Shown here: piece after piece, positions 1-64,000 of the stretch
Numbering within the stretch: the stretch's first letter is position 1
Layout: the number at the start of each line of letters is the position of its first letter
From: a virus
Lineage: Duplodnaviria > Heunggongvirae > Uroviricota > Caudoviricetes
IMG/VR virus record: IMGVR_UViG_3300031957_002393
Span: 20,373-84,372 of that record
Length of the DNA: 64,000 bases
Reading direction: 5' to 3' (one strand)
Translations under genes and position numbers: made by a program
The notes under the pieces: model-generated
Told to the model about the DNA's origin: nothing
Databases searched by the model: none
Seen by the model: the letters and a program-made list of their open reading frames with translations, nothing else

Positions 1-986
1 GGCACGGGCCGATTGCGTTGTACAGGAGCCCCGAGGTCCCCATCAGCCCAGCCCCCATGAATAACACCATTGACTGCATGGGACTCATACGCCAGACGAG
101 GTGTAGGGTCAGAGTTGCGCATGTCACCTGTCTGGTAGATGAGTACCTTGAGCGCATTCTCTGGCGCTGTACCCGACAGGCGAACACGCGCACCGCGTTG
201 AAGGTCAGACACCGTGGTGCCCAACTGGTTAGACTCGGACACCGATGTACCTGTAGGGTCGCCGCCCCTGTTGTCCAATGCCCGAAGGGGACCGAAAGCA
301 ACACGCTCTGATAGCTCAGAAGAAGCGCTGCGGTTACCGAACGGATCCTCGTATACGGCGCACACCTTCCATCGACCACGAAGGGTACCGCTATCCGCAC
401 CCGAGAGCTTATCGCCGGGTGTGCCCAAGCCGCCAGGGAAGCAATACCCGAAAGAGCCAGGAGCGTAACGGTTACGCAACGAAGCCGGAGGGTTTGCAGG
501 TCCCTCAAAGTCGGGAGGACTCGGGGTCTCAGTGAAGCCAAGATCCATAGTCATGTAGTTCATGTCGATGAGTTTAGGTCGAACAAACCCATCGCAGTAA
601 ATGACGTAGTTGCCGAAGGTAACCATTTGGGGAGGGAACATGGCATCACGGTCATCGCGAACGCCTGCTACAAGATTCTGCCAAGTATCTCCGTTACGAC
701 GGTGAGCGTAAAGTCTACCCCCTGCAGCAACGAGTAGCATCTCAGCAGTGCCGCCAAACACCATCGCGTGGTGGATAGCATACATATCACCAAAGTCAGT
801 GGGCGAACCGCTCCAATCACTAAGGTGCTTTGGTTCGTAGAGTGTGGGCCCGGCAACCGATCGCAGCGTACCATCAGCTGTTACTTCCATGTTCAAGATG
901 AGTTGAGCGAGAGCAGACGGAGCGTAACGCGCACTCGTCTGCCCACGGGGTAACAGGATGTTTTGGTGCAACGGTGCCGGGCACAT
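1..986 (-). CDS. virion (tail/fibre-like) structural protein, partial; runs off window start
   Basis: Manual minus-strand translation: ATG at 986-984 preceded by in-frame stop (989-987), then open through position 1 (>328 codons, Gly/Pro/Thr-rich). Not in ORF track because no stop in window. Tightly follows upstream gene (stop 1000). Confidence 0.5.
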   Translation of the reverse strand, partial: MCPAPLHQNILLPRGQTSARYAPSALAQLILNMEVTADGTLRSVAGPTLYEPKHLSDWSGSPTDFGDMYAIHHAMVFGGTAEMLLVAAGGRLYAHRRNGDTWQNLVAGVRDDRDAMFPPQMVTFGNYVIYCDGFVRPKLIDMNYMTMDLGFTETPSPPDFEGPANPPASLRNRYAPGSFGYCFPGGLGTPGDKLSGADSGTLRGRWKVCAVYEDPFGNRSASSELSERVAFGPLRALDNRGGDPTGTSVSESNQLGTTVSDLQRGARVRLSGTAPENALKVLIYQTGDMRNSDPTPRLAYESHAVNGVIHGGWADGDLGAPVQRNRPV

Positions 987-999
987 TCATCACCTCTAC

Positions 1000-1503
1000 T
1001 CAGACGCGACCAGCCATCGCACGGAAGGCTTGACGTGCACGTTGAAGCTCTACCTTATCAGCACGAGCCTTGGCGCGCTTCGCTTCGATAGCCGACTCTT
1101 CCTTTCGGTTGGCATAGATAGACTTCTTGTCATCAGCCGTCAGCGTGTCAACGCCTTCAAGAGACAGCACGTCCTCACGCTTCCAGTAGTCAGTCGCCTT
1201 TTCCTCTCCCTCAAGCAGAGGGAAGCGGTGAGGCCAGTTGATCGGTCGGTACTCGTTAGACACCTTCACCCAATCAACCGGGTGCGGTTGAGCGTCAGTC
1301 CACTGAGAAGTAGCGTTGGTGATGGTGTGACCTCCGCCGAGATCGACTTCCCATGCAGTATCAGAGACAGTGCGAACACCGCCAGCACCACGGATTTCAG
1401 GGCGGCTAATCTTGGTGACAATGGCCTCATGCTCCTTAAAAGAAGCATTCCACTTCACACGGGAACCAAAAGCCGGTGGGTTTTCCATGAAGAACGGTTT
1501 CAT
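1000..1503 (-). CDS. hypothetical virion-module protein (167 aa)
   Basis: ORF with ATGA start/stop overlap with upstream 578-aa gene (translational coupling); same operon as capsid gene. Confidence 0.5.
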   Translation of the reverse strand: MKPFFMENPPAFGSRVKWNASFKEHEAIVTKISRPEIRGAGGVRTVSDTAWEVDLGGGHTITNATSQWTDAQPHPVDWVKVSNEYRPINWPHRFPLLEGEEKATDYWKREDVLSLEGVDTLTADDKKSIYANRKEESAIEAKRAKARADKVELQRARQAFRAMAGRV

Positions 1504-3236
1504 GCGATAGTTACCTTCGAGCGGGGTTGGTAGGGGTGACTGCGGCGAATCGAGCCAGGAACGATCTCCCCCGCTGTGGAGCCTTCGTTGGCCGCCAGAT
1601 TAGCCGCTGCCTCATAGTAACGGGTTTCGGAGTTGTTGGCAGCGCTCTCGTCACCATCAATCCGTTGAATTTGTGACATGACCTTGTAGAACAGGGCGTT
1701 GAGCCCCGGGCGCTTGAGCTTGACGTAGTGGTAGTCATGCGTCATCTCGTGGGGCACACGGCGCACACGGCACCGTAGGGAGGTGTCAGCATCAGGCATA
1801 CCATGGTAACCATAACCGTAGTAGCCGACAGAGGGCACAAGCGGCACCTCAAAGTCAGGCACGACACTGCCATCCCATTCATACGCGCCGTAACGAGGCA
1901 CACCACTAACAGTAACAGAAGCAGTAGGCTCAACCTCGGTCAACAGGTAGAAGCGTTCGTTAGTGGGGATGTTTTTGTACTTGCCTCCATCCTCCTTCAA
2001 CGCTACGACTCGAATCCACCACGCAATGCGCATGCCGCTACGGCCCCGGAATGTGGTACCGCCGAGTGTCAAGTTATCGTCAAAACCAAGAGCCGCATCG
2101 ACGTTGTAAGCCTCGAACACCACCGATGGAGTAGCGATTACGCTCGGGTCAAAGGTGGCAATGGGCGAAGGAGCCGATTCCCACAAGGGCTCTTGGATAC
2201 CACGGGGACGAACAGCTTCCACCATGTCAGTACGCTTACCCCATCGAATAGTGTAGCAGGCTTCAATCTGAACCTGCGGAAACTCAATAGGTGACGCCCA
2301 ACCAGATTCACCCGCGTGAATGAGCGGTGTAGCGATGGGGTCTGGCAACGCAAACTTGTTCTCACGCCAAATGACACGCAGGTCAGATGTAGACGAACCG
2401 ATGTTATTGCGGTAGGTGAGATACTTTGCAGCGGTAGAAGCTTGCACCTCTTCGATAGGAGCCTCACGTCCCTCACGAGTCTCGTAAGGGTAGGGCTTAA
2501 CTTCACGCGTATCGCCAGGGAACCACAAATGCTTTTGGTAAATGATGACGTTGGTGACGACAGAGATTGCGTCGAAGGGGCACGGGTCCACAATCGACAC
2601 GTAGTAAGCGTAAGTCAAAGGAACAGAGCCTACGATTGCTTCACGCCACCATTCACGGGATTGGATGTCAAACGATTGACCGTCAGCAGTGTTTACACGA
2701 AGCCAATAGCGACCATCCCACGTACCGAGGATGTTAGGCACCCAATCAGTAAGAGTGCCATCGGCAGCAGTACGGAACTCAAGAACACGATCATTAATGA
2801 TCGCGGGAGGCGAGTGGGACGACGGAATCTTTACACCGACACCAAGGTCGCCAAGGTCAATCACTTTTAGAAGATCAACCTCTTCTTCCTCATGGTCGAA
2901 CGCATCGGGTGCCGCATCGTGCAAATCACCCAACGCCATGTTGATTTCGTCGTTGAACATCGTAATGGTGCTCGACGAATCCAGCGTGTAACCAAGGCGC
3001 TTGGCGATCATCTGGCGGATACGAGTCAACGTTTGTAGCGGTGCAGCCATCGCCACCTCCGAGAGCCAGTGTAGCACGATCCAAAAGGAAACGCCCGCCC
3101 CATCGAGGTGATGAGACGGGCGTAGGGTGGCCGAACGGGGGAAGGAGAGTGATCGGCGCGAGGTTGAGCGGGCTCGGTCTCCGGGCACGACTCGAAGGGG
3201 CACCCAGAGCATAACGCCCTGGGCACCCGGCGTCAA
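1500..3236 (-). CDS. large virion structural protein (578 aa)
   Basis: Long ORF in minus-strand structural operon immediately downstream of 232-aa gene (3237 start/3236 adjacent); protein-like composition. Confidence 0.55.
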   Translation of the reverse strand: MTPGAQGVMLWVPLRVVPGDRARSTSRRSLSFPRSATLRPSHHLDGAGVSFWIVLHWLSEVAMAAPLQTLTRIRQMIAKRLGYTLDSSSTITMFNDEINMALGDLHDAAPDAFDHEEEEVDLLKVIDLGDLGVGVKIPSSHSPPAIINDRVLEFRTAADGTLTDWVPNILGTWDGRYWLRVNTADGQSFDIQSREWWREAIVGSVPLTYAYYVSIVDPCPFDAISVVTNVIIYQKHLWFPGDTREVKPYPYETREGREAPIEEVQASTAAKYLTYRNNIGSSTSDLRVIWRENKFALPDPIATPLIHAGESGWASPIEFPQVQIEACYTIRWGKRTDMVEAVRPRGIQEPLWESAPSPIATFDPSVIATPSVVFEAYNVDAALGFDDNLTLGGTTFRGRSGMRIAWWIRVVALKEDGGKYKNIPTNERFYLLTEVEPTASVTVSGVPRYGAYEWDGSVVPDFEVPLVPSVGYYGYGYHGMPDADTSLRCRVRRVPHEMTHDYHYVKLKRPGLNALFYKVMSQIQRIDGDESAANNSETRYYEAAANLAANEGSTAGEIVPGSIRRSHPYQPRSKVTIA

Positions 3237-3935
3237 CTACCCGAGGCGAATACGGCCGGTGTTGGTGGCCGTAATGGCCGCCATGCCGGTACCAACGGGA
3301 CCACCCGCAGCCTTCTCCCACCGAGCAATGATGACATCGCCAGTGGTAGCCGTGCCGCCCGTGTTATCCACCACATCATCGTCGATACTCACAACCTCAG
3401 ACGTACGGTCAGTGATCAGACCCGAAGTACCGTCCTGCTCAACAAAGCTGATGAGACGATCCTCAGCCTTGATGCCGGTGATGGCGTGGGCACCAGCAGC
3501 GCCGCCAGCACGCTGAAAACGACCTTCACGGGCCACAGCGGTGATGAAGCCGCCAGCAGTACCGCCCATAGCAATCGGCAGGTCAGCGGTAATACCACCG
3601 GTACCAGCTAGAGCAAGGCACTCACCCCGAACAACAACCCAACCGACGTAACCGACACCGATAGCGGCAACGGTCACACCCTGGAATCGCTCATGCGGAG
3701 AGTCAGTGGACGAAAGCTCGACGTGGGACGAAACAGTCTCTCCATCCTCAGTCACAACAGAGCGAGCTGCAGCGATAGAGGAAGCAGAGGTGTTCTTGAC
3801 GAGCTTGACCTTCTGCGGGCCGTAGGTAGGATCGTCGTATTCGTGAATACGTCCGAGGTAGTTGTCGATGGAAGGGAGAGAAGTCGAAAGGACAGTCTCA
3901 CCCATAGGAATCGGAAGTGTAGTTTCAACAGCCAC
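3237..3935 (-). CDS. Gly/Ala/Thr-rich structural protein (232 aa), possible head decoration/fibre
   Basis: ORF 13 nt downstream of putative capsid gene; repeated GGTAGG / GGAAGA glycine-rich segments. Confidence 0.45.
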   Translation of the reverse strand: MAVETTLPIPMGETVLSTSLPSIDNYLGRIHEYDDPTYGPQKVKLVKNTSASSIAAARSVVTEDGETVSSHVELSSTDSPHERFQGVTVAAIGVGYVGWVVVRGECLALAGTGGITADLPIAMGGTAGGFITAVAREGRFQRAGGAAGAHAITGIKAEDRLISFVEQDGTSGLITDRTSEVVSIDDDVVDNTGGTATTGDVIIARWEKAAGGPVGTGMAAITATNTGRIRLG

Positions 3936-3947
3936 AGTAACCTCCTC

Positions 3948-5057
3948 TTAGGCGTCGATGTTAGCGGTAACACCATGGCCCTTGAGGTTCTCAACGAACC
4001 AGTTGCCATGGAGGAAGAGCTTGCAAACGTAGATACGCTGCTGGCCAGGATCCTCAACGAAGTCATCCTGCAGACCCTTAATCATAGCGGCCTTGTCGGA
4101 ACCACCCTTGAGCAAGGAGAAGAAGAAGATGCTTCGAGTGTTGAGGTGCAGCGCAACACCGCCCTGCGCAGACGAAGTAGTGTACTGCGACGGGTCGATG
4201 TACGGGGAGCTAAAGGCACGCACACCGGGGCCGAGCTGCGTCACGTAGGTCATAGCCTCCATGTCTCGGCCGTTGTCCTTCGTGTTCACAATCTGAAGGT
4301 TGGAGACAATGCTCGCCTGCAGGTTCACGAAAGCGGCGCTGGACATAGCGACGAGATCAGCGCCGTTGCCTCCAGTGATATCGTGGACTCGCGTAAGACG
4401 CTGAGTCTCAATCATCGAGGCGAAACCATCAGTCGACCAGTCGGTAGCCACTTGGTACTGGTTGTAGTGCTCGTTCGCCGTGTTCTTGGCGAGATTCATC
4501 ACAAGCTGACCAGCACTCGTCTGGTTAGCAGGAGTGTCGTAGTCGAGCAGTCCGTGGATGTTACCGGTCTTAGTCCCAGTAGAATGGTCACCATCGAGGG
4601 TAAGCATGTTCTTGAGCTGACCGGCCGCAAACACACGAGCCTGCGTCTGACCGCCGATGAAGTGGCCCATGATGTCCTGAACCCAACCACGCCCAGCCAC
4701 ACCCTTACGCTTCTTCACGAGGTCATAAACCTCAGCGTTCTGGGTACCGATCTTGTCCATCTCCACCTGGGTGAGAACAATGTCGGAAGCGAGAGCAACG
4801 GGAGAGACCTTGACCAGCTCGGTCACGTTGTACGAAGACCGAGGCACAGTGGTGAGACCGGTATCATCGATCTCAACACCCTGAGTACCGGCACGAGGGA
4901 AGAGCGCCTGCTCAAACTCGTAGCCGCCACTCTTGCGCTTCACGTTACCCTGGGTAACCAGCTTCTCAAGGATGGGGTCGTTCTGGGTGAAGTTGATGTA
5001 GTCGTTCTTGAACCACTCACGGTTCGCCATGTTGATTACGTCGAGATGCCCACTCAT
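3948..5057 (-). CDS. putative major capsid protein (369 aa)
   Basis: First gene of minus-strand operon divergent from terminase-portal-scaffold operon; size and composition compatible with HK97-fold coat protein; no other capsid candidate after scaffold gene. Family not verified. Confidence 0.4.
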   Translation of the reverse strand: MSGHLDVINMANREWFKNDYINFTQNDPILEKLVTQGNVKRKSGGYEFEQALFPRAGTQGVEIDDTGLTTVPRSSYNVTELVKVSPVALASDIVLTQVEMDKIGTQNAEVYDLVKKRKGVAGRGWVQDIMGHFIGGQTQARVFAAGQLKNMLTLDGDHSTGTKTGNIHGLLDYDTPANQTSAGQLVMNLAKNTANEHYNQYQVATDWSTDGFASMIETQRLTRVHDITGGNGADLVAMSSAAFVNLQASIVSNLQIVNTKDNGRDMEAMTYVTQLGPGVRAFSSPYIDPSQYTTSSAQGGVALHLNTRSIFFFSLLKGGSDKAAMIKGLQDDFVEDPGQQRIYVCKLFLHGNWFVENLKGHGVTANIDA

Positions 5058-5240
5058 TTTGGGCCTCCGGGGAATAGGGGAGAAACAGGGGTCTGTGTCT
5101 CGCGCCTACCCGGACTGACGATGGACCCCTCTCTGGGGCTACCCATGGCGCCGGAACGCTCGCAGTGATAAGGTAGCAGGTACACGAAGGAGCGGCAAGC
5201 AGAAAGTTGGCTGCACCTCAGATGCTACCCAGGTGTCCAC

Positions 5241-6983
5241 ATGACCGTCACAGCCCCCAACGTAGAGATCAACTTGCCGCTGGGCATGAAGTTGTTTCGG
5301 CCCCCGGGAGCCCACGAACGCTATGACGACATGATGGCACAGTTCTTCGCTACGCCTTATGCGTTTTGTTATGTGTGCCCCATCGTCACAATCAACGATG
5401 TCGTTGAGATGATGCAACCCACGGATAATCAGAAACTGGTGGCAACGAAGGCGCAAGACAGTAGGTTTATTTGGGTTAACAAGTATCGTCAGGCGTTCAT
5501 CACTACACTCATGGACATGATGCTTTTGCGTGATTGTATGTACGGGGAAGGCATTCAGGGCGCGTTCGTTGCACAGAAAGAAGACACCCACAAAGAGCAC
5601 ATGCGGCGCATTTCCTTCACGTACAACAAGATGAAAGAGGATCCCATCCTATCAAAGTTCATCGTGCCGTTGAAGAAGAATACAAGCGCAACGATTTCAG
5701 GTATTGAGTTCATTCACGGTGGTGGTATTTGGCCTATCACTGCGGGCTCTGACAGCCCGGGTGTCGGTCGCTCCTTCTCTCGTGTTGTGGAGACAGAGAG
5801 TTGCGAGATGCCCGCCGAAGACTTCCATAGGCTGAACACAAAGTTCTACCCTACGATCACCAAGCGACCCTTCGGTCGTATTTGGCGAGAGAGCACTCCG
5901 GGTAAAGCAGAAACACCCCAACACCGTGCTTGGCTAAAGGCACTCAAGGGTAACAGTCGATTTGAGCCTGTGTTTTTGAAGTGGTGGGAAGATAGCGTCA
6001 ACACGGTACCCTTGAGTGACAAGTTCTCGCCAATCACAGAAGAAGAGAAGGAATACGCTCGACGCCTTAAAGGCATCACAAAGGGGCACGTTTACTTTCG
6101 CCGCTTTGAGATTAGCGACTTCTGTGACGGTGACGAGAATCTGTTTGAGGTCAAGTACCCGAGCGGCCCTCTCAAGGGTTGGACACGCAGCACAGGCACA
6201 GTGTTCGATCAACACCGTCTACAGAAAATGTACGACACGTCAATCAGCGATGACACGGGACGAAACATCAATCATTACTGCCTCGTTGCCAAGAAGCCCA
6301 ACCCTTATCATCGTTACGTTCTGGTAATCGACCCGACGGACTTCGGGGCCACGGGCGATAATGCGGCTATGATCATGTTTGACCGCTGTGACTGGGAAGA
6401 GGTAGCTAAGTGGGAAGGACGGGAAGACCCTACGAAAAGCTACCCCCGTGCAAAGGAAATGTGCAAATACTACAACAACGCCACAATGGTCATCGAGAGC
6501 AACTGCTCTGCCTTCATTGCCTTAGCTACAAGGGATGACGAACCTGACGCTCCACCAATCTACTACGAAAAGAAAGACAAGCCCGGTTGGCGAGCTACAT
6601 CAAAGTCTATTCAGGAAGGTGAGGCCGCGGTTAATGAGCTACTCAAGGAAGAGGTGTTCACATTGAACTTCGCCTCTACCATTGAGCAGATGCTACACTT
6701 CGATGGTAACAAGCGTGACCGACGAGTACGCAATACCCGTGGCGAAAAAAGTCACTTCGATTCGGCGCGCTGCGCTGTCATCGCCGCTCACTGGCTGTAC
6801 AATGGGGGCTACTGCGCCCCCATCTCGGAGGAAGAGCTGCGGAAGCTACGCGAGGCACAAGCCGAGAGAGACGAGGCTATCGCCCGTGAGCGATTCATCG
6901 CTGCGCTCAAGCGCAACGGACGTTACGAGGATCCCAACGCCGACAGCGTGTGGGCACCTGGGGCAGCTCGGAGGATGATGTGA
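5241..6983 (+). CDS. terL: terminase large subunit (putative)
   Basis: 580 aa. C-terminal region has nuclease-like motifs YVLVIDPTDFGATGDNAAMIMFD and MVIESNCSAF (terminase RNaseH-like D...D...E-x-N pattern); directly precedes portal-sized gene. No canonical Walker A seen, start codon uncertain. Confidence 0.5.
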   Translation: MTVTAPNVEINLPLGMKLFRPPGAHERYDDMMAQFFATPYAFCYVCPIVTINDVVEMMQPTDNQKLVATKAQDSRFIWVNKYRQAFITTLMDMMLLRDCMYGEGIQGAFVAQKEDTHKEHMRRISFTYNKMKEDPILSKFIVPLKKNTSATISGIEFIHGGGIWPITAGSDSPGVGRSFSRVVETESCEMPAEDFHRLNTKFYPTITKRPFGRIWRESTPGKAETPQHRAWLKALKGNSRFEPVFLKWWEDSVNTVPLSDKFSPITEEEKEYARRLKGITKGHVYFRRFEISDFCDGDENLFEVKYPSGPLKGWTRSTGTVFDQHRLQKMYDTSISDDTGRNINHYCLVAKKPNPYHRYVLVIDPTDFGATGDNAAMIMFDRCDWEEVAKWEGREDPTKSYPRAKEMCKYYNNATMVIESNCSAFIALATRDDEPDAPPIYYEKKDKPGWRATSKSIQEGEAAVNELLKEEVFTLNFASTIEQMLHFDGNKRDRRVRNTRGEKSHFDSARCAVIAAHWLYNGGYCAPISEEELRKLREAQAERDEAIARERFIAALKRNGRYEDPNADSVWAPGAARRMM

Positions 6984-8671
6984 AGCCAAAGCAACTTAGA
7001 GCCCTCGTTCGGCGACACAAAGAACGATACAGGCAGGAAGAGAAGGATCTATTCGAGCTGAACACTCGATTCTACAATGGTGCCTTCTACGAGAACTCGC
7101 AACAGCGTTTCAGTCTGATGCGCCATGGCTCCACGGGTACGCCTCTTGCTGCTGTCAACCTAATCTTCGCTCTTACGGAATCCGTTTGCTCGTCTATGCT
7201 CGGGCGAGACATCAGTGTTGTAGCGAAGGGAGCAGACGAAAAATCTGAGCAGTTTGAGTTCATCGTTACGCGAATGCTTGCGAATGAGTTCGCACGCAAC
7301 AAGTTCCGTATGACAGCACAGGTGTCGCTAACTGACGCTGTGTTGAATCGACGTGGTTGCTTCAAGGTCATCCCGGATAAAGCCAACCAAGGAGCAAGGA
7401 TTCTTGAGGTGCATCCACGGTACCTCGGTTACTCTCCAGATGCACGGGTGTTAGACGATTCGTCGTACTTCATCCAATGCGTACCTCTGCCGTGGCGTCA
7501 GTTCAAAGCCAACATTGACAGCGGAGCCTACCTGTCACCGAAGAAGGGAGCCAAGCCCGAAGGCTTACCTCAATGGGCAGCAACAGATGAAGAGCAGCGA
7601 CATCGTGATATCTTCGGTTACGCTACCATGTGGGAAATTTACGACACATGGGAAGGCAAAGTTTATCACTACCATGAGTGTAGTGAGCAGGTGTTGTACG
7701 AAGGTCAACCGAGTAACCACCCTTTTGGTATGTTCAGCCTCAACACGAACCAGCGGAACCTCGATGGTTTGAGTGAAGTGGAGTTGATCCTTGAGCAACA
7801 GGTTGCGTTGAATGACTTCCGTTCGACTGTGAATCAACTTGCCTACACGCTCATCCCTCGGATGATGTACGATGCAGGCATGATTGACGAAGACCAGTTG
7901 ACGAGGGTTTTACACGGCTCCGTTGGCGGCTTTGTTCCCGTGAAGCGAAAAGGCAATGCTGTACAGAAGCAGGCGGATTTAAGCCAAATCTTCCGTGAGG
8001 TACCACGGCCGCAGATTCATGGTGACATGATCAACGCCATGAACACAGCGATGTCGGATGCACAGTTTGTAAGCTCACTCATGCCACAGAACCGTGGCCA
8101 AGCGGTTAACATTCGTACAGCTAAGGAAGCCAGTTTGATTGAGGCTCAGGAGAGAAATCGTATCAGCGGGCGCATGGCTAACATGGAAATCAACGGCATC
8201 GTCCCTGTGGCAGAACGGGTACTGTACTACATTAAGAAGTACAGGCAGGGACCGCACACAGTCAAGATGGGTAAGCAGGACTGGCAGCAACTCAGCGGAA
8301 ATGACCTGTTGTCGTTCAAGGGCTCGTATCAGTTAACGGCTCAGTCGCCAGTCAAGACAAACCCAGCCATCATCGCAGAAAACTTAGGTCAACTGCAAAA
8401 CATGCTCGTGCAAAACCCAGACATCAACATGCGTGAGGTCATCGCCCTTATTTTCGAGGGCATGGGGATTCCGAAGGAGCGAGTGTTGCTTTCTCCCGAG
8501 GAAACGGCTAAGATCCAAGAGCAGATGGCCGCACAACAAGCCGCACAACAAGGCGGCGTGAACCCCGACGCCATGGTGGCTGCGAGCGAGCAGGCCGCAC
8601 AAGAAGATCCCTCCGGGGGTCTCGCGACCGCAGAGCAAACGGCTGCTGCAGCCCAGGAGATGATGGGATGA
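6950..8671 (+). CDS. portal protein (putative)
   Basis: 573-aa ORF immediately after terminase (34-nt out-of-frame overlap, GTG start; alternative GTG 6977), followed by scaffold-like genes; assignment by size/synteny only. Confidence 0.45.
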   Translation: MGTWGSSEDDVKPKQLRALVRRHKERYRQEEKDLFELNTRFYNGAFYENSQQRFSLMRHGSTGTPLAAVNLIFALTESVCSSMLGRDISVVAKGADEKSEQFEFIVTRMLANEFARNKFRMTAQVSLTDAVLNRRGCFKVIPDKANQGARILEVHPRYLGYSPDARVLDDSSYFIQCVPLPWRQFKANIDSGAYLSPKKGAKPEGLPQWAATDEEQRHRDIFGYATMWEIYDTWEGKVYHYHECSEQVLYEGQPSNHPFGMFSLNTNQRNLDGLSEVELILEQQVALNDFRSTVNQLAYTLIPRMMYDAGMIDEDQLTRVLHGSVGGFVPVKRKGNAVQKQADLSQIFREVPRPQIHGDMINAMNTAMSDAQFVSSLMPQNRGQAVNIRTAKEASLIEAQERNRISGRMANMEINGIVPVAERVLYYIKKYRQGPHTVKMGKQDWQQLSGNDLLSFKGSYQLTAQSPVKTNPAIIAENLGQLQNMLVQNPDINMREVIALIFEGMGIPKERVLLSPEETAKIQEQMAAQQAAQQGGVNPDAMVAASEQAAQEDPSGGLATAEQTAAAAQEMMG

Positions 8672-9090
8672 GCAGGATCAACTTCTACCACCGAAACTGC
8701 GACGATTGCGGTTACTACGACAGCGAAGCTTTGTACGAGGACGAGAAGAATGACCCGTGCCCATCTTGTGGTGGAAAGCTGTCGCTCAAGTCTGACGTTT
8801 CGCACCTAGCAGGCTTCAAGATTTTCCCTGAGATGAACCTTGGGGGTGTCACGCTCCGCTCTAAGGCAGAGAAGGACGCTTACTTCGCTCAAGCAAGAAA
8901 GGTCGACCCAGGCGCAGAACTCAACGTTACGCATGTAACAGAGCGTCAACAGCAACAGCGTCTCGATGAACAGCGCCACAAGGTCATTAAGGACTTCAAG
9001 GCCAAGGGTCTCGACGCTAAAGCAAAGCAGTTTGAGCAAACATCCTTGAAGCTAGATAAGAAACGCAAGCAAGCGAAGGGGTTAGCATGA
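8668..9090 (+). CDS. zinc-ribbon protein (140 aa)
   Basis: ATGA overlap with portal stop; CDDCGYY...x17...CPSCGG (CxxC-x17-CxxC) then Lys/Gln-rich tail. Confidence 0.5.
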   Translation: MSRINFYHRNCDDCGYYDSEALYEDEKNDPCPSCGGKLSLKSDVSHLAGFKIFPEMNLGGVTLRSKAEKDAYFAQARKVDPGAELNVTHVTERQQQQRLDEQRHKVIKDFKAKGLDAKAKQFEQTSLKLDKKRKQAKGLA

Positions 9091-9563
9091 CGATCATGAC
9101 ACCGAAGCTACAAGAGCTAATGGATGCCGTTCCTGACGACCCATCGCAAGTCATTCCGAATAAACACCTTCGGCCCATTTGGGTCGAGTTAGAGCGGGTT
9201 GCGGCTCGCGCAGATCAACCAACCGACAAGGATAGTAACATGGAAGAGAAGGATGAAGTCGCACCCGTTGAAGGTGGTGACATGGAAGCCGAAGAGAAGC
9301 CGGAAGGCATGGAAGAGGGGAAGCCGGAAGGTGGAAGCTCGAAGGCCAGCGATGAACAGAAGGCGAAGCTCGCAGAGCTTACCCAACTTGACATCGGCAT
9401 GATCGATGAGTTCATCGAGAAGGCGCTGGTAGCCATGAAGGACATGGGACAGGAGCCCTCCATTGACGCCCTCATTGTCCTTCTGGAGAGTGATCCCCAG
9501 ATGGCCGCCAACATGGGCCCTGCGATGGGAATGCGCTCCGATGGCGGCGGAACCGTGTTCTAA
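9087..9563 (+). CDS. highly acidic protein (158 aa), possible scaffold/head-assembly factor
   Basis: ATGA overlap with upstream gene; Glu/Asp-rich (EEKDEVAPVEGGDMEAEEKPEGMEEGKPEGG). Confidence 0.45.
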   Translation: MTIMTPKLQELMDAVPDDPSQVIPNKHLRPIWVELERVAARADQPTDKDSNMEEKDEVAPVEGGDMEAEEKPEGMEEGKPEGGSSKASDEQKAKLAELTQLDIGMIDEFIEKALVAMKDMGQEPSIDALIVLLESDPQMAANMGPAMGMRSDGGGTVF

Positions 9564-9590
9564 GGCGCATTCCGTGTTACACTGACTGCA

Positions 9591-9618
9591 AGGGGCCCAC
9601 ACGGGCCCCTCGCTTTTG
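9591..9618 (+). terminator. rho-independent terminator-like hairpin
   Basis: AGGGGCCC-ACAC-GGGCCCCT perfect 8-bp GC stem followed by CGCTTTTG, 28 nt after stop of 9087..9563. Confidence 0.6.
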
Positions 9619-9639
9619 AACCACGCAGGAGAGTCCCTG

Positions 9640-10728
9640 ATGAGCACGCAGCAAGCCCAAGAGACGCCCATCGAGGGCGGCAACGACACCAGCCAGGACA
9701 CAGGTGCCTCGGGCGCCGGGGTAGACGGCTCGGGTGTTGACACGTCAACAGATAGCGGAGCAGAGGGCGGCGAGGCTATCGAGCCCGCAGAGGGAACCAT
9801 CGACTGGAACGGTGAGGTCGAGTCGCTGCAGAGCGCAGACTGGTTCAAGTCCGATGCAATCCCAGAGGAAGTACGTGGAGCTATTCTCAAAGGCATCCAA
9901 GAGAAAATCAGCAACTATAACCGTCGCACCACAGATGCCTGGACGAAGGCCGCTGAGGAGCGGAAGAAGTTTGAACAGGAGCAAGAGAAGTATCAAGGTG
10001 AGTGGGCGAATAAGCTACAGGACCTTGAGGATCGACGGAACGCATTCCTGCAGGCAGTAGAGAACGAAGGTCAACATGAGGCGTTGACGGCCGAGTTCAA
10101 GAAGATTCAAGCCGAACTACAAGCAAAGAACGAGCGTACATCTGAGCTTGAGACAAAGCTCGAAGCAGCCAACAAACGCTACTCCATCATGGAAGATGAG
10201 ATTCGTGGGGGTGTCAATGACCTCATTGAGCGCTTGAAGAAGGAGAAGATGGAAGTTACACAGCAGCTCGCTGAACGTAACGAAGTCCTGCAGCAAATCG
10301 AGCAACAGCGACTTGAGGCTGAGCACCAGAAGAACTACGAGTACGCAGTTAATCAGGTGCAGAAGTGGCTACCGCACGCAGACAAGATCCAAGAAGCCGA
10401 CATGGACACATTGATTTACGAGGGTAACCAGTTCATGGAACTGTACTACCGTCGTAATGGAGTCGACCCTGATCGCTTCGACCCGAGCAACCCAGAGCAC
10501 ATGAAGGTCAACAAGGGTGCATTGGAGTTCACCGAGCAGCGCCTCAAGCGACTGTACCCGGAACCTGAGAACCCCAACCCTGCTCCCACTGGAGCGCCCG
10601 CTGCAGATGAGTTGGCGAACGGCGGAAAGGGTAGTGTATCGGTAGAGCAAACGGAAACCAAAGCCGATGCGGTGCGGGCAGGACGAAACCCATACGAGCG
10701 GCACATCAAATCCAGTGTCTTCGGATAG
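9640..10728 (+). CDS. scaffold-like coiled-coil protein
   Basis: ATG 9640 with SD GGAGAG 7 nt upstream; acidic N-terminus then long Glu/Lys/Gln-rich heptad-like region (EQEQEKYQGEWANKLQDLEDRRNAFLQAVENEGQHEALTAEFKKIQAELQAK...). Confidence 0.45.
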   Translation: MSTQQAQETPIEGGNDTSQDTGASGAGVDGSGVDTSTDSGAEGGEAIEPAEGTIDWNGEVESLQSADWFKSDAIPEEVRGAILKGIQEKISNYNRRTTDAWTKAAEERKKFEQEQEKYQGEWANKLQDLEDRRNAFLQAVENEGQHEALTAEFKKIQAELQAKNERTSELETKLEAANKRYSIMEDEIRGGVNDLIERLKKEKMEVTQQLAERNEVLQQIEQQRLEAEHQKNYEYAVNQVQKWLPHADKIQEADMDTLIYEGNQFMELYYRRNGVDPDRFDPSNPEHMKVNKGALEFTEQRLKRLYPEPENPNPAPTGAPAADELANGGKGSVSVEQTETKADAVRAGRNPYERHIKSSVFG

Positions 10729-10776
10729 TAGCTGGTTGAGACTGTTCCCCGAAGAGTGACATCGCCGCACAAGAGA

Positions 10777-10803
10777 AAGGCCCCCGATCGACTCGGGGGC
10801 CTT
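10777..10803. terminator. bidirectional terminator hairpin between convergent genes
   Basis: GGCCCCCGA-TCGAC-TCGGGGGCC; T-rich on minus side (TTTCTCTT) and TTCGTCGTT on plus side; sits between stop 10728 (+) and stop 10830 (-). Member of the CCCCCGAGTCGA repeat family. Confidence 0.55.
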
Positions 10804-10829
10804 CGTCGTTAGAGGGTGTTGACGCTCAC

Positions 10830-11915
10830 TCAGCCATTGGCCATCTCTTCTGCATCACGTTGCGCCACGGCTTGGCGAGCCTCACGGAGCTGAGCGCGTT
10901 TACGGTTACGTTGTTGTTGAACGAACGATGCTACATGAACGCCATTGACAGTAAGACTCTGCATGACAGCTCGGTTCTCGGCGTCGAATACAATATGCAG
11001 CTCAAGAGGCACATCACCTTCATCGTCCACAGGAAGGACAACCACGGGACCAAGGCGCTCCAAGGGCAAGGTAGTGTTTTCTTTGCAGACAAACACCAAC
11101 ACCTCCATAGGCCACCCATCAAACTGCATTCGATCACGGTGCCGAGCGATAGCAGTTTGACGTCCGTGTAGTTGAATACGACTGAACGGAACCGCACAAG
11201 CAACAGCACCGTGTAGCTTGTAATGATTCATGGTCGACACAAGCTTGTTGTCACGGTCGATGGGGTGAGGCACCCAACGCTCAGAGGCAGGCCGCAAAGA
11301 AGGGATGCGTTGAATGACCGCTGACAGAGACAGAGCCGAAGACGCGGAGGGGGAGGGGTCAGGTGTTGACGCGTCAAGAGCCTCAGCCTGCAGGGCCGCC
11401 AACGCCCCCTTGAGCCGCGCCAGCTCCGCCGACACCTCAGCCATCACCGAAGGCACCTCGGACGCAACAGGGGAGAGAGACGGCGAAGCATCATCCCCTC
11501 GGGGCGCATCAACCAGCGGCGCGATCTCCTCACCAAGTAGCTCGGGACCAATGGTGTTACCCTGGACTACATCAGCAGGGATTTCGTCAGGGTCATCACC
11601 ATCGTCGTCTAAATCGAAGATAACTACGGCCGACGGGGTGGAATCAGGCAGTGGATCCGTTGCGTCAAACTTAGTCGATAGCCCCCGCGACGCGGAAGCA
11701 TTAGGATCCACAAGCGACGCGGGATCGATCTCTGTGTCAAGCCACGAACGAGTCGAGTTACTTAGCCCTGGAAAGACTTCCTCGAAACCGTCAGGGGGCT
11801 GAAAGGCATCAGGTAGCAGGAGATGAAGGAGAGTAGATTGAATCCACCCATCCTCCTCTGTGTACACACCCGTAGACGCAAGCCGTTCACGGATAAGTTG
11901 TCGTACAGTAGGCAT
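10830..11915 (-). CDS. hypothetical acidic protein (361 aa)
   Basis: ORF at end of leftward operon; Asp/Pro/Ser-rich central region. Confidence 0.4.
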   Translation of the reverse strand: MPTVRQLIRERLASTGVYTEEDGWIQSTLLHLLLPDAFQPPDGFEEVFPGLSNSTRSWLDTEIDPASLVDPNASASRGLSTKFDATDPLPDSTPSAVVIFDLDDDGDDPDEIPADVVQGNTIGPELLGEEIAPLVDAPRGDDASPSLSPVASEVPSVMAEVSAELARLKGALAALQAEALDASTPDPSPSASSALSLSAVIQRIPSLRPASERWVPHPIDRDNKLVSTMNHYKLHGAVACAVPFSRIQLHGRQTAIARHRDRMQFDGWPMEVLVFVCKENTTLPLERLGPVVVLPVDDEGDVPLELHIVFDAENRAVMQSLTVNGVHVASFVQQQRNRKRAQLREARQAVAQRDAEEMANG

Positions 11916-11917
11916 GT

Positions 11918-12451
11918 TTAGCTCCTTTGCTCACCATCACCACGGATTGTACCTGTGGCTTTACGTTGTTGTAGTTTGGCTGCGTTAGATGCGAGCAGAT
12001 CACTCACCTCAAGACCATGAGACTTCGCCAATCTACCCAAACAATCATAAGCCAACTGGCTCCATCGGTTCATCTCCACCGGAGTTAGGGTTCCTGTGTC
12101 GTGTAAGTGGATAAAAAGGCGATGTGACAGTGCATCGAGTTGCATTAGCGGGTCATTGGTGATGGCCCACGGGTGACAACCTCTCTCAGAGCACGGATTC
12201 ACGGCAGCGCCGCTCAAACACAGGGGCACGGTGGCGAAATTGCGGTGAAGTTCGCTTAGATACCAGTAGCAATCAGCGATTTCGCTGGCCACCTTCTCTG
12301 ACGCCCCCGAGTCGCCGCGAATAACCTTCTTCAAGCGCCCAAAAACCTCACCAACCTCGGACTTAAAGCCGAAGACAAGGTACTTAGCCGCATTTTCGTT
12401 AGGGTAAACGGCCGTAGACGCCGTTTGCTGGGAGTATTCAATCCAATCCAT
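11918..12451 (-). CDS. mazG: MazG-like nucleoside triphosphate pyrophosphohydrolase
   Basis: SEVGEVFGRLKK...EKVASEIADCYWYLSEL matches MazG EExxE...E..xDxxWYL metal-binding helices. Confidence 0.55.
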   Translation of the reverse strand: MDWIEYSQQTASTAVYPNENAAKYLVFGFKSEVGEVFGRLKKVIRGDSGASEKVASEIADCYWYLSELHRNFATVPLCLSGAAVNPCSERGCHPWAITNDPLMQLDALSHRLFIHLHDTGTLTPVEMNRWSQLAYDCLGRLAKSHGLEVSDLLASNAAKLQQRKATGTIRGDGEQRS

Positions 12452-12713
12452 AGTAATCAGAGTCCAAAAAGTTAGCGTCGAAGACGTGGTTAATGACAGA
12501 AGACAAGGAATCGCGGATTAAGGGAGATGAAACGGCACCACGTAAGGATACAAGTAAGTCAACGTGGGCTTTTCGCAAAGGGCTCACGTCGATATCGAGC
12601 AATGTAGCCTCACGAGTCACCAAAACCTGATGCTGAACGGCGGTAAAAGTCCCCATTGCCTGGAAACTTGCAACCAATTCGACGTATCGCCAGAATAAAC
12701 TCACCGCATTCAT
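12438..12713 (-). CDS. hypothetical protein (91 aa)
   Basis: ORF overlapping neighbours by 14/4 nt in leftward operon. Confidence 0.35.
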   Translation of the reverse strand: MNAVSLFWRYVELVASFQAMGTFTAVQHQVLVTREATLLDIDVSPLRKAHVDLLVSLRGAVSSPLIRDSLSSVINHVFDANFLDSDYYGLD

Positions 12714-12982
12714 GCGTCACCAAGGGCGCGAGCCTCTGCCTGAACAAACATGTCCCACACCACCTGACATGAACACGATGCCATGTGAGTAGAATAGGAG
12801 TGTAGGAGCGCAGGACACATCGCCGGAGGCATGTGGTTGAACGTCATGCACCAATCAAGGGTAGCTTGACTCAACTTTCCATACACACGATACTCCCACT
12901 CCATCTGCAACAAGCGTGTAATGAAGTTTAGCGCCGCGTTATGAGGGTCAAGCACATTATTGAGGTCAACGGGCTCCATCAT
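12710..12982 (-). CDS. hypothetical protein (90 aa)
   Basis: ATGA-type overlap with upstream RHH gene. Confidence 0.35.
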   Translation of the reverse strand: MMEPVDLNNVLDPHNAALNFITRLLQMEWEYRVYGKLSQATLDWCMTFNHMPPAMCPALLHSYSTHMASCSCQVVWDMFVQAEARALGDA

Positions 12983-13278
12983 TCAACGTCCTCAAGCGGA
13001 AGCGATAGTTGCGTTCCCGTAATAGGACGCTTACCCGCCTTCATCGCGCCTCCGCATTGAAGCCACATGTCACGAAATGTCTCAGGGTCACCATTGGGAT
13101 CAATGGCAGCGGCATTGATCATTGCGGCCAGGGCAGGATGAGCGATTGTACGCATCCAAATAAGCAGGCGCATACCTTCACGGATAGCGGCTGAGCGGTT
13201 GGTGTTGCCCAGGCTCTCATCAAACTCTTCGATAAGGTGCCCGGGGACGGCAATAGAGAAGCGGTGGGTCTCGGCCAT
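12979..13278 (-). CDS. ribbon-helix-helix (CopG/Arc/MetJ-like) transcriptional regulator
   Basis: HRFSIAVPGHLIEEFDESLGNTNRSAAIREGMRLLI = RHH beta-strand + helices; start moved to ATG 13278 (minus-strand SD AAGGAG 6 nt upstream; track ORF extends to 13359). Confidence 0.55.
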   Translation of the reverse strand: MAETHRFSIAVPGHLIEEFDESLGNTNRSAAIREGMRLLIWMRTIAHPALAAMINAAAIDPNGDPETFRDMWLQCGGAMKAGKRPITGTQLSLPLEDVE

Positions 13279-13470
13279 GTAGTAGCTCCTTGCGATCACA
13301 GTGTCGCAGGCATGAGGTTTCATCGTACACGAGCCCACCGTAACCCGCTGGGCGTCCACCGCACAGACATTCAGCGCAAAAAATCACTCGCTTGCACACT
13401 CGCCGCCCCCGAGTTACCTGTGTGAAGGTCGGCGCACAAGGCGCTACGACCAGTGAGGGACCACAGGTCC

Positions 13471-13484
13471 CTTGACACGTCAAG
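13471..13484. promoter_or_regulatory. CTTGACACGTCAAG palindromic site (operator/promoter-like) just upstream of SD of 13501 gene
   Basis: Exact copy of recurrent 12-mer TTGACACGTCAA; contains TTGACA; in divergent intergenic region next to RHH regulator. Confidence 0.5.
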
Positions 13485-13500
13485 ACTTTAGGGAGCAAAC

Positions 13501-14053
13501 CATGCCCATCGTAACCAGTGACGAACATCTGCACATCTTGACGACACTGAAAGGTGCACTCAACGGTAGCGCACGAAAAGACTTCCCTGCAGAGGTGTAC
13601 GATTGCACCTCCGATGACAGCCCTTTCGTTGCGATCGATTGGGTCCATGCAGCTACACGTCAACGACTGCTTCTGTGGCTACTCGATACATGCAACGAAG
13701 TGACGTGGATCAAGAAGGCGGCGCATACAGGCTACCCCATGATCACATGTGCGTTGCTTCAAGACGAGTTCACGATCGACATGGCTTCCCTTTGTTTAGA
13801 CTACGGACCTACAACGGGAGAAGAAGACCAAGCAATCGTGTTGACACAAGCTGTGTTAAGGGCCATTGACGCAATGAAGACAAAGGGTGAGGAAGAAGCA
13901 CCTCCATCGAAGCTACAAGAGATCATGCAACTGCTAACAGACTATGAAGGCGAACGCCTCAAGTACGCAACCCTAGTGACAGACACCAGCGTCAACGTGT
14001 ACAACTACGAACAGAGAAACATCACAACGATTCTACGGGACAATAAGGAGTAG
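13501..14053 (+). CDS. hypothetical protein (184 aa)
   Basis: ATG 13501 with SD AGGGAG 5 nt upstream; track ORF begins earlier at 13472 inside the palindrome. Confidence 0.45.
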
Positions 14054-14056
14054 AGA

Positions 14057-14782
14057 ATGTCGACAGGCATCAACTACAACCTCGACACGGGACTTTACGA
14101 AGTACGCTGCAAGGATCCACTCCCTGTAGAGCAGGGCTACTTGTTTTGTTACCACGCAGCCAAGAATCGAGACATGGCGGAACGGATCGCACGTGAGCAC
14201 GATGGTGTAGTGCGAGCAGCCATCGACTATGAGGCATGCCAGCGAGTACACAAGTTCTGGTCCCTGTTAAGCGGAAAGACTCAACAACCTATACTTACAA
14301 TGGACGTAATGCGAGCAGTCGTGCGAGCAACGTTCAAGGGTCTATGGAGGCAATTGCGTGTGGCTGTAGTCAAAGCGTTAGCACGCAGTCTGCCTTTACG
14401 CGAACAAGATTACAACGCCAACACAATGGCGATCATCTACCTGATTGCAGAGGATGTCAAGAGTCACACGGAGCCCATGACACCAGAGGATAGGGAGGTA
14501 CAATCGCTCATCATCCAGGCGTGTAAGCAAAACGCACGCCTTCGCTACTACTTCGCGGCAGAGTTGAGCATTAACGCAAACCGTAGCGATCGCATGGCAC
14601 CGAACAACATCTGTTACAACATCGCCATGGCGCTGTGGGGTGTAAAGGCAGAAGGTAAATCGCGTAAGGCATGTATGTACTACGACAACGAAGAGTACAT
14701 CAACATGTATCAACACATCAACCAGGATGACGCCCTCGAAGCTACATGGCTGCAGTGGCGAGATGGGACCACAGCCTCTTGA
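14057..14782 (+). CDS. hypothetical protein (241 aa)
   Basis: ORF 3 nt after previous stop; SD AAGGAG upstream. Confidence 0.45.
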   Translation: MSTGINYNLDTGLYEVRCKDPLPVEQGYLFCYHAAKNRDMAERIAREHDGVVRAAIDYEACQRVHKFWSLLSGKTQQPILTMDVMRAVVRATFKGLWRQLRVAVVKALARSLPLREQDYNANTMAIIYLIAEDVKSHTEPMTPEDREVQSLIIQACKQNARLRYYFAAELSINANRSDRMAPNNICYNIAMALWGVKAEGKSRKACMYYDNEEYINMYQHINQDDALEATWLQWRDGTTAS

Positions 14783-14791
14783 CACGTCAAG
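14778..14791. promoter_or_regulatory. CTTGACACGTCAAG palindromic site upstream of SD of 14809 gene
   Basis: Exact 14-bp copy; followed by GAGTAGAAGGAGTAAAAGATG. Confidence 0.5.
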
Positions 14792-14808
14792 AGTAGAAGG
14801 AGTAAAAG

Positions 14809-15174
14809 ATGACGAAGGATCCACAAGCATGGTGCTGCACAAACTGCGGCCACCATTTGGGCGTAGGCATGGAAAATGTGTGCACAATTTGCAAGGTGTG
14901 CACGCAACGCATGTATTGGCAACCATCAGGTTGCTGGGGAATGAAGAAACCACGGGAGGAAGAAGGCATGAGTGACAACGAAGCGACGAAGGACTACATC
15001 AAACAAGCGCTAAAGGAGCAGTTGGCCAGGGAGGTAGAGCGGTGTAACCATATCTGCGAGAAAAGCGTAGAAGCGGAAGTAGCGAGGTACAAAGCAGCCG
15101 CTAAAGCTGCGGGTGTAGACGGTGAGCACAACAACACGACGATTAACGTCGTGGTCACAATCGACTGGTATTAG
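14809..15174 (+). CDS. Cys-rich (zinc-binding) protein (121 aa)
   Basis: WCCTNCGHH...CTICKVCTQ; SD AAGGAG. Confidence 0.45.
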   Translation: MTKDPQAWCCTNCGHHLGVGMENVCTICKVCTQRMYWQPSGCWGMKKPREEEGMSDNEATKDYIKQALKEQLAREVERCNHICEKSVEAEVARYKAAAKAAGVDGEHNNTTINVVVTIDWY

Positions 15175-15188
15175 GAGTAAACACAACC

Positions 15189-15452
15189 ATGGCTGAAGGC
15201 ACGAAGCAACAACTCATAGAAAAGTACAACGAGGCAGTTAACGAACACATCAAACGGATGAAGCATAAGCACCTCAGAGAACTATACAAGTTTGAAGCGA
15301 TCATCTCCGTAGGCAGCGGTGGTAAGTTCCATGCGGTACCAGCGGAATTAGCGATCGCACGGCGCGACAACGTTGACTTCTTGAACACACCTGAACCCAG
15401 CCTAAAGAAGCTGCGTTATTGGGGTAAGAGGTTGAAGGAATTTGAGGGGTAG
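15189..15452 (+). CDS. hypothetical protein (87 aa)
   Basis: ORF with upstream AGGAG; Lys/Glu-rich. Confidence 0.4.
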   Translation: MAEGTKQQLIEKYNEAVNEHIKRMKHKHLRELYKFEAIISVGSGGKFHAVPAELAIARRDNVDFLNTPEPSLKKLRYWGKRLKEFEG

Positions 15453-15517
15453 GAGGAGGCAAATCGACTCGGGGGCGACATGAGCGACACCTCGGGGGCG
15501 ACACCCATCAGCAAAGT

Positions 15518-15531
15518 GTTGACACGTCAAG
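15518..15531. promoter_or_regulatory. GTTGACACGTCAAG palindromic site in noncoding region
   Basis: Third intergenic exact copy within 2 kb; flanked by CTCGGGGGCGACA x2 direct repeat (15490-15505) and CGCCCCCGAGTCTACGGGGGCG hairpin (15559-15580). Confidence 0.45.
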
Positions 15532-15654
15532 AGCACGGGGTGACAGCCCGCGACCACGCCCCCGAGTCTACGGGGGCGAAGGGATAACAACACGAGGAAG
15601 TGAAGAACAGTAGCACGGAGTAACATTGAGTAACAATCACACAGCATCACACCG

Positions 15655-15775
15655 TGATAATTCCAAATTGAAAAATCAAATTTTTTTATTATCATTGATC
15701 AACATAAATAAAACAAGGTTTGCAGCATACGTATAACATAATAGTCAGGTAAATAGGAAAAAGTAGGCGTATTAC
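15655..15775. other. AT-rich island (~120 bp, <30% GC) in otherwise GC-rich genome; candidate DNA-unwinding element/origin or strong promoter region
   Basis: aattccaaattgaaaaatcaaatttttttattatcattgatcaacataaataaaacaagg...; no ORF; followed by TATACGTATA palindrome at 15866. Confidence 0.4.
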
Positions 15776-16011
15776 GAGAGACACATCGCTTAAATCCCGC
15801 GCGCCGCCCTGGGGGGACGGCCTCGGGGGCCTTGAAAAAAATCGTTCCGCACCTCCCTTCGTGTCGATCGGTCATATACGTATACGGGCATGGGGGGTTC
15901 CACTATTCGTGGGGGCACTTAGACTTTCCCCTCGCAAGGGGACGGCGTTAGTGTCAACCGAACACTATACTTATTGTCATCGTGACACTATGTACCGCAC
16001 TGGTAGCTGGC

Positions 16012-16041
16012 ACGAAAAAGCCTCGCAGTGGAAGGCGAGGC
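16012..16041 (-). terminator. rho-independent terminator for minus-strand genes
   Basis: GCCTCGC-AGTGGAAG-GCGAGGC stem-loop; on minus strand followed by TTTTTCG (plus-strand AAAAAG at 16015-16020); 30 nt after stop of 16072 gene. Confidence 0.6.
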
Positions 16042-16071
16042 TATAGGCTTCTGGGTATGGCGACCGGTCGA

Positions 16072-16362
16072 CTATGCGGCCGCGTTCCACCAATGGGGAG
16101 CGCCGAACCGCAGTGCGAGGAAGGTGCGATCGATTTCGTACTTGACGAGCTGCACTGCGAAATGTGCGGCCATGAAGGAAACGTGATCTTCGGAACCATG
16201 GCCCAAAGCGGTCTGCACCGACTTCACGCAAAAGGGCTGGCCGCTTTCGATCATGCTCTCGACGATCTTGCACGCCTTTTCTTTGCGGAGTTCAACCGTA
16301 AACAGGCGATGGTGACGCATAGCGGTGCGACCCGAATGGACGACAGGGTAGGCTGTGAACAT
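16072..16362 (-). CDS. hypothetical protein (97 aa)
   Basis: Start set to ATG 16362 (minus-strand ACAATGGAGATCGATCAATG: SD GGAGAT); track ORF longer (to 16434). Confidence 0.45.
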   Translation of the reverse strand: MFTAYPVVHSGRTAMRHHRLFTVELRKEKACKIVESMIESGQPFCVKSVQTALGHGSEDHVSFMAAHFAVQLVKYEIDRTFLALRFGAPHWWNAAA

Positions 16363-16383
16363 TGATCGATCTCCATTGTGAGA

Positions 16384-16403
16384 CACAGACAGTGTAATCG
16401 ATC
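16384..16403 (-). promoter_or_regulatory. 20-bp direct repeat CACAGACAGTGTAATCGATC (copy 1), ~10 nt upstream of SD
   Basis: Identical 20-mer again at 16720-16739, same position relative to SD GGAGAT of the next gene. Confidence 0.45.
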
Positions 16404-16440
16404 CATCGCTACGCGGCAAGGGATCGATCATCAAGCGATC

Positions 16441-16698
16441 TTAGAAGATGTCGATCGCTTCGCCATTGTCGATCGCTTCGTTGATCGCGTCGCTGAAGTC
16501 GGTGATGTCCCAACCCGTAGTATCAGTCTCACACCAGTAACCACGGGTCATCGGAACTGCTACACCGATGTCATCAAAGCACAACCACGGACCGTTGCGG
16601 GCCATACGGATATCACCGTCCATCATAGCCGAGAGATCGGCCAGCATCTTTGACGAGATGACAGGGTTGTGACGGTCGGCAGAGTGCGGCATGGGCAT
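16441..16698 (-). CDS. hypothetical protein (EAID-repeat C-terminus)
   Basis: Start set to ATG 16698 (minus-strand ACGGAGATTCAAACCATG); tandem GTCGATCGCTTCG DNA repeat encodes EAIDNGEAID. Confidence 0.45.
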   Translation of the reverse strand: MPMPHSADRHNPVISSKMLADLSAMMDGDIRMARNGPWLCFDDIGVAVPMTRGYWCETDTTGWDITDFSDAINEAIDNGEAIDIF

Positions 16699-16719
16699 GG
16701 TTTGAATCTCCGTTGGGGG

Positions 16720-16739
16720 CACAGACAGTGTAATCGATC
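16720..16739 (-). promoter_or_regulatory. 20-bp direct repeat CACAGACAGTGTAATCGATC (copy 2)
   Basis: Exact repeat of 16384-16403. Confidence 0.45.
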
Positions 16740-17127
16740 ACCCGAGGAATGCAAGGGGCAAGATCCACGCGATCGCAACGACACCGATAGAAGCGCCGAT
16801 GGCATTGTGGCGACGGTGCATAGCGTCGATCGTTGACTCGATACCCGCCCACCACAACGGATCGCGAGTGTCTACGATGACTCGCTGGTCGACAGTGATC
16901 GACGCGCCACCGGTCGAGAGGTTGAGAGCGAGTCGACGGGTAGCGATACCCCCGCGTGCACGGGGCACGATCCGCAGCTCGACACGGTAGCTGGAGACCA
17001 GCGCCGCTACACGAGAGGCATAGTGTCGGATCGACACGATCGCCCGGTACCGCGCCCCCTCAGTAGAATCGATCGCGTGGGTCATAGCAGCGAGAGTGAG
17101 AAGTGCGACGATAGCGAGAGGATACAT
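16738..17127 (-). CDS. membrane/secreted protein with N-terminal signal/TM (MYPLAIVALLTLAAMTHA)
   Basis: Start set to ATG 17127 preceded by ACAATGGAGATCATAATG (same SD context as neighbours). Confidence 0.45.
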   Translation of the reverse strand: MYPLAIVALLTLAAMTHAIDSTEGARYRAIVSIRHYASRVAALVSSYRVELRIVPRARGGIATRRLALNLSTGGASITVDQRVIVDTRDPLWWAGIESTIDAMHRRHNAIGASIGVVAIAWILPLAFLG

Positions 17128-17204
17128 TATGATCTCCATTGTGACGCCGATTGTCTATCAGTGATCACTGACAGGTGCCAGTGATCAAAGATGGACGATC
17201 GGAA

Positions 17205-17459
17205 TCAATCACCGTTGACGTATTCCGTGATCGCGTCGCACTCTGCAATGGCCCGATCAAGCGCTTCGGAAAGGATGCCATCGTCAATCTCGGGGCACTT
17301 GCGGGCCAGCTCGATAGCAGTACCGATCGCTGAAAACCGGTGCCAGTGCTCCTTGCACTCTTCTGTAGTGCGCAAGTATTCAGCGACGCGCACAACGGCA
17401 GCATCCCACGCAAGGGGCGTATGTGAGAGGCCAGAAGGCAAAGAATAAAGAGTAGACAT
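17205..17459 (-). CDS. hypothetical protein (84 aa)
   Basis: ORF, first gene of minus-strand cluster; upstream 580-bp noncoding region. Confidence 0.4.
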   Translation of the reverse strand: MSTLYSLPSGLSHTPLAWDAAVVRVAEYLRTTEECKEHWHRFSAIGTAIELARKCPEIDDGILSEALDRAIAECDAITEYVNGD

Positions 17460-18040
17460 GGCGGGATCTCCTTTGATTGAGACACGACACTGCTACCGCA
17501 GCGATCACGGCATGTCCACAAAAGAATCATGTCCATTATATACGCGAAAGGCGACCGCCTATTGCAAGTATTGGGCCAATTGGACATTGGCACGGGGAAT
17601 GCATTAGTGGGAGTGCTTATGGTCCCGTCTCCAGGCGCCGATAGCATAGTGACTATCGACCTTTTCGTCTTTGTTATTGTTATACCTTACGACCCTTTAC
17701 TTATGTTTTATGTGTCTACCTCTACCCTCTTTTCACCTACGCACTGCTACCATGGGGGTTTATGCGGAGTGTATTGTATGGATCATTACTACATGAATGC
17801 CCCGATGACTCGGGGGCGATCGAGTGAGCATTTTTACTTACCAGGGGGGCGCCCCGTCGACTCGCTGGGGCGATCCCGCGGTGATCGTGTTGACTATGAT
17901 CCCCTTGACGCCTGTATTTCCGATGTCGTCCGAAGATTCTTTTAAAACAACCCTTGCCATTGGGGACCCGTAGACATAAGCTCTCTGTGTCGGAAGGGAA
18001 GCGGCGCCCCGCTGCTACCAACGACAGAGGAGATCAAACA

Positions 18041-18565
18041 ATGCCAAAGCGCAAAATTCTGCCCCGTGTTACGTGGCTGCAAGTCACTGGAGACCTGTCA
18101 CCCGAGGACTACGGTGGAATCTTCGCAAGGGGTAGCCTCTCCAGTTACAGCCGCGACTACGATACCGTGGAGATTCTGCGGATCGAACGCAAAACCGATC
18201 TCGTCGGCGCCGATGCCTTGACAGACGACGATCCCGATGCATACTGGACAAGCGAAGCGGAGATCGATCGCAAGGATCTTGCATCCTTGTGGGAAGGTCC
18301 GAAAGGACAAGCTGTGCGGGATCAGTTTGATCCCGCAATGACCTACCCCGACCCTCGCAAGTGCAGTCTGTTCGATCTGGCGTGCCTTGCGTCAGAGCTT
18401 GCACAGTACGGCTACCTCGGGTGGGATGAAACCTCAGACATTTCGGGGCACGAGATTAGCAAGCGTTACCGCTTGCGCGACTACAACGGTCGATCGATCC
18501 GTCGAGCATTCAAGGTCGGACAGAGGGAACATGATCGTGAGGTTGCCGATCACAATCGGCGATGA
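18041..18565 (+). CDS. hypothetical protein (174 aa)
   Basis: ATG 18041 with SD GAGGAGA 7 nt upstream. Confidence 0.45.
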   Translation: MPKRKILPRVTWLQVTGDLSPEDYGGIFARGSLSSYSRDYDTVEILRIERKTDLVGADALTDDDPDAYWTSEAEIDRKDLASLWEGPKGQAVRDQFDPAMTYPDPRKCSLFDLACLASELAQYGYLGWDETSDISGHEISKRYRLRDYNGRSIRRAFKVGQREHDREVADHNRR

Positions 18566-18691
18566 TAGCATAGATCCATGATTCATCATGGATCGTAATG
18601 GTAATCCGCTGGCCCATTGTTGGGTTGCGTTGACGGGCCACCGGGTTACCTTTACGATCAATGAAGATCGTTTCATCGGGAGATACAAGTA

Positions 18692-18961
18692 ATGCCTGTG
18701 GTCAATGATCATCGGCCCGAAGATCGCAAGGGTGATCGATGGGCAGTAGTGGGCACAGATTCTTTCATGTCCGGTACCAGTTTCGCACGGGGCGGGGCCA
18801 GCTATGCGGCCTGGAGTGTGCGGGATCGTGCGGAGCTGGCCATCGCAGAAGCATACGTGAGAGCAAGATCGGACATGCGGCGCGCCCGGATCGTGGATCT
18901 CCACGATTACCGGCCTAAGTGCAAACAGTTTTCGATCTATGCTTACACAGAGCAGAGCTGA
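18692..18961 (+). CDS. hypothetical protein (89 aa)
   Basis: ATG with upstream SD-like GGGAGA. Confidence 0.4.
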   Translation: MPVVNDHRPEDRKGDRWAVVGTDSFMSGTSFARGGASYAAWSVRDRAELAIAEAYVRARSDMRRARIVDLHDYRPKCKQFSIYAYTEQS

Positions 18962-19051
18962 TCCGGTGTTCACGCTTGCATCATAGCGATCGCCTTGCTA
19001 TGGTGCTGGCGTAAGCAACGGAACAAACAACAGGCAGAGGAGATACAAACA

Positions 19052-19525
19052 ATGCGAACAACAGAAGCACGCTACACGATCGGGCAACGCTACTCGCGCA
19101 ACGCTACAGGCAACGGCTACAGGCCCGCTACCTACGGGGAATGGCACGCCGTGACACTGCGATACAAGCGCAACGAGATCACGATCCTTGTGGATCGATC
19201 CATGGTCGATCGTATGATCGTCCGGCGGGTCATCGGCTCGGCTGTGTTCTGTCTCGCCGATACAAACCCTCGTTACGGCACGGCTTCCTTTATCGTGCTC
19301 GATATGGAAACCGAGATCCGGCATGGATCCACGGTTGACATCGGGGACGGGGAAGCATACGATCTGACGGGTACCACGGGTGATCTTTTCTTTCAGGGAG
19401 AAGAGTGGACCGCGTTTCTACACCCTGATATGGATCCGTGCGCTGACAACACCCCAGATCCTTTCGACCTTGACGATCTCACAGTGATCCGACGCGTGAT
19501 CGACTATTGGGGAGAAGTGTGTTAG
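19052..19525 (+). CDS. hypothetical protein (157 aa)
   Basis: ATG 19052 with SD GAGGAGA; leader GTAAGCAACGGAACAAACAACAGG. Confidence 0.45.
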   Translation: MRTTEARYTIGQRYSRNATGNGYRPATYGEWHAVTLRYKRNEITILVDRSMVDRMIVRRVIGSAVFCLADTNPRYGTASFIVLDMETEIRHGSTVDIGDGEAYDLTGTTGDLFFQGEEWTAFLHPDMDPCADNTPDPFDLDDLTVIRRVIDYWGEVC

Positions 19526-19679
19526 ACGGTTGACATTGCAGCGCTGTAGCGATAGCCCCGTCGACTCGGGGGCTACATAGGCCACAAGATCCGGTGCCTA
19601 CCTTTGGGTATCGTCCACCTGGACGGTACCGTTAGGTAACCATCGGGCCGCATAGGCTCACACTCTGGAGATACAAGCA

Positions 19680-20069
19680 ATGCCATACTATAACGAATAC
19701 CCGCACGATCACGCGCACCGTCGATCGATCCCCACGATCCATATCGGACAGTATCAGACCGGCGCGTGCCCTGTCTGCGGTGAAGATACCGATGACAGCC
19801 GCGATACGTGCACCCATTGTGACGAGGAGATCGATCGCTTGATTGATCCTGTTACCGTGTGGGGCGCCCGGTGCATGATTCCGGGATGCTTGCCGGAAAG
19901 TGATACGGTGTTCTTCGGGGATAGCGGATCTCCATTGTCCGCAATGCTGGAATACCTCCAGCTCTTCGATCTCCCGGGAGATCCGGTGTGCATTGAATCG
20001 CTTGCGGCTCTCACTGAAGCACGCTACGATAGCGATCACAAGGCTCTCACGGAATGGATCAAGGGCTAA
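19680..20069 (+). CDS. Cys-rich zinc-finger protein (129 aa)
   Basis: CPVCGEDTDDSRDTCTHCDEE; SD GGAGAT. Confidence 0.45.
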   Translation: MPYYNEYPHDHAHRRSIPTIHIGQYQTGACPVCGEDTDDSRDTCTHCDEEIDRLIDPVTVWGARCMIPGCLPESDTVFFGDSGSPLSAMLEYLQLFDLPGDPVCIESLAALTEARYDSDHKALTEWIKG

Positions 20070-20170
20070 CCCGGGGGTAATCTTTTCAGCGGAAATTGTT
20101 TGACACTACGATAGCCGCTGATTAGATCACCTTCGGAAAGCAAAGCAACCCAAACAAAGGAGATCGAACA

Positions 20171-20761
20171 ATGGTTGCAAACATCCACCGCCCACACTCT
20201 CACTACCTCGATTACAACCGCAAGCTGCCTGCGGATATCCGGGGCATGGTCGAAAGGATCCACGCTCTCACCGGTGACGCTTCTTTCGGGATCCGGCTAC
20301 ACGCTCCCGGCGGAGGTAAAGCCTACTACAGTATGGTCAAGGTTGACACGTCAACCCCCTGCGGCTACGCGGAAAGCGCACGGCGCCAGAGCTTCACCGG
20401 GCTGGGCCATCTTCGGATCGCTTTGTCAGGATACCTTGCCGCTTTGGAGGAAAAGCTCATGATCGCTACCGTCGTGTGCCTGCATTGGCAGGGGCGCAAC
20501 GATCGTGAAAGCCAGAGCACGGGTAAGATCATGGTCAACGGTCAACCGCTCTGCTACAAAGATGGCGCCCAGGTGCCTGCTCTTTACGACGGCTGCCATC
20601 ATCGCACGGATCACGGTGACGTTCGCCGCATCCTGACTGCGCGGGGCTACAGCGCTTTGATCGACATCGACGTGATCGCTATTCCGGTCGCACGAAAGGG
20701 CGATCTCTACGGTGACTCCGCTCCGCTATGGTCTATCATGGACAAGATCAACGGCGAATAA
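20171..20761 (+). CDS. hypothetical protein (196 aa)
   Basis: SD AAGGAGAT 7 nt upstream; contains an internal TTGACACGTCAA copy. Confidence 0.45.
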   Translation: MVANIHRPHSHYLDYNRKLPADIRGMVERIHALTGDASFGIRLHAPGGGKAYYSMVKVDTSTPCGYAESARRQSFTGLGHLRIALSGYLAALEEKLMIATVVCLHWQGRNDRESQSTGKIMVNGQPLCYKDGAQVPALYDGCHHRTDHGDVRRILTARGYSALIDIDVIAIPVARKGDLYGDSAPLWSIMDKINGE

Positions 20762-21017
20762 ACAACGATCTTTCCCTTGCATCATAGGTCGACATCGATT
20801 AAGGTGTGAGGGAGAGAAAGAAAACAAGGCTCTATCCGAGAGCCGCATAGCATACACGAGCACGGGGATCGGCGTTGATCTCCACCTTCGGACGGGATCG
20901 ACGGTCCATCATGGATCTCTCTCGCTCGGGACACTAACCATTGTGCGCCAGATACCTCGTGTTACGTGTGTGCTATCCGATTCTCGGCAAAGTCAAAGGA
21001 CTATATAGGAGTGAAAC

Positions 21018-21428
21018 GTGTACCTGTTCATCATCAGGGGCTTGCCCGGTAGCGGTAAGACCACGCTCGCAAACACGATCAACCCTTACGGGTTGTGCGT
21101 CGCTGCGGACGATTACATGGTTAACGCTAACGGCAGCTACGCTTTCGATCCGAAGCGGCTAAGCGAGTGCCACCGCGCGTGCCTGGACGCCGTGATCCGT
21201 GACATGATCGACGGTGATACCACGACGCCGATCGCCGTGCACAATACCTTCTCGCGCCCGTGGGAATGGCGAGACTACATCGACGCTGCGGTGGAGCACG
21301 GTTACACGCCCATTGTGATCGACCTTTACGATCGGGGCATGTCCGATCGTGAGCTGGCCGAAAGCACGGTGCACGGTGTGCCCGTGGAGACCATCGCCTC
21401 CATGCGCAGCCGTTGGTACAGGGGATAG
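21018..21428 (+). CDS. P-loop NTPase / small kinase (AAA_33 / polynucleotide-kinase-like)
   Basis: GTG start after SD AGGAG; N-terminal Walker A FIIRGLPGSGKTTLA. Confidence 0.5.
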   Translation: MYLFIIRGLPGSGKTTLANTINPYGLCVAADDYMVNANGSYAFDPKRLSECHRACLDAVIRDMIDGDTTTPIAVHNTFSRPWEWRDYIDAAVEHGYTPIVIDLYDRGMSDRELAESTVHGVPVETIASMRSRWYRG

Positions 21429-21532
21429 CTTTCCGGTTGCTACCTTTCGGGTAAAAGGTTATTGACAGATAGCAAGTTACCCGATAAGTAACCATCGGAC
21501 AGTGAACACACTGTAACATAGGAGCAAAAGCA

Positions 21533-22243
21533 ATGGAAACGATCAAGGTCGCAAGCCGTGAGATCAACGGTACCACGTTCACTCTCCAGGCAACGGTGGT
21601 CCCTGATCACGAGCCGGTTACCTACCCCGTCTCTGACCTGATTCTACAGGGAGACACGGTGGTGATCCGCTCCGGATACCGTGCGTATGAACAGGACGTA
21701 GTCCACGAATACATGATCACCGATACGGGCCCCGATCTCTGCACCGATCTGCGAATCGACGGCGCCTATCAGGTGGAGCGACCGTCACACGTTGACGGAT
21801 CGTGGTTCAAGGCGAGCGCACGGATCCGGCAAGGCGCCAGCTTCGACGGCTCAGAGCTGATCGTGTGGCGCAAGCTCACTGACTTCTATGTCAGTGACGA
21901 TCACCCGCTCGACAAGGCGATCGCAAACTGGCGAGAGCACGTTACCGACATCGCAAGTGGTAATCTGTCCCCTTGGGAGGTCATCGTGGAGCTACACGTC
22001 ACTCACCCTGACGGCTCCGAAGAGACGCGCGAGATCGATCGAATGGGATCGGGGTGGTGGGAAAGCGGTACGTCCATGGTAGACATTGCAGTCGGTTCGG
22101 GCGCCATCGCTACCCCGGACAGTGACACGGCGCACAAGGGTCTCAACCGCGAGATCAAGGAATGGATCGATTACAAGCGAGCCCGCATGAACGCTGCTAT
22201 GACATCATGGGCAGACGCCGATCGGATCCGGGCCGCTTTGTGA
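21533..22243 (+). CDS. hypothetical protein (236 aa)
   Basis: SD TAGGAG 7 nt upstream. Confidence 0.45.
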   Translation: METIKVASREINGTTFTLQATVVPDHEPVTYPVSDLILQGDTVVIRSGYRAYEQDVVHEYMITDTGPDLCTDLRIDGAYQVERPSHVDGSWFKASARIRQGASFDGSELIVWRKLTDFYVSDDHPLDKAIANWREHVTDIASGNLSPWEVIVELHVTHPDGSEETREIDRMGSGWWESGTSMVDIAVGSGAIATPDSDTAHKGLNREIKEWIDYKRARMNAAMTSWADADRIRAAL

Positions 22244-22333
22244 ATCGTGTGTTCACACTGGCATAGTGACGATCACTTTGTTACTATGCCTCTGTAAGCA
22301 AACGGTGCAACAAAGGTACCATAGGAGCGAGCA

Positions 22334-22939
22334 ATGGAACGAAAAGAATTCACGCCGGCGGAAGCCTACGATCTCGTCAAGGGGTTTGCGTTGCGCAGTC
22401 CCTACAGCAAGTGGGCGCTACCCGCGATGACACCCGAAGCAAGGGCGAACCTTGCAGCGGTCTGCGGATACCTTCTCGGGTCCGACAAGGACAACGCCAT
22501 GATCACCGCGTCGCGCCTTGTGGAGAAGATGGAATACTTGCGTACCTACGGGGGCGAACGAAACGTCGAAATGATCGATATGGATCGACATTGCCAGGAG
22601 GAGATCGACGACGCACCGCGCTACCGTGTCGACGTGCCCAGCTTCCGTGTGCTTGTGAGCTGTGCTGGTGAGATCGGATCCTTCGGTGTCCGATGGTTCC
22701 GACACGAGCCTGACGAGTCCGCACTACCTCGGCGGTGGGCGGCTCCTGACACGTACCCGGTCGACGTGTGGGATTCTCTGCCCCGCGATACCCGTGGGCC
22801 TGCGATCCTTCGGACCGTGCGCAGAGAAGACGGCACCTATGCTCGACTCTACCCTACTTACCGTGAGTGTATGTCGGGCATGATGGTGGCGCGAGGGCTG
22901 CTCACTGAGCCCACGGCGGAATGGTCGATTCACACCTGA
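22334..22939 (+). CDS. hypothetical protein (201 aa)
   Basis: SD TAGGAG; leader GTAAGCAAACGGTGCAACAAAGG. Confidence 0.45.
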   Translation: MERKEFTPAEAYDLVKGFALRSPYSKWALPAMTPEARANLAAVCGYLLGSDKDNAMITASRLVEKMEYLRTYGGERNVEMIDMDRHCQEEIDDAPRYRVDVPSFRVLVSCAGEIGSFGVRWFRHEPDESALPRRWAAPDTYPVDVWDSLPRDTRGPAILRTVRREDGTYARLYPTYRECMSGMMVARGLLTEPTAEWSIHT

Positions 22940-23020
22940 AAGTATGTTGCTTTCCTTTACCGTCCGGTTATATTATCGGGCGGGTAAGCAAGGTAACAAA
23001 CAATAACACAGGAGGAAACG

Positions 23021-23530
23021 ATGGAAAAGTTTATGGTGATCGCTCTACAGGAAACGGGCCCGTTCCTTTCGGGTTTCGACGGCCACGTCACTATGCGCAC
23101 GCTGTACGCTACGCAAGGGATCGATGACTGTTTCAGGTACTGTAGCCCGCAGATCCTTATCGACCTGACGCCGATCCGGTGTGAGATCGTGGGAGCGGAA
23201 GGTATAGAAGAGGTACACACGATCTTCCCTGGAGACTCCGAAGAGGAGCAACGGGAAGCAATGTTCGAGGAGGAATTGGCATGCCTTACTACTCAGGGCG
23301 ATAGCGCCGTGGTCCCTTTCGATACCATCGTGGACCATTACAAGCTGGCACGGGTAGCGGAAGCAAACGGACGAAACGGTGCATGGACGATCGATGACAT
23401 GGCTCAGTGTATGCGCGTGCCTCACGAGGTGATCGAATTGGATCCCGATGACTCTTCGGAGATCGCAGAGGGTAAACCGTGGTACGATACAGTAATGGAA
23501 TTGGAGGCGGAAGGGGCGATCGCTCTGTAA
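23021..23530 (+). CDS. hypothetical acidic protein (169 aa)
   Basis: SD AGGAGGA; leader GTAAGCAAGGTAACAAACAATAACAC. Confidence 0.45.
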   Translation: MEKFMVIALQETGPFLSGFDGHVTMRTLYATQGIDDCFRYCSPQILIDLTPIRCEIVGAEGIEEVHTIFPGDSEEEQREAMFEEELACLTTQGDSAVVPFDTIVDHYKLARVAEANGRNGAWTIDDMAQCMRVPHEVIELDPDDSSEIAEGKPWYDTVMELEAEGAIAL

Positions 23531-23616
23531 TCGAAGGTTCACACTTGCACCTTAGCGATCCGATTGTTAAGGTGTATGCGTGAGCAATCGACTACACAAA
23601 GGAATAAGGGGAAACG

Positions 23617-23889
23617 ATGGCTTTGACCTTTGACGAATACCTCACTTCGGTTAAGCCCGAAGTAGCGGAAGCTGTGCGAAAGCACTTCAACCCGGCAGAC
23701 TGGACGCTCACTTTCGATCAAGCCGATGACGAATACAGAGGATCCAACGATCCCGCATGGCCCGCATACTGTTACGTGTGGCGTGATAGTGCCGTGCGCT
23801 TCACTGTCAACGGGTTTGGTCCGTCAAGCGCCTTCGCTGCTATGCACGGGCTACCTTTCCCTCTCTCCGACGCTGAGCTGAACACTTAA
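23617..23889 (+). CDS. hypothetical protein (90 aa)
   Basis: SD AAGGGGA. Confidence 0.4.
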   Translation: MALTFDEYLTSVKPEVAEAVRKHFNPADWTLTFDQADDEYRGSNDPAWPAYCYVWRDSAVRFTVNGFGPSSAFAAMHGLPFPLSDAELNT

Positions 23890-23893
23890 ACCT

Positions 23894-24196
23894 TTGGAGA
23901 TCGTCGTGGAAAAAATGATCGCCATTCAAGCAACGGTTACCCGTACCAATGTCCAGGGCTGGTCGAGTAGCGTACAGATCCCCACGTTCTATGTTGACAT
24001 GGGCGATGTATACGCGGTCCAGTTACAACGCGGTTACTCCGAAGCCACGGCAGAGCAGATCGCAACCGACGCGGCGGCCATGCGGGCCGTCGGGATTCTC
24101 GACCCTCACAACGATGCGGATTGCGTTAGCGTTGACGCGCTCTCACCTGAGCCTCACCGCTGCTACAGTAGCTACACAACAGACAAGCGGAGCTAA
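23894..24196 (+). CDS. hypothetical protein (~95-100 aa; start 23894/23906/23915 uncertain)
   Basis: ORF with SD GGAGAT at 23896. Confidence 0.35.
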   Translation: MEIVVEKMIAIQATVTRTNVQGWSSSVQIPTFYVDMGDVYAVQLQRGYSEATAEQIATDAAAMRAVGILDPHNDADCVSVDALSPEPHRCYSSYTTDKRS

Positions 24197-24198
24197 TC

Positions 24199-24459
24199 AT
24201 GTCACTCACTTGGAACGCAAAGGATCGCACGTTGGGTGGTCACACTCACGCTGACCTTGACGATCAGGGATACGTGAGGCTATACTCTATCGAGCACTGC
24301 GAACACTGCGGCTGTGAGTGTATGGCACCCAATCCGATCAAGTGCTTCACGGGACCGCAGATCCTCGCGCTTGCGATCGGCATGGTCAATCGCCGAGCCC
24401 CGGCTTCCGAGCTGTACGCCAATGAAGACGGCGAGGCGGTGTGCGACAAGTGCTATTAG
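24199..24459 (+). CDS. Cys-rich protein (86 aa)
   Basis: HCEHCGCEC...CDKC. Confidence 0.4.
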   Translation: MSLTWNAKDRTLGGHTHADLDDQGYVRLYSIEHCEHCGCECMAPNPIKCFTGPQILALAIGMVNRRAPASELYANEDGEAVCDKCY

Positions 24460-24517
24460 GATCCGGTTGACGATTCCTAATCCAACGGTTACGATGATTC
24501 CACGGGAGTAAACTACA

Positions 24518-24862
24518 ATGGAAAACAAAGTCTACACGAGCGCAGAGATCCTTGCGATGGACGTTACCGCGCTGGCCGACATACTGTGCGAGTCCGATCA
24601 CTTCCTGTACCGCTTGACGGAAGGCGAGGCGGGATGGTTCGGGTTTGTTGACGGGCGCTATGCGATCGCCGACGCCATCTACTATGCACGGGTCGACATG
24701 GATCCGATCGAAGAGGGAACCGTCATTGACGTGGGAGGGTGCGGCGGCTACGCTGCTATCCGACAAGCGCTTACCGACGACGGAACCGACCGCGCTACCA
24801 TGCTCTCCGACGACACTGCTCTACAGCGGATCGTGTGGATCATCGGACCCGAAGAGGAGTAG
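24518..24862 (+). CDS. hypothetical protein (114 aa)
   Basis: SD GGGAGTA. Confidence 0.4.
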   Translation: MENKVYTSAEILAMDVTALADILCESDHFLYRLTEGEAGWFGFVDGRYAIADAIYYARVDMDPIEEGTVIDVGGCGGYAAIRQALTDDGTDRATMLSDDTALQRIVWIIGPEEE

Positions 24863-25101
24863 GGCGGGTCACTGCCTACGGGGTCACCTCCTGACACACC
24901 GCTGCAAGTGAAAGTCAGTTCCAAGTAGCAGCAGGGACCACGCGCCCAAAGGAACCCAACATGCCAGAAGTAGAAAAGGTCCTCGTGCGCTCTGGTGACG
25001 TTGACGTGTGAACACCGATGACTCGTGGCGTTCGGGGGCGTTATCCCCCAGTCGACTCGCCAAAAGGCGACAACACAAAAGCAATACCAGAGGAAAGCAA
25101 C

Positions 25102-25362
25102 ATGAGTAACAACACCACCATCATTCGTGAGCGATGGGACAACAGGATCGACGAATACGTGCCTTACATCTGGACGGAAGGTGACACAGTGTGTATGGAT
25201 CCGGGGTCCGATTGGGCGTCGGGTACGCTCGAACACAACGGGTTCAAGTGGAATAAGGAAGGCACCTACATGGTCAAAGAAGAAGACGAAAACTACACCG
25301 CTCGTCAGATTGCGATCATTGTCGCTAATGGTGGAGCTGGTAGCACGAGGAGTGCATCGTGA
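25102..25362 (+). CDS. hypothetical protein (86 aa)
   Basis: ATG 25102 after AGAGGAAAG. Confidence 0.4.
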   Translation: MSNNTTIIRERWDNRIDEYVPYIWTEGDTVCMDPGSDWASGTLEHNGFKWNKEGTYMVKEEDENYTARQIAIIVANGGAGSTRSAS

Positions 25363-25934
25363 GCAACAACGAAACCAACCCCGATCGACTGTGCATCGGC
25401 CCGTATGTCAACATGCACGGCCAGGAGCGACGGCCCGTGTGCCTTGGGGACTACGTGTCCGGTGATCGTGCAGGCGATACTTTCCGAAACAAGCGAGGCA
25501 GGGTGATCGGCTTCACCGACTGCGACGATGGTAGCTGCCTTGCGGTAGTACAGATCGAAGGCGAGCAGAACAGACTGTTCACCCGCTACGATCTCCGGCT
25601 ACTGTGCGAAGAAGCGCACCCGTGCATCGGTGAGAGCCTACACGATCCAGCTGCACCTGCAATGTGTAACCTACCTGACGCTTACATCTTCGCTGTCCAC
25701 GGGACACTGTCCGGCGAAGAGGTAGACCAGGAAGCAGACTACCGAGTGCAGGAACAGGTGTTCAATGGATCGCGCTCGGGATGGATCGTGTGGCAGTATA
25801 CTGTGCCCGGGGGTGACTCTGCGCTCGTAGGGTGCGGTCGCCCGACAAGCGACGACAAAGAACTGAATTACCCGCGTGACTTTGTTGGATCCGACGCACT
25901 ACAGATTATGCGGTGGGCGGGCATGAACGTTTGA
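25359..25934 (+). CDS. hypothetical protein (191 aa)
   Basis: ATGA overlap with previous gene. Confidence 0.4.
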   Translation: MSNNETNPDRLCIGPYVNMHGQERRPVCLGDYVSGDRAGDTFRNKRGRVIGFTDCDDGSCLAVVQIEGEQNRLFTRYDLRLLCEEAHPCIGESLHDPAAPAMCNLPDAYIFAVHGTLSGEEVDQEADYRVQEQVFNGSRSGWIVWQYTVPGGDSALVGCGRPTSDDKELNYPRDFVGSDALQIMRWAGMNV

Positions 25935-26091
25935 GCCTTTGCGTATTCCGTTTGGTGTCCGAGGAATCAGGCTTTAAACTACACGAGCCGATGCCTCATG
26001 GTTCCTCGGGTGCCTCACCGAAAGCACAACGGTAACCACTGGACAACAACGATCACCGCTGTTATAGTGACAGTGAACAAAAGAGAGTAGA

Positions 26092-26298
26092 ATGGAAACC
26101 ATCGTTACCTTCGTCAACATCCTCGCCTGGATCACTTTCGCAGTGACTACGATCTGCACGCTGGGGGGGCTTTACGAAGTGGCATTCCAGTCCCCGTTTG
26201 ATCGAGCACTGTTCGGTCGACGCACCCTGATGTATCGGTGGCCCATTGCGGCTACGATTTCCGGTGCGTGGCTACTGGCACAGTACATCAACACCTGA
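26092..26298 (+). CDS. small membrane protein (68 aa, 2 TM)
   Basis: Hydrophobic helices ILAWITFAVTTICTLGGL and WPIAATISGAWLLAQ. Confidence 0.4.
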   Translation: METIVTFVNILAWITFAVTTICTLGGLYEVAFQSPFDRALFGRRTLMYRWPIAATISGAWLLAQYINT

Positions 26299-26350
26299 TA
26301 CCACACGATCCACACGAGCAACAAAGCCCACAACAACAAAGGAACCGACA

Positions 26351-26632
26351 ATGCCTAAGCGTCAACCCTTCGTCACCCTCTCCACGCTCGCCGGTCATCG
26401 TGTGATGGCACAGCACAAAGGTACGGTGCGACTCCGAAACGACAACAACGGTCGAGAGTGTGTGGTCAACGTGAGCCGCAATGGTCATCGGGTGCAGAGC
26501 TGTACCTTCGACAGCCCCAACACCGGTGGTCAGTGGCACAGCGCGGCGACCCCGAGCGGCATCGACTACGTTGCTTCGTGGGTCTCTCCCTCTACTGCAC
26601 GTCGACGTTTCAAGTGTGAGACGGGGGTGTAG
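26351..26632 (+). CDS. hypothetical protein (93 aa)
   Basis: ATG 26351 after AAAGGAAC. Confidence 0.4.
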   Translation: MPKRQPFVTLSTLAGHRVMAQHKGTVRLRNDNNGRECVVNVSRNGHRVQSCTFDSPNTGGQWHSAATPSGIDYVASWVSPSTARRRFKCETGV

Positions 26633-26697
26633 GTGAGGCCGTGTGACAACGATCCCTCGTGATTGCACGAGGGTAACAACGGTAACAGGAGAGTAAC

Positions 26698-27213
26698 ATG
26701 TCTGACGGATTCAACCTCATCGGCGCCTATGTTCGCATGAACGGCGACGATGAACACTGGCGTATCATTCGACTGCTTGACACACCTGACGGGCAACGTC
26801 CGCTATGCGTCAACATGACCACGGGCGCGATGATGGACATTGGGTGGCAATATCTTGCCCTCGTGAATATCAGCGCTGTGGAGTCGATGGGTGTGAATGC
26901 CGACGATTCCACAATCACTGGCCTCACAGTCGACTCGGGGTCGATGGCTGACAACGCCACTCCCACGAGCCCAGGTCCAGCAGTTCCAAGTGTTGACACG
27001 TCAACAGGCGAGGCAGGGAACACAGCGCCCGGTCCGAGTCGCAACGAGCTGTTGGAGCTACTGATCGATCTCACCGATGCGTGGGCCTATTCTACACCTG
27101 AACAATTCGACGAGGTGTTTAAACATCAAATGTCAGAGCTGATCGAGAAGCACCCGAGCGCATACGCTTCCATTGTCGAATCGCTACGATTCTACATGGA
27201 TAAAGAAGCGTGA
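26698..27213 (+). CDS. hypothetical protein (171 aa)
   Basis: SD AGGAGAG; contains internal GTTGACACGTCAAC copy. Confidence 0.4.
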   Translation: MSDGFNLIGAYVRMNGDDEHWRIIRLLDTPDGQRPLCVNMTTGAMMDIGWQYLALVNISAVESMGVNADDSTITGLTVDSGSMADNATPTSPGPAVPSVDTSTGEAGNTAPGPSRNELLELLIDLTDAWAYSTPEQFDEVFKHQMSELIEKHPSAYASIVESLRFYMDKEA

Positions 27214-27508
27214 CAGCTCTCGGTATCAGTCGACGGGACGTAGAGTCGTTGCGGCTACAAGGGACCTTGTCGAATGGTACGAGGGTTGCAACAGGACGAC
27301 AAGTCTACATGATCGACAATCCGATGGTACACGGAATGTACATCGGTGTCACGCCTGACGGCTACGTCACCATCCTACACGACAACAAGAGTCAATGGGA
27401 AAAAAGTAGTCGACGGGATGAATTCAACCGCCTATGTAGGAAAGTGTACGGTGAGCGGTGGCGTACACGAGTCTACAAGAACAACACAGATGGAAAAAGG
27501 AACACACG

Positions 27509-28075
27509 ATGAACAACGATACCATGAACGCTACTACTTTTGACTTCGGGGATGGTGCCGGTCCTGTGCCTGCGAAGCGTCATATCAACCCCGATGGCAG
27601 CGAAGGTGGATGGGTGGCATCGACCGCAATTGTTGCGGGTAGCGCGTGGGTGTTCGGGAATGCACGGGTGTACGGGGATGCATGTGTGTACGGGTATGCA
27701 CAGGTGTTCGGGAATGCACGGGTGTACGGGTATGCACGGGTGTACGGGGATGCACAGGTGTTCGGGAATGCACAGGTGTACGGGGATGCATGTGTGTACG
27801 GGAATGCATGTGTGTACGGGAATGCACGGGTGTGCACCACCGCTGACTGCGCTTTCGGGAGCACAGGAGATTACGCCTGGACAGCATACACCACTAACAC
27901 AACTACCTTCCTCAAGTATGGGTGTGAAGCACATGCTATCGAGTGGTGGCGTCAGCAGGACAGCAAACTCTCGGTGAAGCACGGTCACGACGAGAACCAT
28001 TGGGCGTATGTCAAAGCAGTCATCGCGATCGCAGAAGTAATCGAAGCCAACAGGGTTAAGGAAGGTGAGGAATGA
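27509..28075 (+). CDS. hexapeptide-repeat (left-handed beta-helix-like) protein
   Basis: 10 tandem V[FY]G[NDY]A[RQC] hexapeptides encoded by 18-bp tandem DNA repeat; ATG 27509 after AAAAAGGAAC. Confidence 0.5.
   Translation: MNNDTMNATTFDFGDGAGPVPAKRHINPDGSEGGWVASTAIVAGSAWVFGNARVYGDACVYGYAQVFGNARVYGYARVYGDAQVFGNAQVYGDACVYGNACVYGNARVCTTADCAFGSTGDYAWTAYTTNTTTFLKYGCEAHAIEWWRQQDSKLSVKHGHDENHWAYVKAVIAIAEVIEANRVKEGEE
27650..27829 (+). repeat. 10 x 18-bp in-frame tandem repeat GTGT(A/T)CGGG(A/G/T)ATGCA(C/T)(G/A)G
   Basis: Direct reading of 27650-27829; encodes the hexapeptide array. Confidence 0.85.
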
Positions 28076-28491
28076 GCAGTAGCAAAGCACATGAGCTTGT
28101 TGCGCAGGATCTCAAGCGACAAATCGAACGTATCGAAGGGATCACAAAGGCAGCAAAAAGCCGAGGGATCACAGACTTCGATGTCACCTGGCCATCGTTT
28201 AACCGCAAGGTAATCATGAGCGGCTACGTCACCTTCGCTTCGATAGAGAGTTTCATGCGCTTGGTGCCTGCCTTCGCAAACGGCAAAGCATACAGCTTTG
28301 AAATCAAAACACACGACGCAAAGTACGTGGAAGTGCAAGCGTCGCAGGGCTCAGATGTGTACATTCGAGTGATCGTAGTCGATGAAGCGGTGCCGCGAAC
28401 ACTTCACACGATCACGAGGATGATGAAGGTTGCCATGCAGCACATCAACAATGTGGATGAGTTCTTTGTCAAAGGGGCTGGTTGCGGTTAG
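28072..28491 (+). CDS. hypothetical protein (139 aa)
   Basis: ATGA overlap with upstream gene. Confidence 0.4.
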   Translation: MSSSKAHELVAQDLKRQIERIEGITKAAKSRGITDFDVTWPSFNRKVIMSGYVTFASIESFMRLVPAFANGKAYSFEIKTHDAKYVEVQASQGSDVYIRVIVVDEAVPRTLHTITRMMKVAMQHINNVDEFFVKGAGCG

Positions 28492-28608
28492 GGAGATAAG
28501 TGCGAACAGAGTCAACACAGTTGACCCCATCGACGAGGCGACAAGTCGACTCGGGGCGGGGGCCAGGGCTACACAGTAACACAACGTATACAGGTAAGGA
28601 GTTCTACA

Positions 28609-28950
28609 ATGCGCATCGAACATGACATGGACATCGATCACTACGGCATCGCACCCCGTGGGCGCCTGCGGCCTCGACACGTCAAGGCCATCACACGGGC
28701 CCAGATTCGGCGCGAGGGAGGCCATGGGCCCGCAGTGGTGGTGCAGGTGGGAGATGGAGGTAGGAGCCAGCGGGAGGCAGAGACGGCGGAGGACGTGCGG
28801 GTGCCTGCAAGGGACAGCGGGTGGATGGAACCCGTGGGTGTGGCTACCCCGGGGATGCACGTTGATGCAGCCCTTGGTGCAGGTATCATGGGAGCTGCGA
28901 TCGCTGTATTGATCTGGTTGCCGAGTGTAGTCCGATCGCTTACGGGGTGA
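28609..28950 (+). CDS. hypothetical protein (113 aa)
   Basis: SD AGGAG 9 nt upstream. Confidence 0.35.
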   Translation: MRIEHDMDIDHYGIAPRGRLRPRHVKAITRAQIRREGGHGPAVVVQVGDGGRSQREAETAEDVRVPARDSGWMEPVGVATPGMHVDAALGAGIMGAAIAVLIWLPSVVRSLTG

Positions 28951-28975
28951 ATGGTCGCACAAAAGGAACGAACGC

Positions 28976-30196
28976 ATGAACAACAATGATTCCACGGGGG
29001 AGTGCATGGAACTATACGATCAAGTTTTCAAGGTGCCAGCCATGCAACAATGGTTACAAGAGCACGAAGCCAATATCGACTTCATCTGTGTGAGATGTAC
29101 GCTATCCCACGGGGACAAAGGGTACCATGTGATCGGTGTCCGTGGACCCACGGGCCTTACCTTCTACCTGTGGAGCATTCAACATAACGACAGTGTTAAG
29201 GCTACGCCTTACTACGGTTGGCACACACTCAATCTCAATCACTGCAAAGTTACTGCGGTGGCGTGGAATGAAGAGGGTGTGCAGGTTCCATGCAAGGTAC
29301 CACGTTGGGCACTCTTCTCTCTTGCGTGCAGAGCTGCAAGTGTCGAAGGTTACAAGGGTGAGCCTACCAACCGCTTTCACACGGGCGCGCACGGGAAGCT
29401 GAAGTACACATACGGCAAGCAAGAAGACGTAGCTATGCCCCCAAGGTACGATCACCGTGACATGTTCACTGTGACAGAGGTGCAATGGGATGTTAGGTAT
29501 GACACCACGGAGGAAGACATGACTACACCGAAGCAACTACAGCCCGGGGAAGTAGTTGAAACAGAGGAGCTAAGGGAACGCATCGTTCACATGGACGAAT
29601 GCTACTTCGAGCGAGAGGAGAGACAGCGTAACCCTGTTGGTGGCTACACAGAACTCAAGTGGGTCAAGTCTGCGGGGCGATACTACGAGCGACTCTCAGC
29701 TAAGCGTGAATGGGTATCGATCGGAACGATGCTAAAGGTGTACGGTTTCTGTGTCAAGTGGCGTATCGTTTCGCCCCCGAGTCAACTGTGCACCACCGAC
29801 AACATGAGCGACAAGGTAGAAGCCATGAGCGACAACACGGACAAAGTCAACGACACGGTGCCTGTGGACACGATCACTATCACTCTCACGCTACCTGTAC
29901 CCATCGGTACGGGGAAGCTGGTCGACAAGAAGCGATTGCTCGACTACTTTGCCTCACTTATGCACGATGAGGCGTTTAGGGACGCATGTAGCATGGTCGA
30001 TGCGGGCATTAGTGTGTGCGACACCCACAGCGTAGAAAACGGTGGGTCAGTAGGTGCGTGGATCCGTGAACGATCCTATGTCACCACGAAGGATGACGCC
30101 CCCGAGTCGACTGGAGTAGCATCTGACCTCAACGCCCCCGAGTCTACTGGGCGCACAAAGGGAACGATGCTACGATCAGCTCCTCCGTGTAAGTAA
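28976..30196 (+). CDS. hypothetical protein (406 aa)
   Basis: Long ORF; contains two CGCCCCCGAGT repeat copies near 3' end in-frame (DAPESTG x2). Confidence 0.4.
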   Translation: MNNNDSTGECMELYDQVFKVPAMQQWLQEHEANIDFICVRCTLSHGDKGYHVIGVRGPTGLTFYLWSIQHNDSVKATPYYGWHTLNLNHCKVTAVAWNEEGVQVPCKVPRWALFSLACRAASVEGYKGEPTNRFHTGAHGKLKYTYGKQEDVAMPPRYDHRDMFTVTEVQWDVRYDTTEEDMTTPKQLQPGEVVETEELRERIVHMDECYFEREERQRNPVGGYTELKWVKSAGRYYERLSAKREWVSIGTMLKVYGFCVKWRIVSPPSQLCTTDNMSDKVEAMSDNTDKVNDTVPVDTITITLTLPVPIGTGKLVDKKRLLDYFASLMHDEAFRDACSMVDAGISVCDTHSVENGGSVGAWIRERSYVTTKDDAPESTGVASDLNAPESTGRTKGTMLRSAPPCK

Positions 30197-30229
30197 AAAG
30201 GTATTACGCGGTGAGTGTCGACACACATG

Positions 30230-30895
30230 TCACTCGTCGGGTCTCAGCCAATCGGGTACAGTGGTGTCGACATGATCACTTTCATTCAATCGACTCGGGG
30301 GCGTAGTAGCTGTTGTGTCGATGGTGTCAATGAGCGACGTTGGTGCCACGGGGGTAACGTCGACACGGGGAGGATCCTTTTTCAATCCATCACGTTTTAC
30401 TCCCTCAGTCATCATGCGTAGACGATCGAAGATTTCTGCGATGCCAGCTTCCTCGGGAGACACAGGCTTGTTCTCTCGCAACGCTGCCTCGGTGTCGTAT
30501 TGATACTTCGATGCCACACCTGCGTGAAACAACACCTGCTTCGCTGCGTTGACACGGGCTGTATCTTTCGCTTCCACGTCTTCGGCGATGTCCATTAGTA
30601 CAGTGAGTGCACGGGGACCAAAGCCGATAGCTTTCTGAGCGATCGACAAGCGTTGCGATTCCATGTACGCCACTCGTGCACGACGGAGAGCGGGGTGGCA
30701 CGAGAGACCCGATGTGAAGGATAACAAACTGAGGCCAAGGGACGTTGCGATTGCCGGATCACTTTGACCCTCGGACAACAAGCGTATACATTCCTCGACC
30801 ATCATGGCGTTGTGGACCCACGGGGGTGCACCCGGCGCAATGTTGTATTCGGGTACATTAACGGTAGTCATTGTGCCACTGGTAACTTTAGGCAT
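30230..30895 (-). CDS. terminase small subunit-like HTH DNA-binding protein
   Basis: ECIRLLSEGQSDPAIATSLGLS (HTH) and RALTVLMDIAEDVEAKDTARVNAAKQVLFHAG resemble Terminase_2/TerS C-terminal motif; start set to ATG 30895 (minus-strand SD GGAG). On opposite strand and 24 kb from terL. Confidence 0.4.
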   Translation of the reverse strand: MPKVTSGTMTTVNVPEYNIAPGAPPWVHNAMMVEECIRLLSEGQSDPAIATSLGLSLLSFTSGLSCHPALRRARVAYMESQRLSIAQKAIGFGPRALTVLMDIAEDVEAKDTARVNAAKQVLFHAGVASKYQYDTEAALRENKPVSPEEAGIAEIFDRLRMMTEGVKRDGLKKDPPRVDVTPVAPTSLIDTIDTTATTPPSRLNESDHVDTTVPDWLRPDE

Positions 30896-31655
30896 AGTTG
30901 GACTCCATGGATGAAGGTAGCTGCGTTGAACTCGGGGGTGACGGCAAGAAACGGCATGGGCAGAAAGCATATTCGACTCGGACACCCCTTCGACTCGGGG
31001 GCGACCACGAGTCATCGGGGGTAGCGCGTCGCCCAGGCGAGTCGACTGTGCAAGTCGCCTGAGGGAGTAGAAGGTGGAAGCATGGAGCGCCACGGCACAC
31101 ACAGAGTACCACGGACAGTGGGGTTTGTCGATCAGGTAGGCATATCCCTACGGGATTCTACGGGGGAGGGGTCACCTGCTCCATTACGAGAGTGTCGGCC
31201 GTCAGCGGATTCTCGGGGGGCTAAATGGAGAAACCTCGTACTTCCCCTACCCCTACCTCATTTCTACTACTCTACTACTACTCGACTACGATCACTCTCT
31301 CGTGAAGAAGTGCTACGGAGTAGGCGAGGTTTTGATCGGTACTATAGGGGCTGTAGAAAACTTCTGAGCGAACGTGACAGCCGTGTGACACCGAGCTGTC
31401 AAAATCGCCGAGAGTGTAGTAGCGGCCGACATTCTCTTAATGGAACCCGCGTTTCCTCCGTGCAACTACCTACCGCCATTACGACTATGACCGTCACCAC
31501 AGCACTCTCGCGGAATCGTGCCATATGGCCCGCAGTTTGTGAGGGCTTGTGCGTAGTCACACGGTGTAACTCCCTGTACCACACTTCCACAAAGACGTTG
31601 CACCCTGCTACCCAATGGGCTACAATGTGTGCACCATCCTCATGGAGACACACCG

Positions 31656-31964
31656 ATGCAGTTGTTTAAGTCACCTCGTCGACGACGAGTCAGGTACCAT
31701 GGTACCTTGCCTTTCCACAAGAGTTGTAGGGTGTACGACTGTGAAGTCATGATCCCCTACAGAGGCAAAGAGTACAGATACGTCGCTGTCATGCGATCAC
31801 AGGTACCGGGGCTTGAATCAGGTCTCACACTTTACTTCGTGTACGAGAGTGAAGATGGGCGACAGCGGTTGCGGGGACCTGTGGGATGGTGCGACACAGT
31901 GAGCTACAAGTCTGCGTTGCGATCGATCAACATGGTTCTCGTGGGTGACGATGGATCTTCATGA
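31656..31964 (+). CDS. hypothetical protein (102 aa)
   Basis: ATG 31656 ORF embedded in repeat-rich noncoding region. Confidence 0.3.
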   Translation: MQLFKSPRRRRVRYHGTLPFHKSCRVYDCEVMIPYRGKEYRYVAVMRSQVPGLESGLTLYFVYESEDGRQRLRGPVGWCDTVSYKSALRSINMVLVGDDGSS

Positions 31965-32423
31965 ACATGTTGACATGCTCCCACGGGGATGCTACCATGT
32001 GGATATAGACAGTCGCCCCCGAGTTGACTGTGCGCTCCTGGCGAGTAAACGGGGATAACAGGATTAACAACATTCGCCCCCGAGTTATCTGGGCGATATA
32101 GAAGGGTCAACGGGGCTAACACTACAAAGATGACACGATTGAGCACCGGCCATGATGATCGCCCAGGCGAGGCAACTGTGGTCAGTGGCATGGTAATCAC
32201 TACACCACAACGACATGTTACCCCCATCGACTCGGGGGATGAGGGTTGTTGCTTCTTACTACCACAGTCAACTCGGGGGCGATCACCGGTTGACACTCTT
32301 CGGGCCCGGTGTTACATGAGAATCGGGGTGAAAAAGTAACACCATCCTACAAACAACAACTGACGCCCCCGAGTCAACGGGGCAACATGACGATACCTTC
32401 CACACCACTACAAAGGTAAAACA

Positions 32424-32999
32424 ATGACCTACAGTAACGATGACTACAAAGAACTACAGCACTCCATCATCGCACAGGTAGCAGGGTTCAAGAGGACACG
32501 CAGCTCAAGCTGCGGAGCATGGTTCACGGACGAGTATCGTGGGATGGTGGATGGCAAGGAAGATGTCATTCGTGTGTCAGGTGCCGTTCACGAGCGACGA
32601 GACCTGTTGCTCAATGAGCTACGGCGGCTGAACATTCTTCCATCCCCGACGGATTGTTGGGTCGCATGGGTGAAGGAACTGAATGATCTTCGCGACGTTA
32701 TGTACAGTGAGCTACGGGCTCTACATCGACAGGGGATTGAGGAACGTGCACTCATGTGCCTCAACAACACTATGGGTCCCGATGCAACTCATGCCGTAGT
32801 ATGGTATCGTGGACAGGTGCCGATGGAGATTAAGGACCTGTCTACCAACGGGGGCGATGAGGATTGGTTCATGGTCTACACGGACTCGTTCACTTATGGT
32901 CAACCATCGTGGGCAGAGGAAGGCAGCTCCTTTGGTTGCTGCTGTGTCGAAGAGCATGTGATCGGTGACTACACTGTTCTTATCGGTTGTCACTCGTGA
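32424..32999 (+). CDS. hypothetical protein (191 aa)
   Basis: ORF after AAAGGTAAAACAATG. Confidence 0.4.
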   Translation: MTYSNDDYKELQHSIIAQVAGFKRTRSSSCGAWFTDEYRGMVDGKEDVIRVSGAVHERRDLLLNELRRLNILPSPTDCWVAWVKELNDLRDVMYSELRALHRQGIEERALMCLNNTMGPDATHAVVWYRGQVPMEIKDLSTNGGDEDWFMVYTDSFTYGQPSWAEEGSSFGCCCVEEHVIGDYTVLIGCHS

Positions 33000-33173
33000 A
33001 TGCACTCGACCATGAACGTGAGCGAATCCGTTTTCGTCAACGTCTTCTCGCTTGCAATGGAGGCCCAGAGTGGTTACTACACATCATCAAGCTGTTCGGC
33101 TGTCACGAGCAACGACTCGGCCCGGGTGACTTCGGGCTGCCACAACACATCATGCAGCAGATGAGGTGAAACC

Positions 33174-33749
33174 ATGACCACTGCAACGCCTGAACAACTC
33201 GCTGCCCTGGTACTACCGGCAACGCTGCCCGGTGTGGTGCGTCCATTCACGCCTCTTCGACCTCCAGCCGGGAGCAAATGGGATTCGACGTGGATTCGCG
33301 GCTGTGCGCTCGAAGTCGATTGGGATGTGGAGCCGGTTAACGGCAAGCCGTCCCCTCCTGAACTTTTCGGCGACGTGGCCTATCAGTACATGTCGAAGCA
33401 TGGCATGACTCTGCCTTGCGTTGTGGACAGCATGTGTCTGCGGCACTGGCTTGTCGACCTGACCGATGCAACTGCCAGGGCGCATGTGGCGTGGGCGGTC
33501 GCGTCAGCGTGTGGGCTGGAGGAGCCACTCAAGGCCGTCTACGCCCCAGGGCGCTCCGTGCTGACCGGGGAGGTCGGCTTTGGTATCATCACGCAATCGG
33601 CCGAAGAAGGGGAAGACTCTCGGTGGTTCTGGGACGAGGTCAGTGCGCTCAACATGCACGACGACACCCGCCTCCCAGACGGCTCCCGCTGTGTCGACGC
33701 CGAAGCCCTCCGGCTCGTCGCGCTGCAAGTGCTCGGGGATAAGCCTTGA
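33174..33749 (+). CDS. hypothetical protein (191 aa)
   Basis: ORF with SD-like AGGTGA. Confidence 0.4.
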   Translation: MTTATPEQLAALVLPATLPGVVRPFTPLRPPAGSKWDSTWIRGCALEVDWDVEPVNGKPSPPELFGDVAYQYMSKHGMTLPCVVDSMCLRHWLVDLTDATARAHVAWAVASACGLEEPLKAVYAPGRSVLTGEVGFGIITQSAEEGEDSRWFWDEVSALNMHDDTRLPDGSRCVDAEALRLVALQVLGDKP

Positions 33750-34021
33750 CAAAGCGTGAACACCCGTAGTTAGACGAGCGAGGAGAAGAAGTTACGAGGT
33801 ACACGTTTCACCCGATCGCACCGTGTTACCCCGAAGACTACACTCCACGTTACTTAACCCGAGTTGACTGTGCTCGTTGGCGCATGAAACTCTTGACATG
33901 TCAACCCCTACACCGTGTGACTTTCGCTTGCCGCCCGTGCCTACCGTGTTACCCTTGGTGCGGGATGCAGGATCCCAGGGCGTTGAGGAACCATAACACT
34001 TTTTCACACAGGAGCATAACG

Positions 34022-34321
34022 ATGCGCATGTACACAATGATCACCGCACTACTCATTGCCTGTGGTAGCGGCGGCAACGATGACGACAATGCCTACATGG
34101 ACACGGGCTATGATACAGTCGTTGAATGTGAGACAACTGCTCACAAGCTCGGCTATGTTGACGGGTGTGAAGCAGGTTCAGCCAATGGTCGCTCATGTGC
34201 CTATGGTGAGCGCGATCGAATCGTTGCCATTCGCTCACGCAACGAATACACACAGGCTTACGTCGAAGGCTTTGTCGATTGCTTCGATTCTGCCGTCATC
34301 ATCGAACAACTCTGTAACTGA
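34022..34321 (+). CDS. lipoprotein (99 aa)
   Basis: MRMYTMITALLIACGSGGN: signal peptide with lipobox LIAC; SD AGGAG. Confidence 0.5.
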   Translation: MRMYTMITALLIACGSGGNDDDNAYMDTGYDTVVECETTAHKLGYVDGCEAGSANGRSCAYGERDRIVAIRSRNEYTQAYVEGFVDCFDSAVIIEQLCN

Positions 34322-34331
34322 GGAAGCCAAG

Positions 34332-34805
34332 GTGACCCGTGATAAAACATCAGGCATGTATCCGATCGAAACAGTTACAAGGTACCGTGTTCTCTCCGAA
34401 GAGTATTCACGCCTGGAGGATGCAGAGTTCTTTAGGCAGTCGATCATTGATGTCGAAGAAGCCAACGAGATGTGGAAGGCGGGAGCGACATTGGCAGAGG
34501 TAGCTGAGCGTTTTCCTCTAACCTTCTGCTCCACGAAAGAGAGGTTCACTCGTGACGGTGTCGACTTGCGCAACGCAGAGAAGTTGGCGTCGATTACAGT
34601 TCATCACCGATTTGTGATTTCGCATTGGCAGTGCTCGGATAAGCCTATCTACCAAGCTTCTGCGTTTATACCACACTCACGTCAATATGGGTGGCGCCTA
34701 CGTGTGTTTGGAACCAAACCGACAGGTGGGCTTAACAGAGTGTACGGTGAAACATTGCGACTGCCTACCCTGGCTTTGTTCAACTTTACACTGCCTGCAA
34801 CATGA
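34332..34805 (+). CDS. hypothetical protein (~157 aa; GTG 34332 or ATG 34359)
   Basis: ORF with SD GAGGAAG. Confidence 0.35.
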   Translation: MTRDKTSGMYPIETVTRYRVLSEEYSRLEDAEFFRQSIIDVEEANEMWKAGATLAEVAERFPLTFCSTKERFTRDGVDLRNAEKLASITVHHRFVISHWQCSDKPIYQASAFIPHSRQYGWRLRVFGTKPTGGLNRVYGETLRLPTLALFNFTLPAT

Positions 34806-34913
34806 CTCTCGTAATACCCTCGCTAAGTGAAAAAGTTCCTTGCATGTACTGCGGCGCTACGATAAACCATCCATGTACCGACAAGCTCAAGCGTCCGTTA
34901 GGATGGTATCATA

Positions 34914-35342
34914 TTGAGCGTCGTCGAGCCGCAACGCTTCACATTCGCACAGGTAAGCACAGTGAAAGACAAACCTGCACCCAACGTGAACTATCGGTTC
35001 TGCGGTAAGTGTTCTCAGGAACGCTACCGTAGAGAGGATGTCAAGGAAGCAGCTCGTGAGGCAGATAAACTAAGGGCCGATGTTGCTCAGTTGACTCTTG
35101 ACGTGTCAAGGCTTCGAGCTGAAAACAAACGCATTCGGGATCGTCTGCGTGTAGCACTGGACAACGCTGCTTATTGGCAGAGCCTTGCCACTCGTCGCTC
35201 CCGAGTCGATGGGGGCGATGTGTCACCCCTACCCCTCGCTACAATCAAAAAGCTTTTGGCCTTGTGTCACCCCGATCGCCATGATAACAGTGAGCTGAGC
35301 AACGAGGTTACACGTTGGCTCATTAACCAGAGGAAAAAATGA
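34914..35342 (+). CDS. J-domain (DnaJ-like) protein
   Basis: C-terminal IKKLLALCHPDRHDNSELSNEVTRWL contains HPD tripeptide in J-domain helix II/III context; N-terminal coiled coil; start uncertain (TTG 34914); overlaps out-of-frame Zn-ribbon ORF 34802..35008. Confidence 0.45.
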   Translation: MSVVEPQRFTFAQVSTVKDKPAPNVNYRFCGKCSQERYRREDVKEAAREADKLRADVAQLTLDVSRLRAENKRIRDRLRVALDNAAYWQSLATRRSRVDGGDVSPLPLATIKKLLALCHPDRHDNSELSNEVTRWLINQRKK

Positions 35343-35788
35343 ACAGAGATGAATACATTGACATGATCGTAGAGTCGTCGACGAGCGTGTATCGACTGCA
35401 AAGCAATACACTGCTCATTGCAGCGGTGTGGGATACTGTGCAAGCAATGGCAGATGAAGACAAACCTGTAACCGTGGAACTGTCGGATAAGCAGTCGATC
35501 AAGTTGACGTGGGATGATCGCTTTGTTACGGTCAACGGGCATCACATTAAGGAAGGTAAGCTGTTCCTATCGGCGGGCTTCCACAAGCCGTTTAGCTTTA
35601 CACCTCACAACTACCTCAAGCTATCGCTGCTGTTTCGTGGGTACATGCTTATGCCGGAAGGCACAACCCTGCTGACACCACGAGACCTCATTAACGTTGA
35701 AGATTTGCATGACACCATCGACATCGTGTGTTATGCTCTTGACCGAGCGGACTCACTGCTCAAAGCACAGGAGAAGAAGGATGCTTAA
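35339..35788 (+). CDS. hypothetical protein (149 aa)
   Basis: ATGA overlap with upstream gene. Confidence 0.4.
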   Translation: MNRDEYIDMIVESSTSVYRLQSNTLLIAAVWDTVQAMADEDKPVTVELSDKQSIKLTWDDRFVTVNGHHIKEGKLFLSAGFHKPFSFTPHNYLKLSLLFRGYMLMPEGTTLLTPRDLINVEDLHDTIDIVCYALDRADSLLKAQEKKDA

Positions 35789-36596
35789 TCCCATGTGGGA
35801 CAAGGTTGCACCATACTGCGAGTTTGTTAAGGCTCGACATATTGCTAAGGCATGTGGGTTCTCACATACCACTGCGTTCAAGAAGCGTGTCAATGAGATG
35901 CAGCGACGTGGCGTGAAGGCGCAAACTCCGCGAGGACGCAACGCTGATAAGGGATGGGAGTTTGAATACATGCAGGGCCATGTGCCTGTGGATGTACAGG
36001 AAGCTATCATCAGCTCCATCAACAATCTGAGTGCTACGCCTGCTGTCAAGCCCATGGGTATCAATTCGTCTACTGTTGCTGTGACCGTTGACGGCAAGCG
36101 TTACCCATCGCTGCGGCGTAACATCAAGGGCGCCCCTGCGCCCGTGGAAGCAACGTTCCATGTGCGCCTCGGGGGAGCCATGGCTGCGCAACTTTACGCG
36201 CTGGCGCAGGCGAGCGACAAGCCCCCCGAAGACATTCTCCTTGCGCAGATGGAGAAGCTACTCGGCTCCAACGCTGAGCATGATTGGCCGTCGGCTGTGT
36301 CTTACGCCGGTTGCCGCGACTACCATGAAGCCATGGACACCATCGGACTTGTCGCTGATGACAAGGTTGCTGAGAAGCTGTCGCTGTCGAAGGCTACTAT
36401 TCAGGAGTGGCGTCGTCGCATGAAGCGTAGCGCCCCTACAACCACCAATGCTACGTTCCCCGCCAACGTGTACAACACCCTACAGCGCCACAAGCAGTGG
36501 ATCGGTGTGGCGCCTGACACCTCAGTCGCTGAGGTAACGGGCGTAGACCTGAAGTGGGTTCGCAAGTATCGCAAGATGCAGGACGGTAACGCATGA
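35781..36596 (+). CDS. putative DNA-binding protein (271 aa)
   Basis: ATG 35781 after GAGAAGAAGG; HTH-like segments (ARHIAKACGFSHTTAFKKRV; LSKATIQEWRRRMK). Confidence 0.35.
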   Translation: MLNPMWDKVAPYCEFVKARHIAKACGFSHTTAFKKRVNEMQRRGVKAQTPRGRNADKGWEFEYMQGHVPVDVQEAIISSINNLSATPAVKPMGINSSTVAVTVDGKRYPSLRRNIKGAPAPVEATFHVRLGGAMAAQLYALAQASDKPPEDILLAQMEKLLGSNAEHDWPSAVSYAGCRDYHEAMDTIGLVADDKVAEKLSLSKATIQEWRRRMKRSAPTTTNATFPANVYNTLQRHKQWIGVAPDTSVAEVTGVDLKWVRKYRKMQDGNA

Positions 36597-37003
36597 TCGA
36601 ACCATCGCGAGAAACTGATCGCTGGTTTACATTCGGTCAGTTTACGAAGGGCATTTACTGCCGTGGTTACGTGTACGTGAAGACGGAAAGTGCTGCCCTT
36701 GCACGAGCCCTGGCCCGTGAAGCTGTGGAAGAGTCTGTCGTGAGCATCGCGACTGCTGCTAAGCTGCCTGATTCTAAAGGTCTGCATGCTGTGTGCCTGT
36801 ACGTTCCTGGCAATGGTCACACCGATGGGGTAGAGGCTTGGTTCCGTGAGGTCATCGGCACCTTGATTGACGAGAATTCTGTGAACGATCGCCTTGCGGA
36901 ACCGAAGTGGGTGGGTTATCGTAGCACACGTAACAGTAAGCAAGCGAAAGGCAAAGTGCCCGAGGTTGTCTACAAGAACCGTCGTAGCCGGAGGGAAACA
37001 TGA
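36593..37003 (+). CDS. hypothetical protein (136 aa)
   Basis: ATGA overlap chain 36593/37000. Confidence 0.4.
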   Translation: MIEPSRETDRWFTFGQFTKGIYCRGYVYVKTESAALARALAREAVEESVVSIATAAKLPDSKGLHAVCLYVPGNGHTDGVEAWFREVIGTLIDENSVNDRLAEPKWVGYRSTRNSKQAKGKVPEVVYKNRRSRRET

Positions 37004-37281
37004 GTCATCTACACCGCACCGCAAAGTCCCTGGTCGCAGCTACCAAAGGCTTTGAACGCGACACTGTGCTCACAGGCGCTTGCCGTAGCGTTGAGGGTCT
37101 TGTCGAGCGAATCGACTACACGCCACCAGAATGTAAGGCTGAGGCAAAGTGGCTTGCGCTTCGTAGGCTACAGTCGATTCGTAACCGCATGGACGAGAAA
37201 GACTTTGCATGGCACAAGCGACCTGAATACAGTGCTGTTGTAGCGGCGATGGATTCGCTTACCTCACAGCTCATGGAGTGA
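37000..37281 (+). CDS. hypothetical protein (93 aa)
   Basis: Overlapping start/stop. Confidence 0.4.
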   Translation: MSHLHRTAKSLVAATKGFERDTVLTGACRSVEGLVERIDYTPPECKAEAKWLALRRLQSIRNRMDEKDFAWHKRPEYSAVVAAMDSLTSQLME

Positions 37282-37284
37282 ACC

Positions 37285-37527
37285 ATGCCCCATAGCCACG
37301 GCTACTATGTCCTTCCATGGACGCCTATTGATCAACGACGTAAGGAGACGGAAAACCAAAAGAGTGTCTCCCAGTGGATCGAAGAACTCAAGGAATTGGA
37401 GAAGGCGGTAAAAGCGAAGCAAGCAAAGAAGATCGCAGCAAGCAAAAAGAACTTGCCTCCTGAGCACCGACCAGTTAACCTCAACAAAGAACTAGCACTG
37501 CGCATCCTGCGCCTACAAGGAGAGTGA
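37285..37527 (+). CDS. hypothetical Lys-rich protein (80 aa)
   Basis: Short spacing operon. Confidence 0.35.
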   Translation: MPHSHGYYVLPWTPIDQRRKETENQKSVSQWIEELKELEKAVKAKQAKKIAASKKNLPPEHRPVNLNKELALRILRLQGE

Positions 37528-37530
37528 ACC

Positions 37531-37824
37531 ATGTCTGTTTCTACCATCAAGGCTGTGTGGACCAAGAGTGACGCAACCCGTGAAGCCGAGGACCTTGACC
37601 TCGCCATCGATCTCTTCCGCGCCGAAGCCGACCGTGCCATCACTGTCGCTCGTGGTGACCTTCGCCGAGCCCAGCGTGCCTACACCAAGACGCTTGAGGC
37701 CGCCCGTATCGATCCCAACTTCGACAAGATCGTCACCGCTAGACTCGATGTCAAGGCTGCGGAACTGACCCTCAAGGAAGCTGTAGCTCTTCGCTCTGAG
37801 CTGTTCACTGTTGAGAGTGAGTGA
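37531..37824 (+). CDS. hypothetical protein (97 aa)
   Basis: Short spacing operon. Confidence 0.35.
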   Translation: MSVSTIKAVWTKSDATREAEDLDLAIDLFRAEADRAITVARGDLRRAQRAYTKTLEAARIDPNFDKIVTARLDVKAAELTLKEAVALRSELFTVESE

Positions 37825-38309
37825 TGTTTGCCGTAGGTGACATCGTTGAGCCTAATTACGACAGATCCAATTGGCCCGTGCCTTCATGGTTTTGTCGAGC
37901 GCAACAAGCCAAGATTGTCGCTGTAAACAACGGCTCAGCTTCGATTCAAGTCACTGAGGGTTTGTGGAAAGACTACGTGATCGAAGCTAACTTCGCGTTG
38001 CTAAAGCACGCACAGTTGATTCCTGTAACCGTTACGCCGCAACAACTCACAGACGTGAAGCAGCGGTACCCTGATCAACAGGCTTTCGTCGATAACGATC
38101 CACTGTTTCGTGCGATCATGCAGGCTGATCTTAAAACCTTGGGCGTGGTGTGGGACAGCGTTACCCACTGGCGTGACGAGATTCCTGCGGGTATGCGCGC
38201 TAAGTGCGTTATGCGCGCTAAGTGCGTAAAGTTGACGCATCGGGAGAAGCTGATGTCGCCCTACCGAAAGCGCGAATACACGGTTGCAACCATCCTCATG
38301 CTGAGTTAA
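37821..38309 (+). CDS. hypothetical protein (162 aa)
   Basis: ATGA overlap with previous. Confidence 0.4.
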   Translation: MMFAVGDIVEPNYDRSNWPVPSWFCRAQQAKIVAVNNGSASIQVTEGLWKDYVIEANFALLKHAQLIPVTVTPQQLTDVKQRYPDQQAFVDNDPLFRAIMQADLKTLGVVWDSVTHWRDEIPAGMRAKCVMRAKCVKLTHREKLMSPYRKREYTVATILMLS

Positions 38310-38354
38310 CTTCTACCCCCCGGGCGAAAGCACCTCGGTGCCGTAGCCCCTCGA

Positions 38355-38425
38355 TGGCGCATCGTCTAACGGCAAGGCCCTGGTTTTTGGCACCAGTGAT
38401 GAGGGTTCGAGTCCTTCTGCGCCAG
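38355..38425 (+). tRNA. tRNA-Gln(UUG)
   Basis: Hand-folded: acceptor TGGCGCA/TGCGCCA (U1-A72 as in bacterial tRNA-Gln), AC stem CTGGT/ACCAG, loop TTTTGGC, T-arm GAGGG-TTCGAGT-CCTTC. Confidence 0.65.
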
Positions 38426-38473
38426 CTCTTGTGGGTTCAGTCAACGCTTGCTACGGGAAGGCAGGTACCTTAT

Positions 38474-38542
38474 GGGGTGATAGCTTAATGGAGAGCGGCA
38501 GGCGGCCACCTGCAGGTGAGGGTTCAAGTCCCTCAAACCCCT
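38474..38542 (+). tRNA. degenerate tRNA-like element (possible tRNA pseudogene; anticodon unclear)
   Basis: Good T-arm GAGGG-TTCAAGT-CCCTC and D-loop TAGCTTAATGG but acceptor has 2 mismatches and anticodon loop is 6 nt (GCAGG-CGGCCA-CCTGC). Confidence 0.3.
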
Positions 38543-38546
38543 TCGT

Positions 38547-38620
38547 GATTCTGTAGCTCAGTTGGTTAGAGCGGCTGATTGTTAATCAGCGGGTCGGAGG
38601 TTCGAGTCCTCCCAGAATCG
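38547..38620 (+). tRNA. tRNA-Asn(GUU)
   Basis: Acceptor GATTCTG/CAGAATC, D-loop TAGCTCAGTTGGTTAGAGC, AC stem GCTGA/TCAGC loop TTGTTAA, T-arm GGAGG-TTCGAGT-CCTCC. Confidence 0.8.
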
Positions 38621-38625
38621 CTTTT

Positions 38626-38698
38626 GGTTGTCAAGCTCAGTTGGCGGAGCGCTGGTCTGAAGCACCAGAGGTGCGGGGTTCGATTCCCCGGGCAACCA
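38626..38698 (+). tRNA. tRNA-Phe(GAA)
   Basis: Acceptor GGTTGTC/GGCAACC (one G-U), AC stem CTGGT/ACCAG loop CTGAAGC, T-arm CGGGG-TTCGATT-CCCCG. Confidence 0.75.
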
Positions 38699-38722
38699 TT
38701 TTCTTTTAGGGAGCAATGAAAC

Positions 38723-39097
38723 ATGTACAAGCAGGTACTCATCTATCGACGTGACCTCAAGATGCGGAAGGGTAAGATTGCGGCGCAGTGTGCTCATGCC
38801 GCAGTGAGGTTGTGTGTCCAGTGTTTCACGTCGTCATTCACTGGCATCGATCGGTTGAGGGAATGGTACCATAGCGGCCAGAAGAAGATCGTGCTCAGCG
38901 TCGACACCCTTGAGGAGCTGTACGAGTTGCAGGCCCAGGCGGCTGTTGCAGGGCTACGCAACGCCATCGTGACTGATACAGGTGCGACGGAGTTTCACGG
39001 GGTAGCTACGGTCACTGTACTCGGCATCGGTCCCTGTACAGATGAAGAAGTCGATCCGATCACTCGCAATGGTGATGTTGCAACAAAGCTCGCATGA
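38723..39097 (+). CDS. pth2: peptidyl-tRNA hydrolase, PTH2 family
   Basis: KQVLIYRRDLKMRKGKIAAQCAHAAV matches PTH2 signature (human PTRH2 ...[21 protein letters not shown]...); SD GGGAG; sits between tRNA genes. Confidence 0.75.
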   Translation: MYKQVLIYRRDLKMRKGKIAAQCAHAAVRLCVQCFTSSFTGIDRLREWYHSGQKKIVLSVDTLEELYELQAQAAVAGLRNAIVTDTGATEFHGVATVTVLGIGPCTDEEVDPITRNGDVATKLA

Positions 39098-39117
39098 GGT
39101 TATGATTACATTAACAC

Positions 39118-39190
39118 GGGCCCCTAACTCAATCGGTAGAATACCGTCTTTTTAAGTCGGGGGTTGTGGGTTCGAGTCCCACGGGGCCCA
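39118..39190 (+). tRNA. tRNA-Lys(UUU)
   Basis: Acceptor GGGCCCC/GGGGCCC, AC stem CCGTC/GTCGG (one mismatch) loop TTTTTAA, T-arm GTGGG-TTCGAGT-CCCAC. Confidence 0.6.
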
Positions 39191-39219
39191 TTACTCACAT
39201 AAACCAAAGGATCCATACA

Positions 39220-39855
39220 ATGCAAGGCACTACCATTCACCGCAACCTCCACCGCTGCCACCACCCTAACCTCAGCAGTATTCATGTTGCCCCTGGTGTA
39301 CGAGCGTTTATCGCATCTGGTGATGGGGTTTCGCTGTTCCATCCATCAGGCGCATTCAGTGTTGCGGCCCATGGGCATCGCACGGACATCGATCTGATTG
39401 TGTTGCAAGGTAGCTTGATCAACTGGCTTATGTGGCCAGGTATGTGTGTCGAAGCCAAACCTCATCACTTGGGGTTGTATGAGTTTGATTACGTGTCGGG
39501 CTTGATGTCTGGTGATGCCCCCGAGTTTAAGCCTACGGGATCTGTGCTTCATAGCTCTGCACCTAAAGCCTACTGGCTGCGCCTAGGCATGGGTATGCCG
39601 CTCGGGGCCGATGAGGTGCACACGGTTAGTTGTACGTCCGATGCTATCTGGTTGGTAGTTGAGCGACAGGAGCGACCAGTGCCACGAAAGGTGTACAGCC
39701 CAGTGAACACTGTTGCATCTTACAAGGATCTATATCAGACAATGTCTGATGAAGAGGCACGCGCTTATCTTAGGATCGTGCGAGGTCTTTGCGGCAAGCT
39801 GCGTAAAAAAGATTACACTCTCAACGACATTGACCTTCGCACGGAGCACGCATGA
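39220..39855 (+). CDS. hypothetical protein (211 aa)
   Basis: ATG 39220 with SD AAAGGA 9 nt upstream. Confidence 0.4.
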   Translation: MQGTTIHRNLHRCHHPNLSSIHVAPGVRAFIASGDGVSLFHPSGAFSVAAHGHRTDIDLIVLQGSLINWLMWPGMCVEAKPHHLGLYEFDYVSGLMSGDAPEFKPTGSVLHSSAPKAYWLRLGMGMPLGADEVHTVSCTSDAIWLVVERQERPVPRKVYSPVNTVASYKDLYQTMSDEEARAYLRIVRGLCGKLRKKDYTLNDIDLRTEHA

Positions 39856-40505
39856 ACAAGATCACTCCCCCCTACCCTACGCTACCCGAGTGGGTTGAAG
39901 CGAACAAGCCGAAGGATGAAATGCTGTGGAAGGGGGCATTTGAGCAAAGTGTTCTACGAATGATCGCGCTTACATCTTGGTGTGAAGCCGTTAAGGCACC
40001 TGCTCTGGTTGTCAGCACGCATACGTCCAAGTCGATCACGTTGCCCGTCATTCGATTCCAAACGGATCACGCTGCGTGGTGGATGCGTGATAACTTACAC
40101 GATGTAGAGCTTGCGTTCATGGCTGATCGCCCGATCAACGTTGACCTATCGGGCATCTTTCACTACATGAGTGCCGTCGATTATACGGCGGCGTTGAAGC
40201 GTGCTCGCGGTTGGCATGAGCGCCACGCCAAAGACAGCGAGTCGCTGCGCGATGTCAAACAGGGGTGGCTGCTCAAGTACCCCGACAACCTGGGCTGGTA
40301 CGAGCAGTACGGGGGCGGCAAGCTGGTGCGAGTTGGTGAGGCGGGGAGCCCGGAGGCTGTCTACTATATCCTTAGTAGGTGTTACAGACAGGGCATGGAG
40401 TATCTTGGCCTGCGGGACTGGTGCCCGGGCATGGCGGGAGGTACGATCTCTGTTGACGCCGATCGCGCCATGAAGTTTGTTGCAGCCTTCGAGTCGACCT
40501 GTTAA
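39852..40505 (+). CDS. hypothetical protein (217 aa)
   Basis: ATGA overlap with upstream gene. Confidence 0.4.
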   Translation: MNKITPPYPTLPEWVEANKPKDEMLWKGAFEQSVLRMIALTSWCEAVKAPALVVSTHTSKSITLPVIRFQTDHAAWWMRDNLHDVELAFMADRPINVDLSGIFHYMSAVDYTAALKRARGWHERHAKDSESLRDVKQGWLLKYPDNLGWYEQYGGGKLVRVGEAGSPEAVYYILSRCYRQGMEYLGLRDWCPGMAGGTISVDADRAMKFVAAFESTC

Positions 40506-40551
40506 ACTACTTTCAGGCCCCGATGGCGGAATAGGTAGACGTACGGGCCTT

Positions 40552-41240
40552 TGAGGAGCAATATGACATTGTACGCCGGCTATCGACTTAACGGGCCGTA
40601 TCTTCGACCTGATGGACGTAAGCACTTGGTAGTGGTTAAGCCCAACGGAAAGAAGACGACGCTATCTTACCCTAAGTATCTAATGGAGATGCACTTGGGC
40701 AGGTACTTGCTGCCTAATGAGTCGGTTGATCACATCAACAAGGACTTTACGGATGACAGGCTAGAGAATCTACAGGTTCTCACCCATTCCGAACACGCCC
40801 AACTTGATGCGAAAAGGCTGGTAGCTCAAACTTTTGAATGCCCTTGGTGTGAAAAGGAGTTTGAGCTTGTGGGCAAGAAGTTGTCTTACGCACTATCTAA
40901 CAGAAAGAGAGGCAAAGCTGGACCTTTCTGTGGTAGGAGCTGTGCGGGTAAATACGGCGCTTCCGTGCAAAACGGAGGTAAGCCTATTGCCTGTACCTTG
41001 ATTACTCCAGAGTACACTTGTCATAAGTTCACACAGAGCCTCAATCAAGAAACTGATTGAGTGGACGGCGCTAAGTCGGGGAAACCTTAACAGGTAACGC
41101 TGATGGCAATCCCGAGCTAACCCTAAAGGGTGAGTGTAGAGACTTTACACGCCGCACCTAAAGCTATTAGCTAAGGTGAAGAGAAAGTCCAGACTACAAA
41201 CAAACAGCTTGCGTTTGGCTACGAAAGTAGTAGTGGTAAG
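40552..41240 (+). mobile_element. group I-like intron (689 nt) in tRNA-Leu anticodon loop, carrying HNH homing endonuclease ORF
   Basis: Inserted after U34 (U at -1) and ends with G (41240), as for group I introns; 3' 180 nt contain GGGAAACC and AGACTA core-like strings; same insertion site as cyanobacterial/plastid trnL(UAA) intron. Confidence 0.55.
40563..41060 (+). CDS. HNH homing endonuclease (intron-encoded)
   Basis: ATG 40563 with SD GAGGAG; DHINKDFTDDRLENLQVLTHSEHAQ = HNH motif; C-terminal Cys cluster CPWC...CGRSC (zinc finger). Confidence 0.75.
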   Translation: MTLYAGYRLNGPYLRPDGRKHLVVVKPNGKKTTLSYPKYLMEMHLGRYLLPNESVDHINKDFTDDRLENLQVLTHSEHAQLDAKRLVAQTFECPWCEKEFELVGKKLSYALSNRKRGKAGPFCGRSCAGKYGASVQNGGKPIACTLITPEYTCHKFTQSLNQETD

Positions 41241-41336
41241 AAAAGCCTGTGGCCGATCGGTCGTGTGGGTTCGATTCCCACTCGGGGCACCATTCACACA
41301 AGGGCTGTTAAGCCCGCAACCCAAGGAGACATGCTA

Positions 41337-41984
41337 ATGCATGCGCTATTTCGTTTCGCTCTCCCTGCTGCCCTACTTGTGGCAGCTACAACCGCACCGA
41401 CAGCCGCTGAGGCAGCCACGCCAGAGCCGTGGGCATCCATGCCGATGGGCGATCAGATCAGTTGGCTCCTCCAGTACAACCTTGCGCTGGCGTCTGGCTC
41501 TTGGGCTCGCGTGTGGGCTATCGTCAACGCTTTCGCTGAAGAGATGGGCCTGTCCTACCTTGAAGCCAAGGCCGCGCTGGAAGCCGCTGCTCCAGACTTC
41601 TTCGTCAACGGCAACCTACCTCACCTCATGATCAACATCAACGTGCCTGATGCTGTGCTGAAGCCTGGATGGGATCATGCCCCTCCTGACCTAGCTCTGA
41701 ACATTGACTTTGGTGGCGGTGACGGTTATGAGGGCGGAGGCACGGACGTCTATCAGGTTGAGGTGGATTGCCCCGAGCTGGAGGAAAACGATCCGTCGGT
41801 TGAGTGTGATGACAGCGAGGTGTCTATGACCACCTTTGTTGAGCCTGTTGTCGATCTGGACGGCGCTGATTGGTGCGTCATCTCCACTGACCGCGCAGCC
41901 TACTTCATTGACGTTTCGTGTGATCAGGTTATCAACAGTAACGAGCCGGTGCCTGTCACTGGTATCATCTACCCCACGGAGTAA
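41337..41984 (+). CDS. secreted protein with cleavable signal peptide (216 aa)
   Basis: MHALFRFALPAALLVAATTAPTAAEAA signal; SD AAGGAG 8 nt upstream of ATG 41337 (ATG 41331 also possible). Confidence 0.5.
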   Translation: MHALFRFALPAALLVAATTAPTAAEAATPEPWASMPMGDQISWLLQYNLALASGSWARVWAIVNAFAEEMGLSYLEAKAALEAAAPDFFVNGNLPHLMININVPDAVLKPGWDHAPPDLALNIDFGGGDGYEGGGTDVYQVEVDCPELEENDPSVECDDSEVSMTTFVEPVVDLDGADWCVISTDRAAYFIDVSCDQVINSNEPVPVTGIIYPTE

Positions 41985-41987
41985 AGC

Positions 41988-42185
41988 ATGTGGAAGTTCG
42001 CTGAAAACAACCCTGTGCGTTTTGTTGTTATCATTACCATTATCGCTATCGTGGGTGTCGCTATTGCCTCTGTGATTCCGCAGACCGTTGCTGTGATCAC
42101 GGTTACTCCGTATGAGTCCGGTGGAGGCAAGCTACACATGACGGTCGGTGGAGATGAAGGTGTCGACGCCGACGACAACCGATAG
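41988..42185 (+). CDS. small membrane protein, paralog A (65 aa)
   Basis: N-terminal TM helix; C-terminal ESGGGKLHMTVGGDEGVDADDNR shared with next gene. Confidence 0.45.
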   Translation: MWKFAENNPVRFVVIITIIAIVGVAIASVIPQTVAVITVTPYESGGGKLHMTVGGDEGVDADDNR

Positions 42186-42245
42186 GATCGTGGTGGAGCT
42201 TGGCGCCTCTACTGTCAATGTCTCTATCAACAAGAGAGGTGAGTA

Positions 42246-42455
42246 ATGGAAAAGTTTATGCGCAATAGCCCTTTTGCTTTCGTTCTACTCGTGTTCATCG
42301 TTGCGTCTGTGGTTACCAGTGTTTTCGACATGGTAACTATGACGGCCATGGCCGCTATGGGCGTCAACTTTGAGCAGGGCGGAGGCAAGCTTCATGTCTC
42401 CCTGGGGGGTGACACCGATGCATCTACCGAAAGCGACGCCGACGACAACCGATAG
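42246..42455 (+). CDS. small membrane protein, paralog B (69 aa)
   Basis: Same architecture; C-terminal EQGGGKLHVSLGGD...DADDNR; DNA repeat GACGCCGACGACAACCGATAGGATC at both 3' ends. Confidence 0.45.
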   Translation: MEKFMRNSPFAFVLLVFIVASVVTSVFDMVTMTAMAAMGVNFEQGGGKLHVSLGGDTDASTESDADDNR

Positions 42456-42459
42456 GATC

Positions 42460-42570
42460 ATGTCTCTCATTGTAGTAGTATTTTTCTTTGCGATCCTGTT
42501 CGCTCTGGGTTACGCTGCTACAACGAAGACTGAACTGAGGAAGGTACAACAAGGAGCGCTGCTTGCCTAA
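42460..42570 (+). CDS. tiny single-TM peptide (36 aa)
   Basis: MSLIVVVFFFAILFALGYAA...; weak SD; low confidence. Confidence 0.25.
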   Translation: MSLIVVVFFFAILFALGYAATTKTELRKVQQGALLA

Positions 42571-42854
42571 GTTAGAAAGGAGCCTGTGTGTTGGGAAATG
42601 GCCGTGCTGTCACACGGCAATTCGTCATAGGGTGATGGCTCCTGCTGCGTAAGGGCTTACGTGCGTGCACGGGGACGTGCACGGTCGAAGGCGTGAGACC
42701 TTTGTTTGACGGCGGGTGACGAAAGACACCCGTGGAAACCCGTCAAGTACCGTGATTGCGGACGCAGTGACTACAGTTACGCTATAACGGATAGGCTTTG
42801 TGTGCACGTTGAGCCGAACGAGATCCTGCTTGAAGGATCGAACAATGTGCATTT

Positions 42855-42930
42855 GCCGGGTTAGCTCAGTTGGTAGGGCTGTGGTTTTGTAAACCACCGG
42901 TCGTGGGTTCGAGTCCCTCACCCGGCACCA
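42855..42930 (+). tRNA. tRNA-Thr(UGU), CCA encoded
   Basis: Acceptor GCCGGGT/ACCCGGC, D-loop TAGCTCAGTTGGTAGGGC, AC stem GTGGT/ACCAC loop TTTGTAA, T-arm GTGGG-TTCGAGT-CCCTC (one mismatch). Confidence 0.6.
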
Positions 42931-42952
42931 TTTTTTCTCAGAGGAGGGTGTA

Positions 42953-43441
42953 ATGCAGGTAATCATTGATCCCAGTGAATTTGCGTATGCAGACGAAGAC
43001 GGCTTTGAAGATGCTGTAATTCGTGCAGTAGCGTCTCAACTGCTACGTGAACGTACCATGCGTACAGACATTCAAGCTGCTGTCAAGGAGCTGGTGAAGG
43101 AGAAGGTGCGAGATGAGGTGGCTCCCGTGGTGGACAAGGTGATGACGGAGGAGTTTACTGTCGGTGATCGTTGGGGCAGTAAGCGCAAGACTACTGATCT
43201 CCGAGGCGCTATCGGCCACTACGTGGAAGAGGTGATGAAGGAATACGTTGATCACCATGGCCGAACGACTACTACCGGGCGCACTACTCGGGCAAAGTGG
43301 ATGGCCTCTGAGTTCATCGTTAAGGTGGTCAAAGCCGAAGCCAAGAAGCACGCCGATGAAATGGTGAAGGGCGTTAAGGCAAAGGTTCAGAAGGAACTTA
43401 CTTCTGAGATGGGTGATCGGCTAAAGCGGCTGCTACGTTAA
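42953..43441 (+). CDS. hypothetical Lys/Glu-rich protein (162 aa)
   Basis: SD GAGGAGGG. Confidence 0.4.
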   Translation: MQVIIDPSEFAYADEDGFEDAVIRAVASQLLRERTMRTDIQAAVKELVKEKVRDEVAPVVDKVMTEEFTVGDRWGSKRKTTDLRGAIGHYVEEVMKEYVDHHGRTTTTGRTTRAKWMASEFIVKVVKAEAKKHADEMVKGVKAKVQKELTSEMGDRLKRLLR

Positions 43442-43469
43442 CATCGCCTACACTTAAAGGTACAACATC

Positions 43470-44117
43470 ATGCTGATTCGCGTAGACTCCGATGTTGATT
43501 GGATTGTCAAGACTCACAACGTGAGCATGGAGCATTTGACTGGCGGCTCGGAGCTGCAGGCCATGAAAGACTTTCTGCGCCTGGAGGATGAGGGATGGAC
43601 ATTCAACGCAATGAGCCCAAGGATGGCGGCTTACGGTCATATTGAGGTTGCGGAGTTGCCAGTACAATCTATAGTCGACGGTGCTTACCTGCCTGTGATT
43701 GATCGTAAGCATTTACCAGTTCAACGCTATGCTATAACATGGGTATCGAGTGATCGATTGCAGATTGGCAACCGTTACCATCTGATGAGTGAGATCATGC
43801 GGCGCCTTGAGGCATCGGCAGGTGAGCATTCGATGGTGGAGGCTGCCCAGGAGAAGCACCGTCCTCACATGGGGCACATTTGCCGTCAGCTCGTTCACTA
43901 CCCTTGGCGATCGTACACTCGAAAGAAGTTGCGACGCATGCGGTACCATGATATCAAACGAGCGTGGGATCGTCTCTGCGGTAAAGCGTGGCGAGTAAGA
44001 GTAACAAAATTCGCCTACATCGCAGTTGACGTAGAAACCAAAACCTGTTACTACAGCGGATACCTACCACTCGTGATCAAAGTGATCAAAGGAGAAGTGC
44101 CATGTATGCATTCTTGA
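43470..44117 (+). CDS. hypothetical protein (215 aa)
   Basis: ORF after AAAGGTACAACATCATG. Confidence 0.4.
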   Translation: MLIRVDSDVDWIVKTHNVSMEHLTGGSELQAMKDFLRLEDEGWTFNAMSPRMAAYGHIEVAELPVQSIVDGAYLPVIDRKHLPVQRYAITWVSSDRLQIGNRYHLMSEIMRRLEASAGEHSMVEAAQEKHRPHMGHICRQLVHYPWRSYTRKKLRRMRYHDIKRAWDRLCGKAWRVRVTKFAYIAVDVETKTCYYSGYLPLVIKVIKGEVPCMHS

Positions 44118-44407
44118 ACATCATCGAACCTGCTTACCGTCGAGTCGAAGCTGGTGTTGCTACGCTTGATGCCTTCTACGCTAAGCAAGATGCCGTGGGC
44201 AAGGGAGCGATTGTGATCTGCATGGCGGCCACTGCTGTTCTTTCTACCCTTGCCTTTGTGTGGCTTGCGGGCATTCTGCTGAATAAGAACGGCCTGTTCG
44301 CTGCGGCTATCATTGTTTTTGCATGGTCTTTCTGGACGCTTGTGACCAACAGTGTTACTGTCATCATGTCGGCTATGGACAAGGCCGCAAACATCAACAA
44401 GGACTGA
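44102..44407 (+). CDS. small membrane protein (101 aa, 2-3 TM), possible SPFH-operon partner
   Basis: Hydrophobic helices AIVICMAATAVLSTLAFVWLAGILL and AAAIIVFAWSFWTLV; immediately upstream of SPFH gene. Confidence 0.4.
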   Translation: MYAFLNIIEPAYRRVEAGVATLDAFYAKQDAVGKGAIVICMAATAVLSTLAFVWLAGILLNKNGLFAAAIIVFAWSFWTLVTNSVTVIMSAMDKAANINKD

Positions 44408-44410
44408 ACC

Positions 44411-45223
44411 ATGCGCTACCTACTTCTACTCTCTTCTTTCGCTATGGGTTGCACCGTCATTGAGCCGGGTACCGTGGGAGTCGCTACGGACCTGGGTACT
44501 CTCCGAGAGGCTCCGCTCACTCCTGGCATTAACTTCTACCCGCCCATCTATCGCTCCATCAATGTCTACAGTACGCGGTATGAAGCCTTTGAGGTTGATG
44601 AGGCATCGGCAACCAAGGACAACCAGAAGGTCAACGTCAAGGTGACTATTAGCTGGGCACGTCAGGCTGACGCTGTGCCTATGCAGGAACGAGAGTATCC
44701 GAACCTTGAACAGATGGTGCTCAAGCCTCGACTCGTCGAGGCTATCAAGGCCGCAACGTCCATGTACAGCGCTGACGAGCTGACAGCTCAGCGCGAGATG
44801 GTTAAGGAGAGCATCACGCAGACCATCAGCACTGCCCTTGCGCCTGTCGGTATTGTCGTGGATGATGTCAGTGTGGGCAACTTCGACTTCTCTGAAGCCT
44901 ACGATCGCGCCATCGAAGAGAAGATCCGTGCTCGTGAGGAGTCGAAGCGGGCGGAGGAAGAGCTTCGCAAGGCTGAGGCTGAGGCAAAGAAGAAGATCGT
45001 CAAGGCTACTGCAGACAAGCAGGCGGCTATCCTTGTGGCAGAAGGTCAGGCGGAAGCGCTTCGCATTCAGGGTCAGGCCATCGAAGCCAATCCTGCAGTG
45101 GTTGAGCTTGAGCGCATCAACAAGTGGAACGGTGCGCCTGCTCGTGTTATCATGCTCGGAGAGGGTGGATCTGGTATGGCAGGAACCATGCTGCAGGTGT
45201 CTGCTGGTGCCAGCGCTGAGTAA
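44411..45223 (+). CDS. SPFH/band-7 (prohibitin/HflC-like) lipoprotein
   Basis: Lipobox LLLLSSFAMGC; SPFH core ...KDNQKVNVKVTISW...VKESITQTISTALAPVGIVVDDVSVGNFDFSEAYDRAIEEKIRAREESKRAEEE...VVELERINKWNG. Confidence 0.6.
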   Translation: MRYLLLLSSFAMGCTVIEPGTVGVATDLGTLREAPLTPGINFYPPIYRSINVYSTRYEAFEVDEASATKDNQKVNVKVTISWARQADAVPMQEREYPNLEQMVLKPRLVEAIKAATSMYSADELTAQREMVKESITQTISTALAPVGIVVDDVSVGNFDFSEAYDRAIEEKIRAREESKRAEEELRKAEAEAKKKIVKATADKQAAILVAEGQAEALRIQGQAIEANPAVVELERINKWNGAPARVIMLGEGGSGMAGTMLQVSAGASAE

Positions 45224-45254
45224 CGGGCATTCAACTACAAAGGAGCTACAACCA

Positions 45255-45821
45255 ATGTCTTTTTTGAAGAAACCAGAGGGTGAACGCCCTCGAATCAAAA
45301 GTGTTCTCCACTTCACCGATCTACAAGCTGAACCTCAACCCCCCAAGCTACCTTCTCGTGGTCGTCTACGTGGCGCTGTGACGGACATGGATGATCTTAG
45401 CAGGCAACTTGATAGCTGGGTAGGTTTAGGTCACATTGACAATGAGCGTATGTGCTCCTTCATCGACGCTCTTTCCAGCCTGTGCGGCTACTACGATGAT
45501 GTAGTGGAGAACATGCACCTGACATACGAACATGAACCCGCAGAGCTTGTAGTCTACAACATCGAAGATGAATCAGTTACGGTAGAGCAACAACGTAAAC
45601 TGGAGCAGTACAACAAGGATCGTAAAGCGTGGGATGCTGCTGTCGTTAAAGCCCGTGAACACAATGAATCCATTGCTGATCGGCTTGAGTTGTGGTATCA
45701 GTGGGATGAGCAGGGTAAGATGCTTCGTAATGGCCTGAGTGTTGCACGACACATGGGCTTCGATAACGAGGTTACGGCTAAGATTCAGTCCCGTCTAATC
45801 GAATACGGCCACGAGGAGTAG
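45255..45821 (+). CDS. hypothetical protein (188 aa)
   Basis: ATG 45255 with SD AAGGAG 9 nt upstream. Confidence 0.4.
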   Translation: MSFLKKPEGERPRIKSVLHFTDLQAEPQPPKLPSRGRLRGAVTDMDDLSRQLDSWVGLGHIDNERMCSFIDALSSLCGYYDDVVENMHLTYEHEPAELVVYNIEDESVTVEQQRKLEQYNKDRKAWDAAVVKAREHNESIADRLELWYQWDEQGKMLRNGLSVARHMGFDNEVTAKIQSRLIEYGHEE

Positions 45822-45824
45822 TCA

Positions 45825-46091
45825 ATGCCACGAGTAACCATGAAACCGTGTGCAGAGTGCTTCACATATGGCACCGTTGACTGCCCCATCTGTGACGGTC
45901 AAGGTTACTATCGCTGTGAAGAGTGCCTGGGCCATGGCTTTTACTCTAGCTCCTACGGTACCACGTCTTGTCATGCCTGCGAAGGTGAGGGAATGGTTGA
46001 CTGTGCAAGTTGTCATGCTGCCGGCGAGACAAAGTGTCGCTCCTGCAACGGTGTTGGAGCTGTAGAAGTTGACGATGAAGAGGAAGAGTGA
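45825..46091 (+). CDS. DnaJ-type zinc-finger protein (CxxCxGxG repeats)
   Basis: CPICDGQG, CEECLGHG, CHACEGEG, CRSCNGVG (+CASCHAAG) = DnaJ central Cys-rich domain pattern; acidic tail. Confidence 0.55.
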   Translation: MPRVTMKPCAECFTYGTVDCPICDGQGYYRCEECLGHGFYSSSYGTTSCHACEGEGMVDCASCHAAGETKCRSCNGVGAVEVDDEEEE

Positions 46092-46357
46092 TGCCCAACC
46101 GTCCACTCTACTTCGATCCCTATGTTTTGGCACTGGCCGCGAAGCGGCCCCACGGCCCCTTTCGCCTTGGCAGTGACCTTGGGGCAGACCCTGTACTAAG
46201 AGACATGCGTAAAGCAATGGTTATCAAGTATCGGCCACCGGGCGATACGTGGTGGCTGCGGGTAATGATGTTGATCTACGGTGACGCATTGAGGTCAATG
46301 GATGATCTACATGAAGTCAACGAGATCGATAGTCCTTACCTGCAATGGGCATTGTGA
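46088..46357 (+). CDS. hypothetical protein (89 aa)
   Basis: ATGA overlap. Confidence 0.35.
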   Translation: MMPNRPLYFDPYVLALAAKRPHGPFRLGSDLGADPVLRDMRKAMVIKYRPPGDTWWLRVMMLIYGDALRSMDDLHEVNEIDSPYLQWAL

Positions 46358-46719
46358 TGAGTAACGTGGCACCCTACGGCATCTTCATTGACAACGGCTG
46401 TACCATCACAGGTGACACAGTTGATGAGGTGCTTGGCGCGTGGTTTGAGTGCTTTGCTCTTGACATGTCAACCCCTCAGCGAGTGGAGCTGGAGCTGTTG
46501 ACGAGGCCGCGCTTCTGCCGTGGAGGGTGTGACGACGTATCATCTCACACCTGCAACAACCATGGTCTGCACGACGTAGATTATGGTTCATGCGGAAAAC
46601 CTGTCCTTTTACCCTTGCTTCTCTCCTATACATCGGTTACTGCAATTGAGCTGATTGTCGACGGTGACAGTTGGCGTCTACTCGAACCCCATGAAGAATG
46701 GATCAACAATGACTCGTGA
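46345..46719 (+). CDS. hypothetical Cys-containing protein (124 aa)
   Basis: Overlapping start. Confidence 0.35.
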   Translation: MGIVMSNVAPYGIFIDNGCTITGDTVDEVLGAWFECFALDMSTPQRVELELLTRPRFCRGGCDDVSSHTCNNHGLHDVDYGSCGKPVLLPLLLSYTSVTAIELIVDGDSWRLLEPHEEWINNDS

Positions 46720-47320
46720 CGAAGCAATCAAGCAGCTACAGAAGTGGGCTGCGCAGACCTCTTACACCTTCGATGATCTAGTTAACCTGCAGGTGTTCGA
46801 GATTGAAGTCAGTGGTCACATTGACATCGCTGAGACTGCGGTATTGATCGAAGACTACTGGACCTATGCCTGCAAAGATCCTTATGGCACTGAAATTCCA
46901 TTCAATGCGCTACATGCTGTATCCCTATCTCCGTTTGAGATCCGGCGCATCAACCGTAGCAACCAGCGCCTTGCTCGTTCGTGGGGAGGCAAGCGTAACT
47001 GTCGTGTAGGAGGAGCAGAGGCGACAGTGAAGAACCTTGTCGGCCGAGAGGTTGCGGCGAAGCTCATGGATGTACGGGCCCGCATCCTGCAGGAGTGGGA
47101 GCGTCGAGGCTTGAAGGAGTACAAGCCGTGGGTGATCATCGTTGATGGTCAGGCGCGACGCTACAAGGGAGCGAAGCCGTTCCTACAGGCCGCTCGTGAC
47201 TTGCAATCCCCTCTCGTCGAGTATCGCTACGCTGATGGCAAGGGGGACCTCGGCGCTGATACTCCTGGTTCGCTACTGGAAAAGGTCTGTCTTCGTGGTC
47301 TATTCCGTGGGCGTGTGTAA
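46709..47320 (+). CDS. hypothetical protein (203 aa; start 46691/46709 uncertain)
   Basis: ORF overlapping previous stop. Confidence 0.35.
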   Translation: MTRDEAIKQLQKWAAQTSYTFDDLVNLQVFEIEVSGHIDIAETAVLIEDYWTYACKDPYGTEIPFNALHAVSLSPFEIRRINRSNQRLARSWGGKRNCRVGGAEATVKNLVGREVAAKLMDVRARILQEWERRGLKEYKPWVIIVDGQARRYKGAKPFLQAARDLQSPLVEYRYADGKGDLGADTPGSLLEKVCLRGLFRGRV

Positions 47321-47495
47321 TGCAGGTGGCCTGGGGCGATTTTGCCCTTGGTGTCTGCTTTATGCTTTGGGTAATGATGTTTATCGTTGACTGCGGCAAG
47401 CATAACGATGGACAAGAAGAAGTCGTAGACGCGTGTGAGACTGAACTACAACAACAAATCGAGCTGCTGAAAGCATGCGGCTGCGGAGAATCGTG

Positions 47496-48110
47496 ATGTC
47501 CGACATTCAAAACCTTACCATCTCTTCCGAGGTTGATCTCTCTACGATCGCTACGGCCATGGAGCACCGCATTGAGCAACAGCTTGAAGCGGAGTACACC
47601 CGGATTAAGGAAGTGGCAGGTCAACACACGCGTGAATTCGAGAATGCAGAGGAAGCTCTGTGTGACACACTGCAAGAGCATATGCCTGACTACACGCGCG
47701 CACTTATTGCAATGGGTTATGATGTTGTAGTTGTTCCCACTCGACCCTGTGAACGTCACCCGCGCTATAGCTTCTACATTGAAGTCACGGCTAACCATTA
47801 CCTTCAAGAAAGTGATCGACGGACACAGGGCTTTGTTCGTACCAACGGGGGCATCTCTACTTGGTGGGATGTCAGTAGTGATCATCTTGAGGAATGGGGT
47901 CTATTGAGCGAATTTGTGTCGCTTAGGCGCCTGTTTGATCGCCATAAGCAGTCGGAGTCTGCGTTGACCAAGGCGTACGAGCGTTACAAGAACAAGCGTG
48001 AGATCGCACGCAAGGCAAAGAATGAGTTCCTTGCGAACCTTGTGGAACTTCATATGCCGAACGTGGCTCAGATCATGGGCACGTCGAAGGCTAAGGCCCT
48101 GGAGGGATAA
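47496..48110 (+). CDS. hypothetical protein (204 aa)
   Basis: ATG 47496 with SD GGAGAA 6 nt upstream. Confidence 0.4.
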   Translation: MSDIQNLTISSEVDLSTIATAMEHRIEQQLEAEYTRIKEVAGQHTREFENAEEALCDTLQEHMPDYTRALIAMGYDVVVVPTRPCERHPRYSFYIEVTANHYLQESDRRTQGFVRTNGGISTWWDVSSDHLEEWGLLSEFVSLRRLFDRHKQSESALTKAYERYKNKREIARKAKNEFLANLVELHMPNVAQIMGTSKAKALEG

Positions 48111-49042
48111 TGTTCGATCCAACCCTGTATGGTTACAACTCTGAACATTTCAATGTCACTGTGCGAGCGGATAGTATCGGACCCAATGGCGTTCGTCTGA
48201 CTACCCTGGAGTGTACATACCCAGACATCATCCACACTCATGTGCTAACGCACCGTGTCTTCTCCCGTAACACCTCCAGCAGTCGAGCAATCCCTACCCG
48301 AAAGCTACTCGGTCGACTCAAGAACCATGTGTTGCCGCTGGTATGGCGCCGTAATCAACGAGGTATGAGCGGAGGAGAAGCGTTTGACCACATGCAAGCA
48401 GGTCGACTAGACTTTATTGTAGATCAATTGGTTGAGGTAACTCGCTTGTCGGTGGGTGAATTGCGCGAACACAAGGTAGCGAAGGAGACAATCAACCGCT
48501 ACATTGAGCACTTCCTCACCCGCACGGTCGTCATCACTTCTACTGAGTGGCAGAACTTCATCAACCTGCGTACAGCGTCGAATGCGCAACCAGAGGTGCA
48601 ACTCTTGGCGACCTTGGTTCGTCAAACCCTTGACACGTCAACCCCTACTACACTGCACCCTCTCCAATGGCACATGCCCTTCATCGACGCTGAGGCAGCG
48701 CAACTGCCCGAGGCTGATCGGCTAAAGGTCTCTGTGGGCCGCTGCGCTCGGGTGAGTTACCTTACCCACGATGGAGAGAGGGATCCGATGAAGGACATTG
48801 CCTTGGCTGATCGACTCCTGGCTGACGGTCACATGTCGCCATTCGAGCATGTAGCTCAGTGTCTACCCCCGGATACATTCGGCATGAGGCTCGATGGTTT
48901 CACTGTTGACGCTTTGCTTGCGTGGAAGGTAGGGTTCACGGAAGCTGAGCTACTCACGTCTAAGCTCTGGTCCGGTAACCTACGTGGTTGGCGCCAGTAC
49001 AGGAAGACTATCCATGGTGAAAGTACCTTCACTCCCTCATGA
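48110..49042 (+). CDS. thyX: flavin-dependent thymidylate synthase ThyX-like
   Basis: LTHRVFSRNTSSSRA fits ThyX signature RHR-x7-S-x-R (HRVFSRNTSSSR vs HRMFSFNQQSQR); FINLRTASNAQPEVQ downstream motif. Confidence 0.55.
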   Translation: MFDPTLYGYNSEHFNVTVRADSIGPNGVRLTTLECTYPDIIHTHVLTHRVFSRNTSSSRAIPTRKLLGRLKNHVLPLVWRRNQRGMSGGEAFDHMQAGRLDFIVDQLVEVTRLSVGELREHKVAKETINRYIEHFLTRTVVITSTEWQNFINLRTASNAQPEVQLLATLVRQTLDTSTPTTLHPLQWHMPFIDAEAAQLPEADRLKVSVGRCARVSYLTHDGERDPMKDIALADRLLADGHMSPFEHVAQCLPPDTFGMRLDGFTVDALLAWKVGFTEAELLTSKLWSGNLRGWRQYRKTIHGESTFTPS

Positions 49043-49373
49043 TCAGTTCAAAGCCTTCATGGAGTTGTTGATGGCACAGAAGCGCACAGCGAACTACCTT
49101 ATCGGCCGATTAAAGCTTCAGCAAGAAAACACTGATCGCATGAAAGCCATGTTGCAGTGGCTCGATAATCAAGGCATTGCGACGATTTCAACCAACGTAA
49201 ATACCACTCGTTGTTATGTGACTATCTATGAGCGTGACTTCCAAAAGCTCGTGCGGAAGTTTCAACTAAAGGTCACTGAGGAACACACCAACAACGGCTA
49301 CACCTACGCTAACGCTAAGTTCAATGGGTGTTATCTACGTTGCCTGCTACCCGGCCGGAGGACAAACTGGTGA
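49014..49373 (+). CDS. hypothetical protein (119 aa)
   Basis: ATG 49014 with SD AGGAAG 7 nt upstream. Confidence 0.4.
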   Translation: MVKVPSLPHDQFKAFMELLMAQKRTANYLIGRLKLQQENTDRMKAMLQWLDNQGIATISTNVNTTRCYVTIYERDFQKLVRKFQLKVTEEHTNNGYTYANAKFNGCYLRCLLPGRRTNW

Positions 49374-49828
49374 ACACGTATAACGACATGACCGTTCCTT
49401 ACATGCTACTACAGCCAGGGATGCCTGACCCCCAAGGTTACACTGTTGCGTGCAGTCACCCTGATGACGGCGATGCGGTCATTGGCCTGTGTATAGGTGT
49501 GACTCGATCACTTGAGGGCAAGGTGACTCGTCTCCGTATTAATGGCTTTGACGAGGAGAGTCAGGGCCCGTTCACCGAGATCGTGTTCAACCCCTGTTTC
49601 GTCAGGGTTATCAACCAAAGTTACAGGTATGAAGCTGATGAGGTGTTTGCGCATCATCGTAAAGACACGATGTACGAGGTGATCACTATGGTCAACATGC
49701 GTCACCCGAGTGACCGCTTTCCGCGTGGTGTCGTGTTCGATGAAGTCGATCGCGACTACGATTCTCCGTACCACAAGTCGCTGGATCGTTTCCGAGCTAC
49801 AATGCTGCTGCCAAAGGATGTACAATGA
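49370..49828 (+). CDS. hypothetical protein (152 aa)
   Basis: GTG 49370 after SD GGAGGA; GTGA overlap. Confidence 0.35.
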   Translation: MNTYNDMTVPYMLLQPGMPDPQGYTVACSHPDDGDAVIGLCIGVTRSLEGKVTRLRINGFDEESQGPFTEIVFNPCFVRVINQSYRYEADEVFAHHRKDTMYEVITMVNMRHPSDRFPRGVVFDEVDRDYDSPYHKSLDRFRATMLLPKDVQ

Positions 49829-50412
49829 CTGACCACGAGTCGACTGAGGTTGAATCTCATACTTCAAGCGTAGAATCCCACAAGTTCGGTTCACACAAGT
49901 GGCATGACTGCGCGGTGCATGGGCATATGCAGAACGCCGAGCAGTGTTCTATTTGTCGGGGAGGTTTAAGTTACTGCGTTGTTTGCGGTCACGCTGAGGG
50001 GGCAATCGCAGACTACAATGTGTGTCCGGGTGAAGTTGACCTTACATCCTCTGACTGTATGGATAAGCTGAGGTCTTTTCACTACAGCGTGGCGCCTCTA
50101 TTTCGTGCTGCAAACGTATATGACTTCTGGGATCAGTGGGAGATTGATCGGCTTGAAGCGCAAGGATTCACTCCCGTGCGCCACGACCTCCCTCAACTGT
50201 TTTGGTTCTGGGACTACGGTGCTTGGCAGTACCTTGTTCGTATCGTTAGTGTGACGCCCCACATTCTCACGCTGCAGTTTGTGGACCCTCCGAGTGATAA
50301 GTTATTCACGCTTGAGGATTGGCAGGACAACGCAAAACACTACGCTCCGTTGGGTATGTACGATCCATATGGCGCGATTGGCTGTTATACTGTGACAGAA
50401 GATGTTGATTGA
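49825..50412 (+). CDS. hypothetical Cys/His-rich protein (195 aa)
   Basis: ATGA overlap; HDCAVHGHMQNAEQCSICRGGLSYCVVCGH. Confidence 0.4.
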   Translation: MTDHESTEVESHTSSVESHKFGSHKWHDCAVHGHMQNAEQCSICRGGLSYCVVCGHAEGAIADYNVCPGEVDLTSSDCMDKLRSFHYSVAPLFRAANVYDFWDQWEIDRLEAQGFTPVRHDLPQLFWFWDYGAWQYLVRIVSVTPHILTLQFVDPPSDKLFTLEDWQDNAKHYAPLGMYDPYGAIGCYTVTEDVD

Positions 50413-50558
50413 TCTCGTCATCATTCTCGTCGCTCAGCCGTTCATCACCGTAGCCCTTTTCTTGACGATCATCATGATCCTTTTTGCTGCAGGCACTGGC
50501 ATCACTTCGCTGTTCGAGTTACTTGGGTGGCGTAAACCAACTAACTACGAGGAGTACG

Positions 50559-50903
50559 ATGTTTGAACTTACTTTGATCATCTTCATGTGCGTGTTTATC
50601 GGCTGTGCTCTTGTATACAGGTGGCTGTGGCAAAAGGCTGAGCGATCTGCTGACGTTTTACGTAATCGCGTGAGTGATTATGTTTGGCGCTATGATGATC
50701 TCATGCGAGAGATGGTCGCTTTGGAGCGTGTGGAGCATGCACTACGTTCTGCATGGGAAGATGCCTATAAGGAAGCTGGGCGCTTGGAGCGTAGTGAGAT
50801 CGATATGGACGATTACATGATCCTGATGACCGAGCTGGATTGTCAAGTCTACGCGGTGACTCGCAAGTATGAGAACCGTGAAGACGAAGAAGGAGAAGAG
50901 TGA
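50559..50903 (+). CDS. membrane-anchored protein (114 aa)
   Basis: ATG 50559 after GAGGAG; N-terminal TM LTLIIFMCVFIGCALVY. Confidence 0.4.
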   Translation: MFELTLIIFMCVFIGCALVYRWLWQKAERSADVLRNRVSDYVWRYDDLMREMVALERVEHALRSAWEDAYKEAGRLERSEIDMDDYMILMTELDCQVYAVTRKYENREDEEGEE

Positions 50904-51145
50904 TGCGTTTTGAACGCGTCTATTGCGCTAACTGGCGTGTCAAGTGGCAGGCAGAGACCGACGACGGGCTTACGCTACTTGTTGTACGCGATCGCAGACC
51001 CCTTCGCTGGTGGTGGCGCCTTCGTCGAGGTAAGCGTAATCTCGCAAAAGGTAACGCTCGGGATACACGAGATGGCATCAAGCGTGTTATGAAGGCAATG
51101 CGTCAGTACAGTAAAAAACATGAGCCCATTGAAGGAGAAGAGTGA
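50900..51145 (+). CDS. hypothetical basic protein (81 aa)
   Basis: ATGA overlap. Confidence 0.35.
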   Translation: MMRFERVYCANWRVKWQAETDDGLTLLVVRDRRPLRWWWRLRRGKRNLAKGNARDTRDGIKRVMKAMRQYSKKHEPIEGEE

Positions 51146-51543
51146 TGGAAGACAGTAAGGTGTTTGATCTCGTCGGGGATCTCAAAGAGAAGTTGACACT
51201 GATTCATAACGCTAACAGTCAGCAGGGAGCGCCTGTTACCAGAGAGGATCTACAGTCAGCGATCGAACAGCTCGGGGACAGATGGATGCGGCCCTGGCTA
51301 TTGACACGTCAAGGGAAACTTGACCTCTCGTCGCCTGACGCAGAAGCGATGATCATTGAGACCTTGGGTGATCATCGTATTACGATCGATCGTGCAGAGA
51401 ACGGATACGTGGCTACTTTCATCTCATCGGGCACGGATGTTGTTGCACCTTTCGTTGCAGGAGGTTATTACCCCAACAAGGCACTTGCGGTCGCAGGCGT
51501 CTACATCAAAGCGTGGAAGCTCAACTTCCCCGGAGAAGAATAG
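51142..51543 (+). CDS. hypothetical protein (133 aa)
   Basis: ATGA overlap; internal TTGACACGTCAA copy. Confidence 0.35.
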   Translation: MMEDSKVFDLVGDLKEKLTLIHNANSQQGAPVTREDLQSAIEQLGDRWMRPWLLTRQGKLDLSSPDAEAMIIETLGDHRITIDRAENGYVATFISSGTDVVAPFVAGGYYPNKALAVAGVYIKAWKLNFPGEE

Positions 51544-51743
51544 TGGCAAAGCTCAAGGCTCGTTTCATCGTAGAGGGTTACCGTCACCACAGGTGGAACC
51601 AAGAAGGTCGGCGTAAGTTCAAGACGATCAACGATGCCTTCAACTACATGGGCAATGGTTGGTTCCGTGTTCTCGAAACTTCCGAGTGGCGAATCCGCAA
51701 CACCAAGACGGGTGAAGTGATCTACATTGACAAGGTAGCGTAG
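51543..51743 (+). CDS. hypothetical protein (66 aa)
   Basis: GTG start overlapping stop, SD GGAGAAG. Confidence 0.3.
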   Translation: MAKLKARFIVEGYRHHRWNQEGRRKFKTINDAFNYMGNGWFRVLETSEWRIRNTKTGEVIYIDKVA

Positions 51744-51745
51744 CC

Positions 51746-52165
51746 TTGTTACCTAATAAGAAACGCACCCAAAGGAGACGACAGTTGTACAACCTTCAAA
51801 CACTCAACCGACGCGCACTGCTCGAAAGCTACCTTATGTTGGTAGCTGAGCGTGGAGCCTTGTTTCCTCGTAAAATCGAGATCGAGCACGCTGATCTCGT
51901 AGACTCTCTGCATGAACAGCTCTGCGTCAATTTCTTCGACAACCCTACAATGCGCACGGTCATGACTCCTCTTGTTGCCCTGATTGATGCGGCCCCTGAT
52001 CAGCAGAAAGCAACTATTGCCGTAAATGCTGCCGCCATTATTTACGGCGAAATGGGGCTGTTGGATTCTACGGCTGACAGCGTGAAAGACTACTGCGCTA
52101 AGTTGGCCGAGGCGCTACAAAAGGAGTCGGATGATGCTACGAACGTTCAACCAGACGACGCTTGA
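51746..52165 (+). CDS. hypothetical protein (139 aa)
   Basis: ORF 3 nt after previous stop. Confidence 0.35.
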   Translation: MLPNKKRTQRRRQLYNLQTLNRRALLESYLMLVAERGALFPRKIEIEHADLVDSLHEQLCVNFFDNPTMRTVMTPLVALIDAAPDQQKATIAVNAAAIIYGEMGLLDSTADSVKDYCAKLAEALQKESDDATNVQPDDA

Positions 52166-52781
52166 CATACTACACGCGGTACCGTCCAACACGTACATGC
52201 ATGCCAAAGCTATTGCGGTCAAAGCGGGTTACGCCCGAACGGCAGTTAGCAACCACCTTCGGCTGCTTGAAGCCCTTCGCTGGGTGAATGTGAAGTGGGC
52301 GGATACTCCCCGAGCGCGTTATAAGTACCGTCTGTCTCAGGCGGGTGCTCAGGTACGCGCTACGACCCACAACATTGAGCACACGATTCCACTTTGGGTT
52401 TTTGAAGAGATCCGTCACATCTCATCGGTGCCTGATCACGACCATTTCTACGCTCTTCGAGACCTGGGCTTGTTGGCTGTTGATGGCGATTGCATAGCTG
52501 TGACTGATGCAGGGGAGTTTGCACGTAAAAATATCCGCAGCTACGGTCACTCAACCGTCATGCCTCTGTTTCCTTGGATGTTCGATCTGATGAAGTATAT
52601 TAACGACACCGAGATCGACAACCCTAGCACGCTCATTGCAGGAGGGCGTTGGCCAAACGTTCCAAGAGGCGTAGAAGCGTTGAAGTCGTGGGGGCTTGTG
52701 GAAGAGTTCCATAAGCCGTGGAGCGTTCACATCACTTCGGCTGGAGTGAAGTTGCTCATGTCACTAAAGGAGCGTGTGTGA
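52131..52781 (+). CDS. winged-HTH (ArsR/MarR-like) transcriptional regulator
   Basis: HAKAIAVKAGYARTAVSNHLRLLEALRWVNV...YKYRLSQAG = HTH + wing. Confidence 0.4.
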   Translation: MMLRTFNQTTLDILHAVPSNTYMHAKAIAVKAGYARTAVSNHLRLLEALRWVNVKWADTPRARYKYRLSQAGAQVRATTHNIEHTIPLWVFEEIRHISSVPDHDHFYALRDLGLLAVDGDCIAVTDAGEFARKNIRSYGHSTVMPLFPWMFDLMKYINDTEIDNPSTLIAGGRWPNVPRGVEALKSWGLVEEFHKPWSVHITSAGVKLLMSLKERV

Positions 52782-52918
52782 TGCATGATCCTACCGGTTT
52801 CGAGTCCGTGCCGTCGCATTACGCCGATGACGCGGGACGTGAAGTTATTGATGTTATCCGCGAACACTTGACTAAGGAAGAGTTCATTGGTTCCTGTGTA
52901 GGTAACAGGATGAAGTAG
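52781..52918 (+). CDS. small hypothetical protein (45 aa)
   Basis: ATG after SD AAGGAG 8 nt. Confidence 0.3.
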   Translation: MHDPTGFESVPSHYADDAGREVIDVIREHLTKEEFIGSCVGNRMK

Positions 52919-53105
52919 CAACTACGTGCAGGTAAGAAACCGGGCACAGATGACGCAAAGAAGGCAGCGTGGTATCGACAGATGGCGAAACATGTGAGTG
53001 ATCCCGACAAGTACGATGATCCACGCGTAAACAGGAAGTAGGCACTGAAAACCGCCTGCTCCTCTGCCTTTTCGCTGTTACAGTGGGGGCTGAGGAGGTG
53101 TGCGC

Positions 53106-54692
53106 ATGGTGACTACGACCGGTATCATTACTGATGAGACTACGCAGATTCTCTCATGGACGGGGGAGCCCTGGCTCGACCGTCGACGAGAGGCCAAGCG
53201 GACGGGCAAGTCGGGTACAGGGCGGGCCGCCCTTCGTCGCTGGCTACTCCTGCAGGGGTGGGTCGACCTGCAGGGCTCTGCTCCATCGGAACGCGCTGTG
53301 CGGCAATCTCTGCGCCTCATGGACGCCGAGCTGGAGCGAGAGGCGACGGATCCAGGCTACACCAGTTGGGTGAGGGAGTCGAGAGGAATCCCCTCAGTGG
53401 ACGCTACGGGTCCTGTACGTACTTCTACACGAGGAGGCAAGACTGTCGATCCTGACCTCATCGACATTGAGCAGCTTGAAGATGGTGTCAGAGCAGCCGG
53501 AACGTCGCTGTTCAAGATGCTGCAACCAGAAGAGATTGCAGAGAGAATCGGCCTGGACCCCGCTCGCTATGAGGCTCGGCCGGTAAAGGTAAAGCATTAC
53601 TCGGGCTTTATGAAAGGTCCCGACGGTAACCCTGTCACAGTGCCGTTGTTCAGCTACACGGTTGAGTTCCATCGACGCTTGATTCAGCCTGAGACACTGA
53701 ACACTACAATCAACGTGACTATGGTAGATGATGGCTTGTTTGAGGAACCGTCGCTTGACTATGAGAGAGCGTTGTTCATTGGGGATATGCACTTTGGGTA
53801 CAGATGGGAGGACATGAAGTGTAATAAGCTGATCCCCATGATGAACCTCGAAGCCTTCGACGCTTTGCTGCAGTATATTAGGATCCGTCGACCGCATTAC
53901 ATTATCTTCATGGGCGACGACCTCGATAACCCTGAGAGCGGTCGACATCCTCACAGTGCATTATTTCGCGGCACATTGACGCCAGCGGCTCACACGTTGA
54001 TGTGGGCTTACGGTGCAGTGAGACAGGCGGCAGGCGAAGAATGTACAATCGTCAAGCTTATGGGCAATCACGATGCAAGGACTGTGCGATCCCTTGAGAT
54101 GACACACCCTGAGTTAGCGCACTATAAGCCTGCCGATTCACCCCACAGTAATGTGGGGTTCAGTGCGTTAATGGGTAACGCTTTTCAGGCTCTAAACATC
54201 CATGTGCCGCAGCATGAGCACCTCGGTGAAGAGCATGGGGCTGAATACTGGTTGTGGTTAGACGACGCTCAAGTGCCGACACATGCGTCGCACGGCTACG
54301 CTATAGGCAAAGGCATGAAGCTGGCGCAGAAACTATTGGATCAGCCTGGAGCGTTTCATAGGGTTTGTGGACATGTACACAAAAAGTTCATCGCTCATCG
54401 CACAGAGGTGATCGCGGGTTACGGCACCGTTGACATCACGGCTTTTTGTCCAGGAACCTTAGCCTACAACGATAAACGAGTACCGGCGAACAATCGAGGC
54501 AAAGGTCACGAGGACTGGCAGTATGGTTTTGCAGAACAGTTACTTGACATGAAGACAGGTCTCACTTCTACCGCAGTGTACGACATCGTGAAGGGTCGAC
54601 ACATTCATCTCCCAGAGGGAGGGGTGATCACAGGTGTCGCCCGGACAGAGGCCATCGCCCAGGCTACAGGCATCAGAGCTATCCACGGCTGA
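53106..54692 (+). CDS. calcineurin-like metallophosphoesterase domain protein with ~230-aa N-terminal extension
   Basis: ATG 53106 after GAGGAGG; MPP motifs ALFIGDMHFG / IIFMGDDLDN / LMGNHDAR / CGHVHKKF. Confidence 0.5.
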   Translation: MVTTTGIITDETTQILSWTGEPWLDRRREAKRTGKSGTGRAALRRWLLLQGWVDLQGSAPSERAVRQSLRLMDAELEREATDPGYTSWVRESRGIPSVDATGPVRTSTRGGKTVDPDLIDIEQLEDGVRAAGTSLFKMLQPEEIAERIGLDPARYEARPVKVKHYSGFMKGPDGNPVTVPLFSYTVEFHRRLIQPETLNTTINVTMVDDGLFEEPSLDYERALFIGDMHFGYRWEDMKCNKLIPMMNLEAFDALLQYIRIRRPHYIIFMGDDLDNPESGRHPHSALFRGTLTPAAHTLMWAYGAVRQAAGEECTIVKLMGNHDARTVRSLEMTHPELAHYKPADSPHSNVGFSALMGNAFQALNIHVPQHEHLGEEHGAEYWLWLDDAQVPTHASHGYAIGKGMKLAQKLLDQPGAFHRVCGHVHKKFIAHRTEVIAGYGTVDITAFCPGTLAYNDKRVPANNRGKGHEDWQYGFAEQLLDMKTGLTSTAVYDIVKGRHIHLPEGGVITGVARTEAIAQATGIRAIHG

Positions 54693-54701
54693 GGAGGCAC
54701 C

Positions 54702-55016
54702 ATGCTGATCGGAGCCCCGGTAGAGATCACTGTAGATGAGCTTCGCGCTGCCATGCAGTCCATCTTCCTCCTGTGCACGGAGCTGTCGGACTGCACGCCT
54801 GACGATCTCAGCTTCGGAGAGCTGTACGAGACCGAGGATGAAGAAGTGTGCGCCTATGTGTACAAAGATGGAGAGCCCATCCTCCTGCTCCTCGTTGAAG
54901 ACGATGCGTCCATGCGCATCTTTGTTGTTACGGAAGGTGAAGACACCGTGGACAAGGGAGTGCCGCTCTCGTTCGGTGGACGACGGCTCCACGTAGATCG
55001 GATCGGATTCGCATAA
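54702..55016 (+). CDS. hypothetical acidic protein (104 aa)
   Basis: SD GAGGAGG. Confidence 0.4.
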   Translation: MLIGAPVEITVDELRAAMQSIFLLCTELSDCTPDDLSFGELYETEDEEVCAYVYKDGEPILLLLVEDDASMRIFVVTEGEDTVDKGVPLSFGGRRLHVDRIGFA

Positions 55017-55127
55017 AAAAGTGGTTGCGCGCTCGGGCAGGGGGGCATAAGGTATGAGTGTCGCCGGGAGGGAGAGCATCAACCGCCCCGACACTTCAAC
55101 CAAACCCCATTGAAAGTGAGTTGTACC

Positions 55128-55646
55128 ATGTCCGAGATCGATTTTGTTGCCCTCCAGGCCCAGCAGTCCCAGCTTTCCGAGGACCGCGCTGCCCTTGATT
55201 CCCGCGTGAAGGCCGCTGTTGCCGAGCTACAGGCTGAGCAGGCGGTTGCCATTCAGGAGCTTGAGGCTTCGTTTGCCGGTGAGTACGCCGAGCTGGACGC
55301 TCGTGCCGAGGAGATGCGCAACGCTCTCCGTGGTTCCCCTCTGTTCGATCTTGTCGCCAAGACCGTCGAGGAGGAGCGTGCCAGCGCCCGTGAGTCCGCG
55401 CGTGAGACCAGCCCCCGTGATGTCCTGTCCTACATCGTTGACAACGAGGGCCCCTCCAGCTCCGGTTACGGTGAGATCGGTGAGCACTTCGGTATCACTA
55501 CGCAGACCGCCCGTACCCGCGTCGAGAAGCTGCTTGAGGCGAAGCTCGTGGTCAAGAAGCAGAACCCTGACAACGCCCGCCGCGTTTACTTCGTGGCTGT
55601 CGACGAGGCTCGTGCCGAGTACGACGCCAGGGCTGACGAAGAGTAA
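55128..55646 (+). CDS. coiled-coil protein with C-terminal winged-HTH
   Basis: ATG 55128; EIGEHFGITTQTARTRVEKLLEAKLVVKK HTH-like. Confidence 0.35.
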   Translation: MSEIDFVALQAQQSQLSEDRAALDSRVKAAVAELQAEQAVAIQELEASFAGEYAELDARAEEMRNALRGSPLFDLVAKTVEEERASARESARETSPRDVLSYIVDNEGPSSSGYGEIGEHFGITTQTARTRVEKLLEAKLVVKKQNPDNARRVYFVAVDEARAEYDARADEE

Positions 55647-55695
55647 TCACTCTGGGGGCTGAGCGTCCCTGCTCCCTCAACTCCGCTCGCCCCCC

Positions 55696-55723
55696 GGGGC
55701 CCCTGGCAATGGTCAGGGGCCCC
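55696..55723. terminator. bidirectional terminator hairpin between convergent genes
   Basis: GGGGCCCCTG-GCAATGGT-CAGGGGCCCC perfect 10-bp stem followed by ACTTCTTTGGG; between stop 55646 (+) and stop 55755 (-). Confidence 0.6.
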
Positions 55724-55754
55724 ACTTCTTTGGGCGCTGTGTGTTGTTCTCCTT

Positions 55755-57977
55755 TTACACACCCTGGTCGAGCACTCGTGCAGCAGCCTTTGCGTCCCCG
55801 ATATCCGACGGGTCCATTGAGCTAAACAAGGGTCCGATCTTCTCCCACGACAATTGCCACCCGAGCTGGTCACTGTACCTCAGCTTACCATCGGGTCCGC
55901 TGAACTTGTACCTGCCAGTACGGATACCATACTTGAAGTAGTCATTGTTGCTCATCTCAAGGTCATGCCTCGTGGCTTCGTCATTGAGCACCTGAATGAC
56001 ACCCTTGTTGCCCCATTCGTTAATCAGGCTCCGGCCGTCAAACCCGCTGTCCGAGAACTGCATAAATGCGGCTAGCCCAACTCGTGTAAGCAGCAAGTGG
56101 TCTTGATCGGAGCGCGGCCATACAGCATAGATACGAGAAGGCAAGTCCTCGTTTCCCAGGCCGAGCACACACGCAGGCTGACTCTGCAGCCAAGCGCCCA
56201 GGTTGAGAAGCTGGTTCTCTGTCTCGTTAGAAGCGTCCCCCACGTTCATGATCGCTTCCTTGAACTTGAGATCAATGGCCGCCATGCCGCAACGAGGCAT
56301 CTCGAAAATCTGACCTGAATCGTCCATGAGAGCATGTTGAAAGAACCACATGGCTGTGTCGATTAGGGCGATGTAGTTTGCACAACGGGTCATCTCACTG
56401 CACGAGGAATACAGGGTGTACATATCCCTCGCTTCCTTGTAGTGGTCGATGATCGCTTCACGCCATTGTTCATTGGCCCACAGCTCTACAAAGTACCGTA
56501 GGAACAGGTATCCGACGTAGCCTTGACAACGTGTACCAAGTTCGTTAATGCGTTTGATCTTGTCATTCGCCTCTGGTCCGAATGCTCCCGTGGGAGGTGA
56601 GCGAACAGGCACCAATCGAGCCCTCATACCCGCAGCTCCCTTTGCTCGGTAGAGAAGACCTGACTCGTCCGTGGATCCGGCTACTGTGGCACATGTGTGT
56701 TCAGCGGCCAGAGTGTAATCTGCTGTGGCCCCTGAGCGAACATCCCCGTCATTGATGAAGTAAGCGATTTGTTGTGCACCCTTAATACCTTTGACGCCCC
56801 GGTAACCTTCTCGACGCTTCAACTCCTCGAACCCGACGAACATGTTGTTGAACACGCCCGTGAGAATCTGCATCTTGAGGTTCGTAGACTCCCATGAAAT
56901 CTTGAGTTTCGTGGGGTCGCCGTTGACCGTCAACATCACATTCTGCATGGTCGTCTTGCCTGTACCAGACCGACCACCCATGTCAACAGTGAAGCCTTCT
57001 GCGCCGTAGTTTTTCAACGGCTGCACAAGGAATGCAGATAGAGATGCACAGACACCGATGTACAACCATGGAAACTCGCTAAGCGCAGCGATCCATTCTT
57101 GTGCGTGTACCTGCAGAGGTCCGCCAAGGTCGTAGATAGGTGGAATGCCTGCGACATTAGGCGCGTTGCGAATGTTCTCAAAGAACACGCCTGGGTCTTC
57201 ATTAGCTGCTGGCGCAACGACCGTGTGAGGCAGAATGAAGTAACGGTCCTTATACCAACCCAAGCTCTCAGAAATCTGATATCGCGGGATTGTTTTTTTG
57301 TTAGCACGTCGAAAGGTACTAATGTACTTCACAAAGCCTTTCGAGTTGAGAGTGTCTACAGGCACACCCTTGTTCGCCAGCTTACTTGCGTACCGTGTGA
57401 AAGCAACGTCACCCGCAGCGAAGCTACACGAGATCCATCGGTTCTGGCTCCTATAGGCCAGTGTGAGGAGCTGTTCACTCGAATGGATCGATTGACTTTC
57501 CGACGCTACCAATAGCGGTTCGTCAAGTACAGGTGTCCACACTTCCTCATCGAAGTCATCCAACGTGACCTTAAATACACCATCGTCAGTGATGCGGTAG
57601 CCTTTCGGGTTGATGAGCTTTTCGATCACACTCGTGTGGATGATGTCGTCCGGTGGTAGTGTATCCAATGTTTCTGTGAGCAGAGGTTTGTCATTGATCT
57701 TCGCCTTTACATCATCCAAGGCTGACGCAGTGATCAGCGACTTGAGAGAGTCGACTTCCCTCTTTGCCCCTGTGGCTTTTAGTCGCATCAACACTAACTT
57801 GGCAGCCACCTCCGTCGGCTTCTCCTTGTACAGAGACTGCATCTTGTCGATATGACCGAAGCAGTGCTCCAAGATCGCCTTTGCGTCGGTTGCTGTCTGG
57901 ATCTTGTACTCGGTGAAGACCTGCTCGATCGGAAAAGTCTTGAGGGCATCCCTCACTCGCAGCGCATTTACGCTCAT
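55755..57977 (-). CDS. P-loop NTPase, putative primase/replicative helicase (SF3/D5-like)
   Basis: 740-aa ORF; Walker A DMGGRSGTGKTT, Walker B-like FVGFEEL; lone minus-strand gene in replication module; family uncertain. Confidence 0.4.
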   Translation of the reverse strand: MSVNALRVRDALKTFPIEQVFTEYKIQTATDAKAILEHCFGHIDKMQSLYKEKPTEVAAKLVLMRLKATGAKREVDSLKSLITASALDDVKAKINDKPLLTETLDTLPPDDIIHTSVIEKLINPKGYRITDDGVFKVTLDDFDEEVWTPVLDEPLLVASESQSIHSSEQLLTLAYRSQNRWISCSFAAGDVAFTRYASKLANKGVPVDTLNSKGFVKYISTFRRANKKTIPRYQISESLGWYKDRYFILPHTVVAPAANEDPGVFFENIRNAPNVAGIPPIYDLGGPLQVHAQEWIAALSEFPWLYIGVCASLSAFLVQPLKNYGAEGFTVDMGGRSGTGKTTMQNVMLTVNGDPTKLKISWESTNLKMQILTGVFNNMFVGFEELKRREGYRGVKGIKGAQQIAYFINDGDVRSGATADYTLAAEHTCATVAGSTDESGLLYRAKGAAGMRARLVPVRSPPTGAFGPEANDKIKRINELGTRCQGYVGYLFLRYFVELWANEQWREAIIDHYKEARDMYTLYSSCSEMTRCANYIALIDTAMWFFQHALMDDSGQIFEMPRCGMAAIDLKFKEAIMNVGDASNETENQLLNLGAWLQSQPACVLGLGNEDLPSRIYAVWPRSDQDHLLLTRVGLAAFMQFSDSGFDGRSLINEWGNKGVIQVLNDEATRHDLEMSNNDYFKYGIRTGRYKFSGPDGKLRYSDQLGWQLSWEKIGPLFSSMDPSDIGDAKAAARVLDQGV

Positions 57978-58038
57978 TCCACTCTCCTCGTCCCTGGCGG
58001 GCCTTGTAACTCGGAGCCCGGCGTGTTACAAGGAGATC

Positions 58039-60039
58039 ATGTTGAGCATCATCAAAGCACCGCACACTGTTTTCACAGTGAAGGCGAAGCCTTCGCTCGT
58101 GTCTCCGCTTGAACTCTTGGTCCCAGGGGCGCTGGTCTACGGGCTGCCGGACGGCATCTCACCATATAGCATAGGCTGGGGCAAACTGCGAGTCAGGTGG
58201 GACGCTTCCCACCAATGTTCACACGGCTACGAGGGCCCAGGCCGCGAGCCTCCATCTACGCAAGTCTTCGTAGCTACCCACGGGGCTTGGCTGGTAGAGA
58301 ATTTCCTTATCGCCAACAAGTTCCATTATGAGATCAAGAGGACGAGTGAACCGAAGTTCATCAATCGCAACGATGACGATCTCTCTGCTTACATGCTTCG
58401 CCTCGGTCGAGGTGTGTTACATGAGATGGCGGAAGTGAAGTGGATCAAGCCAGGGTGGGATACGCAGGCATTCGATCGTCAAGCGGAGGCCGTGGGTTAT
58501 GCGATATCTGGTTTGCCTTGTGAGCTATTGACATGGGATGGTGGATCGGGTAAAACCATTGCCGCCATTTTGACCATGTTAGCAATGGGTTACAGGAAGC
58601 GTGGTACCATGGCATGCGTGGTGCCGGGTAACACTCGACCCGGTTGGAGGGATGACTTCGCTAAGGTCAGCACTTTGTATCCATATGTGTGCTGGGCGAA
58701 AGACAAAGGCGGCGGTGGTCTTGCGTTCTTCAAGTACATCGAAGACATGGAACGGAAGGGTGTACCTCCGGTACTTGTGGTAGGCAGAGAGCGTCTACCT
58801 GAATGGTTCAATGCCCTCAAGTCTATCAAGCTGGCGGCTGTGGGTCTCGATGAGATCGATGCCTGTGCTCCCAGCCCTCAACTGTACCGTAACATCAAGT
58901 TTCTACCCGATGGTTCAATGGAAGTCACAAAGAAACGTACTACAGCACGAGGCTCGATTAATCGTGGAGCTGCATTCGTCGAGTTGATGAGTCGTCAAGA
59001 CCTGCGCTTCCGTATGGGTCTCACGGCAACACCGCTTAACAAAGGTGTACCTGACAAGGTGTGGCCCATCTTTAACCTGTTGTGGCCAGGGTCCATGGGT
59101 TTTAGTGACTTCAACTTCAAGCAAAGGTACTGTGGCGGGCAGTTGAATGAATGGGGTAGGTGGGAGTATCCTCGCGGCACGAACATGGGCGAGTTATCTC
59201 AACGCTCTGCTTTCATCCTCCACTATGTCAGCAAAGAGGAATCGGCTAAGGGTAGACCGCCGGTCACATACGGATTGTTGAAGGTCGACAAGTCGTCACA
59301 GGATCGTACAAAAGCTAAGACCATGTTTGACGATAAGATGTCGTGGTCTCAGGCGATTAAGTACGTGGCCAAGAACGAGAAGACGAAGGTTGATGATGGC
59401 TTGGAAGCCGAAGACATTTCGTTACAAAACACAAATCTAACCGAGATCAGCAGCGCTTATGCATGTGCGATCAAGCGAACGGCTGTTACTGAAAAGGCCG
59501 TTGAATACGCTGTGTCCGGCAAGCGTATTATCATCGGCGTCGGTCGCAAGAAAGAGGCTCGTGAATGGGCAGCCGCTTGCGAGGCGTTAATCAAGAAGAA
59601 GATGCAGAAGGGGGCAGATCTTCCACCTGTCTACATGGCAACTGGCGATTATCATCTTGACGATCGCATGGAAACGGTTAGACGCTGGCGTGAGGCCCCT
59701 GGCATCTTGATCATCACCTACCAAGCCATGGGTCGAGGTGTCGATGGGATGCAGCATGCCCATCTCATGATCGCTGCTCAGCTACCAGGGCGTAACACCG
59801 CTACCCTTGAACAGTTCTTCGTTCGTGGCGATCGTGTGGGGCGCAACCACGAGATGGAATGTCTCATTGCTGTGGCTGAGGGAACAGCGGACATGGAGAA
59901 CATTAAGCGGCTGGCCGAAGGCTACGATGCCTTCATCAACTTCTTCCGTGACGATACCTTCACTGACATTAAAAAGTTGCTTGAGGATCGCATGGACGTT
60001 AAGTCGGCTGTGGACGAATGGGCTGACGGTCTTTTTTGA
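58039..60039 (+). CDS. superfamily 2 (DEAD/SNF2-like) helicase
   Basis: ATG 58039 with SD AAGGAGAT; motif I DGGSGKT, motif II GLDEID, motif VI YQAMGRGVDG. Confidence 0.55.
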   Translation: MLSIIKAPHTVFTVKAKPSLVSPLELLVPGALVYGLPDGISPYSIGWGKLRVRWDASHQCSHGYEGPGREPPSTQVFVATHGAWLVENFLIANKFHYEIKRTSEPKFINRNDDDLSAYMLRLGRGVLHEMAEVKWIKPGWDTQAFDRQAEAVGYAISGLPCELLTWDGGSGKTIAAILTMLAMGYRKRGTMACVVPGNTRPGWRDDFAKVSTLYPYVCWAKDKGGGGLAFFKYIEDMERKGVPPVLVVGRERLPEWFNALKSIKLAAVGLDEIDACAPSPQLYRNIKFLPDGSMEVTKKRTTARGSINRGAAFVELMSRQDLRFRMGLTATPLNKGVPDKVWPIFNLLWPGSMGFSDFNFKQRYCGGQLNEWGRWEYPRGTNMGELSQRSAFILHYVSKEESAKGRPPVTYGLLKVDKSSQDRTKAKTMFDDKMSWSQAIKYVAKNEKTKVDDGLEAEDISLQNTNLTEISSAYACAIKRTAVTEKAVEYAVSGKRIIIGVGRKKEAREWAAACEALIKKKMQKGADLPPVYMATGDYHLDDRMETVRRWREAPGILIITYQAMGRGVDGMQHAHLMIAAQLPGRNTATLEQFFVRGDRVGRNHEMECLIAVAEGTADMENIKRLAEGYDAFINFFRDDTFTDIKKLLEDRMDVKSAVDEWADGLF

Positions 60040-60428
60040 TGGAGGGAGCCATGCCTAAATACTCACGACACACGTTGGACACGTTCAACAATGAAATGTT
60101 TGCTGCGCCTGTAGAGGCAGAAGCTAAGCGCTTTGAGAAGGTGCTCAATACCTACGGCCATAAACATGTACGCTTTGTAGTCGACAAGTATGTCAAGGAG
60201 GGGATCGCTCGCACAGGCACAGAGATGCAGGATGTGTTACGTGTGGCACAGGCTACATTCGGCGGCCCTCGTATGATCGCTCTTGACGTGTCAGCAGCTC
60301 TACGCTTTGCAACCTACACTGCTATTGTACGGGTCGAACGACCGTACATGGACCACATTTGGCCCGACGAGACCATCGGTGAAGAGGTACCTGCTGTCAC
60401 AGAAGAGGCTCCGCTGCCGGAAAACTGA
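60036..60428 (+). CDS. hypothetical protein (130 aa)
   Basis: ATGA overlap. Confidence 0.35.
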   Translation: MMEGAMPKYSRHTLDTFNNEMFAAPVEAEAKRFEKVLNTYGHKHVRFVVDKYVKEGIARTGTEMQDVLRVAQATFGGPRMIALDVSAALRFATYTAIVRVERPYMDHIWPDETIGEEVPAVTEEAPLPEN

Positions 60429-60649
60429 TGGATAACTTCAATCGCAATAAACATCAGCATCGTAAAGGCGCCCCATCGTACATGATGTGTGGCAGTGATG
60501 TGTGCGAACCGTTTACGTGCCCAGCGAGTAATAAGCATGAAGCTAAGGTTTGCAAAAAACGATGTAGGCAGCGAGGGAAGGGGTCTTCGCGTCAACGTCT
60601 CAAGCGCTTGGATCGGCAGAGCTTGGAGCGCACAGGAGAGGGCTACTGA
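60428..60649 (+). CDS. hypothetical basic Cys-rich protein (73 aa)
   Basis: ATGA-type junction; low confidence. Confidence 0.25.
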   Translation: MDNFNRNKHQHRKGAPSYMMCGSDVCEPFTCPASNKHEAKVCKKRCRQRGKGSSRQRLKRLDRQSLERTGEGY

Positions 60650-60722
60650 GACACCTGATGGTGGCGCTCGTGGGCGTTGTGGGCTAAGGTGTTCTCCTGC
60701 ACCTCTGCCCGAAGGCCGCCCC

Positions 60723-61754
60723 ATGCCCAGATTAATCAACGCCAGCAAGTCTCGACGTGGTTGGAGCCGCATCGGTAACTTCATTCTTTGTGAATACCTT
60801 GCAGGTGCTATTGAGCGAGGTGCGATTCTCGGCTCACGAGACGCATTGAACAAAGGTAGTTTGGGTCATGCAGGCCAGGCACACCTTCATACAATCGAAG
60901 GGGTTGAACATGGACCCGTTCTCGTGAACGGTGAGCTTGTGGAAGACGCTTCTGACTTCGCTACACCGGAACAAGCGATTGTTATGTTAGCCAACAGTGA
61001 ACTTGAGTATCGTCCCTTCAAGGAAGAGATCCTCGAAATCCACAAGGGGTACATGCAGAAGCGTATGGAAGGCGCAGGTCATGCGATCATGGTTGAGCAG
61101 GAGATGATCGGTGTCATCGGTGAGTGTGACGGTGAAAGCGGTCTACATCTTGTGGCTGATGACCAATGGGATCTATTAGACCCCAGGGAAGATAACCCTA
61201 CACCGCCGAAGACGCTAAAGGCTTTTAGCGGTCGTACAATCAACGTAGTTCCGTTGGATGTCCCCGGACACCCACGGCATGGATGGCCCATCTACATCAG
61301 CCGTCGACTTGACCTTGTGCGACGGAAAGGTAAGTACGGTGAGATCATTGTCGAAGACCACAAGTTCAAGGCGCGCATCAGGGGTGGTTCCTCTAAGCAT
61401 GCGTATCGTGCCGATGGCGGTTTCGTTGCTATTGATGTGCTTTGTCGACAGCGTTTCACATGGGAGTACGGCGGTATCTGGTTGAACCTCATTTCAACCA
61501 ATCCATCCTCTTACGGTGAGCAGAATCGTTTCAAGCTGCCGCCTGCACGAGACAAGGAACTCAAGTTCCCTTACACTCTTTGGTATCGTGAAAACGAGTT
61601 CGCAAAGATGCAGGTGAAGGCGATGACAGGTGAACTGCCCTACGAATACTGGCCCGATCGCTCGGCTGAGAATGGGGCAAACTGCGTATCGCGGTACGGT
61701 AAGTGTTTTCTCTACGATCACTGCTACAAGAACGTACCTCTGCGGTTCAAGTGA
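60723..61754 (+). CDS. PD-(D/E)xK nuclease with Cys cluster (Cas4/RecB-like exonuclease)
   Basis: ATG 60723; D...GEIIVEDHKFK (D-ExK) and C-terminal C-x6-C-x5-C (CVSRYGKCFLYDHC) plus N-terminal Cys. Confidence 0.45.
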   Translation: MPRLINASKSRRGWSRIGNFILCEYLAGAIERGAILGSRDALNKGSLGHAGQAHLHTIEGVEHGPVLVNGELVEDASDFATPEQAIVMLANSELEYRPFKEEILEIHKGYMQKRMEGAGHAIMVEQEMIGVIGECDGESGLHLVADDQWDLLDPREDNPTPPKTLKAFSGRTINVVPLDVPGHPRHGWPIYISRRLDLVRRKGKYGEIIVEDHKFKARIRGGSSKHAYRADGGFVAIDVLCRQRFTWEYGGIWLNLISTNPSSYGEQNRFKLPPARDKELKFPYTLWYRENEFAKMQVKAMTGELPYEYWPDRSAENGANCVSRYGKCFLYDHCYKNVPLRFK

Positions 61755-61844
61755 TCGAGCGAAAAAATCCCCTTGCGTCACCTCGGCGCACACCATAGAC
61801 TACACCACGAAGGGCGGCGCGGGAAGGCGCGGCAAGGAGGGACA

Positions 61845-63008
61845 TTGACTCTATCGTTAGTGCATGGCGACCGTAAGGATAGCATCGGGCTATACGGGTT
61901 GCCGGGAATGAGCAAGAGTGCTCAGATTCAGCTTGGTTTCGAGCGGTGTTTGTTCATCGGCCGATCCATGGATCTACACTCTGTTGCGAAGGATGTGGGC
62001 GCACACCCAGGTGTGTCTCTGCCGGCGATTTACCAACAGGAAGAGCCAAAGGAATGGACCCTCGGTGCTATGCGCGAGCTGCTTGGTTTCATCTTTGAGG
62101 ACTGGAACTCCAACACTGACGGCTTCCGTGAGTTTATGGGTGAGTACGATTGTTTGCTGATCGACGATCTTTCCTTGCAGGCTATTGTCATGCCTGATAT
62201 CATCGAAGAAGAGATTGCCCAGATCGGTGCCGCTCACCCTCTGGCGACTAAGAACGGTAAGCCGAACACATGGCATATCCTCGGAGCTATCGGCAAAGAG
62301 ATGATGCGTCTTTGTAGCCTGGGAGGCAAACTGCCCATGTCGTTTGCGGTGGTGTGCCACGAGCGTGAGGCTTGCACCAACACCAACGGTGATGCGATTA
62401 AGGGTGCGCCGCAGATGCCGACAAAGAATCTCGGACCGAAGATTCAGAGCCTATTCTCTACGTTCCCTCGGGTCGCTAACAACCCAGACTTCATGGACCC
62501 TTGGTCGTCAGCTAACGCTGCCTATAGCTGCAGCTTCTTCGCGGACTCGTTCGATCCTGATTGGGCGTCGCGCGATCGCAGCGGTGTTATCAAGGGGCAC
62601 GGTCCGTCGGACCTGTGGTCCGTGCTTGAGCACGCGGGTATCCGCCACCGTAGAGCCAAAGGTCGTGAGTTTCTTGACGATTTCGTGTTGCAGGCTGCGA
62701 ACCAAGCCGTTAAGATTTGCGGCGAGGGTGCTTCCTTTGCTAACACGATGGACGCTAAGAAGCAGGTTGCTCGTTGGATTACGAAGCAGAACTATGCTTC
62801 CAAGATTCCTGCAGATGCGCCTTCTTCGGTGCCTCGTGACTGGCGACTTAACCGTCTGATTTTCCAGCAGGGCTTTGGTTACGCTTACTACGCTGAGGCG
62901 TCCAAGACCGACCCTCTTGATTTCGATCTGCCTGACGCATCGGTTGTGCAGGCTTCCACTAGCGCAAAGCCCAAGGGTGGGCTCGCGCTTCCTCCCCCGT
63001 CTAAGTGA
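61845..63008 (+). CDS. RecA/DnaB-like P-loop ATPase (recombination/replication)
   Basis: TTG 61845 after SD AAGGAGG; Walker A GLPGMSKS, Walker B CLLIDDLS. Confidence 0.4.
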   Translation: MTLSLVHGDRKDSIGLYGLPGMSKSAQIQLGFERCLFIGRSMDLHSVAKDVGAHPGVSLPAIYQQEEPKEWTLGAMRELLGFIFEDWNSNTDGFREFMGEYDCLLIDDLSLQAIVMPDIIEEEIAQIGAAHPLATKNGKPNTWHILGAIGKEMMRLCSLGGKLPMSFAVVCHEREACTNTNGDAIKGAPQMPTKNLGPKIQSLFSTFPRVANNPDFMDPWSSANAAYSCSFFADSFDPDWASRDRSGVIKGHGPSDLWSVLEHAGIRHRRAKGREFLDDFVLQAANQAVKICGEGASFANTMDAKKQVARWITKQNYASKIPADAPSSVPRDWRLNRLIFQQGFGYAYYAEASKTDPLDFDLPDASVVQASTSAKPKGGLALPPPSK

Positions 63009-63037
63009 CGGGTTTACCCAGAGAAGGAGTGTGAGGG

Positions 63038-63733
63038 ATGGCTATTTCCCTTAGTATGTTTGAGGGCGTTCGTGCTATCGGCGCCACCCAGGATTCCCCC
63101 CTTGGCGGCTCGGCTGTCAGCACGGGTATCTACGAGCTGCCAATCACTGAGGTCTTTGTTCAGAAGACTTCGCAGGGTAGCCCCTTCAAGATGAAGGTGC
63201 ACATCAACGGCATCGACATTCAGTCGGAGTTCATCAACAACCCCGCTGATTCCAAGCCGAAGTTCGCTCAGGTTGAGGCCGGTCGATTCATGGCCATTCT
63301 CCAGGCTTGCACCCGTGATGGCGCCGAGAAGTCGGTCTTCGATGAGCTGCAGCCCGGTGGCGCGCTTGAGTCCTACGCTGACCGCATCGACGAGCTGTTC
63401 CTTGCGCTTGGCTCCGATGAGGTTCCTGCCAAGGTCCGTTGCATCATTCGTGCGGGCTACGCCTGGACGGACAACGAGGGTAACCTTCGCAAGAAGGCCA
63501 AGCTCGTTCACTTCCTGAACGCCAAGGAGTTCGCTGAGAAGTCGGCTCTTGAGGCCAGCGGCGAGCTTGTGATCGAGGACTCGAATGAGTACGAGACGCA
63601 GAAGGCTCAGCGTGAGGGCCGTGATGCTGCGGCTGTGCAGGGCGCTGGTCGTCCGAGCTTCGGTGGGGGTAACAGTGCTCCTACCAGCGGAGGCACCGGC
63701 CGCAAGTTTACTCCCCCGCCTCCGAGCAAGTGA
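63038..63733 (+). CDS. putative ssDNA-binding protein with Gly-rich C-terminal tail
   Basis: SD AAGGAG; C-terminus GRPSFGGGNSAPTSGGTGRKFTPPPPSK; position between ATPase and MTase; function inferred weakly. Confidence 0.3.
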   Translation: MAISLSMFEGVRAIGATQDSPLGGSAVSTGIYELPITEVFVQKTSQGSPFKMKVHINGIDIQSEFINNPADSKPKFAQVEAGRFMAILQACTRDGAEKSVFDELQPGGALESYADRIDELFLALGSDEVPAKVRCIIRAGYAWTDNEGNLRKKAKLVHFLNAKEFAEKSALEASGELVIEDSNEYETQKAQREGRDAAAVQGAGRPSFGGGNSAPTSGGTGRKFTPPPPSK

Positions 63734-63750
63734 GTAAGCGTTGAGTCATC

Positions 63751-63778
63751 GGGGGCCCATGTTAACGCATGGGCCCCC
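63751..63778 (+). terminator. terminator-like hairpin
   Basis: GGGGGCCCATG-TTAACG-CATGGGCCCCC 11-bp stem 18 nt after stop 63733. Confidence 0.55.
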
Positions 63779-63798
63779 ACTTGGTTGAGGGAGCATAA

Positions 63799-64000
63799 AT
63801 GCCAAAGTTTTTCAATTACGCGGGTTCCAAGAAGGATGCTGCCAGGATCATCGCGCTCTACATGCGCAATGCGCTAAGTGAAGGCAAGCCTGTATTTTTC
63901 CCTTTCATCGGCAGCGGCGGCCTCTTCTGGCACCTGATGTACAAGGGGTCATTGGCGAACAACGTTGTCTACGTCAACGATGCCAACCCTTACCTCATCG
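63799..64000 (+). CDS. DNA N6-adenine methyltransferase (Dam/D12-class), 5' partial
   Basis: SD GGGAGCA; NYAGSKKDAARII (cf. Dam WAGGK) and FFPFIGSGGLFW (cf. motif I EPFxGGGAV); continues past window end. Confidence 0.6.
   Translation, partial: MPKFFNYAGSKKDAARIIALYMRNALSEGKPVFFPFIGSGGLFWHLMYKGSLANNVVYVNDANPYLI

What the first reader, a model, noticed from the sequence alone, without database searches (positions are those of the whole stretch)
30096..32385. Family of over 20 GC-rich ~17-bp repeats (CGCCCCCGAGTCGACTG), massively clustered in about 1.2 kb of noncoding DNA flanking a TerS-like gene: candidate pac site or iteron origin
The core (A/T)CGCCCCCGAGT(C/T)(G/A)AC(T)G(G/T) recurs in both orientations between 10.7 and 39.5 kb. 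Examples are at 10781, 13420, 15467, 15559, 17805, 17850, 19553, 25040, 26930, 28540, 29779, 33853, 35207 and 39520. At least 13 copies are packed into 30.1-32.4 kb, including tandem pairs at 30096/30132 and 32013/32074. That interval holds two unusually long noncoding stretches for a phage (30897-31655 and 31965-32423) and a minus-strand gene with a terminase-small-subunit-like HTH. Several copies are self-complementary (CCCCCGAGTCGA...TCGGGGG) and form terminator hairpins. Together this looks like either the packaging initiation (pac) region bound by TerS or an iteron-type replication origin.
Basis: partly seen in the sequence, partly recalled or inferred. Interest (0 to 1): 0.8.

Follow-up and report, generated by a model that had tools for sequence, protein, structure and literature searches.

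The report
Phage-private GC-rich repeats bracketing a TerS-like gene
A real, phage-specific family of about 19-bp GC-rich repeats marks the gene boundaries of one block of small unknown genes in an uncharacterised ~92-kb phage and piles up as two large inverted-repeat structures around a displaced small-terminase-like gene; it most likely controls transcription, could be a packaging site, and is very unlikely to be a replication origin.

Summary
The motif CGCCCCCGAGTCGACTG has 20 matches at up to 3 mismatches against 0.28 expected by chance. A PWM scan finds 19 strong copies, all between 10.7 and 35.2 kb, and 10 of them lie within 29.7-32.4 kb. Counting degenerate copies gives about 13-15 in the cluster. 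The minus-strand gene 30230-30895 is a small-terminase (TerS) homolog: its family profile matches PaP3 TerS at E=4.6e-6, and a short homolog sits directly upstream of a large-terminase gene. The motif is not a host REP element (singletons only in ~185,000 genomes). The family has two classes, hairpin-forming and linear. Copies are enriched in noncoding DNA (P~4e-5). They occupy all three convergent gene junctions and several operator-like positions at sigma70-like promoters. The copies around the TerS-like gene form two long dyads (fold z=-5.8 and -4.9). A relative with 38% protein identity keeps the module but carries its own diverged GC-rich repeat spread over intergenic gaps, with no cluster at its TerS gene. 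My best reading (~0.4) is transcription-punctuating protein-binding or hairpin elements. A TerS packaging site remains possible (~0.22). An iteron origin is unsupported: no AT-rich island, no Rep gene, irregular spacing. Function is untested.

The parts
30230..30895 (-). TerS-like gene (221 aa): N-terminal HTH plus a helical oligomerisation core. It is the only minus-strand gene between 17.9 and 55.6 kb.
   Evidence: Profile vs PDB: 6w7t E=4.6e-6, 7joq E=1.8e-4. Single-sequence hit E=0.03. AF2 HTH residues 25-66 at pLDDT ~90. Homolog P0005 is adjacent to a TerL gene. No Pfam or PHROG hit.
29772..29790 (+). Repeat copy, linear class, inside the 3' part of gene 28976-30196
   Evidence: PWM 26.8; no hairpin, z=+1.2
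30096..30304 (.). Left dyad. Copies 30097+ and 30133+ pair with 30285- across the convergent stop codons (30196 and 30230). The copies lie in the C-terminal tails of both genes and are translated as APESTG x2 and TPPSRLN.
   Evidence: Inverted repeats I8/I11, 18 nt, 94%/89% complementary. RNA fold -101.6 kcal/mol, z=-5.8. Translations.
30922..31050 (.). Middle cluster, 27-155 nt upstream of the TerS-like start codon: 30922- (weak), 30985- and 31002+ (back-to-back, hairpin class), 31030+ (insertion variant CGCCCAGGCGAGTCGACTGTG)
   Evidence: This leader is not significantly structured as RNA (z=-0.96).
31176..31250 (-). Noncoding block conserved in relative L004 (CTCCATTaCGAGAGTGTCGGCCGTCAGCGGATTCTCGGGGGGCTAAATGGAG plus a purine-rich tract on the gene strand). 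A partial second copy lies at 31405-31446. It is an alternative candidate for the TerS recognition site or a structured RNA.
   Evidence: Alignment A1 columns ~500-600. tblastx 31176-31250 vs L004 2735-2809. The CGGCCG..ATTCTC unit is found only in this gap (plus direct reading).
31970..31998 (+). Best sigma70-like promoter of the region (TTGACA-17-TGcTACCAT), pointing right into the right cluster
   Evidence: 10 of 12 matches with an extended -10. Consensus match only, not proof of function.
32012..32283 (.). Right dyad. Nested inverted pairs 32014+/32263- (20/20 nt identical) and 32075+/32222-, with degenerate copy 32160+ near the centre. All three known SNPs (32143, 32172, 32188) are at its centre.
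   Evidence: I4 100% and I1. Leader fold -154 kcal/mol, z=-4.9. SNPs. Spacings 61, 85, 62, 41 nt are close to whole helical turns.
32364..32382 (+). Repeat copy, weak hairpin class, 42 nt before the start of gene 32424. It forms an inverted pair with 30985-, and a Logan contig starts exactly at 32382.
   Evidence: (I9)
10783..10801 (-). Dispersed copy: perfect 12-bp hairpin plus U-tract at the convergent junction 10728|10830. The only copy that qualifies as an intrinsic terminator.
   Evidence: -24.6 kcal/mol, z=-5.4; context
15459..15575 (.). Dispersed group 15459-, 15482-, 15557+ flanking the palindrome TTGACACGTCAA (15519) at the convergent junction 15452|16072, beside the window's most AT-rich island (15656-15755)
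13404..13422 (+). Dispersed copy in the divergent gap 13359|13502, overlapping the spacer and -10 of a TTGCAC-17-TACCTG promoter-like site
17800..17870 (-). Two dispersed copies (17800-, 17852-) in the divergent gap 17459|17954
19556..19574 (-). Dispersed hairpin copy 31 nt after the stop of gene 18995-19525, immediately downstream of a TTGACA -35-like hexamer (19530)
26925..26943 (-). Dispersed linear copy inside gene 26698-27213, 50 nt from palindrome 26993
28541..28559 (-). Dispersed weaker copy in the gap 28491|28609
33854..33872 (+). Weak copy (GAGTTGACTGTG half conserved), 21 nt from palindrome 33893
35196..35214 (+). Dispersed hairpin copy inside gene 34914-35342, 87 nt from palindrome 35098
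   Evidence: (z=-3.6)
12302..12320 (+). Dispersed copy inside the MazG-like gene 11918-12451(-), antisense to it

Best explanation
The repeats are a lineage-private family of cis-acting elements that punctuate transcription of the phage's block of small orphan genes (10.7-35 kb).

The conserved half, CGCCCCCGAGT(C/T), is most likely read as double-stranded DNA by a phage-encoded sequence-specific protein. The HTH protein encoded in the middle of the cluster is the prime suspect. About half the copies have also acquired a complementary 3' arm and can form GC-rich hairpins.

Single hairpins or inverted pairs sit at every convergent gene junction of the block, where they would stop transcription from both sides. 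Other copies lie on or just downstream of sigma70-like promoters, where a bound protein would act as an operator or roadblock.

The 30-32.4 kb locus is the main control region. One long dyad spans the convergent ends of the upstream operon and the lone reversed TerS-like gene. A second nested dyad sits in the 5' leader just after the strongest rightward promoter. Four more copies cover the TerS-like gene's own upstream region, which would allow autoregulation.

Shown: existence, distribution, noncoding enrichment, two structural classes, dyad architecture, and positions relative to genes and promoter-like sites. Inferred: protein binding, the identity of the binder, and any effect on transcription.
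For: - Copies are confined to the orphan-gene block: 23 of 23 CCCCCGAG cores lie in 10-40 kb and none in the structural or replication modules.
- Twelve of 19 strong copies lie in the 19% of that block that is noncoding (P=3.6e-5). Outside the cluster it is 6 of 9 (P=0.003).
- All three convergent junctions in the block (10728|10830, 15452|16072, 30196|30230) carry a hairpin or an inverted pair.
- Several copies sit at operator-like positions. 32014 is at about +9 of TTGACA-17-TACCAT. 19556, 13404 and 28541 lie 14-20 nt after -35-like hexamers. 15482 and 15557 flank the TTGAC palindrome.
- Six of 9 TTGACnnGTCAA palindromes in the block have a copy within 115 nt.
- The 5' arm and loop are far more conserved than the 3' arm (information content), and linear copies do not fold (z~0). 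That points to sequence recognition, not just structure.
- The collinear relative L004 carries its own GC-rich units (GGCCCCGRG, often 11-bp tandem) in most intergenic gaps, typically after a stop codon and upstream of TTGACA-17-TAnnnT promoters. It has no cluster at its TerS-like gene.
- Variation between near-identical genomes is limited to the centre of the right dyad, while the arms are invariant.
Against: - No experiment or transcript data: promoters are consensus matches only.
- Orientation relative to transcription is mixed (12 sense, 6 antisense), unlike stoperators.
- Seven strong copies lie inside coding sequence.
- Many sigma70-like promoters between 18 and 27 kb have no copy, so the element is not a general promoter component.
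- Only one copy has a U-tract.
- The only recognisable DNA-binding protein at the locus belongs to a packaging family (TerS), not a known repressor family.
- Nothing explains why about 14 copies are needed in 2.7 kb.
- L004's repeat is related only through the core GCCCCGAG, so its equivalence to this family is an inference.
Confidence: 0.4

Rival explanations
1. Packaging recognition region (pac or cosB-like). The TerS-like HTH protein assembles as a ring on the dense site clusters around its own gene and recruits TerL to start packaging. Isolated copies elsewhere bind too weakly to matter.
For: - The flanked gene is a TerS homolog.
- PaP3-type TerS is reported to bind a specific ~20-bp site (PMC7672466).
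- Four sites lie within 155 nt upstream of the start codon, as lambda cosB R sites lie before Nu1 (my own knowledge).
- No TerS gene sits beside TerL, here or in relatives.
- Right-cluster spacings are near whole helical turns.
- Contigs of relatives tend to stop upstream of the gene.
Against: - Nine of 19 strong copies are dispersed over 25 kb at gene junctions and promoters. No known pac or cos system has such a dispersed site family.
- L004 keeps the gene and the upstream conserved block but has no cluster of its own GC-rich repeat there.
- The block conserved across relatives is a different sequence (31176-31250), which is a better candidate for a conserved TerS site.
- The gene is 23 kb from TerL-portal, alone on the opposite strand.
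- The assembly breaks at 30979 and 32382 are graph branch points with k-1 overlap, not DNA ends.
Confidence: 0.22
2. PeSL-like mobile or recombinogenic cassettes. The repeats are short homology patches, some with terminator hairpins, that spread through the plastic orphan-gene block and serve mainly as crossover points for gene shuffling. The cluster would be an accumulation left by repeated insertions and deletions, with little dedicated function.
For: - Copies are restricted to an ORFan-rich block, as PeSLs are to hyperplastic regions (PMC2839356, PMC4122927).
- G/C-tract stem-loops lie near sigma70-like promoters.
- Copies intrude into variable C-terminal tails of two genes.
- The only inter-strain variation and both assembly-graph branch points lie at the cluster.
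- The related phage has a diverged version of the element.
Against: - Conservation covers only 17-20 nt, not a whole promoter-plus-terminator cassette.
- No indel or gene swap bounded by copies was seen; the available genomes are nearly identical.
- The perfect 20/20 inverted pair and the invariant dyad arms suggest selection on the arrangement.
Confidence: 0.15
3. RNA-level signals only. The hairpins and long dyads are transcribed and act as RNase III or other processing sites, attenuators or stabilisers, with no DNA-binding protein involved.
For: - The long dyads fold very strongly (z=-5.8 and -4.9), with 18-21-bp near-perfect stems suited to RNase III.
- Hairpin copies lie in intergenic positions.
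- SNPs fall in the apical region of the right dyad.
Against: - About half of the copies have no partner and do not fold.
- The loop sequence GAGTCGA is conserved more than the 3' arm.
- Copies occur on both strands relative to transcription, and a G-U-tolerant RNA signal would be strand-specific.
Confidence: 0.12
4. Iteron-type replication origin. An initiator binds the repeats flanking its own gene, as in the P1 or F plasmid layout, and opens the DNA nearby.
For: - A gene flanked by repeat clusters on both sides resembles incC-repA-incA of P1 (my own knowledge).
- Long noncoding DNA is present.
- Three copies lie next to the window's only strong AT-rich island at 15.66 kb.
Against: - No AT-rich stretch at 29.7-32.4 kb (maximum 55% AT).
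- The gene is TerS-like and all-helical, not a winged-helix Rep protein.
- Irregular spacing and mixed orientation; DnaA boxes are not enriched (10 observed, 11 expected).
- No GC-skew inflection.
- The replication genes (primase/helicase, SNF2-like helicase) are at 55.7-60 kb.
Confidence: 0.04
5. A host REP/BIME-type element picked up by the phage.
For: GC-rich, partly palindromic, mostly extragenic.
Against: The exact 17-mer occurs only once per genome in 49 of ~185,000 representative species, about the chance level, and never in multiple copies. It occurs once in IMG/VR. Contigs with paired cores are coincidental coding repeats or a giant-virus array. Caveat: the true host may not be in the collection.
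Confidence: 0.02

Closest known systems
Stoperators/operators of Cluster A mycobacteriophages (L5 gp71 system)
   Same: There are more than 20 copies of a short asymmetric site private to the phage lineage. Sites lie at promoters and in short intergenic gaps, and the proposed action is to block both initiation and elongation (PMC9283540).
   Different: Stoperator orientation strictly follows the direction of transcription and sites span the whole genome. Here orientation is mixed (12:6), copies are confined to one 25-kb block, half can form hairpins, and there is a 14-copy super-cluster. No L5-type repressor was found. The nearby HTH protein is TerS-like.
PeSLs (promoter-early stem-loops) of T4-type phages
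   Same: Repeated intergenic elements with G/C-tract stem-loops next to sigma70-like promoters. They are concentrated in ORFan-rich plastic regions and linked to local genome variability (PMC2839356, PMC4122927).
   Different: PeSLs are conserved as whole composite cassettes (stem-loop, AT-rich tract, -35, -10, SD). Here only 17-20 nt are conserved, promoters are separate and often absent, and no PeSL-bounded indel has been observed.
TerS recognition sites at packaging origins (lambda cosB R sites; SPP1 pacL/pacR; PaP3 cos)
   Same: Several short sites lie immediately upstream of and around a terS gene that encodes an HTH TerS. PaP3-type TerS binds a ~20-bp site specifically (PMC7672466).
   Different: Known packaging sites are single loci beside the terS-terL operon. 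Here half of the copies are dispersed, the gene is 23 kb from TerL on the opposite strand, and the cluster is not conserved in the relative.
phiC31 conserved inverted repeats (CIRs) bound by the phage repressor
   Same: From my own knowledge, not checked in the library: a ~17-bp operator involved in repressor autoregulation that also recurs in many intergenic regions of the early genes.
   Different: CIRs are palindromic and bound by a dedicated repressor of a temperate phage. Here the core is asymmetric, and no integrase or repressor was seen in the window.
Iteron clusters flanking rep genes (P1 incC-repA-incA, F incB-repE-incC)
   Same: A gene bracketed by clusters of ~19-bp repeats in both orientations.
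   Different: No Rep-type initiator, no AT-rich unwinding element, no DnaA-box enrichment, and dispersed copies elsewhere.

Membership tests
Small terminase (TerS), applied to gene 30230-30895 | N-terminal helix-turn-helix DNA-binding domain | tested here: met
   AF2 helices 25-66 at pLDDT 87-94. Weak HTH_23 match, E=0.06. The profile matches designed HTH repeats and the KorA/TrfB HTH.
Small terminase (TerS), applied to gene 30230-30895 | Helical oligomerisation core homologous to solved TerS structures | tested here: met
   Profile A2 vs PDB: 6w7t E=4.6e-6, 7joq E=1.8e-4. The Foldseek hits with highest probability are Sf6 TerS 4dzj/3hef and 2ao9, but these are not significant.
Small terminase (TerS), applied to gene 30230-30895 | Encoded next to the large terminase gene | tested here: not met
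   The probable TerL is at 5241-6983, directly upstream of the portal, 23 kb away on the other strand. The feature is met for the short homolog P0005 in L009.
Small terminase (TerS), applied to gene 30230-30895 | Forms an 8-11-mer ring and stimulates TerL | not testable with these tools
   Needs biochemistry or a multimer model with a deep alignment. Only 4 family members exist.
pac/cos TerS-binding site cluster | Sites lie in or next to the terS gene | tested here: met
   Copies at 30285 (inside the 3' end), at 30922-31050 (27-155 nt upstream), and at 30097/30133 and 32014-32382.
pac/cos TerS-binding site cluster | Recognition sites are confined to the packaging locus | tested here: not met
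   Nine strong copies lie between 10.8 and 28.6 kb and at 35.2 kb.
pac/cos TerS-binding site cluster | Genome termini or first headful cut map at the site | not testable with these tools
   No reads are available. Contig breaks at 30979 and 32382 are de Bruijn branch points, not ends. The JGI contig reads through.
pac/cos TerS-binding site cluster | The site arrangement is conserved with the TerS gene in relatives | tested here: not met
   L004 has only 2-3 of its own GC-rich units within 750 nt upstream and none downstream. What is conserved is a different ~90-nt block.
Iteron replication origin | Directly repeated, regularly phased iterons | tested here: not met
   Mixed orientation, with spacings of 36, 152, 637, 63, 17, 28, 984, 61, 85, 62, 41 and 101 nt.
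Iteron replication origin | Adjacent AT-rich DNA-unwinding element | tested here: not met
   Maximum 100-nt AT content is 0.48-0.55 in the locus. The window's only strong island (0.77) is at 15656-15755.
Iteron replication origin | Adjacent Rep initiator gene; DnaA boxes | tested here: not met
   The gene is TerS-like. DnaA boxes: 10 observed vs 11 expected, with one in the locus.
Stoperators (Cluster A mycobacteriophages) | More than 20 asymmetric sites at promoters and in short intergenic gaps | tested here: met
   19 strong plus about 9 weak copies, 12 of 19 noncoding (P=3.6e-5), several at promoter-like sites.
Stoperators (Cluster A mycobacteriophages) | Site orientation correlates strictly with the direction of transcription (PMC9283540) | tested here: not met
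   12 sense and 6 antisense in unidirectionally transcribed DNA.
Stoperators (Cluster A mycobacteriophages) | L5 gp71-type immunity repressor encoded by the phage | tested here: inconclusive
   No repressor or integrase family hit among about 35 proteins scanned. Most window genes, and 29 kb of the genome, were not scanned.
PeSL regulatory cassettes (T4-type phages) | Concentrated in ORFan-rich hyperplastic regions | tested here: met
   All copies lie in 10.7-35.2 kb, where nearly all proteins lack PHROG or Pfam hits.
PeSL regulatory cassettes (T4-type phages) | Composite unit: stem-loop plus sigma70 promoter, conserved together | tested here: not met
   Flank alignment shows conservation limited to about 20 nt, apart from one 52-nt pair.
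PeSL regulatory cassettes (T4-type phages) | Copies mark indel or replacement boundaries between close relatives | tested here: inconclusive
   The available genomes differ by only 3 SNPs, all inside the cluster. Graph branch points lie at copies. No indel was seen.
Intrinsic (rho-independent) terminators | GC-rich hairpin followed by a U-tract, downstream of a gene | tested here: not met
   About 10 copies form hairpins, but only 10783 has a U-tract. The consensus terminator scan of 28-34 kb found none at copies.
Host REP/BIME elements | Many copies in the host chromosome | tested here: not met
   49 singletons among 185,579 species genomes, and no genome with 2 or more.

The most novel reading that the evidence does not exclude
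The displaced TerS homolog may be a dual-purpose protein. It would bind the dispersed CGCCCCCGAGT sites as a global silencer or roadblock of the orphan 'early' gene block. It would also nucleate on the two dyads around its own gene to start DNA packaging. Accumulation of one protein would then couple shut-off of early transcription to the start of encapsidation. This would be the first small terminase with a genome-wide operator network.
Probability: 0.1. Interest if true: 0.8.

Novelty: new variant of a known kind. Interest (0 to 1): 0.45.

Why it matters
Dispersed, phage-private repeat families such as stoperators, CIRs and PeSLs are among the few handles available on gene regulation and genome plasticity in phages whose genes are nearly all orphans.

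This phage belongs to an uncharacterised clade: more than 50 TerL homologs on contigs up to 97 kb, with almost no Pfam or PHROG hits. Its repeat family gives a concrete, testable map of regulatory and boundary sites. It also raises a specific question: why is a small-terminase homolog conserved as a lone reversed gene inside the orphan block, bracketed by long dyads of the repeat?

If the TerS homolog binds these sites, it would give a defined DNA recognition sequence for a PaP3-type TerS, and possibly a link between packaging and transcription control. If it does not, the family is one more example of intergenic regulatory or recombination cassettes, which is useful for annotation but not surprising.

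Tried and rejected
- **DNA-level relatives.** blastn 'distant' against 50,697 annotated phages found no match. IMG/VR scans with the TerS-like protein and the portal found none. A metagenome scan with the family alignment found none. An IMG/VR scan for the conserved gap block found none.
- **Rfam.** Only tRNAs were found, with no known RNA family in the gaps.
- **Pfam and PHROGs.** Nothing above threshold for the TerS-like protein and its neighbours.
- **Host REP.** Rejected.
- **Viral contigs with paired cores (L013-L015).** Coincidental: a giant-virus tandem array and a coding 'APES' linker.
- **Physical genome end at 30979/32382.** Rejected. The middle unitig overlaps the flanking contig by about k-1 nt and the JGI contig reads through. 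Exact repeats of 30 nt or more that could break a k=31 graph do not exist.
- **Inversion of the 1.4-kb segment between 30985- and 32364+.** Considered. The break positions at the outer rather than inner edges of the arms do not fit, and no inverted contig was seen.
- **A 2-kb 'gap' at 58-60 kb as an origin.** It is a 711-aa ORF that my gene caller missed.
- **Phage-specific promoter motif.** Rejected, because half of the copies point antisense or into no gene.
- **More distant clade members (L071, L073).** Only the structural module is reachable. It has neither motif, as in the window.
- **The canonical TerL-adjacent homolog (L009, L010).** No notable repeats.
- **My first window-to-contig coordinate conversion was wrong.** It was corrected: record position = window + 29002.

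Full report
**1. What the window is**

The window comes from a ~92.5-kb metagenomic phage genome.
- It matches JGI 3300076251 contig Ga0565006_000107 (record position = window + 29,002) and is identical to Logan contigs from two other runs.
- It has no DNA-level relative among annotated phages, and almost none of its proteins hit Pfam or PHROGs.
- Recognisable genes:
  - an SU10-type portal at 6950-8671;
  - just upstream, a protein with large-terminase nuclease motifs at 5241-6983, which has more than 50 unannotated homologs always placed next to the portal;
  - a DUF927 primase/helicase at 55755-57977(-);
  - a 711-aa ORF at 57904-60039;
  - six tRNAs at 38.3-42.9 kb.
- Between 10.7 and 36 kb lies a block of small orphan genes, nearly all on the plus strand.

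**2.

- The 17-mer has 20 matches at up to 3 mismatches, against 0.28 expected.
- A PWM finds 19 strong and about 9 weaker copies.
- All 23 CCCCCGAG cores lie between 10 and 40 kb. None lies in the structural module, the replication/tRNA region, or 9 kb further left.
- Ten of 19 strong copies fall in 29.7-32.4 kb (P~1e-5). With degenerate copies (30922, 31002, and the insertion variants at 31030 and 32160) the cluster holds about 14.
- The two long stretches flanking the small ORF 31656-31964 look noncoding.

**3. Anatomy of the family**

- Information content is highest for CGCCCCCGAGT and falls off in the 3' part.
- Folding separates two classes.
  - Hairpin copies (CGCCCCCGAGTCGAyGGGGGCG; 10783, 15557, 17800, 19556, 30985, 32222, 32364, 35196) have dG -10 to -25 kcal/mol.
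  - Linear copies (..GAGTyGACTGTG; 26925, 29772, 30097, 30133, 32014, 32263, 13404, 30285) fold no better than shuffles.
- Only 10783 has a U-tract.
- Copies are strongly enriched in noncoding DNA: 12 of 19 in 19% of the sequence, P=3.6e-5. Outside the cluster it is 6 of 9, P=0.003.
- All three convergent junctions of the block carry a hairpin or an inverted pair.
- Several copies sit on or just after sigma70-like promoter matches. The clearest is 32014, at about +9 of TTGACA-17-TGcTACCAT.
- Orientation relative to transcription is mixed, 12 sense to 6 antisense.
- A second, separate motif, the palindrome TTGACACGTCAA, occurs 15 times against 2.3 expected. It lies within 115 nt of a GC-rich copy in 6 of its 9 occurrences in the block.

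**4. The cluster**

It resolves into three parts.
- **Left.** Copies 30097+ and 30133+ pair with 30285- across the convergent stop codons of gene 28976-30196 and the minus-strand gene. They form a 209-nt dyad with fold z=-5.8. These copies lie in the C-terminal tails of both proteins and are translated as APESTG x2 and TPPSRLN, so selection acts on the DNA.
- **Middle.** Four copies lie 27-155 nt upstream of the minus-strand gene's start codon. This leader is not significantly structured (z=-1).
- **Right.** Directly after the 31970 promoter lies a nested dyad: 32014+/32263- are identical over 20 nt, 32075+/32222- sit inside them, and a degenerate copy lies at the centre. Fold z=-4.9. A further copy is at 32364.

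The only three differences between the window and two other assemblies, over about 40 kb, are 32143, 32172 and 32188. They sit at the centre of the right dyad, and 32172 restores the GAGT consensus in the degenerate copy.

Two independent Logan assemblies break at 30979 and 32382, and the 1.4 kb between is a separate unitig. The overlap of about k-1 nt, and the absence of any exact repeat of 30 nt or more, show these are polymorphism-driven graph branches, not DNA ends.

**5. The gene in the middle is a small-terminase homolog**

- Single-sequence search: best PDB hit is PaP3 TerS 6w7t, E=0.03.
- The exhaustive HMMER search found only three real homologs.
- A profile of the four sequences hits 6w7t at E=4.6e-6 and a second TerS (7joq) at 1.8e-4.
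- The AF2 model has a confident HTH followed by a long helical hairpin.
- The Foldseek matches with highest probability are Sf6 TerS and the 2ao9 TerS-like nonamer, though these are not significant.
- The short homolog P0005 overlaps the start of a Terminase_6N/6C gene.

Yet the gene is 23 kb from TerL-portal, alone on the minus strand. That arrangement, with a long upstream gap, is conserved in two collinear relatives, L004 and L006.

**6. Comparative evidence**

- L004 (38% protein identity, 62.5% GC) carries its own GC-rich repeat, CGGCCCCGAGCATGCCCCGGG / (GGCCCCGGGTC)n, which shares only the core GCCCCGAG.
- It occurs in most intergenic gaps, usually after a stop codon and upstream of TTGACA-17-TAnnnT promoters. 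It is not clustered at the TerS-like gene.
- L004 has the same TTGACrYGTCAA palindrome, and L006 has TTGACAAGTCAA upstream of its homolog.
- What is conserved upstream of the TerS-like gene is a different ~90-nt block, window 31176-31250. It has a partial second copy at 31405-31446 and a purine-rich tract.
- The 17-mer is not a host REP element and is essentially absent from IMG/VR.

**7. Interpretation**

- The dispersed, junction- and promoter-associated distribution, its confinement to the orphan block, and the behaviour of the element in L004 fit a transcription-punctuating cis element best. It would act as an operator or roadblock plus hairpin, and is probably read by a phage protein. I put this at about 0.4.
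- The TerS identity of the enclosed gene keeps a packaging-site role for the super-cluster alive (~0.22). The dispersed copies, the lack of a conserved cluster, and the existence of a better-conserved candidate site all weigh against it.
- PeSL-like recombination cassettes (~0.15) and purely RNA-level signals (~0.12) remain possible and are not mutually exclusive with the best model.
- An iteron origin is poorly supported (~0.04). The locus has no AT-rich element, no Rep gene, irregular spacing, no DnaA-box enrichment and no skew inflection. The only strong AT island in the window is at 15656-15755, next to three copies. I report that as a separate lead.

**8. Comparison with known systems**

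- The family behaves like stoperators (PMC9283540) in number and placement, but fails their defining orientation rule.
- It resembles PeSLs (PMC2839356, PMC4122927) in habitat and G/C stem-loops, but is not a composite conserved cassette.
- It resembles cosB/pac site clusters in its position by terS, but is not confined to one locus.

I therefore class it as a new variant of a known kind: lineage-private intergenic repeat families in phages. Its unusual feature is the pair of long dyads bracketing a displaced TerS homolog. All functional statements are inference, and no binding, transcript or terminus data exist.

Noticed in passing
window 9737, 11366, 13472, 14779, 15519, 20343, 25001, 26993, 28674, 33893, 35098, 46460, 48630, 51301, 60283; L004 371, 2606, 7494, 8528; L006 ~211: A second repeat family: the 12-bp palindrome TTGACACGTCAA (TTGACnnGTCAA), with 15 copies against 2.3 expected. 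It is spread over the whole window and conserved exactly in the 38%-identity relative L004. Two copies sit 18 nt before RBS+ATG (13472, 14779). It may be an operator for a conserved dimeric regulator, or back-to-back -35 elements.
   Followed up: partly
window 15453-16071, especially 15656-15755: A 619-nt noncoding gap at a convergent junction contains the most AT-rich 100 nt of the whole window (77% AT, ~6 SD above the mean). It is flanked by three GC-rich repeat copies, the palindrome, and a GGCCCCCGAGGCC hairpin at ~15815-15835. It is a better candidate for a DNA-unwinding element or origin than the reported locus.
   Followed up: partly
window 31176-31250 and 31405-31510; L004 2735-2809, 2448-2571: A ~90-nt noncoding block upstream of the TerS-like gene is conserved between phages with only 38% protein identity. 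It carries internal CGGCCG..ATTCTC..AATGG units repeated 2-3 times and an adjacent purine-rich tract. It could be the real TerS/cos element or a structured RNA. Rfam has no match.
   Followed up: partly
window 32143, 32172, 32188: The only three SNPs between the window and the JGI and Logan copies, over about 40 kb compared, fall within 46 nt at the centre of the right dyad. 32172 G>T restores the repeat consensus in a degenerate copy.
   Followed up: yes
window 30979 and 32382 (L003, L068, L069): Two independent Logan assemblies break at the outer edges of the inverted copy pair 30985-/32364+, and the 1.4 kb between is a separate unitig. There is no exact repeat of 30 nt or more to explain this, so an unidentified population polymorphism is implied.
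   Followed up: partly
window 27648-27833: An in-frame tandem repeat (18-nt unit x10.3, or 54-nt x3.4, 85-89% matches) inside gene 27458-28075. That gene is one of the few orphan-block proteins with PHROG hits (phrog_5070/7964, unknown function).
   Followed up: no
window 28976-30196 (C-terminus) and 30230-30895 (C-terminus): Repeat copies are translated within the C-terminal tails of two convergent genes (..DDAPESTGVASDLNAPESTG.. and ..TTPPSRLNES..). These tails are not conserved in homologs, so the DNA motif appears to be tolerated in, or imposed on, disordered protein ends.
   Followed up: partly
window 5241-6983 and relatives L071-L074: A large uncharacterised phage clade: more than 50 TerL-like homologs at 30-68% identity on contigs up to 97 kb, none with a Pfam TerL annotation. 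The module is conserved as (-) tail genes | TerL, SU10-type portal, two small genes, an MCP-like gene. No TerS gene lies beside TerL in any of them.
   Followed up: partly
window 38474-38542: A tRNA-like gene for which ARAGORN reports an undetermined identity (2-nt 'anticodon' gc). Rfam scores it as a tRNA at 43.8 bits. It sits in a cluster with tRNA-Gln, Asn, Phe and Lys.
   Followed up: no
window 57904-60039: A 711-aa plus-strand ORF, helicase-like on reading the sequence, divergent from the DUF927 primase/helicase. My self-trained gene caller missed it, and it was not annotated further.
   Followed up: no
window 42164-42189 and 42434-42459; 16384-16403 and 16720-16739: Two further exact repeat pairs (26 nt and 20 nt) turned up in the k-mer census. 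They are unrelated to the GC-rich family and were not examined.
   Followed up: no

What the first reader, a model, noticed from the sequence alone, without database searches (positions are those of the whole stretch)
30230..30895. Terminase-small-subunit-like gene displaced 24 kb from terL, on the opposite strand, embedded in the repeat cluster
The protein has an HTH (ECIRLLSEGQSDPAIATSLGLS) and a RALTVLMDIAEDVEAKDTARVNAAKQVLFHAG segment resembling the conserved TerS (Terminase_2) C-terminal motif. It is not adjacent to the terminase large subunit at 5241 and is transcribed leftward. It is surrounded by the CGCCCCCGAGT repeats. It is either an uncoupled TerS/pac module or a TerS-fold DNA-binding protein recruited for another role such as a replication initiator or transcription factor.
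Basis: partly seen in the sequence, partly recalled or inferred. Interest (0 to 1): 0.6.

Follow-up and report, generated by a model that had tools for sequence, protein, structure and literature searches.

The report
Unlinked, antisense small-terminase-like phage gene
A 221-residue phage protein encoded alone on the opposite strand, 23 kb from the DNA-packaging motor gene, is a very divergent relative of the "small terminase" that normally sits beside that gene, and it probably marks where this uncultured ~92 kb phage starts packaging its DNA.

Summary
Window 30230-30895 (-) is a real 221-aa gene with a GGAG ribosome site. It is the only leftward gene in a long rightward block and sits in the densest cluster of the CGCCCCCGAGTCGA motif. 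No Pfam, PHROG or NCBIfam family claims it, and it has no close relatives in 5.8 billion protein clusters. An exhaustive HMMER search found three distant homologues. Profiles built from them hit the solved small terminases of Pseudomonas phages PaP3 (E 4.6e-6) and NV1 (1.8e-4), across the oligomerisation hairpin, beta-strand and start of the acidic tail. One homologue sits in the canonical place, overlapping a Terminase_6 terL. The two others occupy the same syntenic, antisense position as here. The gene at 5241-6983 is a true TerL (T4 gp17, E 1.3e-17). In this phage and in the three relatives whose upstream flank could be read, the gene next upstream of it runs leftward, so no terS lies beside it. 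No other window ORF matches a TerS family. The upstream non-coding DNA carries a conserved 20-nt inverted pair with an identical 221-nt spacing in two phages. Most likely this is a genuine but unlinked TerS with its recognition site. A TerS-derived regulator is not excluded.

The parts
30230..30895 (-). TerS-like gene, 221 aa plus stop
   Evidence: ORF and start. Identical protein called in a JGI and a Logan assembly. Profile hits to PaP3 and NV1 TerS.
30698..30835 (-). N-terminal helix-turn-helix domain (about residues 21-66)
30473..30697 (-). Region homologous to the TerS oligomerisation core (about residues 67-141: two long helices plus the GVASKYQYDTE segment)
   Evidence: Aligns to PaP3 TerS residues 55-136. 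In PaP3, residues 64-105 are the alpha4-alpha5 hairpin and 107-121 the beta-barrel strand (PMC7672466).
30233..30472 (-). Acidic, Pro/Thr/Ser-rich, predicted-disordered C-terminal tail ending in PDWLRPDE
   Evidence: 16 D/E against 10 K/R, and 24 P/T/S in 80 residues. pLDDT <50. P0003 ends in DDDDWLK.
30903..30906 (-). Shine-Dalgarno GGAG
   Evidence: Read directly from the sequence.
31103..31111 (-). Candidate extended -10 promoter TGgTACTCT. It is conserved as TGaTATACT upstream of the L010 homologue.
   Evidence: Alignment A3. Its function as a promoter is an inference.
31182..31201 (+). Gene-proximal copy of the 20-nt element CATTMMGAGARTGTCKGCCG
   Evidence: 2 matches against 0.02 expected.
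31423..31442 (-). Gene-distal copy of the same element, in inverted orientation, 221 nt from the proximal copy
   Evidence: L010 has the same inverted pair with the same 221-nt inner spacing. The two copies pair in the predicted folds of both sequences.
31236..31300 (-). Purine-rich tract between the inverted 20-mers, conserved in kind in L010
30927..31003 (-). Two copies of the CGCCCCCGAGTCGA motif (30927-30940 and 30990-31003) in the 5' leader of the gene
30290..30303 (-). Motif copy inside the 3' part of the gene (it encodes TPPSRL)
30097..30146 (+). Two motif copies just past the stop codon, inside the 3' end of the convergent gene 28976-30196. They are inverted relative to the 30290 copy (18-nt arms, 89-94% complementary).
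   Evidence: I8, I11.
32014..32377 (.). Five further motif copies (32014+, 32075+, 32227-, 32268-, 32364+) in the intergenic DNA before the first rightward gene (32424). They include a perfect 20-nt inverted pair.
   Evidence: I4.
5241..6983 (+). Large terminase (TerL), the presumed partner
   Evidence: The profile of 28 homologues hits T4 gp17 (E 1.3e-17) and the RB49 TerL nuclease domain (6.4e-6).
6980..8671 (+). Portal protein
   Evidence: SU10_portal E 3.8e-6; phrog_332 and phrog_156.

Best explanation
The gene encodes this phage's small terminase (TerS), in a very divergent form. It is expressed from its own promoter as a solitary leftward gene, not as the first gene of the terL operon. 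By analogy with the PaP3/NV1/SF6 class, the protein has four parts: an N-terminal HTH, a helical hairpin and a strand that build an oligomeric ring (probably a nonamer), and an acidic disordered tail. The ring would bind a packaging-recognition site and hand the DNA to TerL (5241-6983) for the first cut and for translocation through the portal (6980-8671). As in lambda, HK97, SPP1 and P22 (textbook knowledge), the recognition site is expected next to or inside the terS gene. The best candidate is the conserved upstream element: two inverted 20-mers exactly 221 nt apart around a purine-rich tract. The CGCCCCCGAGTCGA copies in the leader may also contribute. What is shown: homology to TerS, the four-part architecture, absence of a terS beside terL, and conservation of the position and of the upstream element. 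What is inferred: ring formation, DNA binding, the identity of the site, and interaction with TerL.
For: (1) The top PDB hit with the single sequence is PaP3 TerS (E 0.031). With the 4-sequence profile, 6w7t scores E 4.6e-6 and 7joq 1.8e-4. With only the three antisense-position proteins the values are 5.8e-5 and 6.4e-4. The match covers PaP3 residues 55-136, which are the hairpin, the strand and the start of the acidic tail. (2) Homologue P0005 (E 4.7e-5 in a library of 1.8 billion proteins) overlaps the start of a Terminase_6N/6C terL, the canonical terS position. (3) The TerL identification is confirmed. No terS lies upstream of it here or in three relatives. (4) A PHROG scan of 90 window ORFs found no other TerS family among the 25 families listed, out of 29 matched at E<=1e-3. 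ORFs next to terL and the portal show nothing TerS-like. (5) P0003 and P0004 occupy the same antisense position with shared neighbours. (6) The tail is acidic and disordered, and the extreme C-terminus (DWL) is shared with P0003. (7) The cis element upstream is conserved and has identical spacing in two phages whose proteins are only 38% identical. (8) Foldseek places Sf6 gp1 TerS second in the PDB search, and several proteins named 'Terminase small subunit' are among the top BFVD hits. These matches are weak but consistent.
Against: No curated family (Pfam, PHROG, NCBIfam) recognises the protein. The structure model is confident only for the HTH domain, and the fold searches are not significant for TerS. 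The HTH region has few basic residues (1 K/R in residues 21-66). The gene sits among small, early-looking genes, not with the structural genes. Its upstream region shares no motif with the terL/capsid-side intergenic region, so co-regulation with packaging genes is not shown. About 28.5 kb of the 92.5 kb genome lies outside the window and was not scanned for another terS. No data on genome ends are available.
Confidence: 0.55

Rival explanations
1. The protein is a TerS-derived DNA-binding protein that no longer packages DNA. It would act as a transcription regulator, binding the CGCCCCCGAGTCGA family of sites that punctuate strand-switch and intergenic regions, including its own leader (autoregulation).
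For: It is a solitary antisense HTH gene in an early-type region, a placement typical of phage regulators. The motif is strongly over-represented (19 against 0.37). It lies at three of three convergent junctions, at three divergent regions and in the gene's own leader. The related phage L010 has a similar motif (GGCCCCGRG) in 11-bp tandem arrays in most intergenic regions next to TTGACA-type promoters. P0004's HTH resembles sigma-70 region 4.
Against: The TerS core, strand and acidic tail are retained and conserved. Nothing links the protein to the motif apart from proximity. In L010 the motif is not concentrated around the gene, and the 3.9 kb L003 contig shows no such motif. Motif orientation does not follow transcription direction. 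Many copies are small hairpins with a conserved loop, which suggests recognition at the RNA or single-stranded DNA level and not as a duplex operator. The phage would then lack any recognisable TerS.
Confidence: 0.2
2. The protein is an origin-binding or replication-initiation accessory protein. It would act on the repeat-rich, low-coding 1.5 kb region 30896-32423 (inverted 20-mers, purine tract, GC-rich repeats).
For: Repeats flanking a compositionally biased tract beside a DNA-binding gene is a classic origin layout. The region has only doubtful ORFs. The spacing of the element is conserved.
Against: No similarity to any initiator family was found. The only significant homology is to terminase small subunits. 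The replication genes (DUF927 primase-helicase type, helicase) lie 25 kb away. Cumulative GC skew shows no turning point here.
Confidence: 0.07
3. The TerS similarity is convergent or spurious, and the protein is simply an uncharacterised HTH protein followed by helical and disordered regions.
For: The single-sequence hit is only E 0.031. The profiles rest on 3-4 sequences. The fold searches give mostly generic HTH and TetR-like matches.
Against: Two independent solved TerS are the only natural proteins that reach significance, and they do so with two different profiles. The alignment runs over about 80 residues with matching element order. A homologue sits in the canonical terS slot. The BFVD hits are enriched for proteins named TerS.
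Confidence: 0.1

Closest known systems
Small terminase of Pseudomonas phage PaP3 (PDB 6W7T) and phage NV1 (PDB 7JOQ); Niazi et al. 2020, PMC7672466
   Same: The order of parts is the same: N-terminal HTH, two-helix hairpin, strand, acidic disordered tail. Profile-level sequence similarity covers PaP3 residues 55-136.
   Different: The match is below recognition by any curated family model. The target is 221 aa against 152-157 aa, with a much longer tail. The gene is not beside terL and lies on the opposite strand. Oligomeric state and DNA binding are untested.
SPP1 G1P / pac, lambda Nu1 / cosB and HK97 TerS / cos arrangements (from established knowledge, not tested here)
   Same: In these systems the TerS gene lies immediately next to, or overlaps, a multi-part recognition site with separated binding elements. 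Here a conserved two-part element with fixed spacing lies directly upstream of the gene.
   Different: In those phages terS is followed directly by terL in one operon. Here the putative site-plus-terS cassette stands alone, 23 kb from terL. That the element is a packaging site is only an inference.
Phages with an 'orphan' TerL and no identified TerS (Felix O1, LP65, P100, EJ-1; PMC3185647)
   Same: terL is not preceded by a recognisable terS.
   Different: Here a TerS-like candidate can be named elsewhere in the genome.
Sf6 gp1 small terminase (PDB 3HEF/4DZJ)
   Same: It is the second-ranked Foldseek match in the PDB search, with the same HTH-plus-helical-core topology.

Membership tests
Small terminase, HTH + helical hairpin + beta-barrel class (PaP3/NV1/SF6-like) | N-terminal helix-turn-helix DNA-binding domain | tested here: met
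Small terminase, HTH + helical hairpin + beta-barrel class (PaP3/NV1/SF6-like) | Central helical hairpin homologous to the oligomerisation core of solved TerS | tested here: met
   Profile A1 hits 6w7t at 4.6e-6 and 7joq at 1.8e-4. Profile A4 hits them at 5.8e-5 and 6.4e-4.
Small terminase, HTH + helical hairpin + beta-barrel class (PaP3/NV1/SF6-like) | Strand after the hairpin that forms the ring's beta-barrel | tested here: inconclusive
   GVASKYQYDTE aligns to PaP3 residues 107-116. However, the monomer AF2 model is of low confidence there and does not show a strand.
Small terminase, HTH + helical hairpin + beta-barrel class (PaP3/NV1/SF6-like) | Acidic, disordered C-terminal tail | tested here: met
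   16 D/E against 10 K/R in the last 80 residues; pLDDT <50.
Small terminase, HTH + helical hairpin + beta-barrel class (PaP3/NV1/SF6-like) | Ring oligomer (8-11 subunits, usually 9) | not testable with these tools
   No multimer prediction or experiment was available.
Small terminase, HTH + helical hairpin + beta-barrel class (PaP3/NV1/SF6-like) | Gene immediately upstream of, and co-transcribed with, terL (the usual but not universal arrangement) | tested here: not met
   The gene lies 23.2 kb from terL on the opposite strand. Homologue P0005 does meet this feature.
Small terminase, HTH + helical hairpin + beta-barrel class (PaP3/NV1/SF6-like) | Specific binding to the pac/cos site and stimulation of TerL | not testable with these tools
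   This requires biochemistry or mapping of the genome ends.
   Terminase_2 was not reported at E<=10 for the target, or at E<=1 for its homologues.
PHROG small-terminase families | HMM match | tested here: not met
   The target matches only phrog_15261 and phrog_3330, both of unknown function (E 0.028 and 0.046). P0005 hits phrog_15261 at 1.4e-15 and the TerS families phrog_10899 and phrog_18735 only weakly (0.0043 and 0.011).
Phage repressor / genome-wide operator ('stoperator'-type) regulator | HTH protein plus many copies of one asymmetric site, oriented with transcription, in intergenic regions | tested here: inconclusive
   Both the HTH and an abundant motif exist. However, motif orientation is mixed relative to transcription, several copies are inside genes, and many are hairpins. 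Binding is untested.
Phage repressor / genome-wide operator ('stoperator'-type) regulator | Lysogeny module (integrase or similar) nearby | tested here: not met
   No integrase or recombinase family appears among the 25 PHROG families listed (of 29 matched at E<=1e-3) for 90 window ORFs. This covers the window only.

The most novel reading that the evidence does not exclude
The TerS-like gene and the conserved, fixed-geometry upstream element (261 bp bounded by inverted 20-mers) form a self-contained cassette. In a clade of ~90 kb phages with 'orphan' TerL genes, this cassette has been uncoupled from the packaging operon and placed antisense among early genes. In the most novel version, the TerS fold has been exapted there. 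The protein would then act as a genome-wide DNA- or hairpin-binding regulator, or as an origin/packaging dual-function protein recognising the GC-rich CCCCCGAG motif family, and not only as a packaging initiator.
Probability: 0.2. Interest if true: 0.6.

Novelty: new variant of a known kind. Interest (0 to 1): 0.4.

Why it matters
Small terminases diverge so quickly that many phages, especially uncultured ones, are annotated with a TerL and no TerS. This case offers a concrete candidate TerS for a metagenomic clade of ~90-97 kb phages whose TerL family has no Pfam coverage. It also shows that looking only next to terL would miss the gene. The conserved element upstream gives a specific, testable candidate for the packaging-initiation site. 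If the protein instead regulates transcription through the abundant GC-rich motif, it would be a documented example of a TerS fold re-used for another job.

Tried and rejected
- **Public phage records:** megablast of 28000-34000 and tblastn of the target and of P0004 found nothing. P0005 gave one unannotated hit in Pseudomonas phage PAE2.
- **Curated families:** Pfam, PHROG and NCBIfam scans of the target gave nothing significant.
- **Word-indexed homologue search:** it returned only the protein itself.
- **P0002:** this exhaustive-search hit is a 1817-aa tandem-repeat artefact and was discarded.
- **More relatives:** scans of IMG/VR and JGI metagenome contigs with the family profiles, and a DNA-pattern scan for the conserved upstream element, found nothing.
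- **Motif as intrinsic terminators:** rejected. The scan found 0 terminator-like sites in 29500-32600, and only the 10788 copy has a T-rich tail.
- **Motif as a phage-RNAP-type promoter:** rejected, because orientation does not follow gene direction.
- **Shared promoter motif between the target's upstream region and the terL/capsid-side intergenic region:** none found.
- **Linking the TerS-like homologues to TerL homologues by sample:** the samples differ.
- **The 369-aa gene upstream of terL:** it could not be identified.
- **The JGI-called ORF 31082-31669:** probably not coding. It overlaps the conserved non-coding element, and L010 has no matching ORF.

Full report
**1. What is at the coordinates**

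The minus strand of 30230-30895 holds a 221-codon ORF that starts at an ATG, with GGAG 8-11 nt upstream. The frame stays open back to a GTG at 31102, but the extension looks non-protein-like. The closest homologue (P0003) begins at the position equivalent to the ATG. Two independent assemblies, one JGI and one Logan, call exactly this 221-aa protein.

Within the JGI gene calls it is the only leftward gene in a rightward block that runs from about 17.6 kb to 55.7 kb. The one exception is a doubtful 32-aa call. The quoted HTH and RALTVLMDIAED... stretches are both present.

**2. The repeats**

CCCCCGAGT occurs 19 times in the window against 0.37 expected. The 14-mer CGCCCCCGAGTCGA, allowing up to 2 mismatches, occurs 18 times against 0.64 expected. 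Eleven of the 19 exact cores lie in 29772-32377 (P about 3e-11 for a uniform spread).

- One copy is inside the gene (30290).
- Two are in its 5' leader (30927 and 30990).
- Two lie just beyond its stop codon (30097 and 30133), inside the 3' end of the convergent 406-aa gene. They form 18-nt inverted repeats with the 30290 copy.
- Five more lie before the next rightward gene (32014-32377).

So "embedded in the repeat cluster" is correct. The motif is not specific to this gene, however. A second group lies at 10788-19574. Copies sit at all three convergent gene junctions, at three divergent regions and inside several genes in different reading frames. About half are small hairpins (CCCC[C]-GAGTCGA-GGGG). 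The others extend to CGCCCCCGAGTYGACTGKG.

**3. What the protein is**

No curated library recognises it. Pfam gives only HTH_23 at E 0.062. PHROGs gives two families of unknown function at E about 0.03-0.05. NCBIfam gives nothing. No public phage record matches at DNA or protein level. Among 5.8 billion protein clusters it matches only itself.

The exhaustive HMMER scan of 1.84 billion representatives found three true relatives:

- P0003: 222 aa, 38% identity, E 4.8e-23.
- P0004: 266 aa, E 1.5e-5.
- P0005: 116 aa, E 4.7e-5.

It also returned one repeat artefact, which was discarded.

Against the PDB, the single sequence already ranks PaP3 small terminase first (E 0.031). The alignment pairs PRALTVLMDIAEDVEAKDTARVNAAKQVLFHAGVASKYQ with PMALRVIVSIAEDPNEKGGIRLKAAQDILDRGGFGAKQK.

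- A profile of the four proteins hits PaP3 TerS at 4.6e-6 and NV1 TerS at 1.8e-4.
- A profile of only the three antisense-position proteins still gives 5.8e-5 and 6.4e-4.
- The one stronger hit (8vd6) is a designed repeat protein that matches the HTH several times and is not informative.

According to the PaP3 structure paper, residues 18-63 are the HTH, 64-105 the alpha4-alpha5 hairpin, 107-121 the beta-barrel strand and 122-152 an acidic tail (PMC7672466). The match spans PaP3 residues 55-136.

The target therefore has the full order of parts:

- The HTH is at about residues 21-66, with AF2 pLDDT 87-94 when the alignment is used.
- The hairpin and strand region is at about residues 67-141.
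- The 80-residue acidic, Pro/Thr/Ser-rich tail is predicted disordered.

**4. Genomic context of the homologues**

P0005 lies directly upstream of, and overlaps, a 448-aa Terminase_6N/6C terL, which is the canonical terS position. P0003 (contig L010) and P0004 (L003-L005) are, like the target, oriented against their neighbours. Those neighbours are homologous to window genes at 25.3-27.5 kb. The antisense position is therefore conserved synteny across three phages, not an accident of one genome.

**5. Is there a terS next to terL?**

The ORF 5241-6983 has no Pfam hit. A profile of 28 homologues hits T4 gp17 (E 1.3e-17) and the RB49 TerL nuclease domain (6.4e-6). It is followed by a SU10/P22-type portal.

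The gene immediately upstream (3948-5057) is leftward, and the 183-nt gap holds no ORF. The same divergent layout, with leftward genes, then terL and the portal rightward, is found in TerL relatives from 4.8 kb to 96.6 kb contigs (L012/L013, L014/L015, L020). The small ORFs after the portal show nothing TerS-like.

A PHROG scan of 90 window ORFs listed no small-terminase family among the 25 families shown, out of 29 matched at E<=1e-3. The roughly 28.5 kb of the 92.5 kb contig outside the window was not examined.

**6. The upstream region**

Between the gene and the next rightward gene (32424) lie 1.5 kb with only doubtful ORFs. Aligning this region with the upstream region of the L010 homologue shows conserved non-coding DNA.

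- There is a candidate extended -10 (TGgTACTCT in the window, TGaTATACT in L010).
- There is a purine-rich tract.
- There is a 20-nt element, CATTMMGAGARTGTCKGCCG. It is present as an inverted pair at 31182-31201 (+) and 31423-31442 (-), with 2 matches against 0.02 expected.
- L010 has the same inverted pair (2543-2562 and 2784-2803), plus one more copy.

The inner spacing is 221 nt in both phages, although the adjacent proteins are only 38% identical. The two copies pair in the predicted folds of both sequences. The z-score is -3.5 for the window and -1.25 for L010, and only one compensatory change is seen, so an RNA structure is not established.

A two-part site of fixed geometry next to terS recalls the pac/cos sites of SPP1, lambda and HK97. 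That comparison rests on established knowledge and was not tested here.

**7. Interpretation**

The most economical reading is a genuine small terminase with its recognition site, uncoupled from terL (confidence 0.55). Shown steps are the homology, the architecture, the absence of a neighbouring terS, and the conserved position and cis element. Inferred steps are ring assembly, DNA binding, the identity of the site and contact with TerL.

The main rival (0.2) is a TerS-derived regulator that binds the GC-rich motif. In its favour are the gene's placement and the intergenic and strand-switch distribution of the motif. The related phage L010 also has GGCCCCGRG in 11-bp tandem arrays beside TTGACA-type promoters.

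Against it, nothing ties the protein to the motif beyond proximity. The motif is not concentrated around the gene in L010 and was not found on L003. Its orientation is mixed relative to transcription.

An origin-binding role (0.07) and a spurious similarity (0.1) are less likely. My probability that the protein is at least an evolutionary TerS homologue is about 0.85.

**8. Novelty and score**

The protein family is new to curated databases. The solitary antisense placement, conserved across three phages and paired with a fixed-spacing cis element, is an unusual organisation of a known function. I rate it a new variant of a known kind.

Phages with a TerL but no identified TerS are well known (for example Felix O1, PMC3185647). 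A specialist would find this useful more than startling. Interest is 0.4.

Noticed in passing
window 10788-19574, 26930, 28546, 29772-32377, 35196, 39516: The CGCCCCCGAGTCGA motif comes in two forms. One is a small hairpin with a conserved loop (for example GGCCCCCGAGTCGATCGGGGGCC at 10788). The other is an extended form, CGCCCCCGAGTYGACTGKG. Copies sit at all three convergent gene junctions, at divergent regions, and inside genes in different reading frames. Their function is unknown (a protein site, an RNA or ssDNA hairpin signal, or REP/PeSL-like elements).
   Followed up: partly
L010 324-2251 and 5425-9811: The related phage contig carries GGCCCCGRG in 11-bp tandem arrays in most intergenic regions, often beside a TGTTGACGTGTCAA palindrome. 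The array orientation flips on the two sides of the TerS-like gene, although the flanking genes all run the same way.
   Followed up: partly
window 31172-31452; L010 2533-2813: A 261-nt unit is bounded by inverted 20-mers with an identical 221-nt inner spacing in two diverged phages, enclosing a purine-rich tract. It could be a DNA site or a structured RNA. JGI called an ORF (31082-31669) across it that is probably not real.
   Followed up: partly
window 5241-6983 and relatives P0007-P0055: The TerL belongs to a family of more than 50 metagenomic clusters with no Pfam domain on record. It is recognisable as T4 gp17-like only by profile. Several members come from ~53-97 kb contigs, and the three whose upstream flank was read share a layout in which leftward genes diverge from terL and the portal.
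   Followed up: partly
window 38355-39190 and 42855-42930: There are six tRNA genes (Gln, an odd one with an undetermined anticodon, Asn, Phe, Lys, Thr). A PTH2 peptidyl-tRNA hydrolase gene (38723-39097) lies among them.
   Followed up: no
window 27458-28075: The ORF contains tandem repeats of roughly 54 nt encoding GNARVYGDACVYGYAQVF-type units (beta-helix-like). A same-length ORF is open on the opposite strand. BLAST self-hits fall at 27649-27833.
   Followed up: no
window 28976-30196: The C-terminus of the convergent 406-aa protein contains DAPESTG twice. Each copy is encoded by a copy of the DNA motif, so the motif is imposed on coding sequence.
   Followed up: no
window 55755-57977: A DUF927 (primase-helicase type) gene is another solitary leftward gene in the rightward block, next to a helicase (57904-60039).
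   Followed up: no
window 63562-64000; L002; L003-L005: The JGI contig ends at window 63562, but the window continues for 438 nt with the ORF intact. The JGI contig also differs from the window by 3 mismatches per ~20 kb, so the window comes from another or a circularised assembly. The Logan contig L002 is 100% identical and stops at 30979, 84 nt upstream of the target's ATG. All three contigs that carry P0004 stop 292-455 nt upstream of that gene. These contig ends may hint at a genome end or a hard-to-assemble region.
   Followed up: partly
window 44411-45223, 48110-49042, 40551-41060: The window also carries an SPFH/Band 7 protein, a ThyX thymidylate synthase and an HNH endonuclease. Ten of the 25 listed PHROG families are HNH endonuclease families.
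   Followed up: no

Follow-up and report, generated by a model that had tools for sequence, protein, structure and literature searches.

The window examined here, a 64-kb stretch of DNA, belongs to a 92.5-kb JGI metagenome phage with the markers of a tailed phage (portal, thymidylate synthase (ThyX) and helicase, from PHROGs matches) and with no DNA-level relatedness to any phage in the collection compared. Positions 38355-42930 carry a module of tRNA genes, a peptidyl-tRNA hydrolase gene and an intron-split tRNA-Leu gene, every part of it on the + strand:

38355..38426, +, tRNA-Gln(UUG) (ARAGORN; Rfam tRNA 51.8 bits)
38474..38542, +, tRNA-like gene (ARAGORN 'tRNA-???', anticodon (gc); Rfam tRNA 43.8 bits)
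38547..38621, +, tRNA-Asn(GUU) (ARAGORN; Rfam 73.5 bits)
38625..38699, +, tRNA-Phe(GAA) (ARAGORN; Rfam 56.3 bits)
38723..39097, +, Pth2-family peptidyl-tRNA hydrolase, 124 aa (PF01981)
39118..39190, +, tRNA-Lys(UUU) (ARAGORN; Rfam 58.3 bits)
39220-39855 and 39852-40505, +, two ORFs between tRNA-Lys and tRNA-Leu (genes in the source record)
40517..40551, +, tRNA-Leu(UAA) exon 1 (ARAGORN with introns allowed; helix table)
40552..41240, +, group I intron, 689 nt, IC3-like (Rfam Intron_gpI; family model R1; covariation)
40563..41060, +, HNH_3 homing-endonuclease ORF, 165 aa (PF13392)
41034..41240, +, ribozyme core (helix table for P1-P4; P5-P9 hand-read; family consensus)
41241..41292, +, tRNA-Leu(UAA) exon 2 (ARAGORN with introns allowed; helix table; joined exons)
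42855..42930, +, tRNA-Thr(UGU) (ARAGORN; Rfam 64.7 bits)

As originally predicted, the tRNAs for Gln, Asn, Phe, Lys and Thr are recovered by ARAGORN and exceed the gathering score of the Rfam tRNA covariance model (29 bits); the Rfam alignment flags one D-stem and one anticodon-stem mismatch in tRNA-Lys(UUU) as non-canonical pairs. The predicted degenerate tRNA-like element is also present. It adopts a cloverleaf fold (-28.6 kcal/mol) in which both innermost acceptor pairs are mismatched, and its anticodon loop has 6 nt (CGGCCA), hence the two-base anticodon reported by ARAGORN; comparison with 677 phage and bacterial tRNAs favours no isotype.

The genes between 38355 and 38698 had been described as 4-5 nt apart. 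Two spacers are indeed short (tRNA-like/Asn, 4 nt; Asn/Phe, 3 nt), whereas 47 nt separate tRNA-Gln from the tRNA-like gene. Downstream the cluster loosens, with protein ORFs interposed between Lys and Leu (the two listed above, without a Pfam match) and between Leu and Thr. The proposed polycistronic tRNA precursor is plausible given the single strand and the two 3-4-nt spacers, although promoter and terminator scans returned chance-level signals only. The original prediction of a tRNA island with an embedded Pth2 is thus borne out for the tRNAs and Pth2, but not for a plain tRNA-Leu, uniform spacing or a tight island.

Pth2 and the role of the tRNA genes

The ORF at 38723-39097, which contains the motif quoted in the prediction, matches PF01981 with an E value of 1.5e-33 (115.9 bits; cut-off 23). 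Matches to solved Pth2 structures from archaea and human have E values of 1e-25 to 7e-15 (PDB 1wn2, 1.3e-25; 1xty, 1.6e-22; human Bit1 1q7s, 5e-19). With the Pth2 homology upheld by profile search and the tRNAs above covariance-model thresholds, the prediction survives at both points where it had declared itself open to refutation. K18, D85 and T89 align to Lys, Asp and Thr of the S. solfataricus enzyme. Family membership and these conserved residues suggest that the protein would free tRNA from peptidyl-tRNA, allowing tRNA recycling during infection, and probably also acts on N-acylated aminoacyl-tRNA. Other phage Pth2s likewise lie among tRNA genes (PMC5966550, PMC7824862, PMC3622015), and peptidyl-tRNA rescue after tRNA damage has been proposed for them (PMC5966550, PMC7824862), so this part of the module is ordinary and the functional idea reasonable but not new. 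The present case differs from those published in that the phage is only 92.5 kb long and the closest relative of its Pth2, which also sits within a phage-like tRNA array, is 56% identical.

Plain support of codon usage and translation capacity is a possible account of the module: the tRNAs would serve codons poorly decoded by a higher-G+C host, and Pth2 would act on peptidyl-tRNA drop-off during intense late translation. The phage has a G+C content of ~54%, each of the six anticodons serves an A/U-rich codon box, and the nearest cellular Pth2 relatives are found in Myxococcota and Oligoflexia, which include many high-G+C genomes. A ribosome-rescue rationale for tRNA arrays has also been put forward (PMC5966550). 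However, in the crude window gene set UUA makes up only 0.4% of phage codons and, at 5% of Leu, is used less than any other Leu codon, and AAA accounts for the smaller share of Lys codons (25%), all these figures describing the phage side only. Simple codon demand therefore looks weak for tRNA-Leu(UAA) and tRNA-Lys(UUU), which speaks against the suggestion that the tRNAs support the phage's own codon usage; the original interpretation keeps its support in the occurrence of tRNAs and Pth2 together in arrays.

The minor status of both codons suits the reading preferred in that prediction, which we nevertheless regard as doubtful: an anti-defence module, in which the tRNAs replace those cut by anticodon nucleases and Pth2 clears peptidyl-tRNA or toxin-acetylated aminoacyl-tRNA arising from abortive-infection systems. 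Proposals of this kind are published for phage tRNAs (PMC10264068) and jumbo-phage Pth2 (PMC7824862); a phage tRNA is reported to neutralise the PARIS defence system (PMC11464382), and a detoxifying enzyme is reported for a tRNA-acetylating toxin (PMC9241777). Yet the larger ORFs of the window yielded no gene for an RNA ligase, a kinase or any other repair function, and ordinary tRNA supply stays compatible with the data.

A group I intron in tRNA-Leu(UAA)

The original prediction lacks what is most informative about this region: the intron-split tRNA-Leu with its homing endonuclease. A tRNA-Leu(UAA) is encoded, as claimed, but its gene is not a plain one: a group I intron of 689 nt splits it. 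No contiguous tRNA-Leu is detected by ARAGORN at default settings or by Rfam; with introns allowed, ARAGORN calls tRNA-Leu(taa) at [40517,41292] with a 689-nt intron at position 36. Because this mode also yields false calls that fuse neighbouring tRNAs, calls were counted only where they enclose a ribozyme core. Exon 1 comprises the acceptor 5′ strand, D arm, anticodon stem 5′ strand and C32 U33 U34, and exon 2 comprises A35 A36 A37 A38, the anticodon stem 3′ strand, a long variable arm, the T arm, the acceptor 3′ strand, A73 and CCA. Joined, they form a canonical 87-nt type II tRNA-Leu(UAA) cloverleaf with an encoded CCA end. The intron lies between anticodon nucleotides 34 and 35 (U34/A35), with U-1 at 40551 and omega-G at 41240, so the tRNA can function only after its removal. 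The core helices are placed as follows:

41034-38, paired with 40549-53, +, P1 3′ strand (guide sequence; helix table)
41040-47/41054-61, +, P2 (helix table)
41066-70/41150-54, +, P3 (helix table)
41076-81/41110-15, +, P4 (helix table)
41085-86/41105-06, +, P5 (hand-read)
41091-93/41100-02, +, P5a (hand-read)
41116-18/41133-35 and 41121-24/41128-31, +, P6 (hand-read)
41139,41141-44/41186-90, +, P7 (hand-read)
41155-58/41175-78 and 41162-65/41169-72, +, P8 (hand-read)
41194-97/41233-36, +, P9.0 (hand-read)
41218-22/41227-31, +, P9 (hand-read)

In the window, P1-P4 and the tRNA stems all show complete pairing, the hand-read P5-P9 agree with the family consensus, and an unconstrained minimum-energy fold gives hairpins at the positions of P2, P4-P5a, P6, P8, P9.0 and P9; a P10 pairing was sought in the intron and not found. 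The consensus structure of 23 family sequences, including ORF-less viral tRNA-Leu introns, recovers the tRNA stems, P1-P6, P8, P9.0 and P9. The window matches each invariant column of this alignment, and compensatory changes occur at 49 pairs. Paired cells amount to 97.3%, against 34-39% with slid partners, and the covariation score of 0.607 (0.07-0.11 when slid) was reached by none of 500 shuffles. Among the three HNH_3-bearing introns (window, L140 and L143), P2 and P3 also vary in a compensatory manner, P3 appearing as CGGCG/CGCCG, CGTCG/CGACG and CACCG/CGGTG. Covariance model R1, for which 19 viral introns were used and the window left out, has a single match in the 64 kb (41061-41198, 96.9 bits, E 9.5e-20), scoring as high as ORF-less members, although the relatives behind the model and the covariation were found through a 27-nt core motif also present in the window, so that this test is not fully independent.

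It is improbable, in light of this conservation, that the tRNA-Leu is dead, its gene disrupted by an endonuclease-bearing element whose intron no longer splices, leaving the phage with five tRNAs only. The Rfam Intron_gpI match (33.7 bits, E 8e-6) stays below the gathering score of 50, P1 has only 5 bp and strands 480 nt apart owing to the intervening ORF, which overlaps P1′ and P2, and broken tRNA-Leu fragments adjoin this endonuclease at related loci L141 and L142. Against this, every family-invariant core position is retained, all helices pair and show compensatory changes when compared with L140 and L143, the R1 score is level with that of ORF-less members, neither exon shows damage, and the ORF has kept its full length, unlike a decaying copy such as L150.

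The intron shares with the classical cyanobacterial and plastid tRNA-Leu(UAA) intron its host gene and 34/35 insertion site, its junctions CUU/...G/AAAA (34/35 tRNA-Leu listing, PMC13011429; CUU/a...g/AAAA in the Nostoc preprint, bioRxiv 10.1101/2020.01.27.920355), a compact core of ~200 nt, GAAA-capped P2 and P9, and an anticodon stem paired across the intron. It differs in residing in a phage genome, in carrying the HNH_3 ORF in its P1 loop where the classical intron has no ORF, in an extra P9 hairpin, and in its core, GUGUAGAGACU. The Anabaena intron core has C at the fourth position, where the window core differs. The same junctions (CTT/...G/AAAA) are common to 50 of 53 viral tRNA-Leu(taa) intron calls, and the family extends to at least 120 IMG/VR loci and, unannotated, to the cultured Agrobacterium phage Atu_ph07 and Klebsiella phage Muenster. 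According to a 2014 review, no intron in a phage tRNA gene was known at that time, and we found no description of one in the later literature.

The HNH_3 endonuclease

The intronic ORF matches PF13392 (E 7.2e-9, 35.6 bits; cut-off 24.8) and follows a Shine-Dalgarno sequence, GAGGAG, at 40554-40559. It ends with a stop codon in the P2 3′ strand; as the ORF spans the guide sequence and part of P2, translation could disturb intron folding. In the tRNA-Leu(UAA) introns L140 and L143, homologues with 52-56% identity are placed just as in the window, and these are the two intronic cases among five close homologues looked up; the other three are free-standing and adjoin tRNA-Leu(UAA). A tRNA-Leu lies within 200 nt at 12 of 13 free-standing loci, and the tRNAs adjoining free-standing relatives are Leu in 15 of 16 cases (15% background). 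L150 has the same intron with a truncated remnant of the same ORF, which fits a cycle of invasion and decay. Since relatives stand free beside tRNA-Leu in other phages, the most likely course is that the gene was first free-standing at its target and later entered an ORF-less intron already in place.

Bacterial tRNA group I introns (Azoarcus tRNA-Ile and Agrobacterium tRNA-Arg; tFind survey; Patescibacteria study) have the same architecture and anticodon-loop location, and at least 120 loci in bacterial genomes share the 27-nt core motif, chiefly tRNA-Leu(taa), Met(cat) and Arg(cct). They are reported to contain endonuclease genes very rarely, with one HNH case in a Bacteroidota tRNA-Leu(UAA) (PMC13011429), whereas ~18 of 108 viral introns enclosed in a split-tRNA call contain ORFs, 97-203 aa long. 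Group I introns of phages that encode HNH or GIY-YIG enzymes (T4 td/nrdB/nrdD, SPO1 DNA polymerase, Twort, Bastillevirinae) likewise place a self-splicing intron and a homing endonuclease within a conserved gene of the phage, but all of these interrupt protein-coding genes. Free-standing endonuclease genes also occur among phage tRNAs (T4/T6 SegB; mycobacteriophage HNH), and Salmonella phage PVP-SE1 has a free-standing relative of the window HNH directly upstream of tRNA-Leu(UAA) in its array. SegB, however, is a GIY-YIG enzyme without isotype preference, unlike the HNH_3 clade, which is almost always inside or adjoining tRNA-Leu.

SegB amplifies tRNA genes, leading to Septu escape, and is enriched beside phage tRNAs (PMC13096335), and tRNA-Leu fragments and duplicates flank relatives of the HNH_3 endonuclease. 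Retention of intron and endonuclease for the benefit of the phage, through tRNA gene amplification or exchange or delayed tRNA-Leu maturation, is even so very unlikely: no tRNA amplification is seen in the window, and ORF-less, ORF-bearing and decayed-ORF introns coexist, a pattern typical of selfish homing cycles.

We consider it quite likely that this region of a novel tailed phage is a translation-support module, comprising Pth2 and an intron-split tRNA-Leu with a homing endonuclease, for which we infer splicing, homing and Pth2 activity. The module would probably be co-transcribed with its neighbours and its tRNAs excised by RNase P and 3′ processing enzymes of the host, supplying tRNA-Gln(UUG), Asn(GUU), Phe(GAA), Lys(UUU), Thr(UGU) and Leu(UAA) and the tRNA-like RNA. 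For tRNA-Leu, the exon end CUU and intron UG would pair with the guide CAGAG, with a U-G wobble at the splice site; free guanosine would attack after U34, and omega-G 41240 would then occupy the P7 site as the exons are ligated into the 87-nt tRNA. By analogy with other intron-borne endonucleases, the HNH_3 enzyme may cut or nick close to the anticodon-coding DNA in the intron-less tRNA-Leu genes of co-infecting relatives, and repair would copy the intron into the cut gene.

A phage tRNA array with a split tRNA-Leu(UAA) gene

The original prediction of a tRNA island with an embedded peptidyl-tRNA hydrolase is largely right, and the real content of the region, as read from the sequence, is a phage tRNA-Leu(UAA) gene with an apparently intact, endonuclease-bearing group I intron. 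The window, taken from a 92,564-bp JGI metagenome contig, is phage DNA, with matches to portal, thymidylate-synthase and helicase families. Compared with 50,697 records of known phages, it gave no megablast match and only tRNA-sized blastn matches, indicating that it has no close cultured relative. Nearly all other large ORFs match neither Pfam nor PHROGs, which points to a very divergent phage lineage. The window also encodes an SPFH/Band 7 protein (44411-45223; PF01145, E 1.5e-28) and a ThyX-type thymidylate synthase (48110-49042). ARAGORN calls the following tRNA genes.

tRNA genes called by ARAGORN in the window
38355-38426, tRNA-Gln(UUG)
38474-38542, undecodable tRNA
38547-38621, tRNA-Asn(GUU)
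38625-38699, tRNA-Phe(GAA)
39118-39190, tRNA-Lys(UUU)
42855-42930, tRNA-Thr(UGU)

All six pass the gathering score of the Rfam tRNA model RF00005 (43.8-73.5 bits against 29). The Gln, Asn, Phe, Lys and Thr genes of the original prediction are thereby upheld; its tRNA-Leu is split by an intron, default ARAGORN and Rfam find no contiguous tRNA-Leu in the window, and the split gene escapes RF00005 in the window search. The spacing of 4-5 nt proposed for the first run of genes stands for two of its three spacers and fails for the other (measured 47, 4 and 3 nt). A scan for promoters and terminators returned counts at or under the shuffled expectation, so transcription units cannot be inferred from it.

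In the undecodable element at 38474-38542 the anticodon loop is 6 nt long (CGGCCA) and the acceptor stem has two mismatches at its base, yet the element folds into a cloverleaf; the five other tRNAs and the spliced tRNA-Leu all have an anticodon loop of 7 nt and an acceptor stem without mismatches. Set against 677 other tRNAs, the element shows no preferred isotype or ancestry, and the comparison backs neither a decayed tRNA-Gly(GCC) nor a decayed tRNA-Ala(GGC). As for tRNA repair, none of the ~30 larger ORFs matches an RNA ligase, kinase or nucleotidyltransferase in Pfam or PHROGs.

The ORF at 38723-39097 belongs to the Pth2 family: profile search supports the predicted homology (PF01981, E 1.5e-33, 115.9 bits against a curated cut-off of 23) across profile positions 1-110 of 115, and the protein matches solved archaeal and human structures (E 1e-25 to 7e-15). 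Residues K18, D85 and T89 align with their counterparts in 1xty and 1wn2. In a study of the S. solfataricus Pth2, these Lys, Asp and Thr are reportedly the catalytic residues. The nearest homologue, 56% identical, is likewise part of a tRNA array, and the next nearest relatives are bacterial (Myxococcota, Oligoflexia; ~50% identity); a search of IMG/VR by peptide patterns confirmed none, and these relatives come from the protein database. Pth2 genes in phage tRNA arrays have been published for cluster C mycobacteriophages and jumbo phages, together with a ribosome- and tRNA-rescue rationale (PMC5966550, PMC7824862). The original reading of Pth2 with tRNAs is therefore sound, yet already known, and the module is a further, very divergent example of a known phage strategy to sustain translation. 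Support for the phage's own codon usage, which had also been suggested, is not evident from the phage sequence alone: in a rough set of window genes, 5% of Leu codons are UUA and 25% of Lys codons are AAA. The data leave codon supply and anti-defence as two candidate roles.

Structure of the tRNA-Leu(UAA) intron

A relaxed Rfam search places a group I intron match at 41020-41207 (33.7 bits, E 8e-6), adjoining a tRNA 3′ half and below the Intron_gpI gathering threshold of 50 bits. The Rfam intron seed set holds no bacterial sequence, and cut-offs of 18-20 bits have been used (bioRxiv 10.1101/2020.01.27.920355). With introns allowed, ARAGORN calls tRNA-Leu(taa) at [40517,41292] with a 689-nt intron. 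This mode also fuses neighbouring tRNAs into false introns (comparison loci L136-L138 and L133), and its calls were accepted only where they enclosed a ribozyme core. By sequence reading, the 5′ half (40517-40551) ends in the anticodon-loop nucleotides C32 U33 U34, and the 3′ half (41241-41292) runs from A35 A36 A37 A38 to an encoded CCA; once joined, the exons give an 87-nt tRNA-Leu(UAA) of canonical type II form. Both the 34/35 position of the intron and its junctions CUU/...G/AAAA (slashes mark splice sites) are those of the cyanobacterial and plastid tRNA-Leu(UAA) intron (bioRxiv 10.1101/2020.01.27.920355, PMC13011429).

Beyond the tRNA-Leu gene, the ORF at 41337-41984 begins just past exon 2 and has a signal-peptide-like N-terminus (MHALFRFALPAALLVAATTAPTAAEAA), an acidic C-terminal half and no Pfam match. 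It is followed by two adjacent small paralogous ORFs of 65 and 69 aa (41988-42185 and 42246-42455), each with an N-terminal hydrophobic helix and with an acidic C-terminus in common (GGGKLH..GGD...DDNR).

Within the intron, P1 (CUU/UG with CAGAG) sets U-1 (40551) in a wobble pair with G 41036 at the splice site, and the final intron nucleotide, the omega G (41240), precedes exon 2; these U-1 and omega-G junctions recur across the viral intron family. Pairing is complete in helices P1-P4 and in the four tRNA stems of the window, P5-P9 were read by hand from its sequence, and an unconstrained fold of the core gives hairpins at the positions of P2, P4-P5a, P6, P8, P9.0 and P9. GAAA loops cap P2 and P9, and P7 has its bulged A. 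We take the intron to be IC3-like, from its insertion site and from the likeness of its core to the Azoarcus and Anabaena core motifs.

The window intron, stripped of its ORF, was aligned to 22 viral members that have none. The RNAalifold consensus of these 23 sequences contains all tRNA stems, P1-P6, P8, P9.0 and P9, with compensatory changes in 49 pairs. With P7 added, 97.3% of cells are paired, as against 34-39% in slid controls. Covariation scores 0.607, against 0.07-0.11 for the slid controls, and 0 of 500 shuffles reach 0.607. Covariation is found in P2, P3, P5, P6, P8 and P9; P7 is present but invariant, hence uninformative. The core thus contains covariation-supported helices within P3-P8 along with the guanosine-binding P7. 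R1, a covariance model trained on 19 of the aligned introns with the window excluded, gives a single match in the window (41061-41198; 96.9 bits, E about 1e-19), a test that is not fully independent because the training introns were gathered by a core motif common to the window. On these comparisons, the window intron is predicted to be a structurally complete group I intron.

HNH endonucleases in and beside tRNA-Leu genes

The ORF at 40563-41060 begins 12 nt inside the intron behind a Shine-Dalgarno sequence (GAGGAG), fills the P1 loop, stops within P2 and matches the HNH_3 family (PF13392; 35.6 bits against a cut-off of 24.8). Context was examined for five of its closest relatives (52-60% identity). 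Two (loci L140 and L143) occupy the same position in tRNA-Leu(UAA) introns of 685-690 nt, and three (L141, L142 and L144) are free-standing directly beside an intact tRNA-Leu(UAA) gene. The intron-borne copies (window, L140 and L143) show compensatory changes in P2 and P3. More distant relatives stand free within tRNA arrays, both in IMG/VR and in cultured phages (Salmonella phage PVP-SE1, for example). At 11 loci with HNH homologues Rfam finds no group I intron at E <=0.01, indicating that the HNH copies there are free-standing. A tRNA-Leu lies within 200 nt at 12 of 13 free-standing HNH_3 loci, and Leu accounts for 15 of 16 adjacent tRNAs where the background is 15% (binomial P 5e-12, for loci that are not phylogenetically independent). 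One viral contig with an HNH relative (L007:5420-5840; IMG/VR 3300044712_002165) also carries a full-length tmRNA (Rfam 127 bits).

A further IMG/VR locus (L150:2187-2764; 3300033143_004581) has a tRNA-Leu(UAA) with a 490-nt intron and a 50-aa HNH_3 remnant, 50% identical to the window protein; this ORF is a decaying endonuclease gene. Beside two of the free-standing HNH_3 genes lie tRNA-Leu fragments, a 3′ fragment from the anticodon loop (CTTAAAA...) downstream of the gene at L142:1905-2521 and a 5′ fragment upstream of it at L141:1964-2000. Both resemble scars of a rearrangement that an endonuclease drove at the anticodon region of tRNA-Leu.

As is characteristic of homing endonucleases, the HNH_3 clade is found in the intron or beside the putative target and is patchily distributed among related genomes. 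The pattern fits a putative homing endonuclease targeting tRNA-Leu DNA that would have been captured by a pre-existing intron and then have entered the usual decay cycle. The free-standing, intron-borne and decayed copies look like natural snapshots of the assembly and decay of a mobile intron.

The ORFs in other long viral tRNA introns were considered as homologues of the window HNH_3 and rejected: they gave one weak match only and belong to a different HNH family. Ten IMG/VR loci (L012, L018, L019, L025, L050, L072, L076, L080, L090 and L110) have long introns, mostly in tRNA-Leu, with this second, unrelated family, which combines an N-terminal helix-turn-helix-like region with a C-terminal ELHHxNGxxxDNRxENLQLLCPNCH motif. 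Its presence in the same intron family implies independent endonuclease invasions.

An intron family in viruses, bacteria and cultured phages

A pattern taken from the window core, GTGTAGAGACTNNACN{8,9}CCTAA, was scanned against IMG/VR and occurs at at least 120 loci; among the matches listed, it lies inside a split tRNA in 108, of which 52 are tRNA-Leu(taa). The tRNA-Leu(taa) introns among the matches listed are ~196-270 nt long without an ORF or 440-880 nt and mostly ORF-bearing. The window intron is thus a member of a large intron family in viral sequences that annotation has missed. At seven IMG/VR loci (L021, L023, L037, L048, L082, L094 and L126) the spliced "tRNA-Leu(UAA)" is only 73-75 nt and has no long variable arm, unusual for a bacterial-type tRNA-Leu; these products may be of mis-assigned isotype or atypical phage tRNAs. 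The core motif is also present at at least 120 bacterial genome loci, mostly in tRNA-Leu(taa), Met(cat) and Arg(cct), a distribution that agrees with published surveys (bioRxiv 10.1101/2020.01.27.920355, PMC13011429). Among the matches listed, the window core is nearest to viral copies (L150 and L156).

Members also occur in cultured phages. Agrobacterium phage Atu_ph07 (NC_042013), a 490-kb jumbo phage, has a tRNA-Leu(UAA) gene, absent from its annotation, with a 278-nt group I intron (R1 103 bits; junctions GGACTT/ATGG...GGTATG/AAAA), whose exon 2 is overlapped by an annotated hypothetical CDS (gp154).

Split tRNA-Leu(UAA) gene of phage Atu_ph07
L145:2494-2855 (NC_042013 ~112890-113251), minus strand, tRNA-Leu(UAA)

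In Klebsiella phage Muenster (MT708547; L133:1915-2225), annotation overlooks a group I intron, scored by Rfam at 104 bits (1928-2176), that interrupts a CAU tRNA (Met or Ile2) of a RaK2-like jumbo-phage tRNA array; the exons, read by eye, are GGCCCCTTAGCTCA...CTCAT / ...AATCGTT...GGGGCCACCA, and similar matches occur in KP13-7, RCIP0023 and OU509535. In Microcoleus phage My-WqHQDG (OR578706; L132:1410-1695), an annotated "tRNA-Arg" of 286 nt is resolved by ARAGORN into tRNA-Arg(CCU) with a 213-nt intron (R1 core score 78 bits). A PD-(D/E)XK nuclease gene lies directly upstream of this split gene.

The tRNA-Leu(UAA) intron is a textbook case of an old bacterial and plastid intron. Although phages carry many tRNA genes, every phage intron known by 2014 lay in a protein-coding gene (PMC3984707), and bacterial tRNA introns have been said to be without endonucleases and hence to move little (PMC13011429). 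A full-text search of literature that takes in only a minority of subscription journals turned up no account of a bacteriophage tRNA gene with a group I intron. Our tentative proposal, which we hold at slightly short of even confidence, is that phages are a large, overlooked reservoir and transfer vehicle of "ancient" tRNA-Leu(UAA)-type introns, and that the introns of their tRNA arrays are mobile and have time and again acquired and shed HNH genes of at least two unrelated families, one of them seen both as a free-standing gene at its tRNA-Leu target and as a gene taken up by introns. Split tRNA genes escape tRNA finders in default mode as well as Rfam, so that phage tRNA sets are under-counted, and intron-bearing tRNAs go unannotated even in RefSeq/GenBank phages (Atu_ph07, Muenster); on our proposal this under-counting would be systematic. 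Such a reservoir could also explain the sporadic spread of the tRNA-Leu(UAA)-type intron among bacteria, for which the endonuclease-bearing phage copies would offer a concrete route of horizontal transfer.
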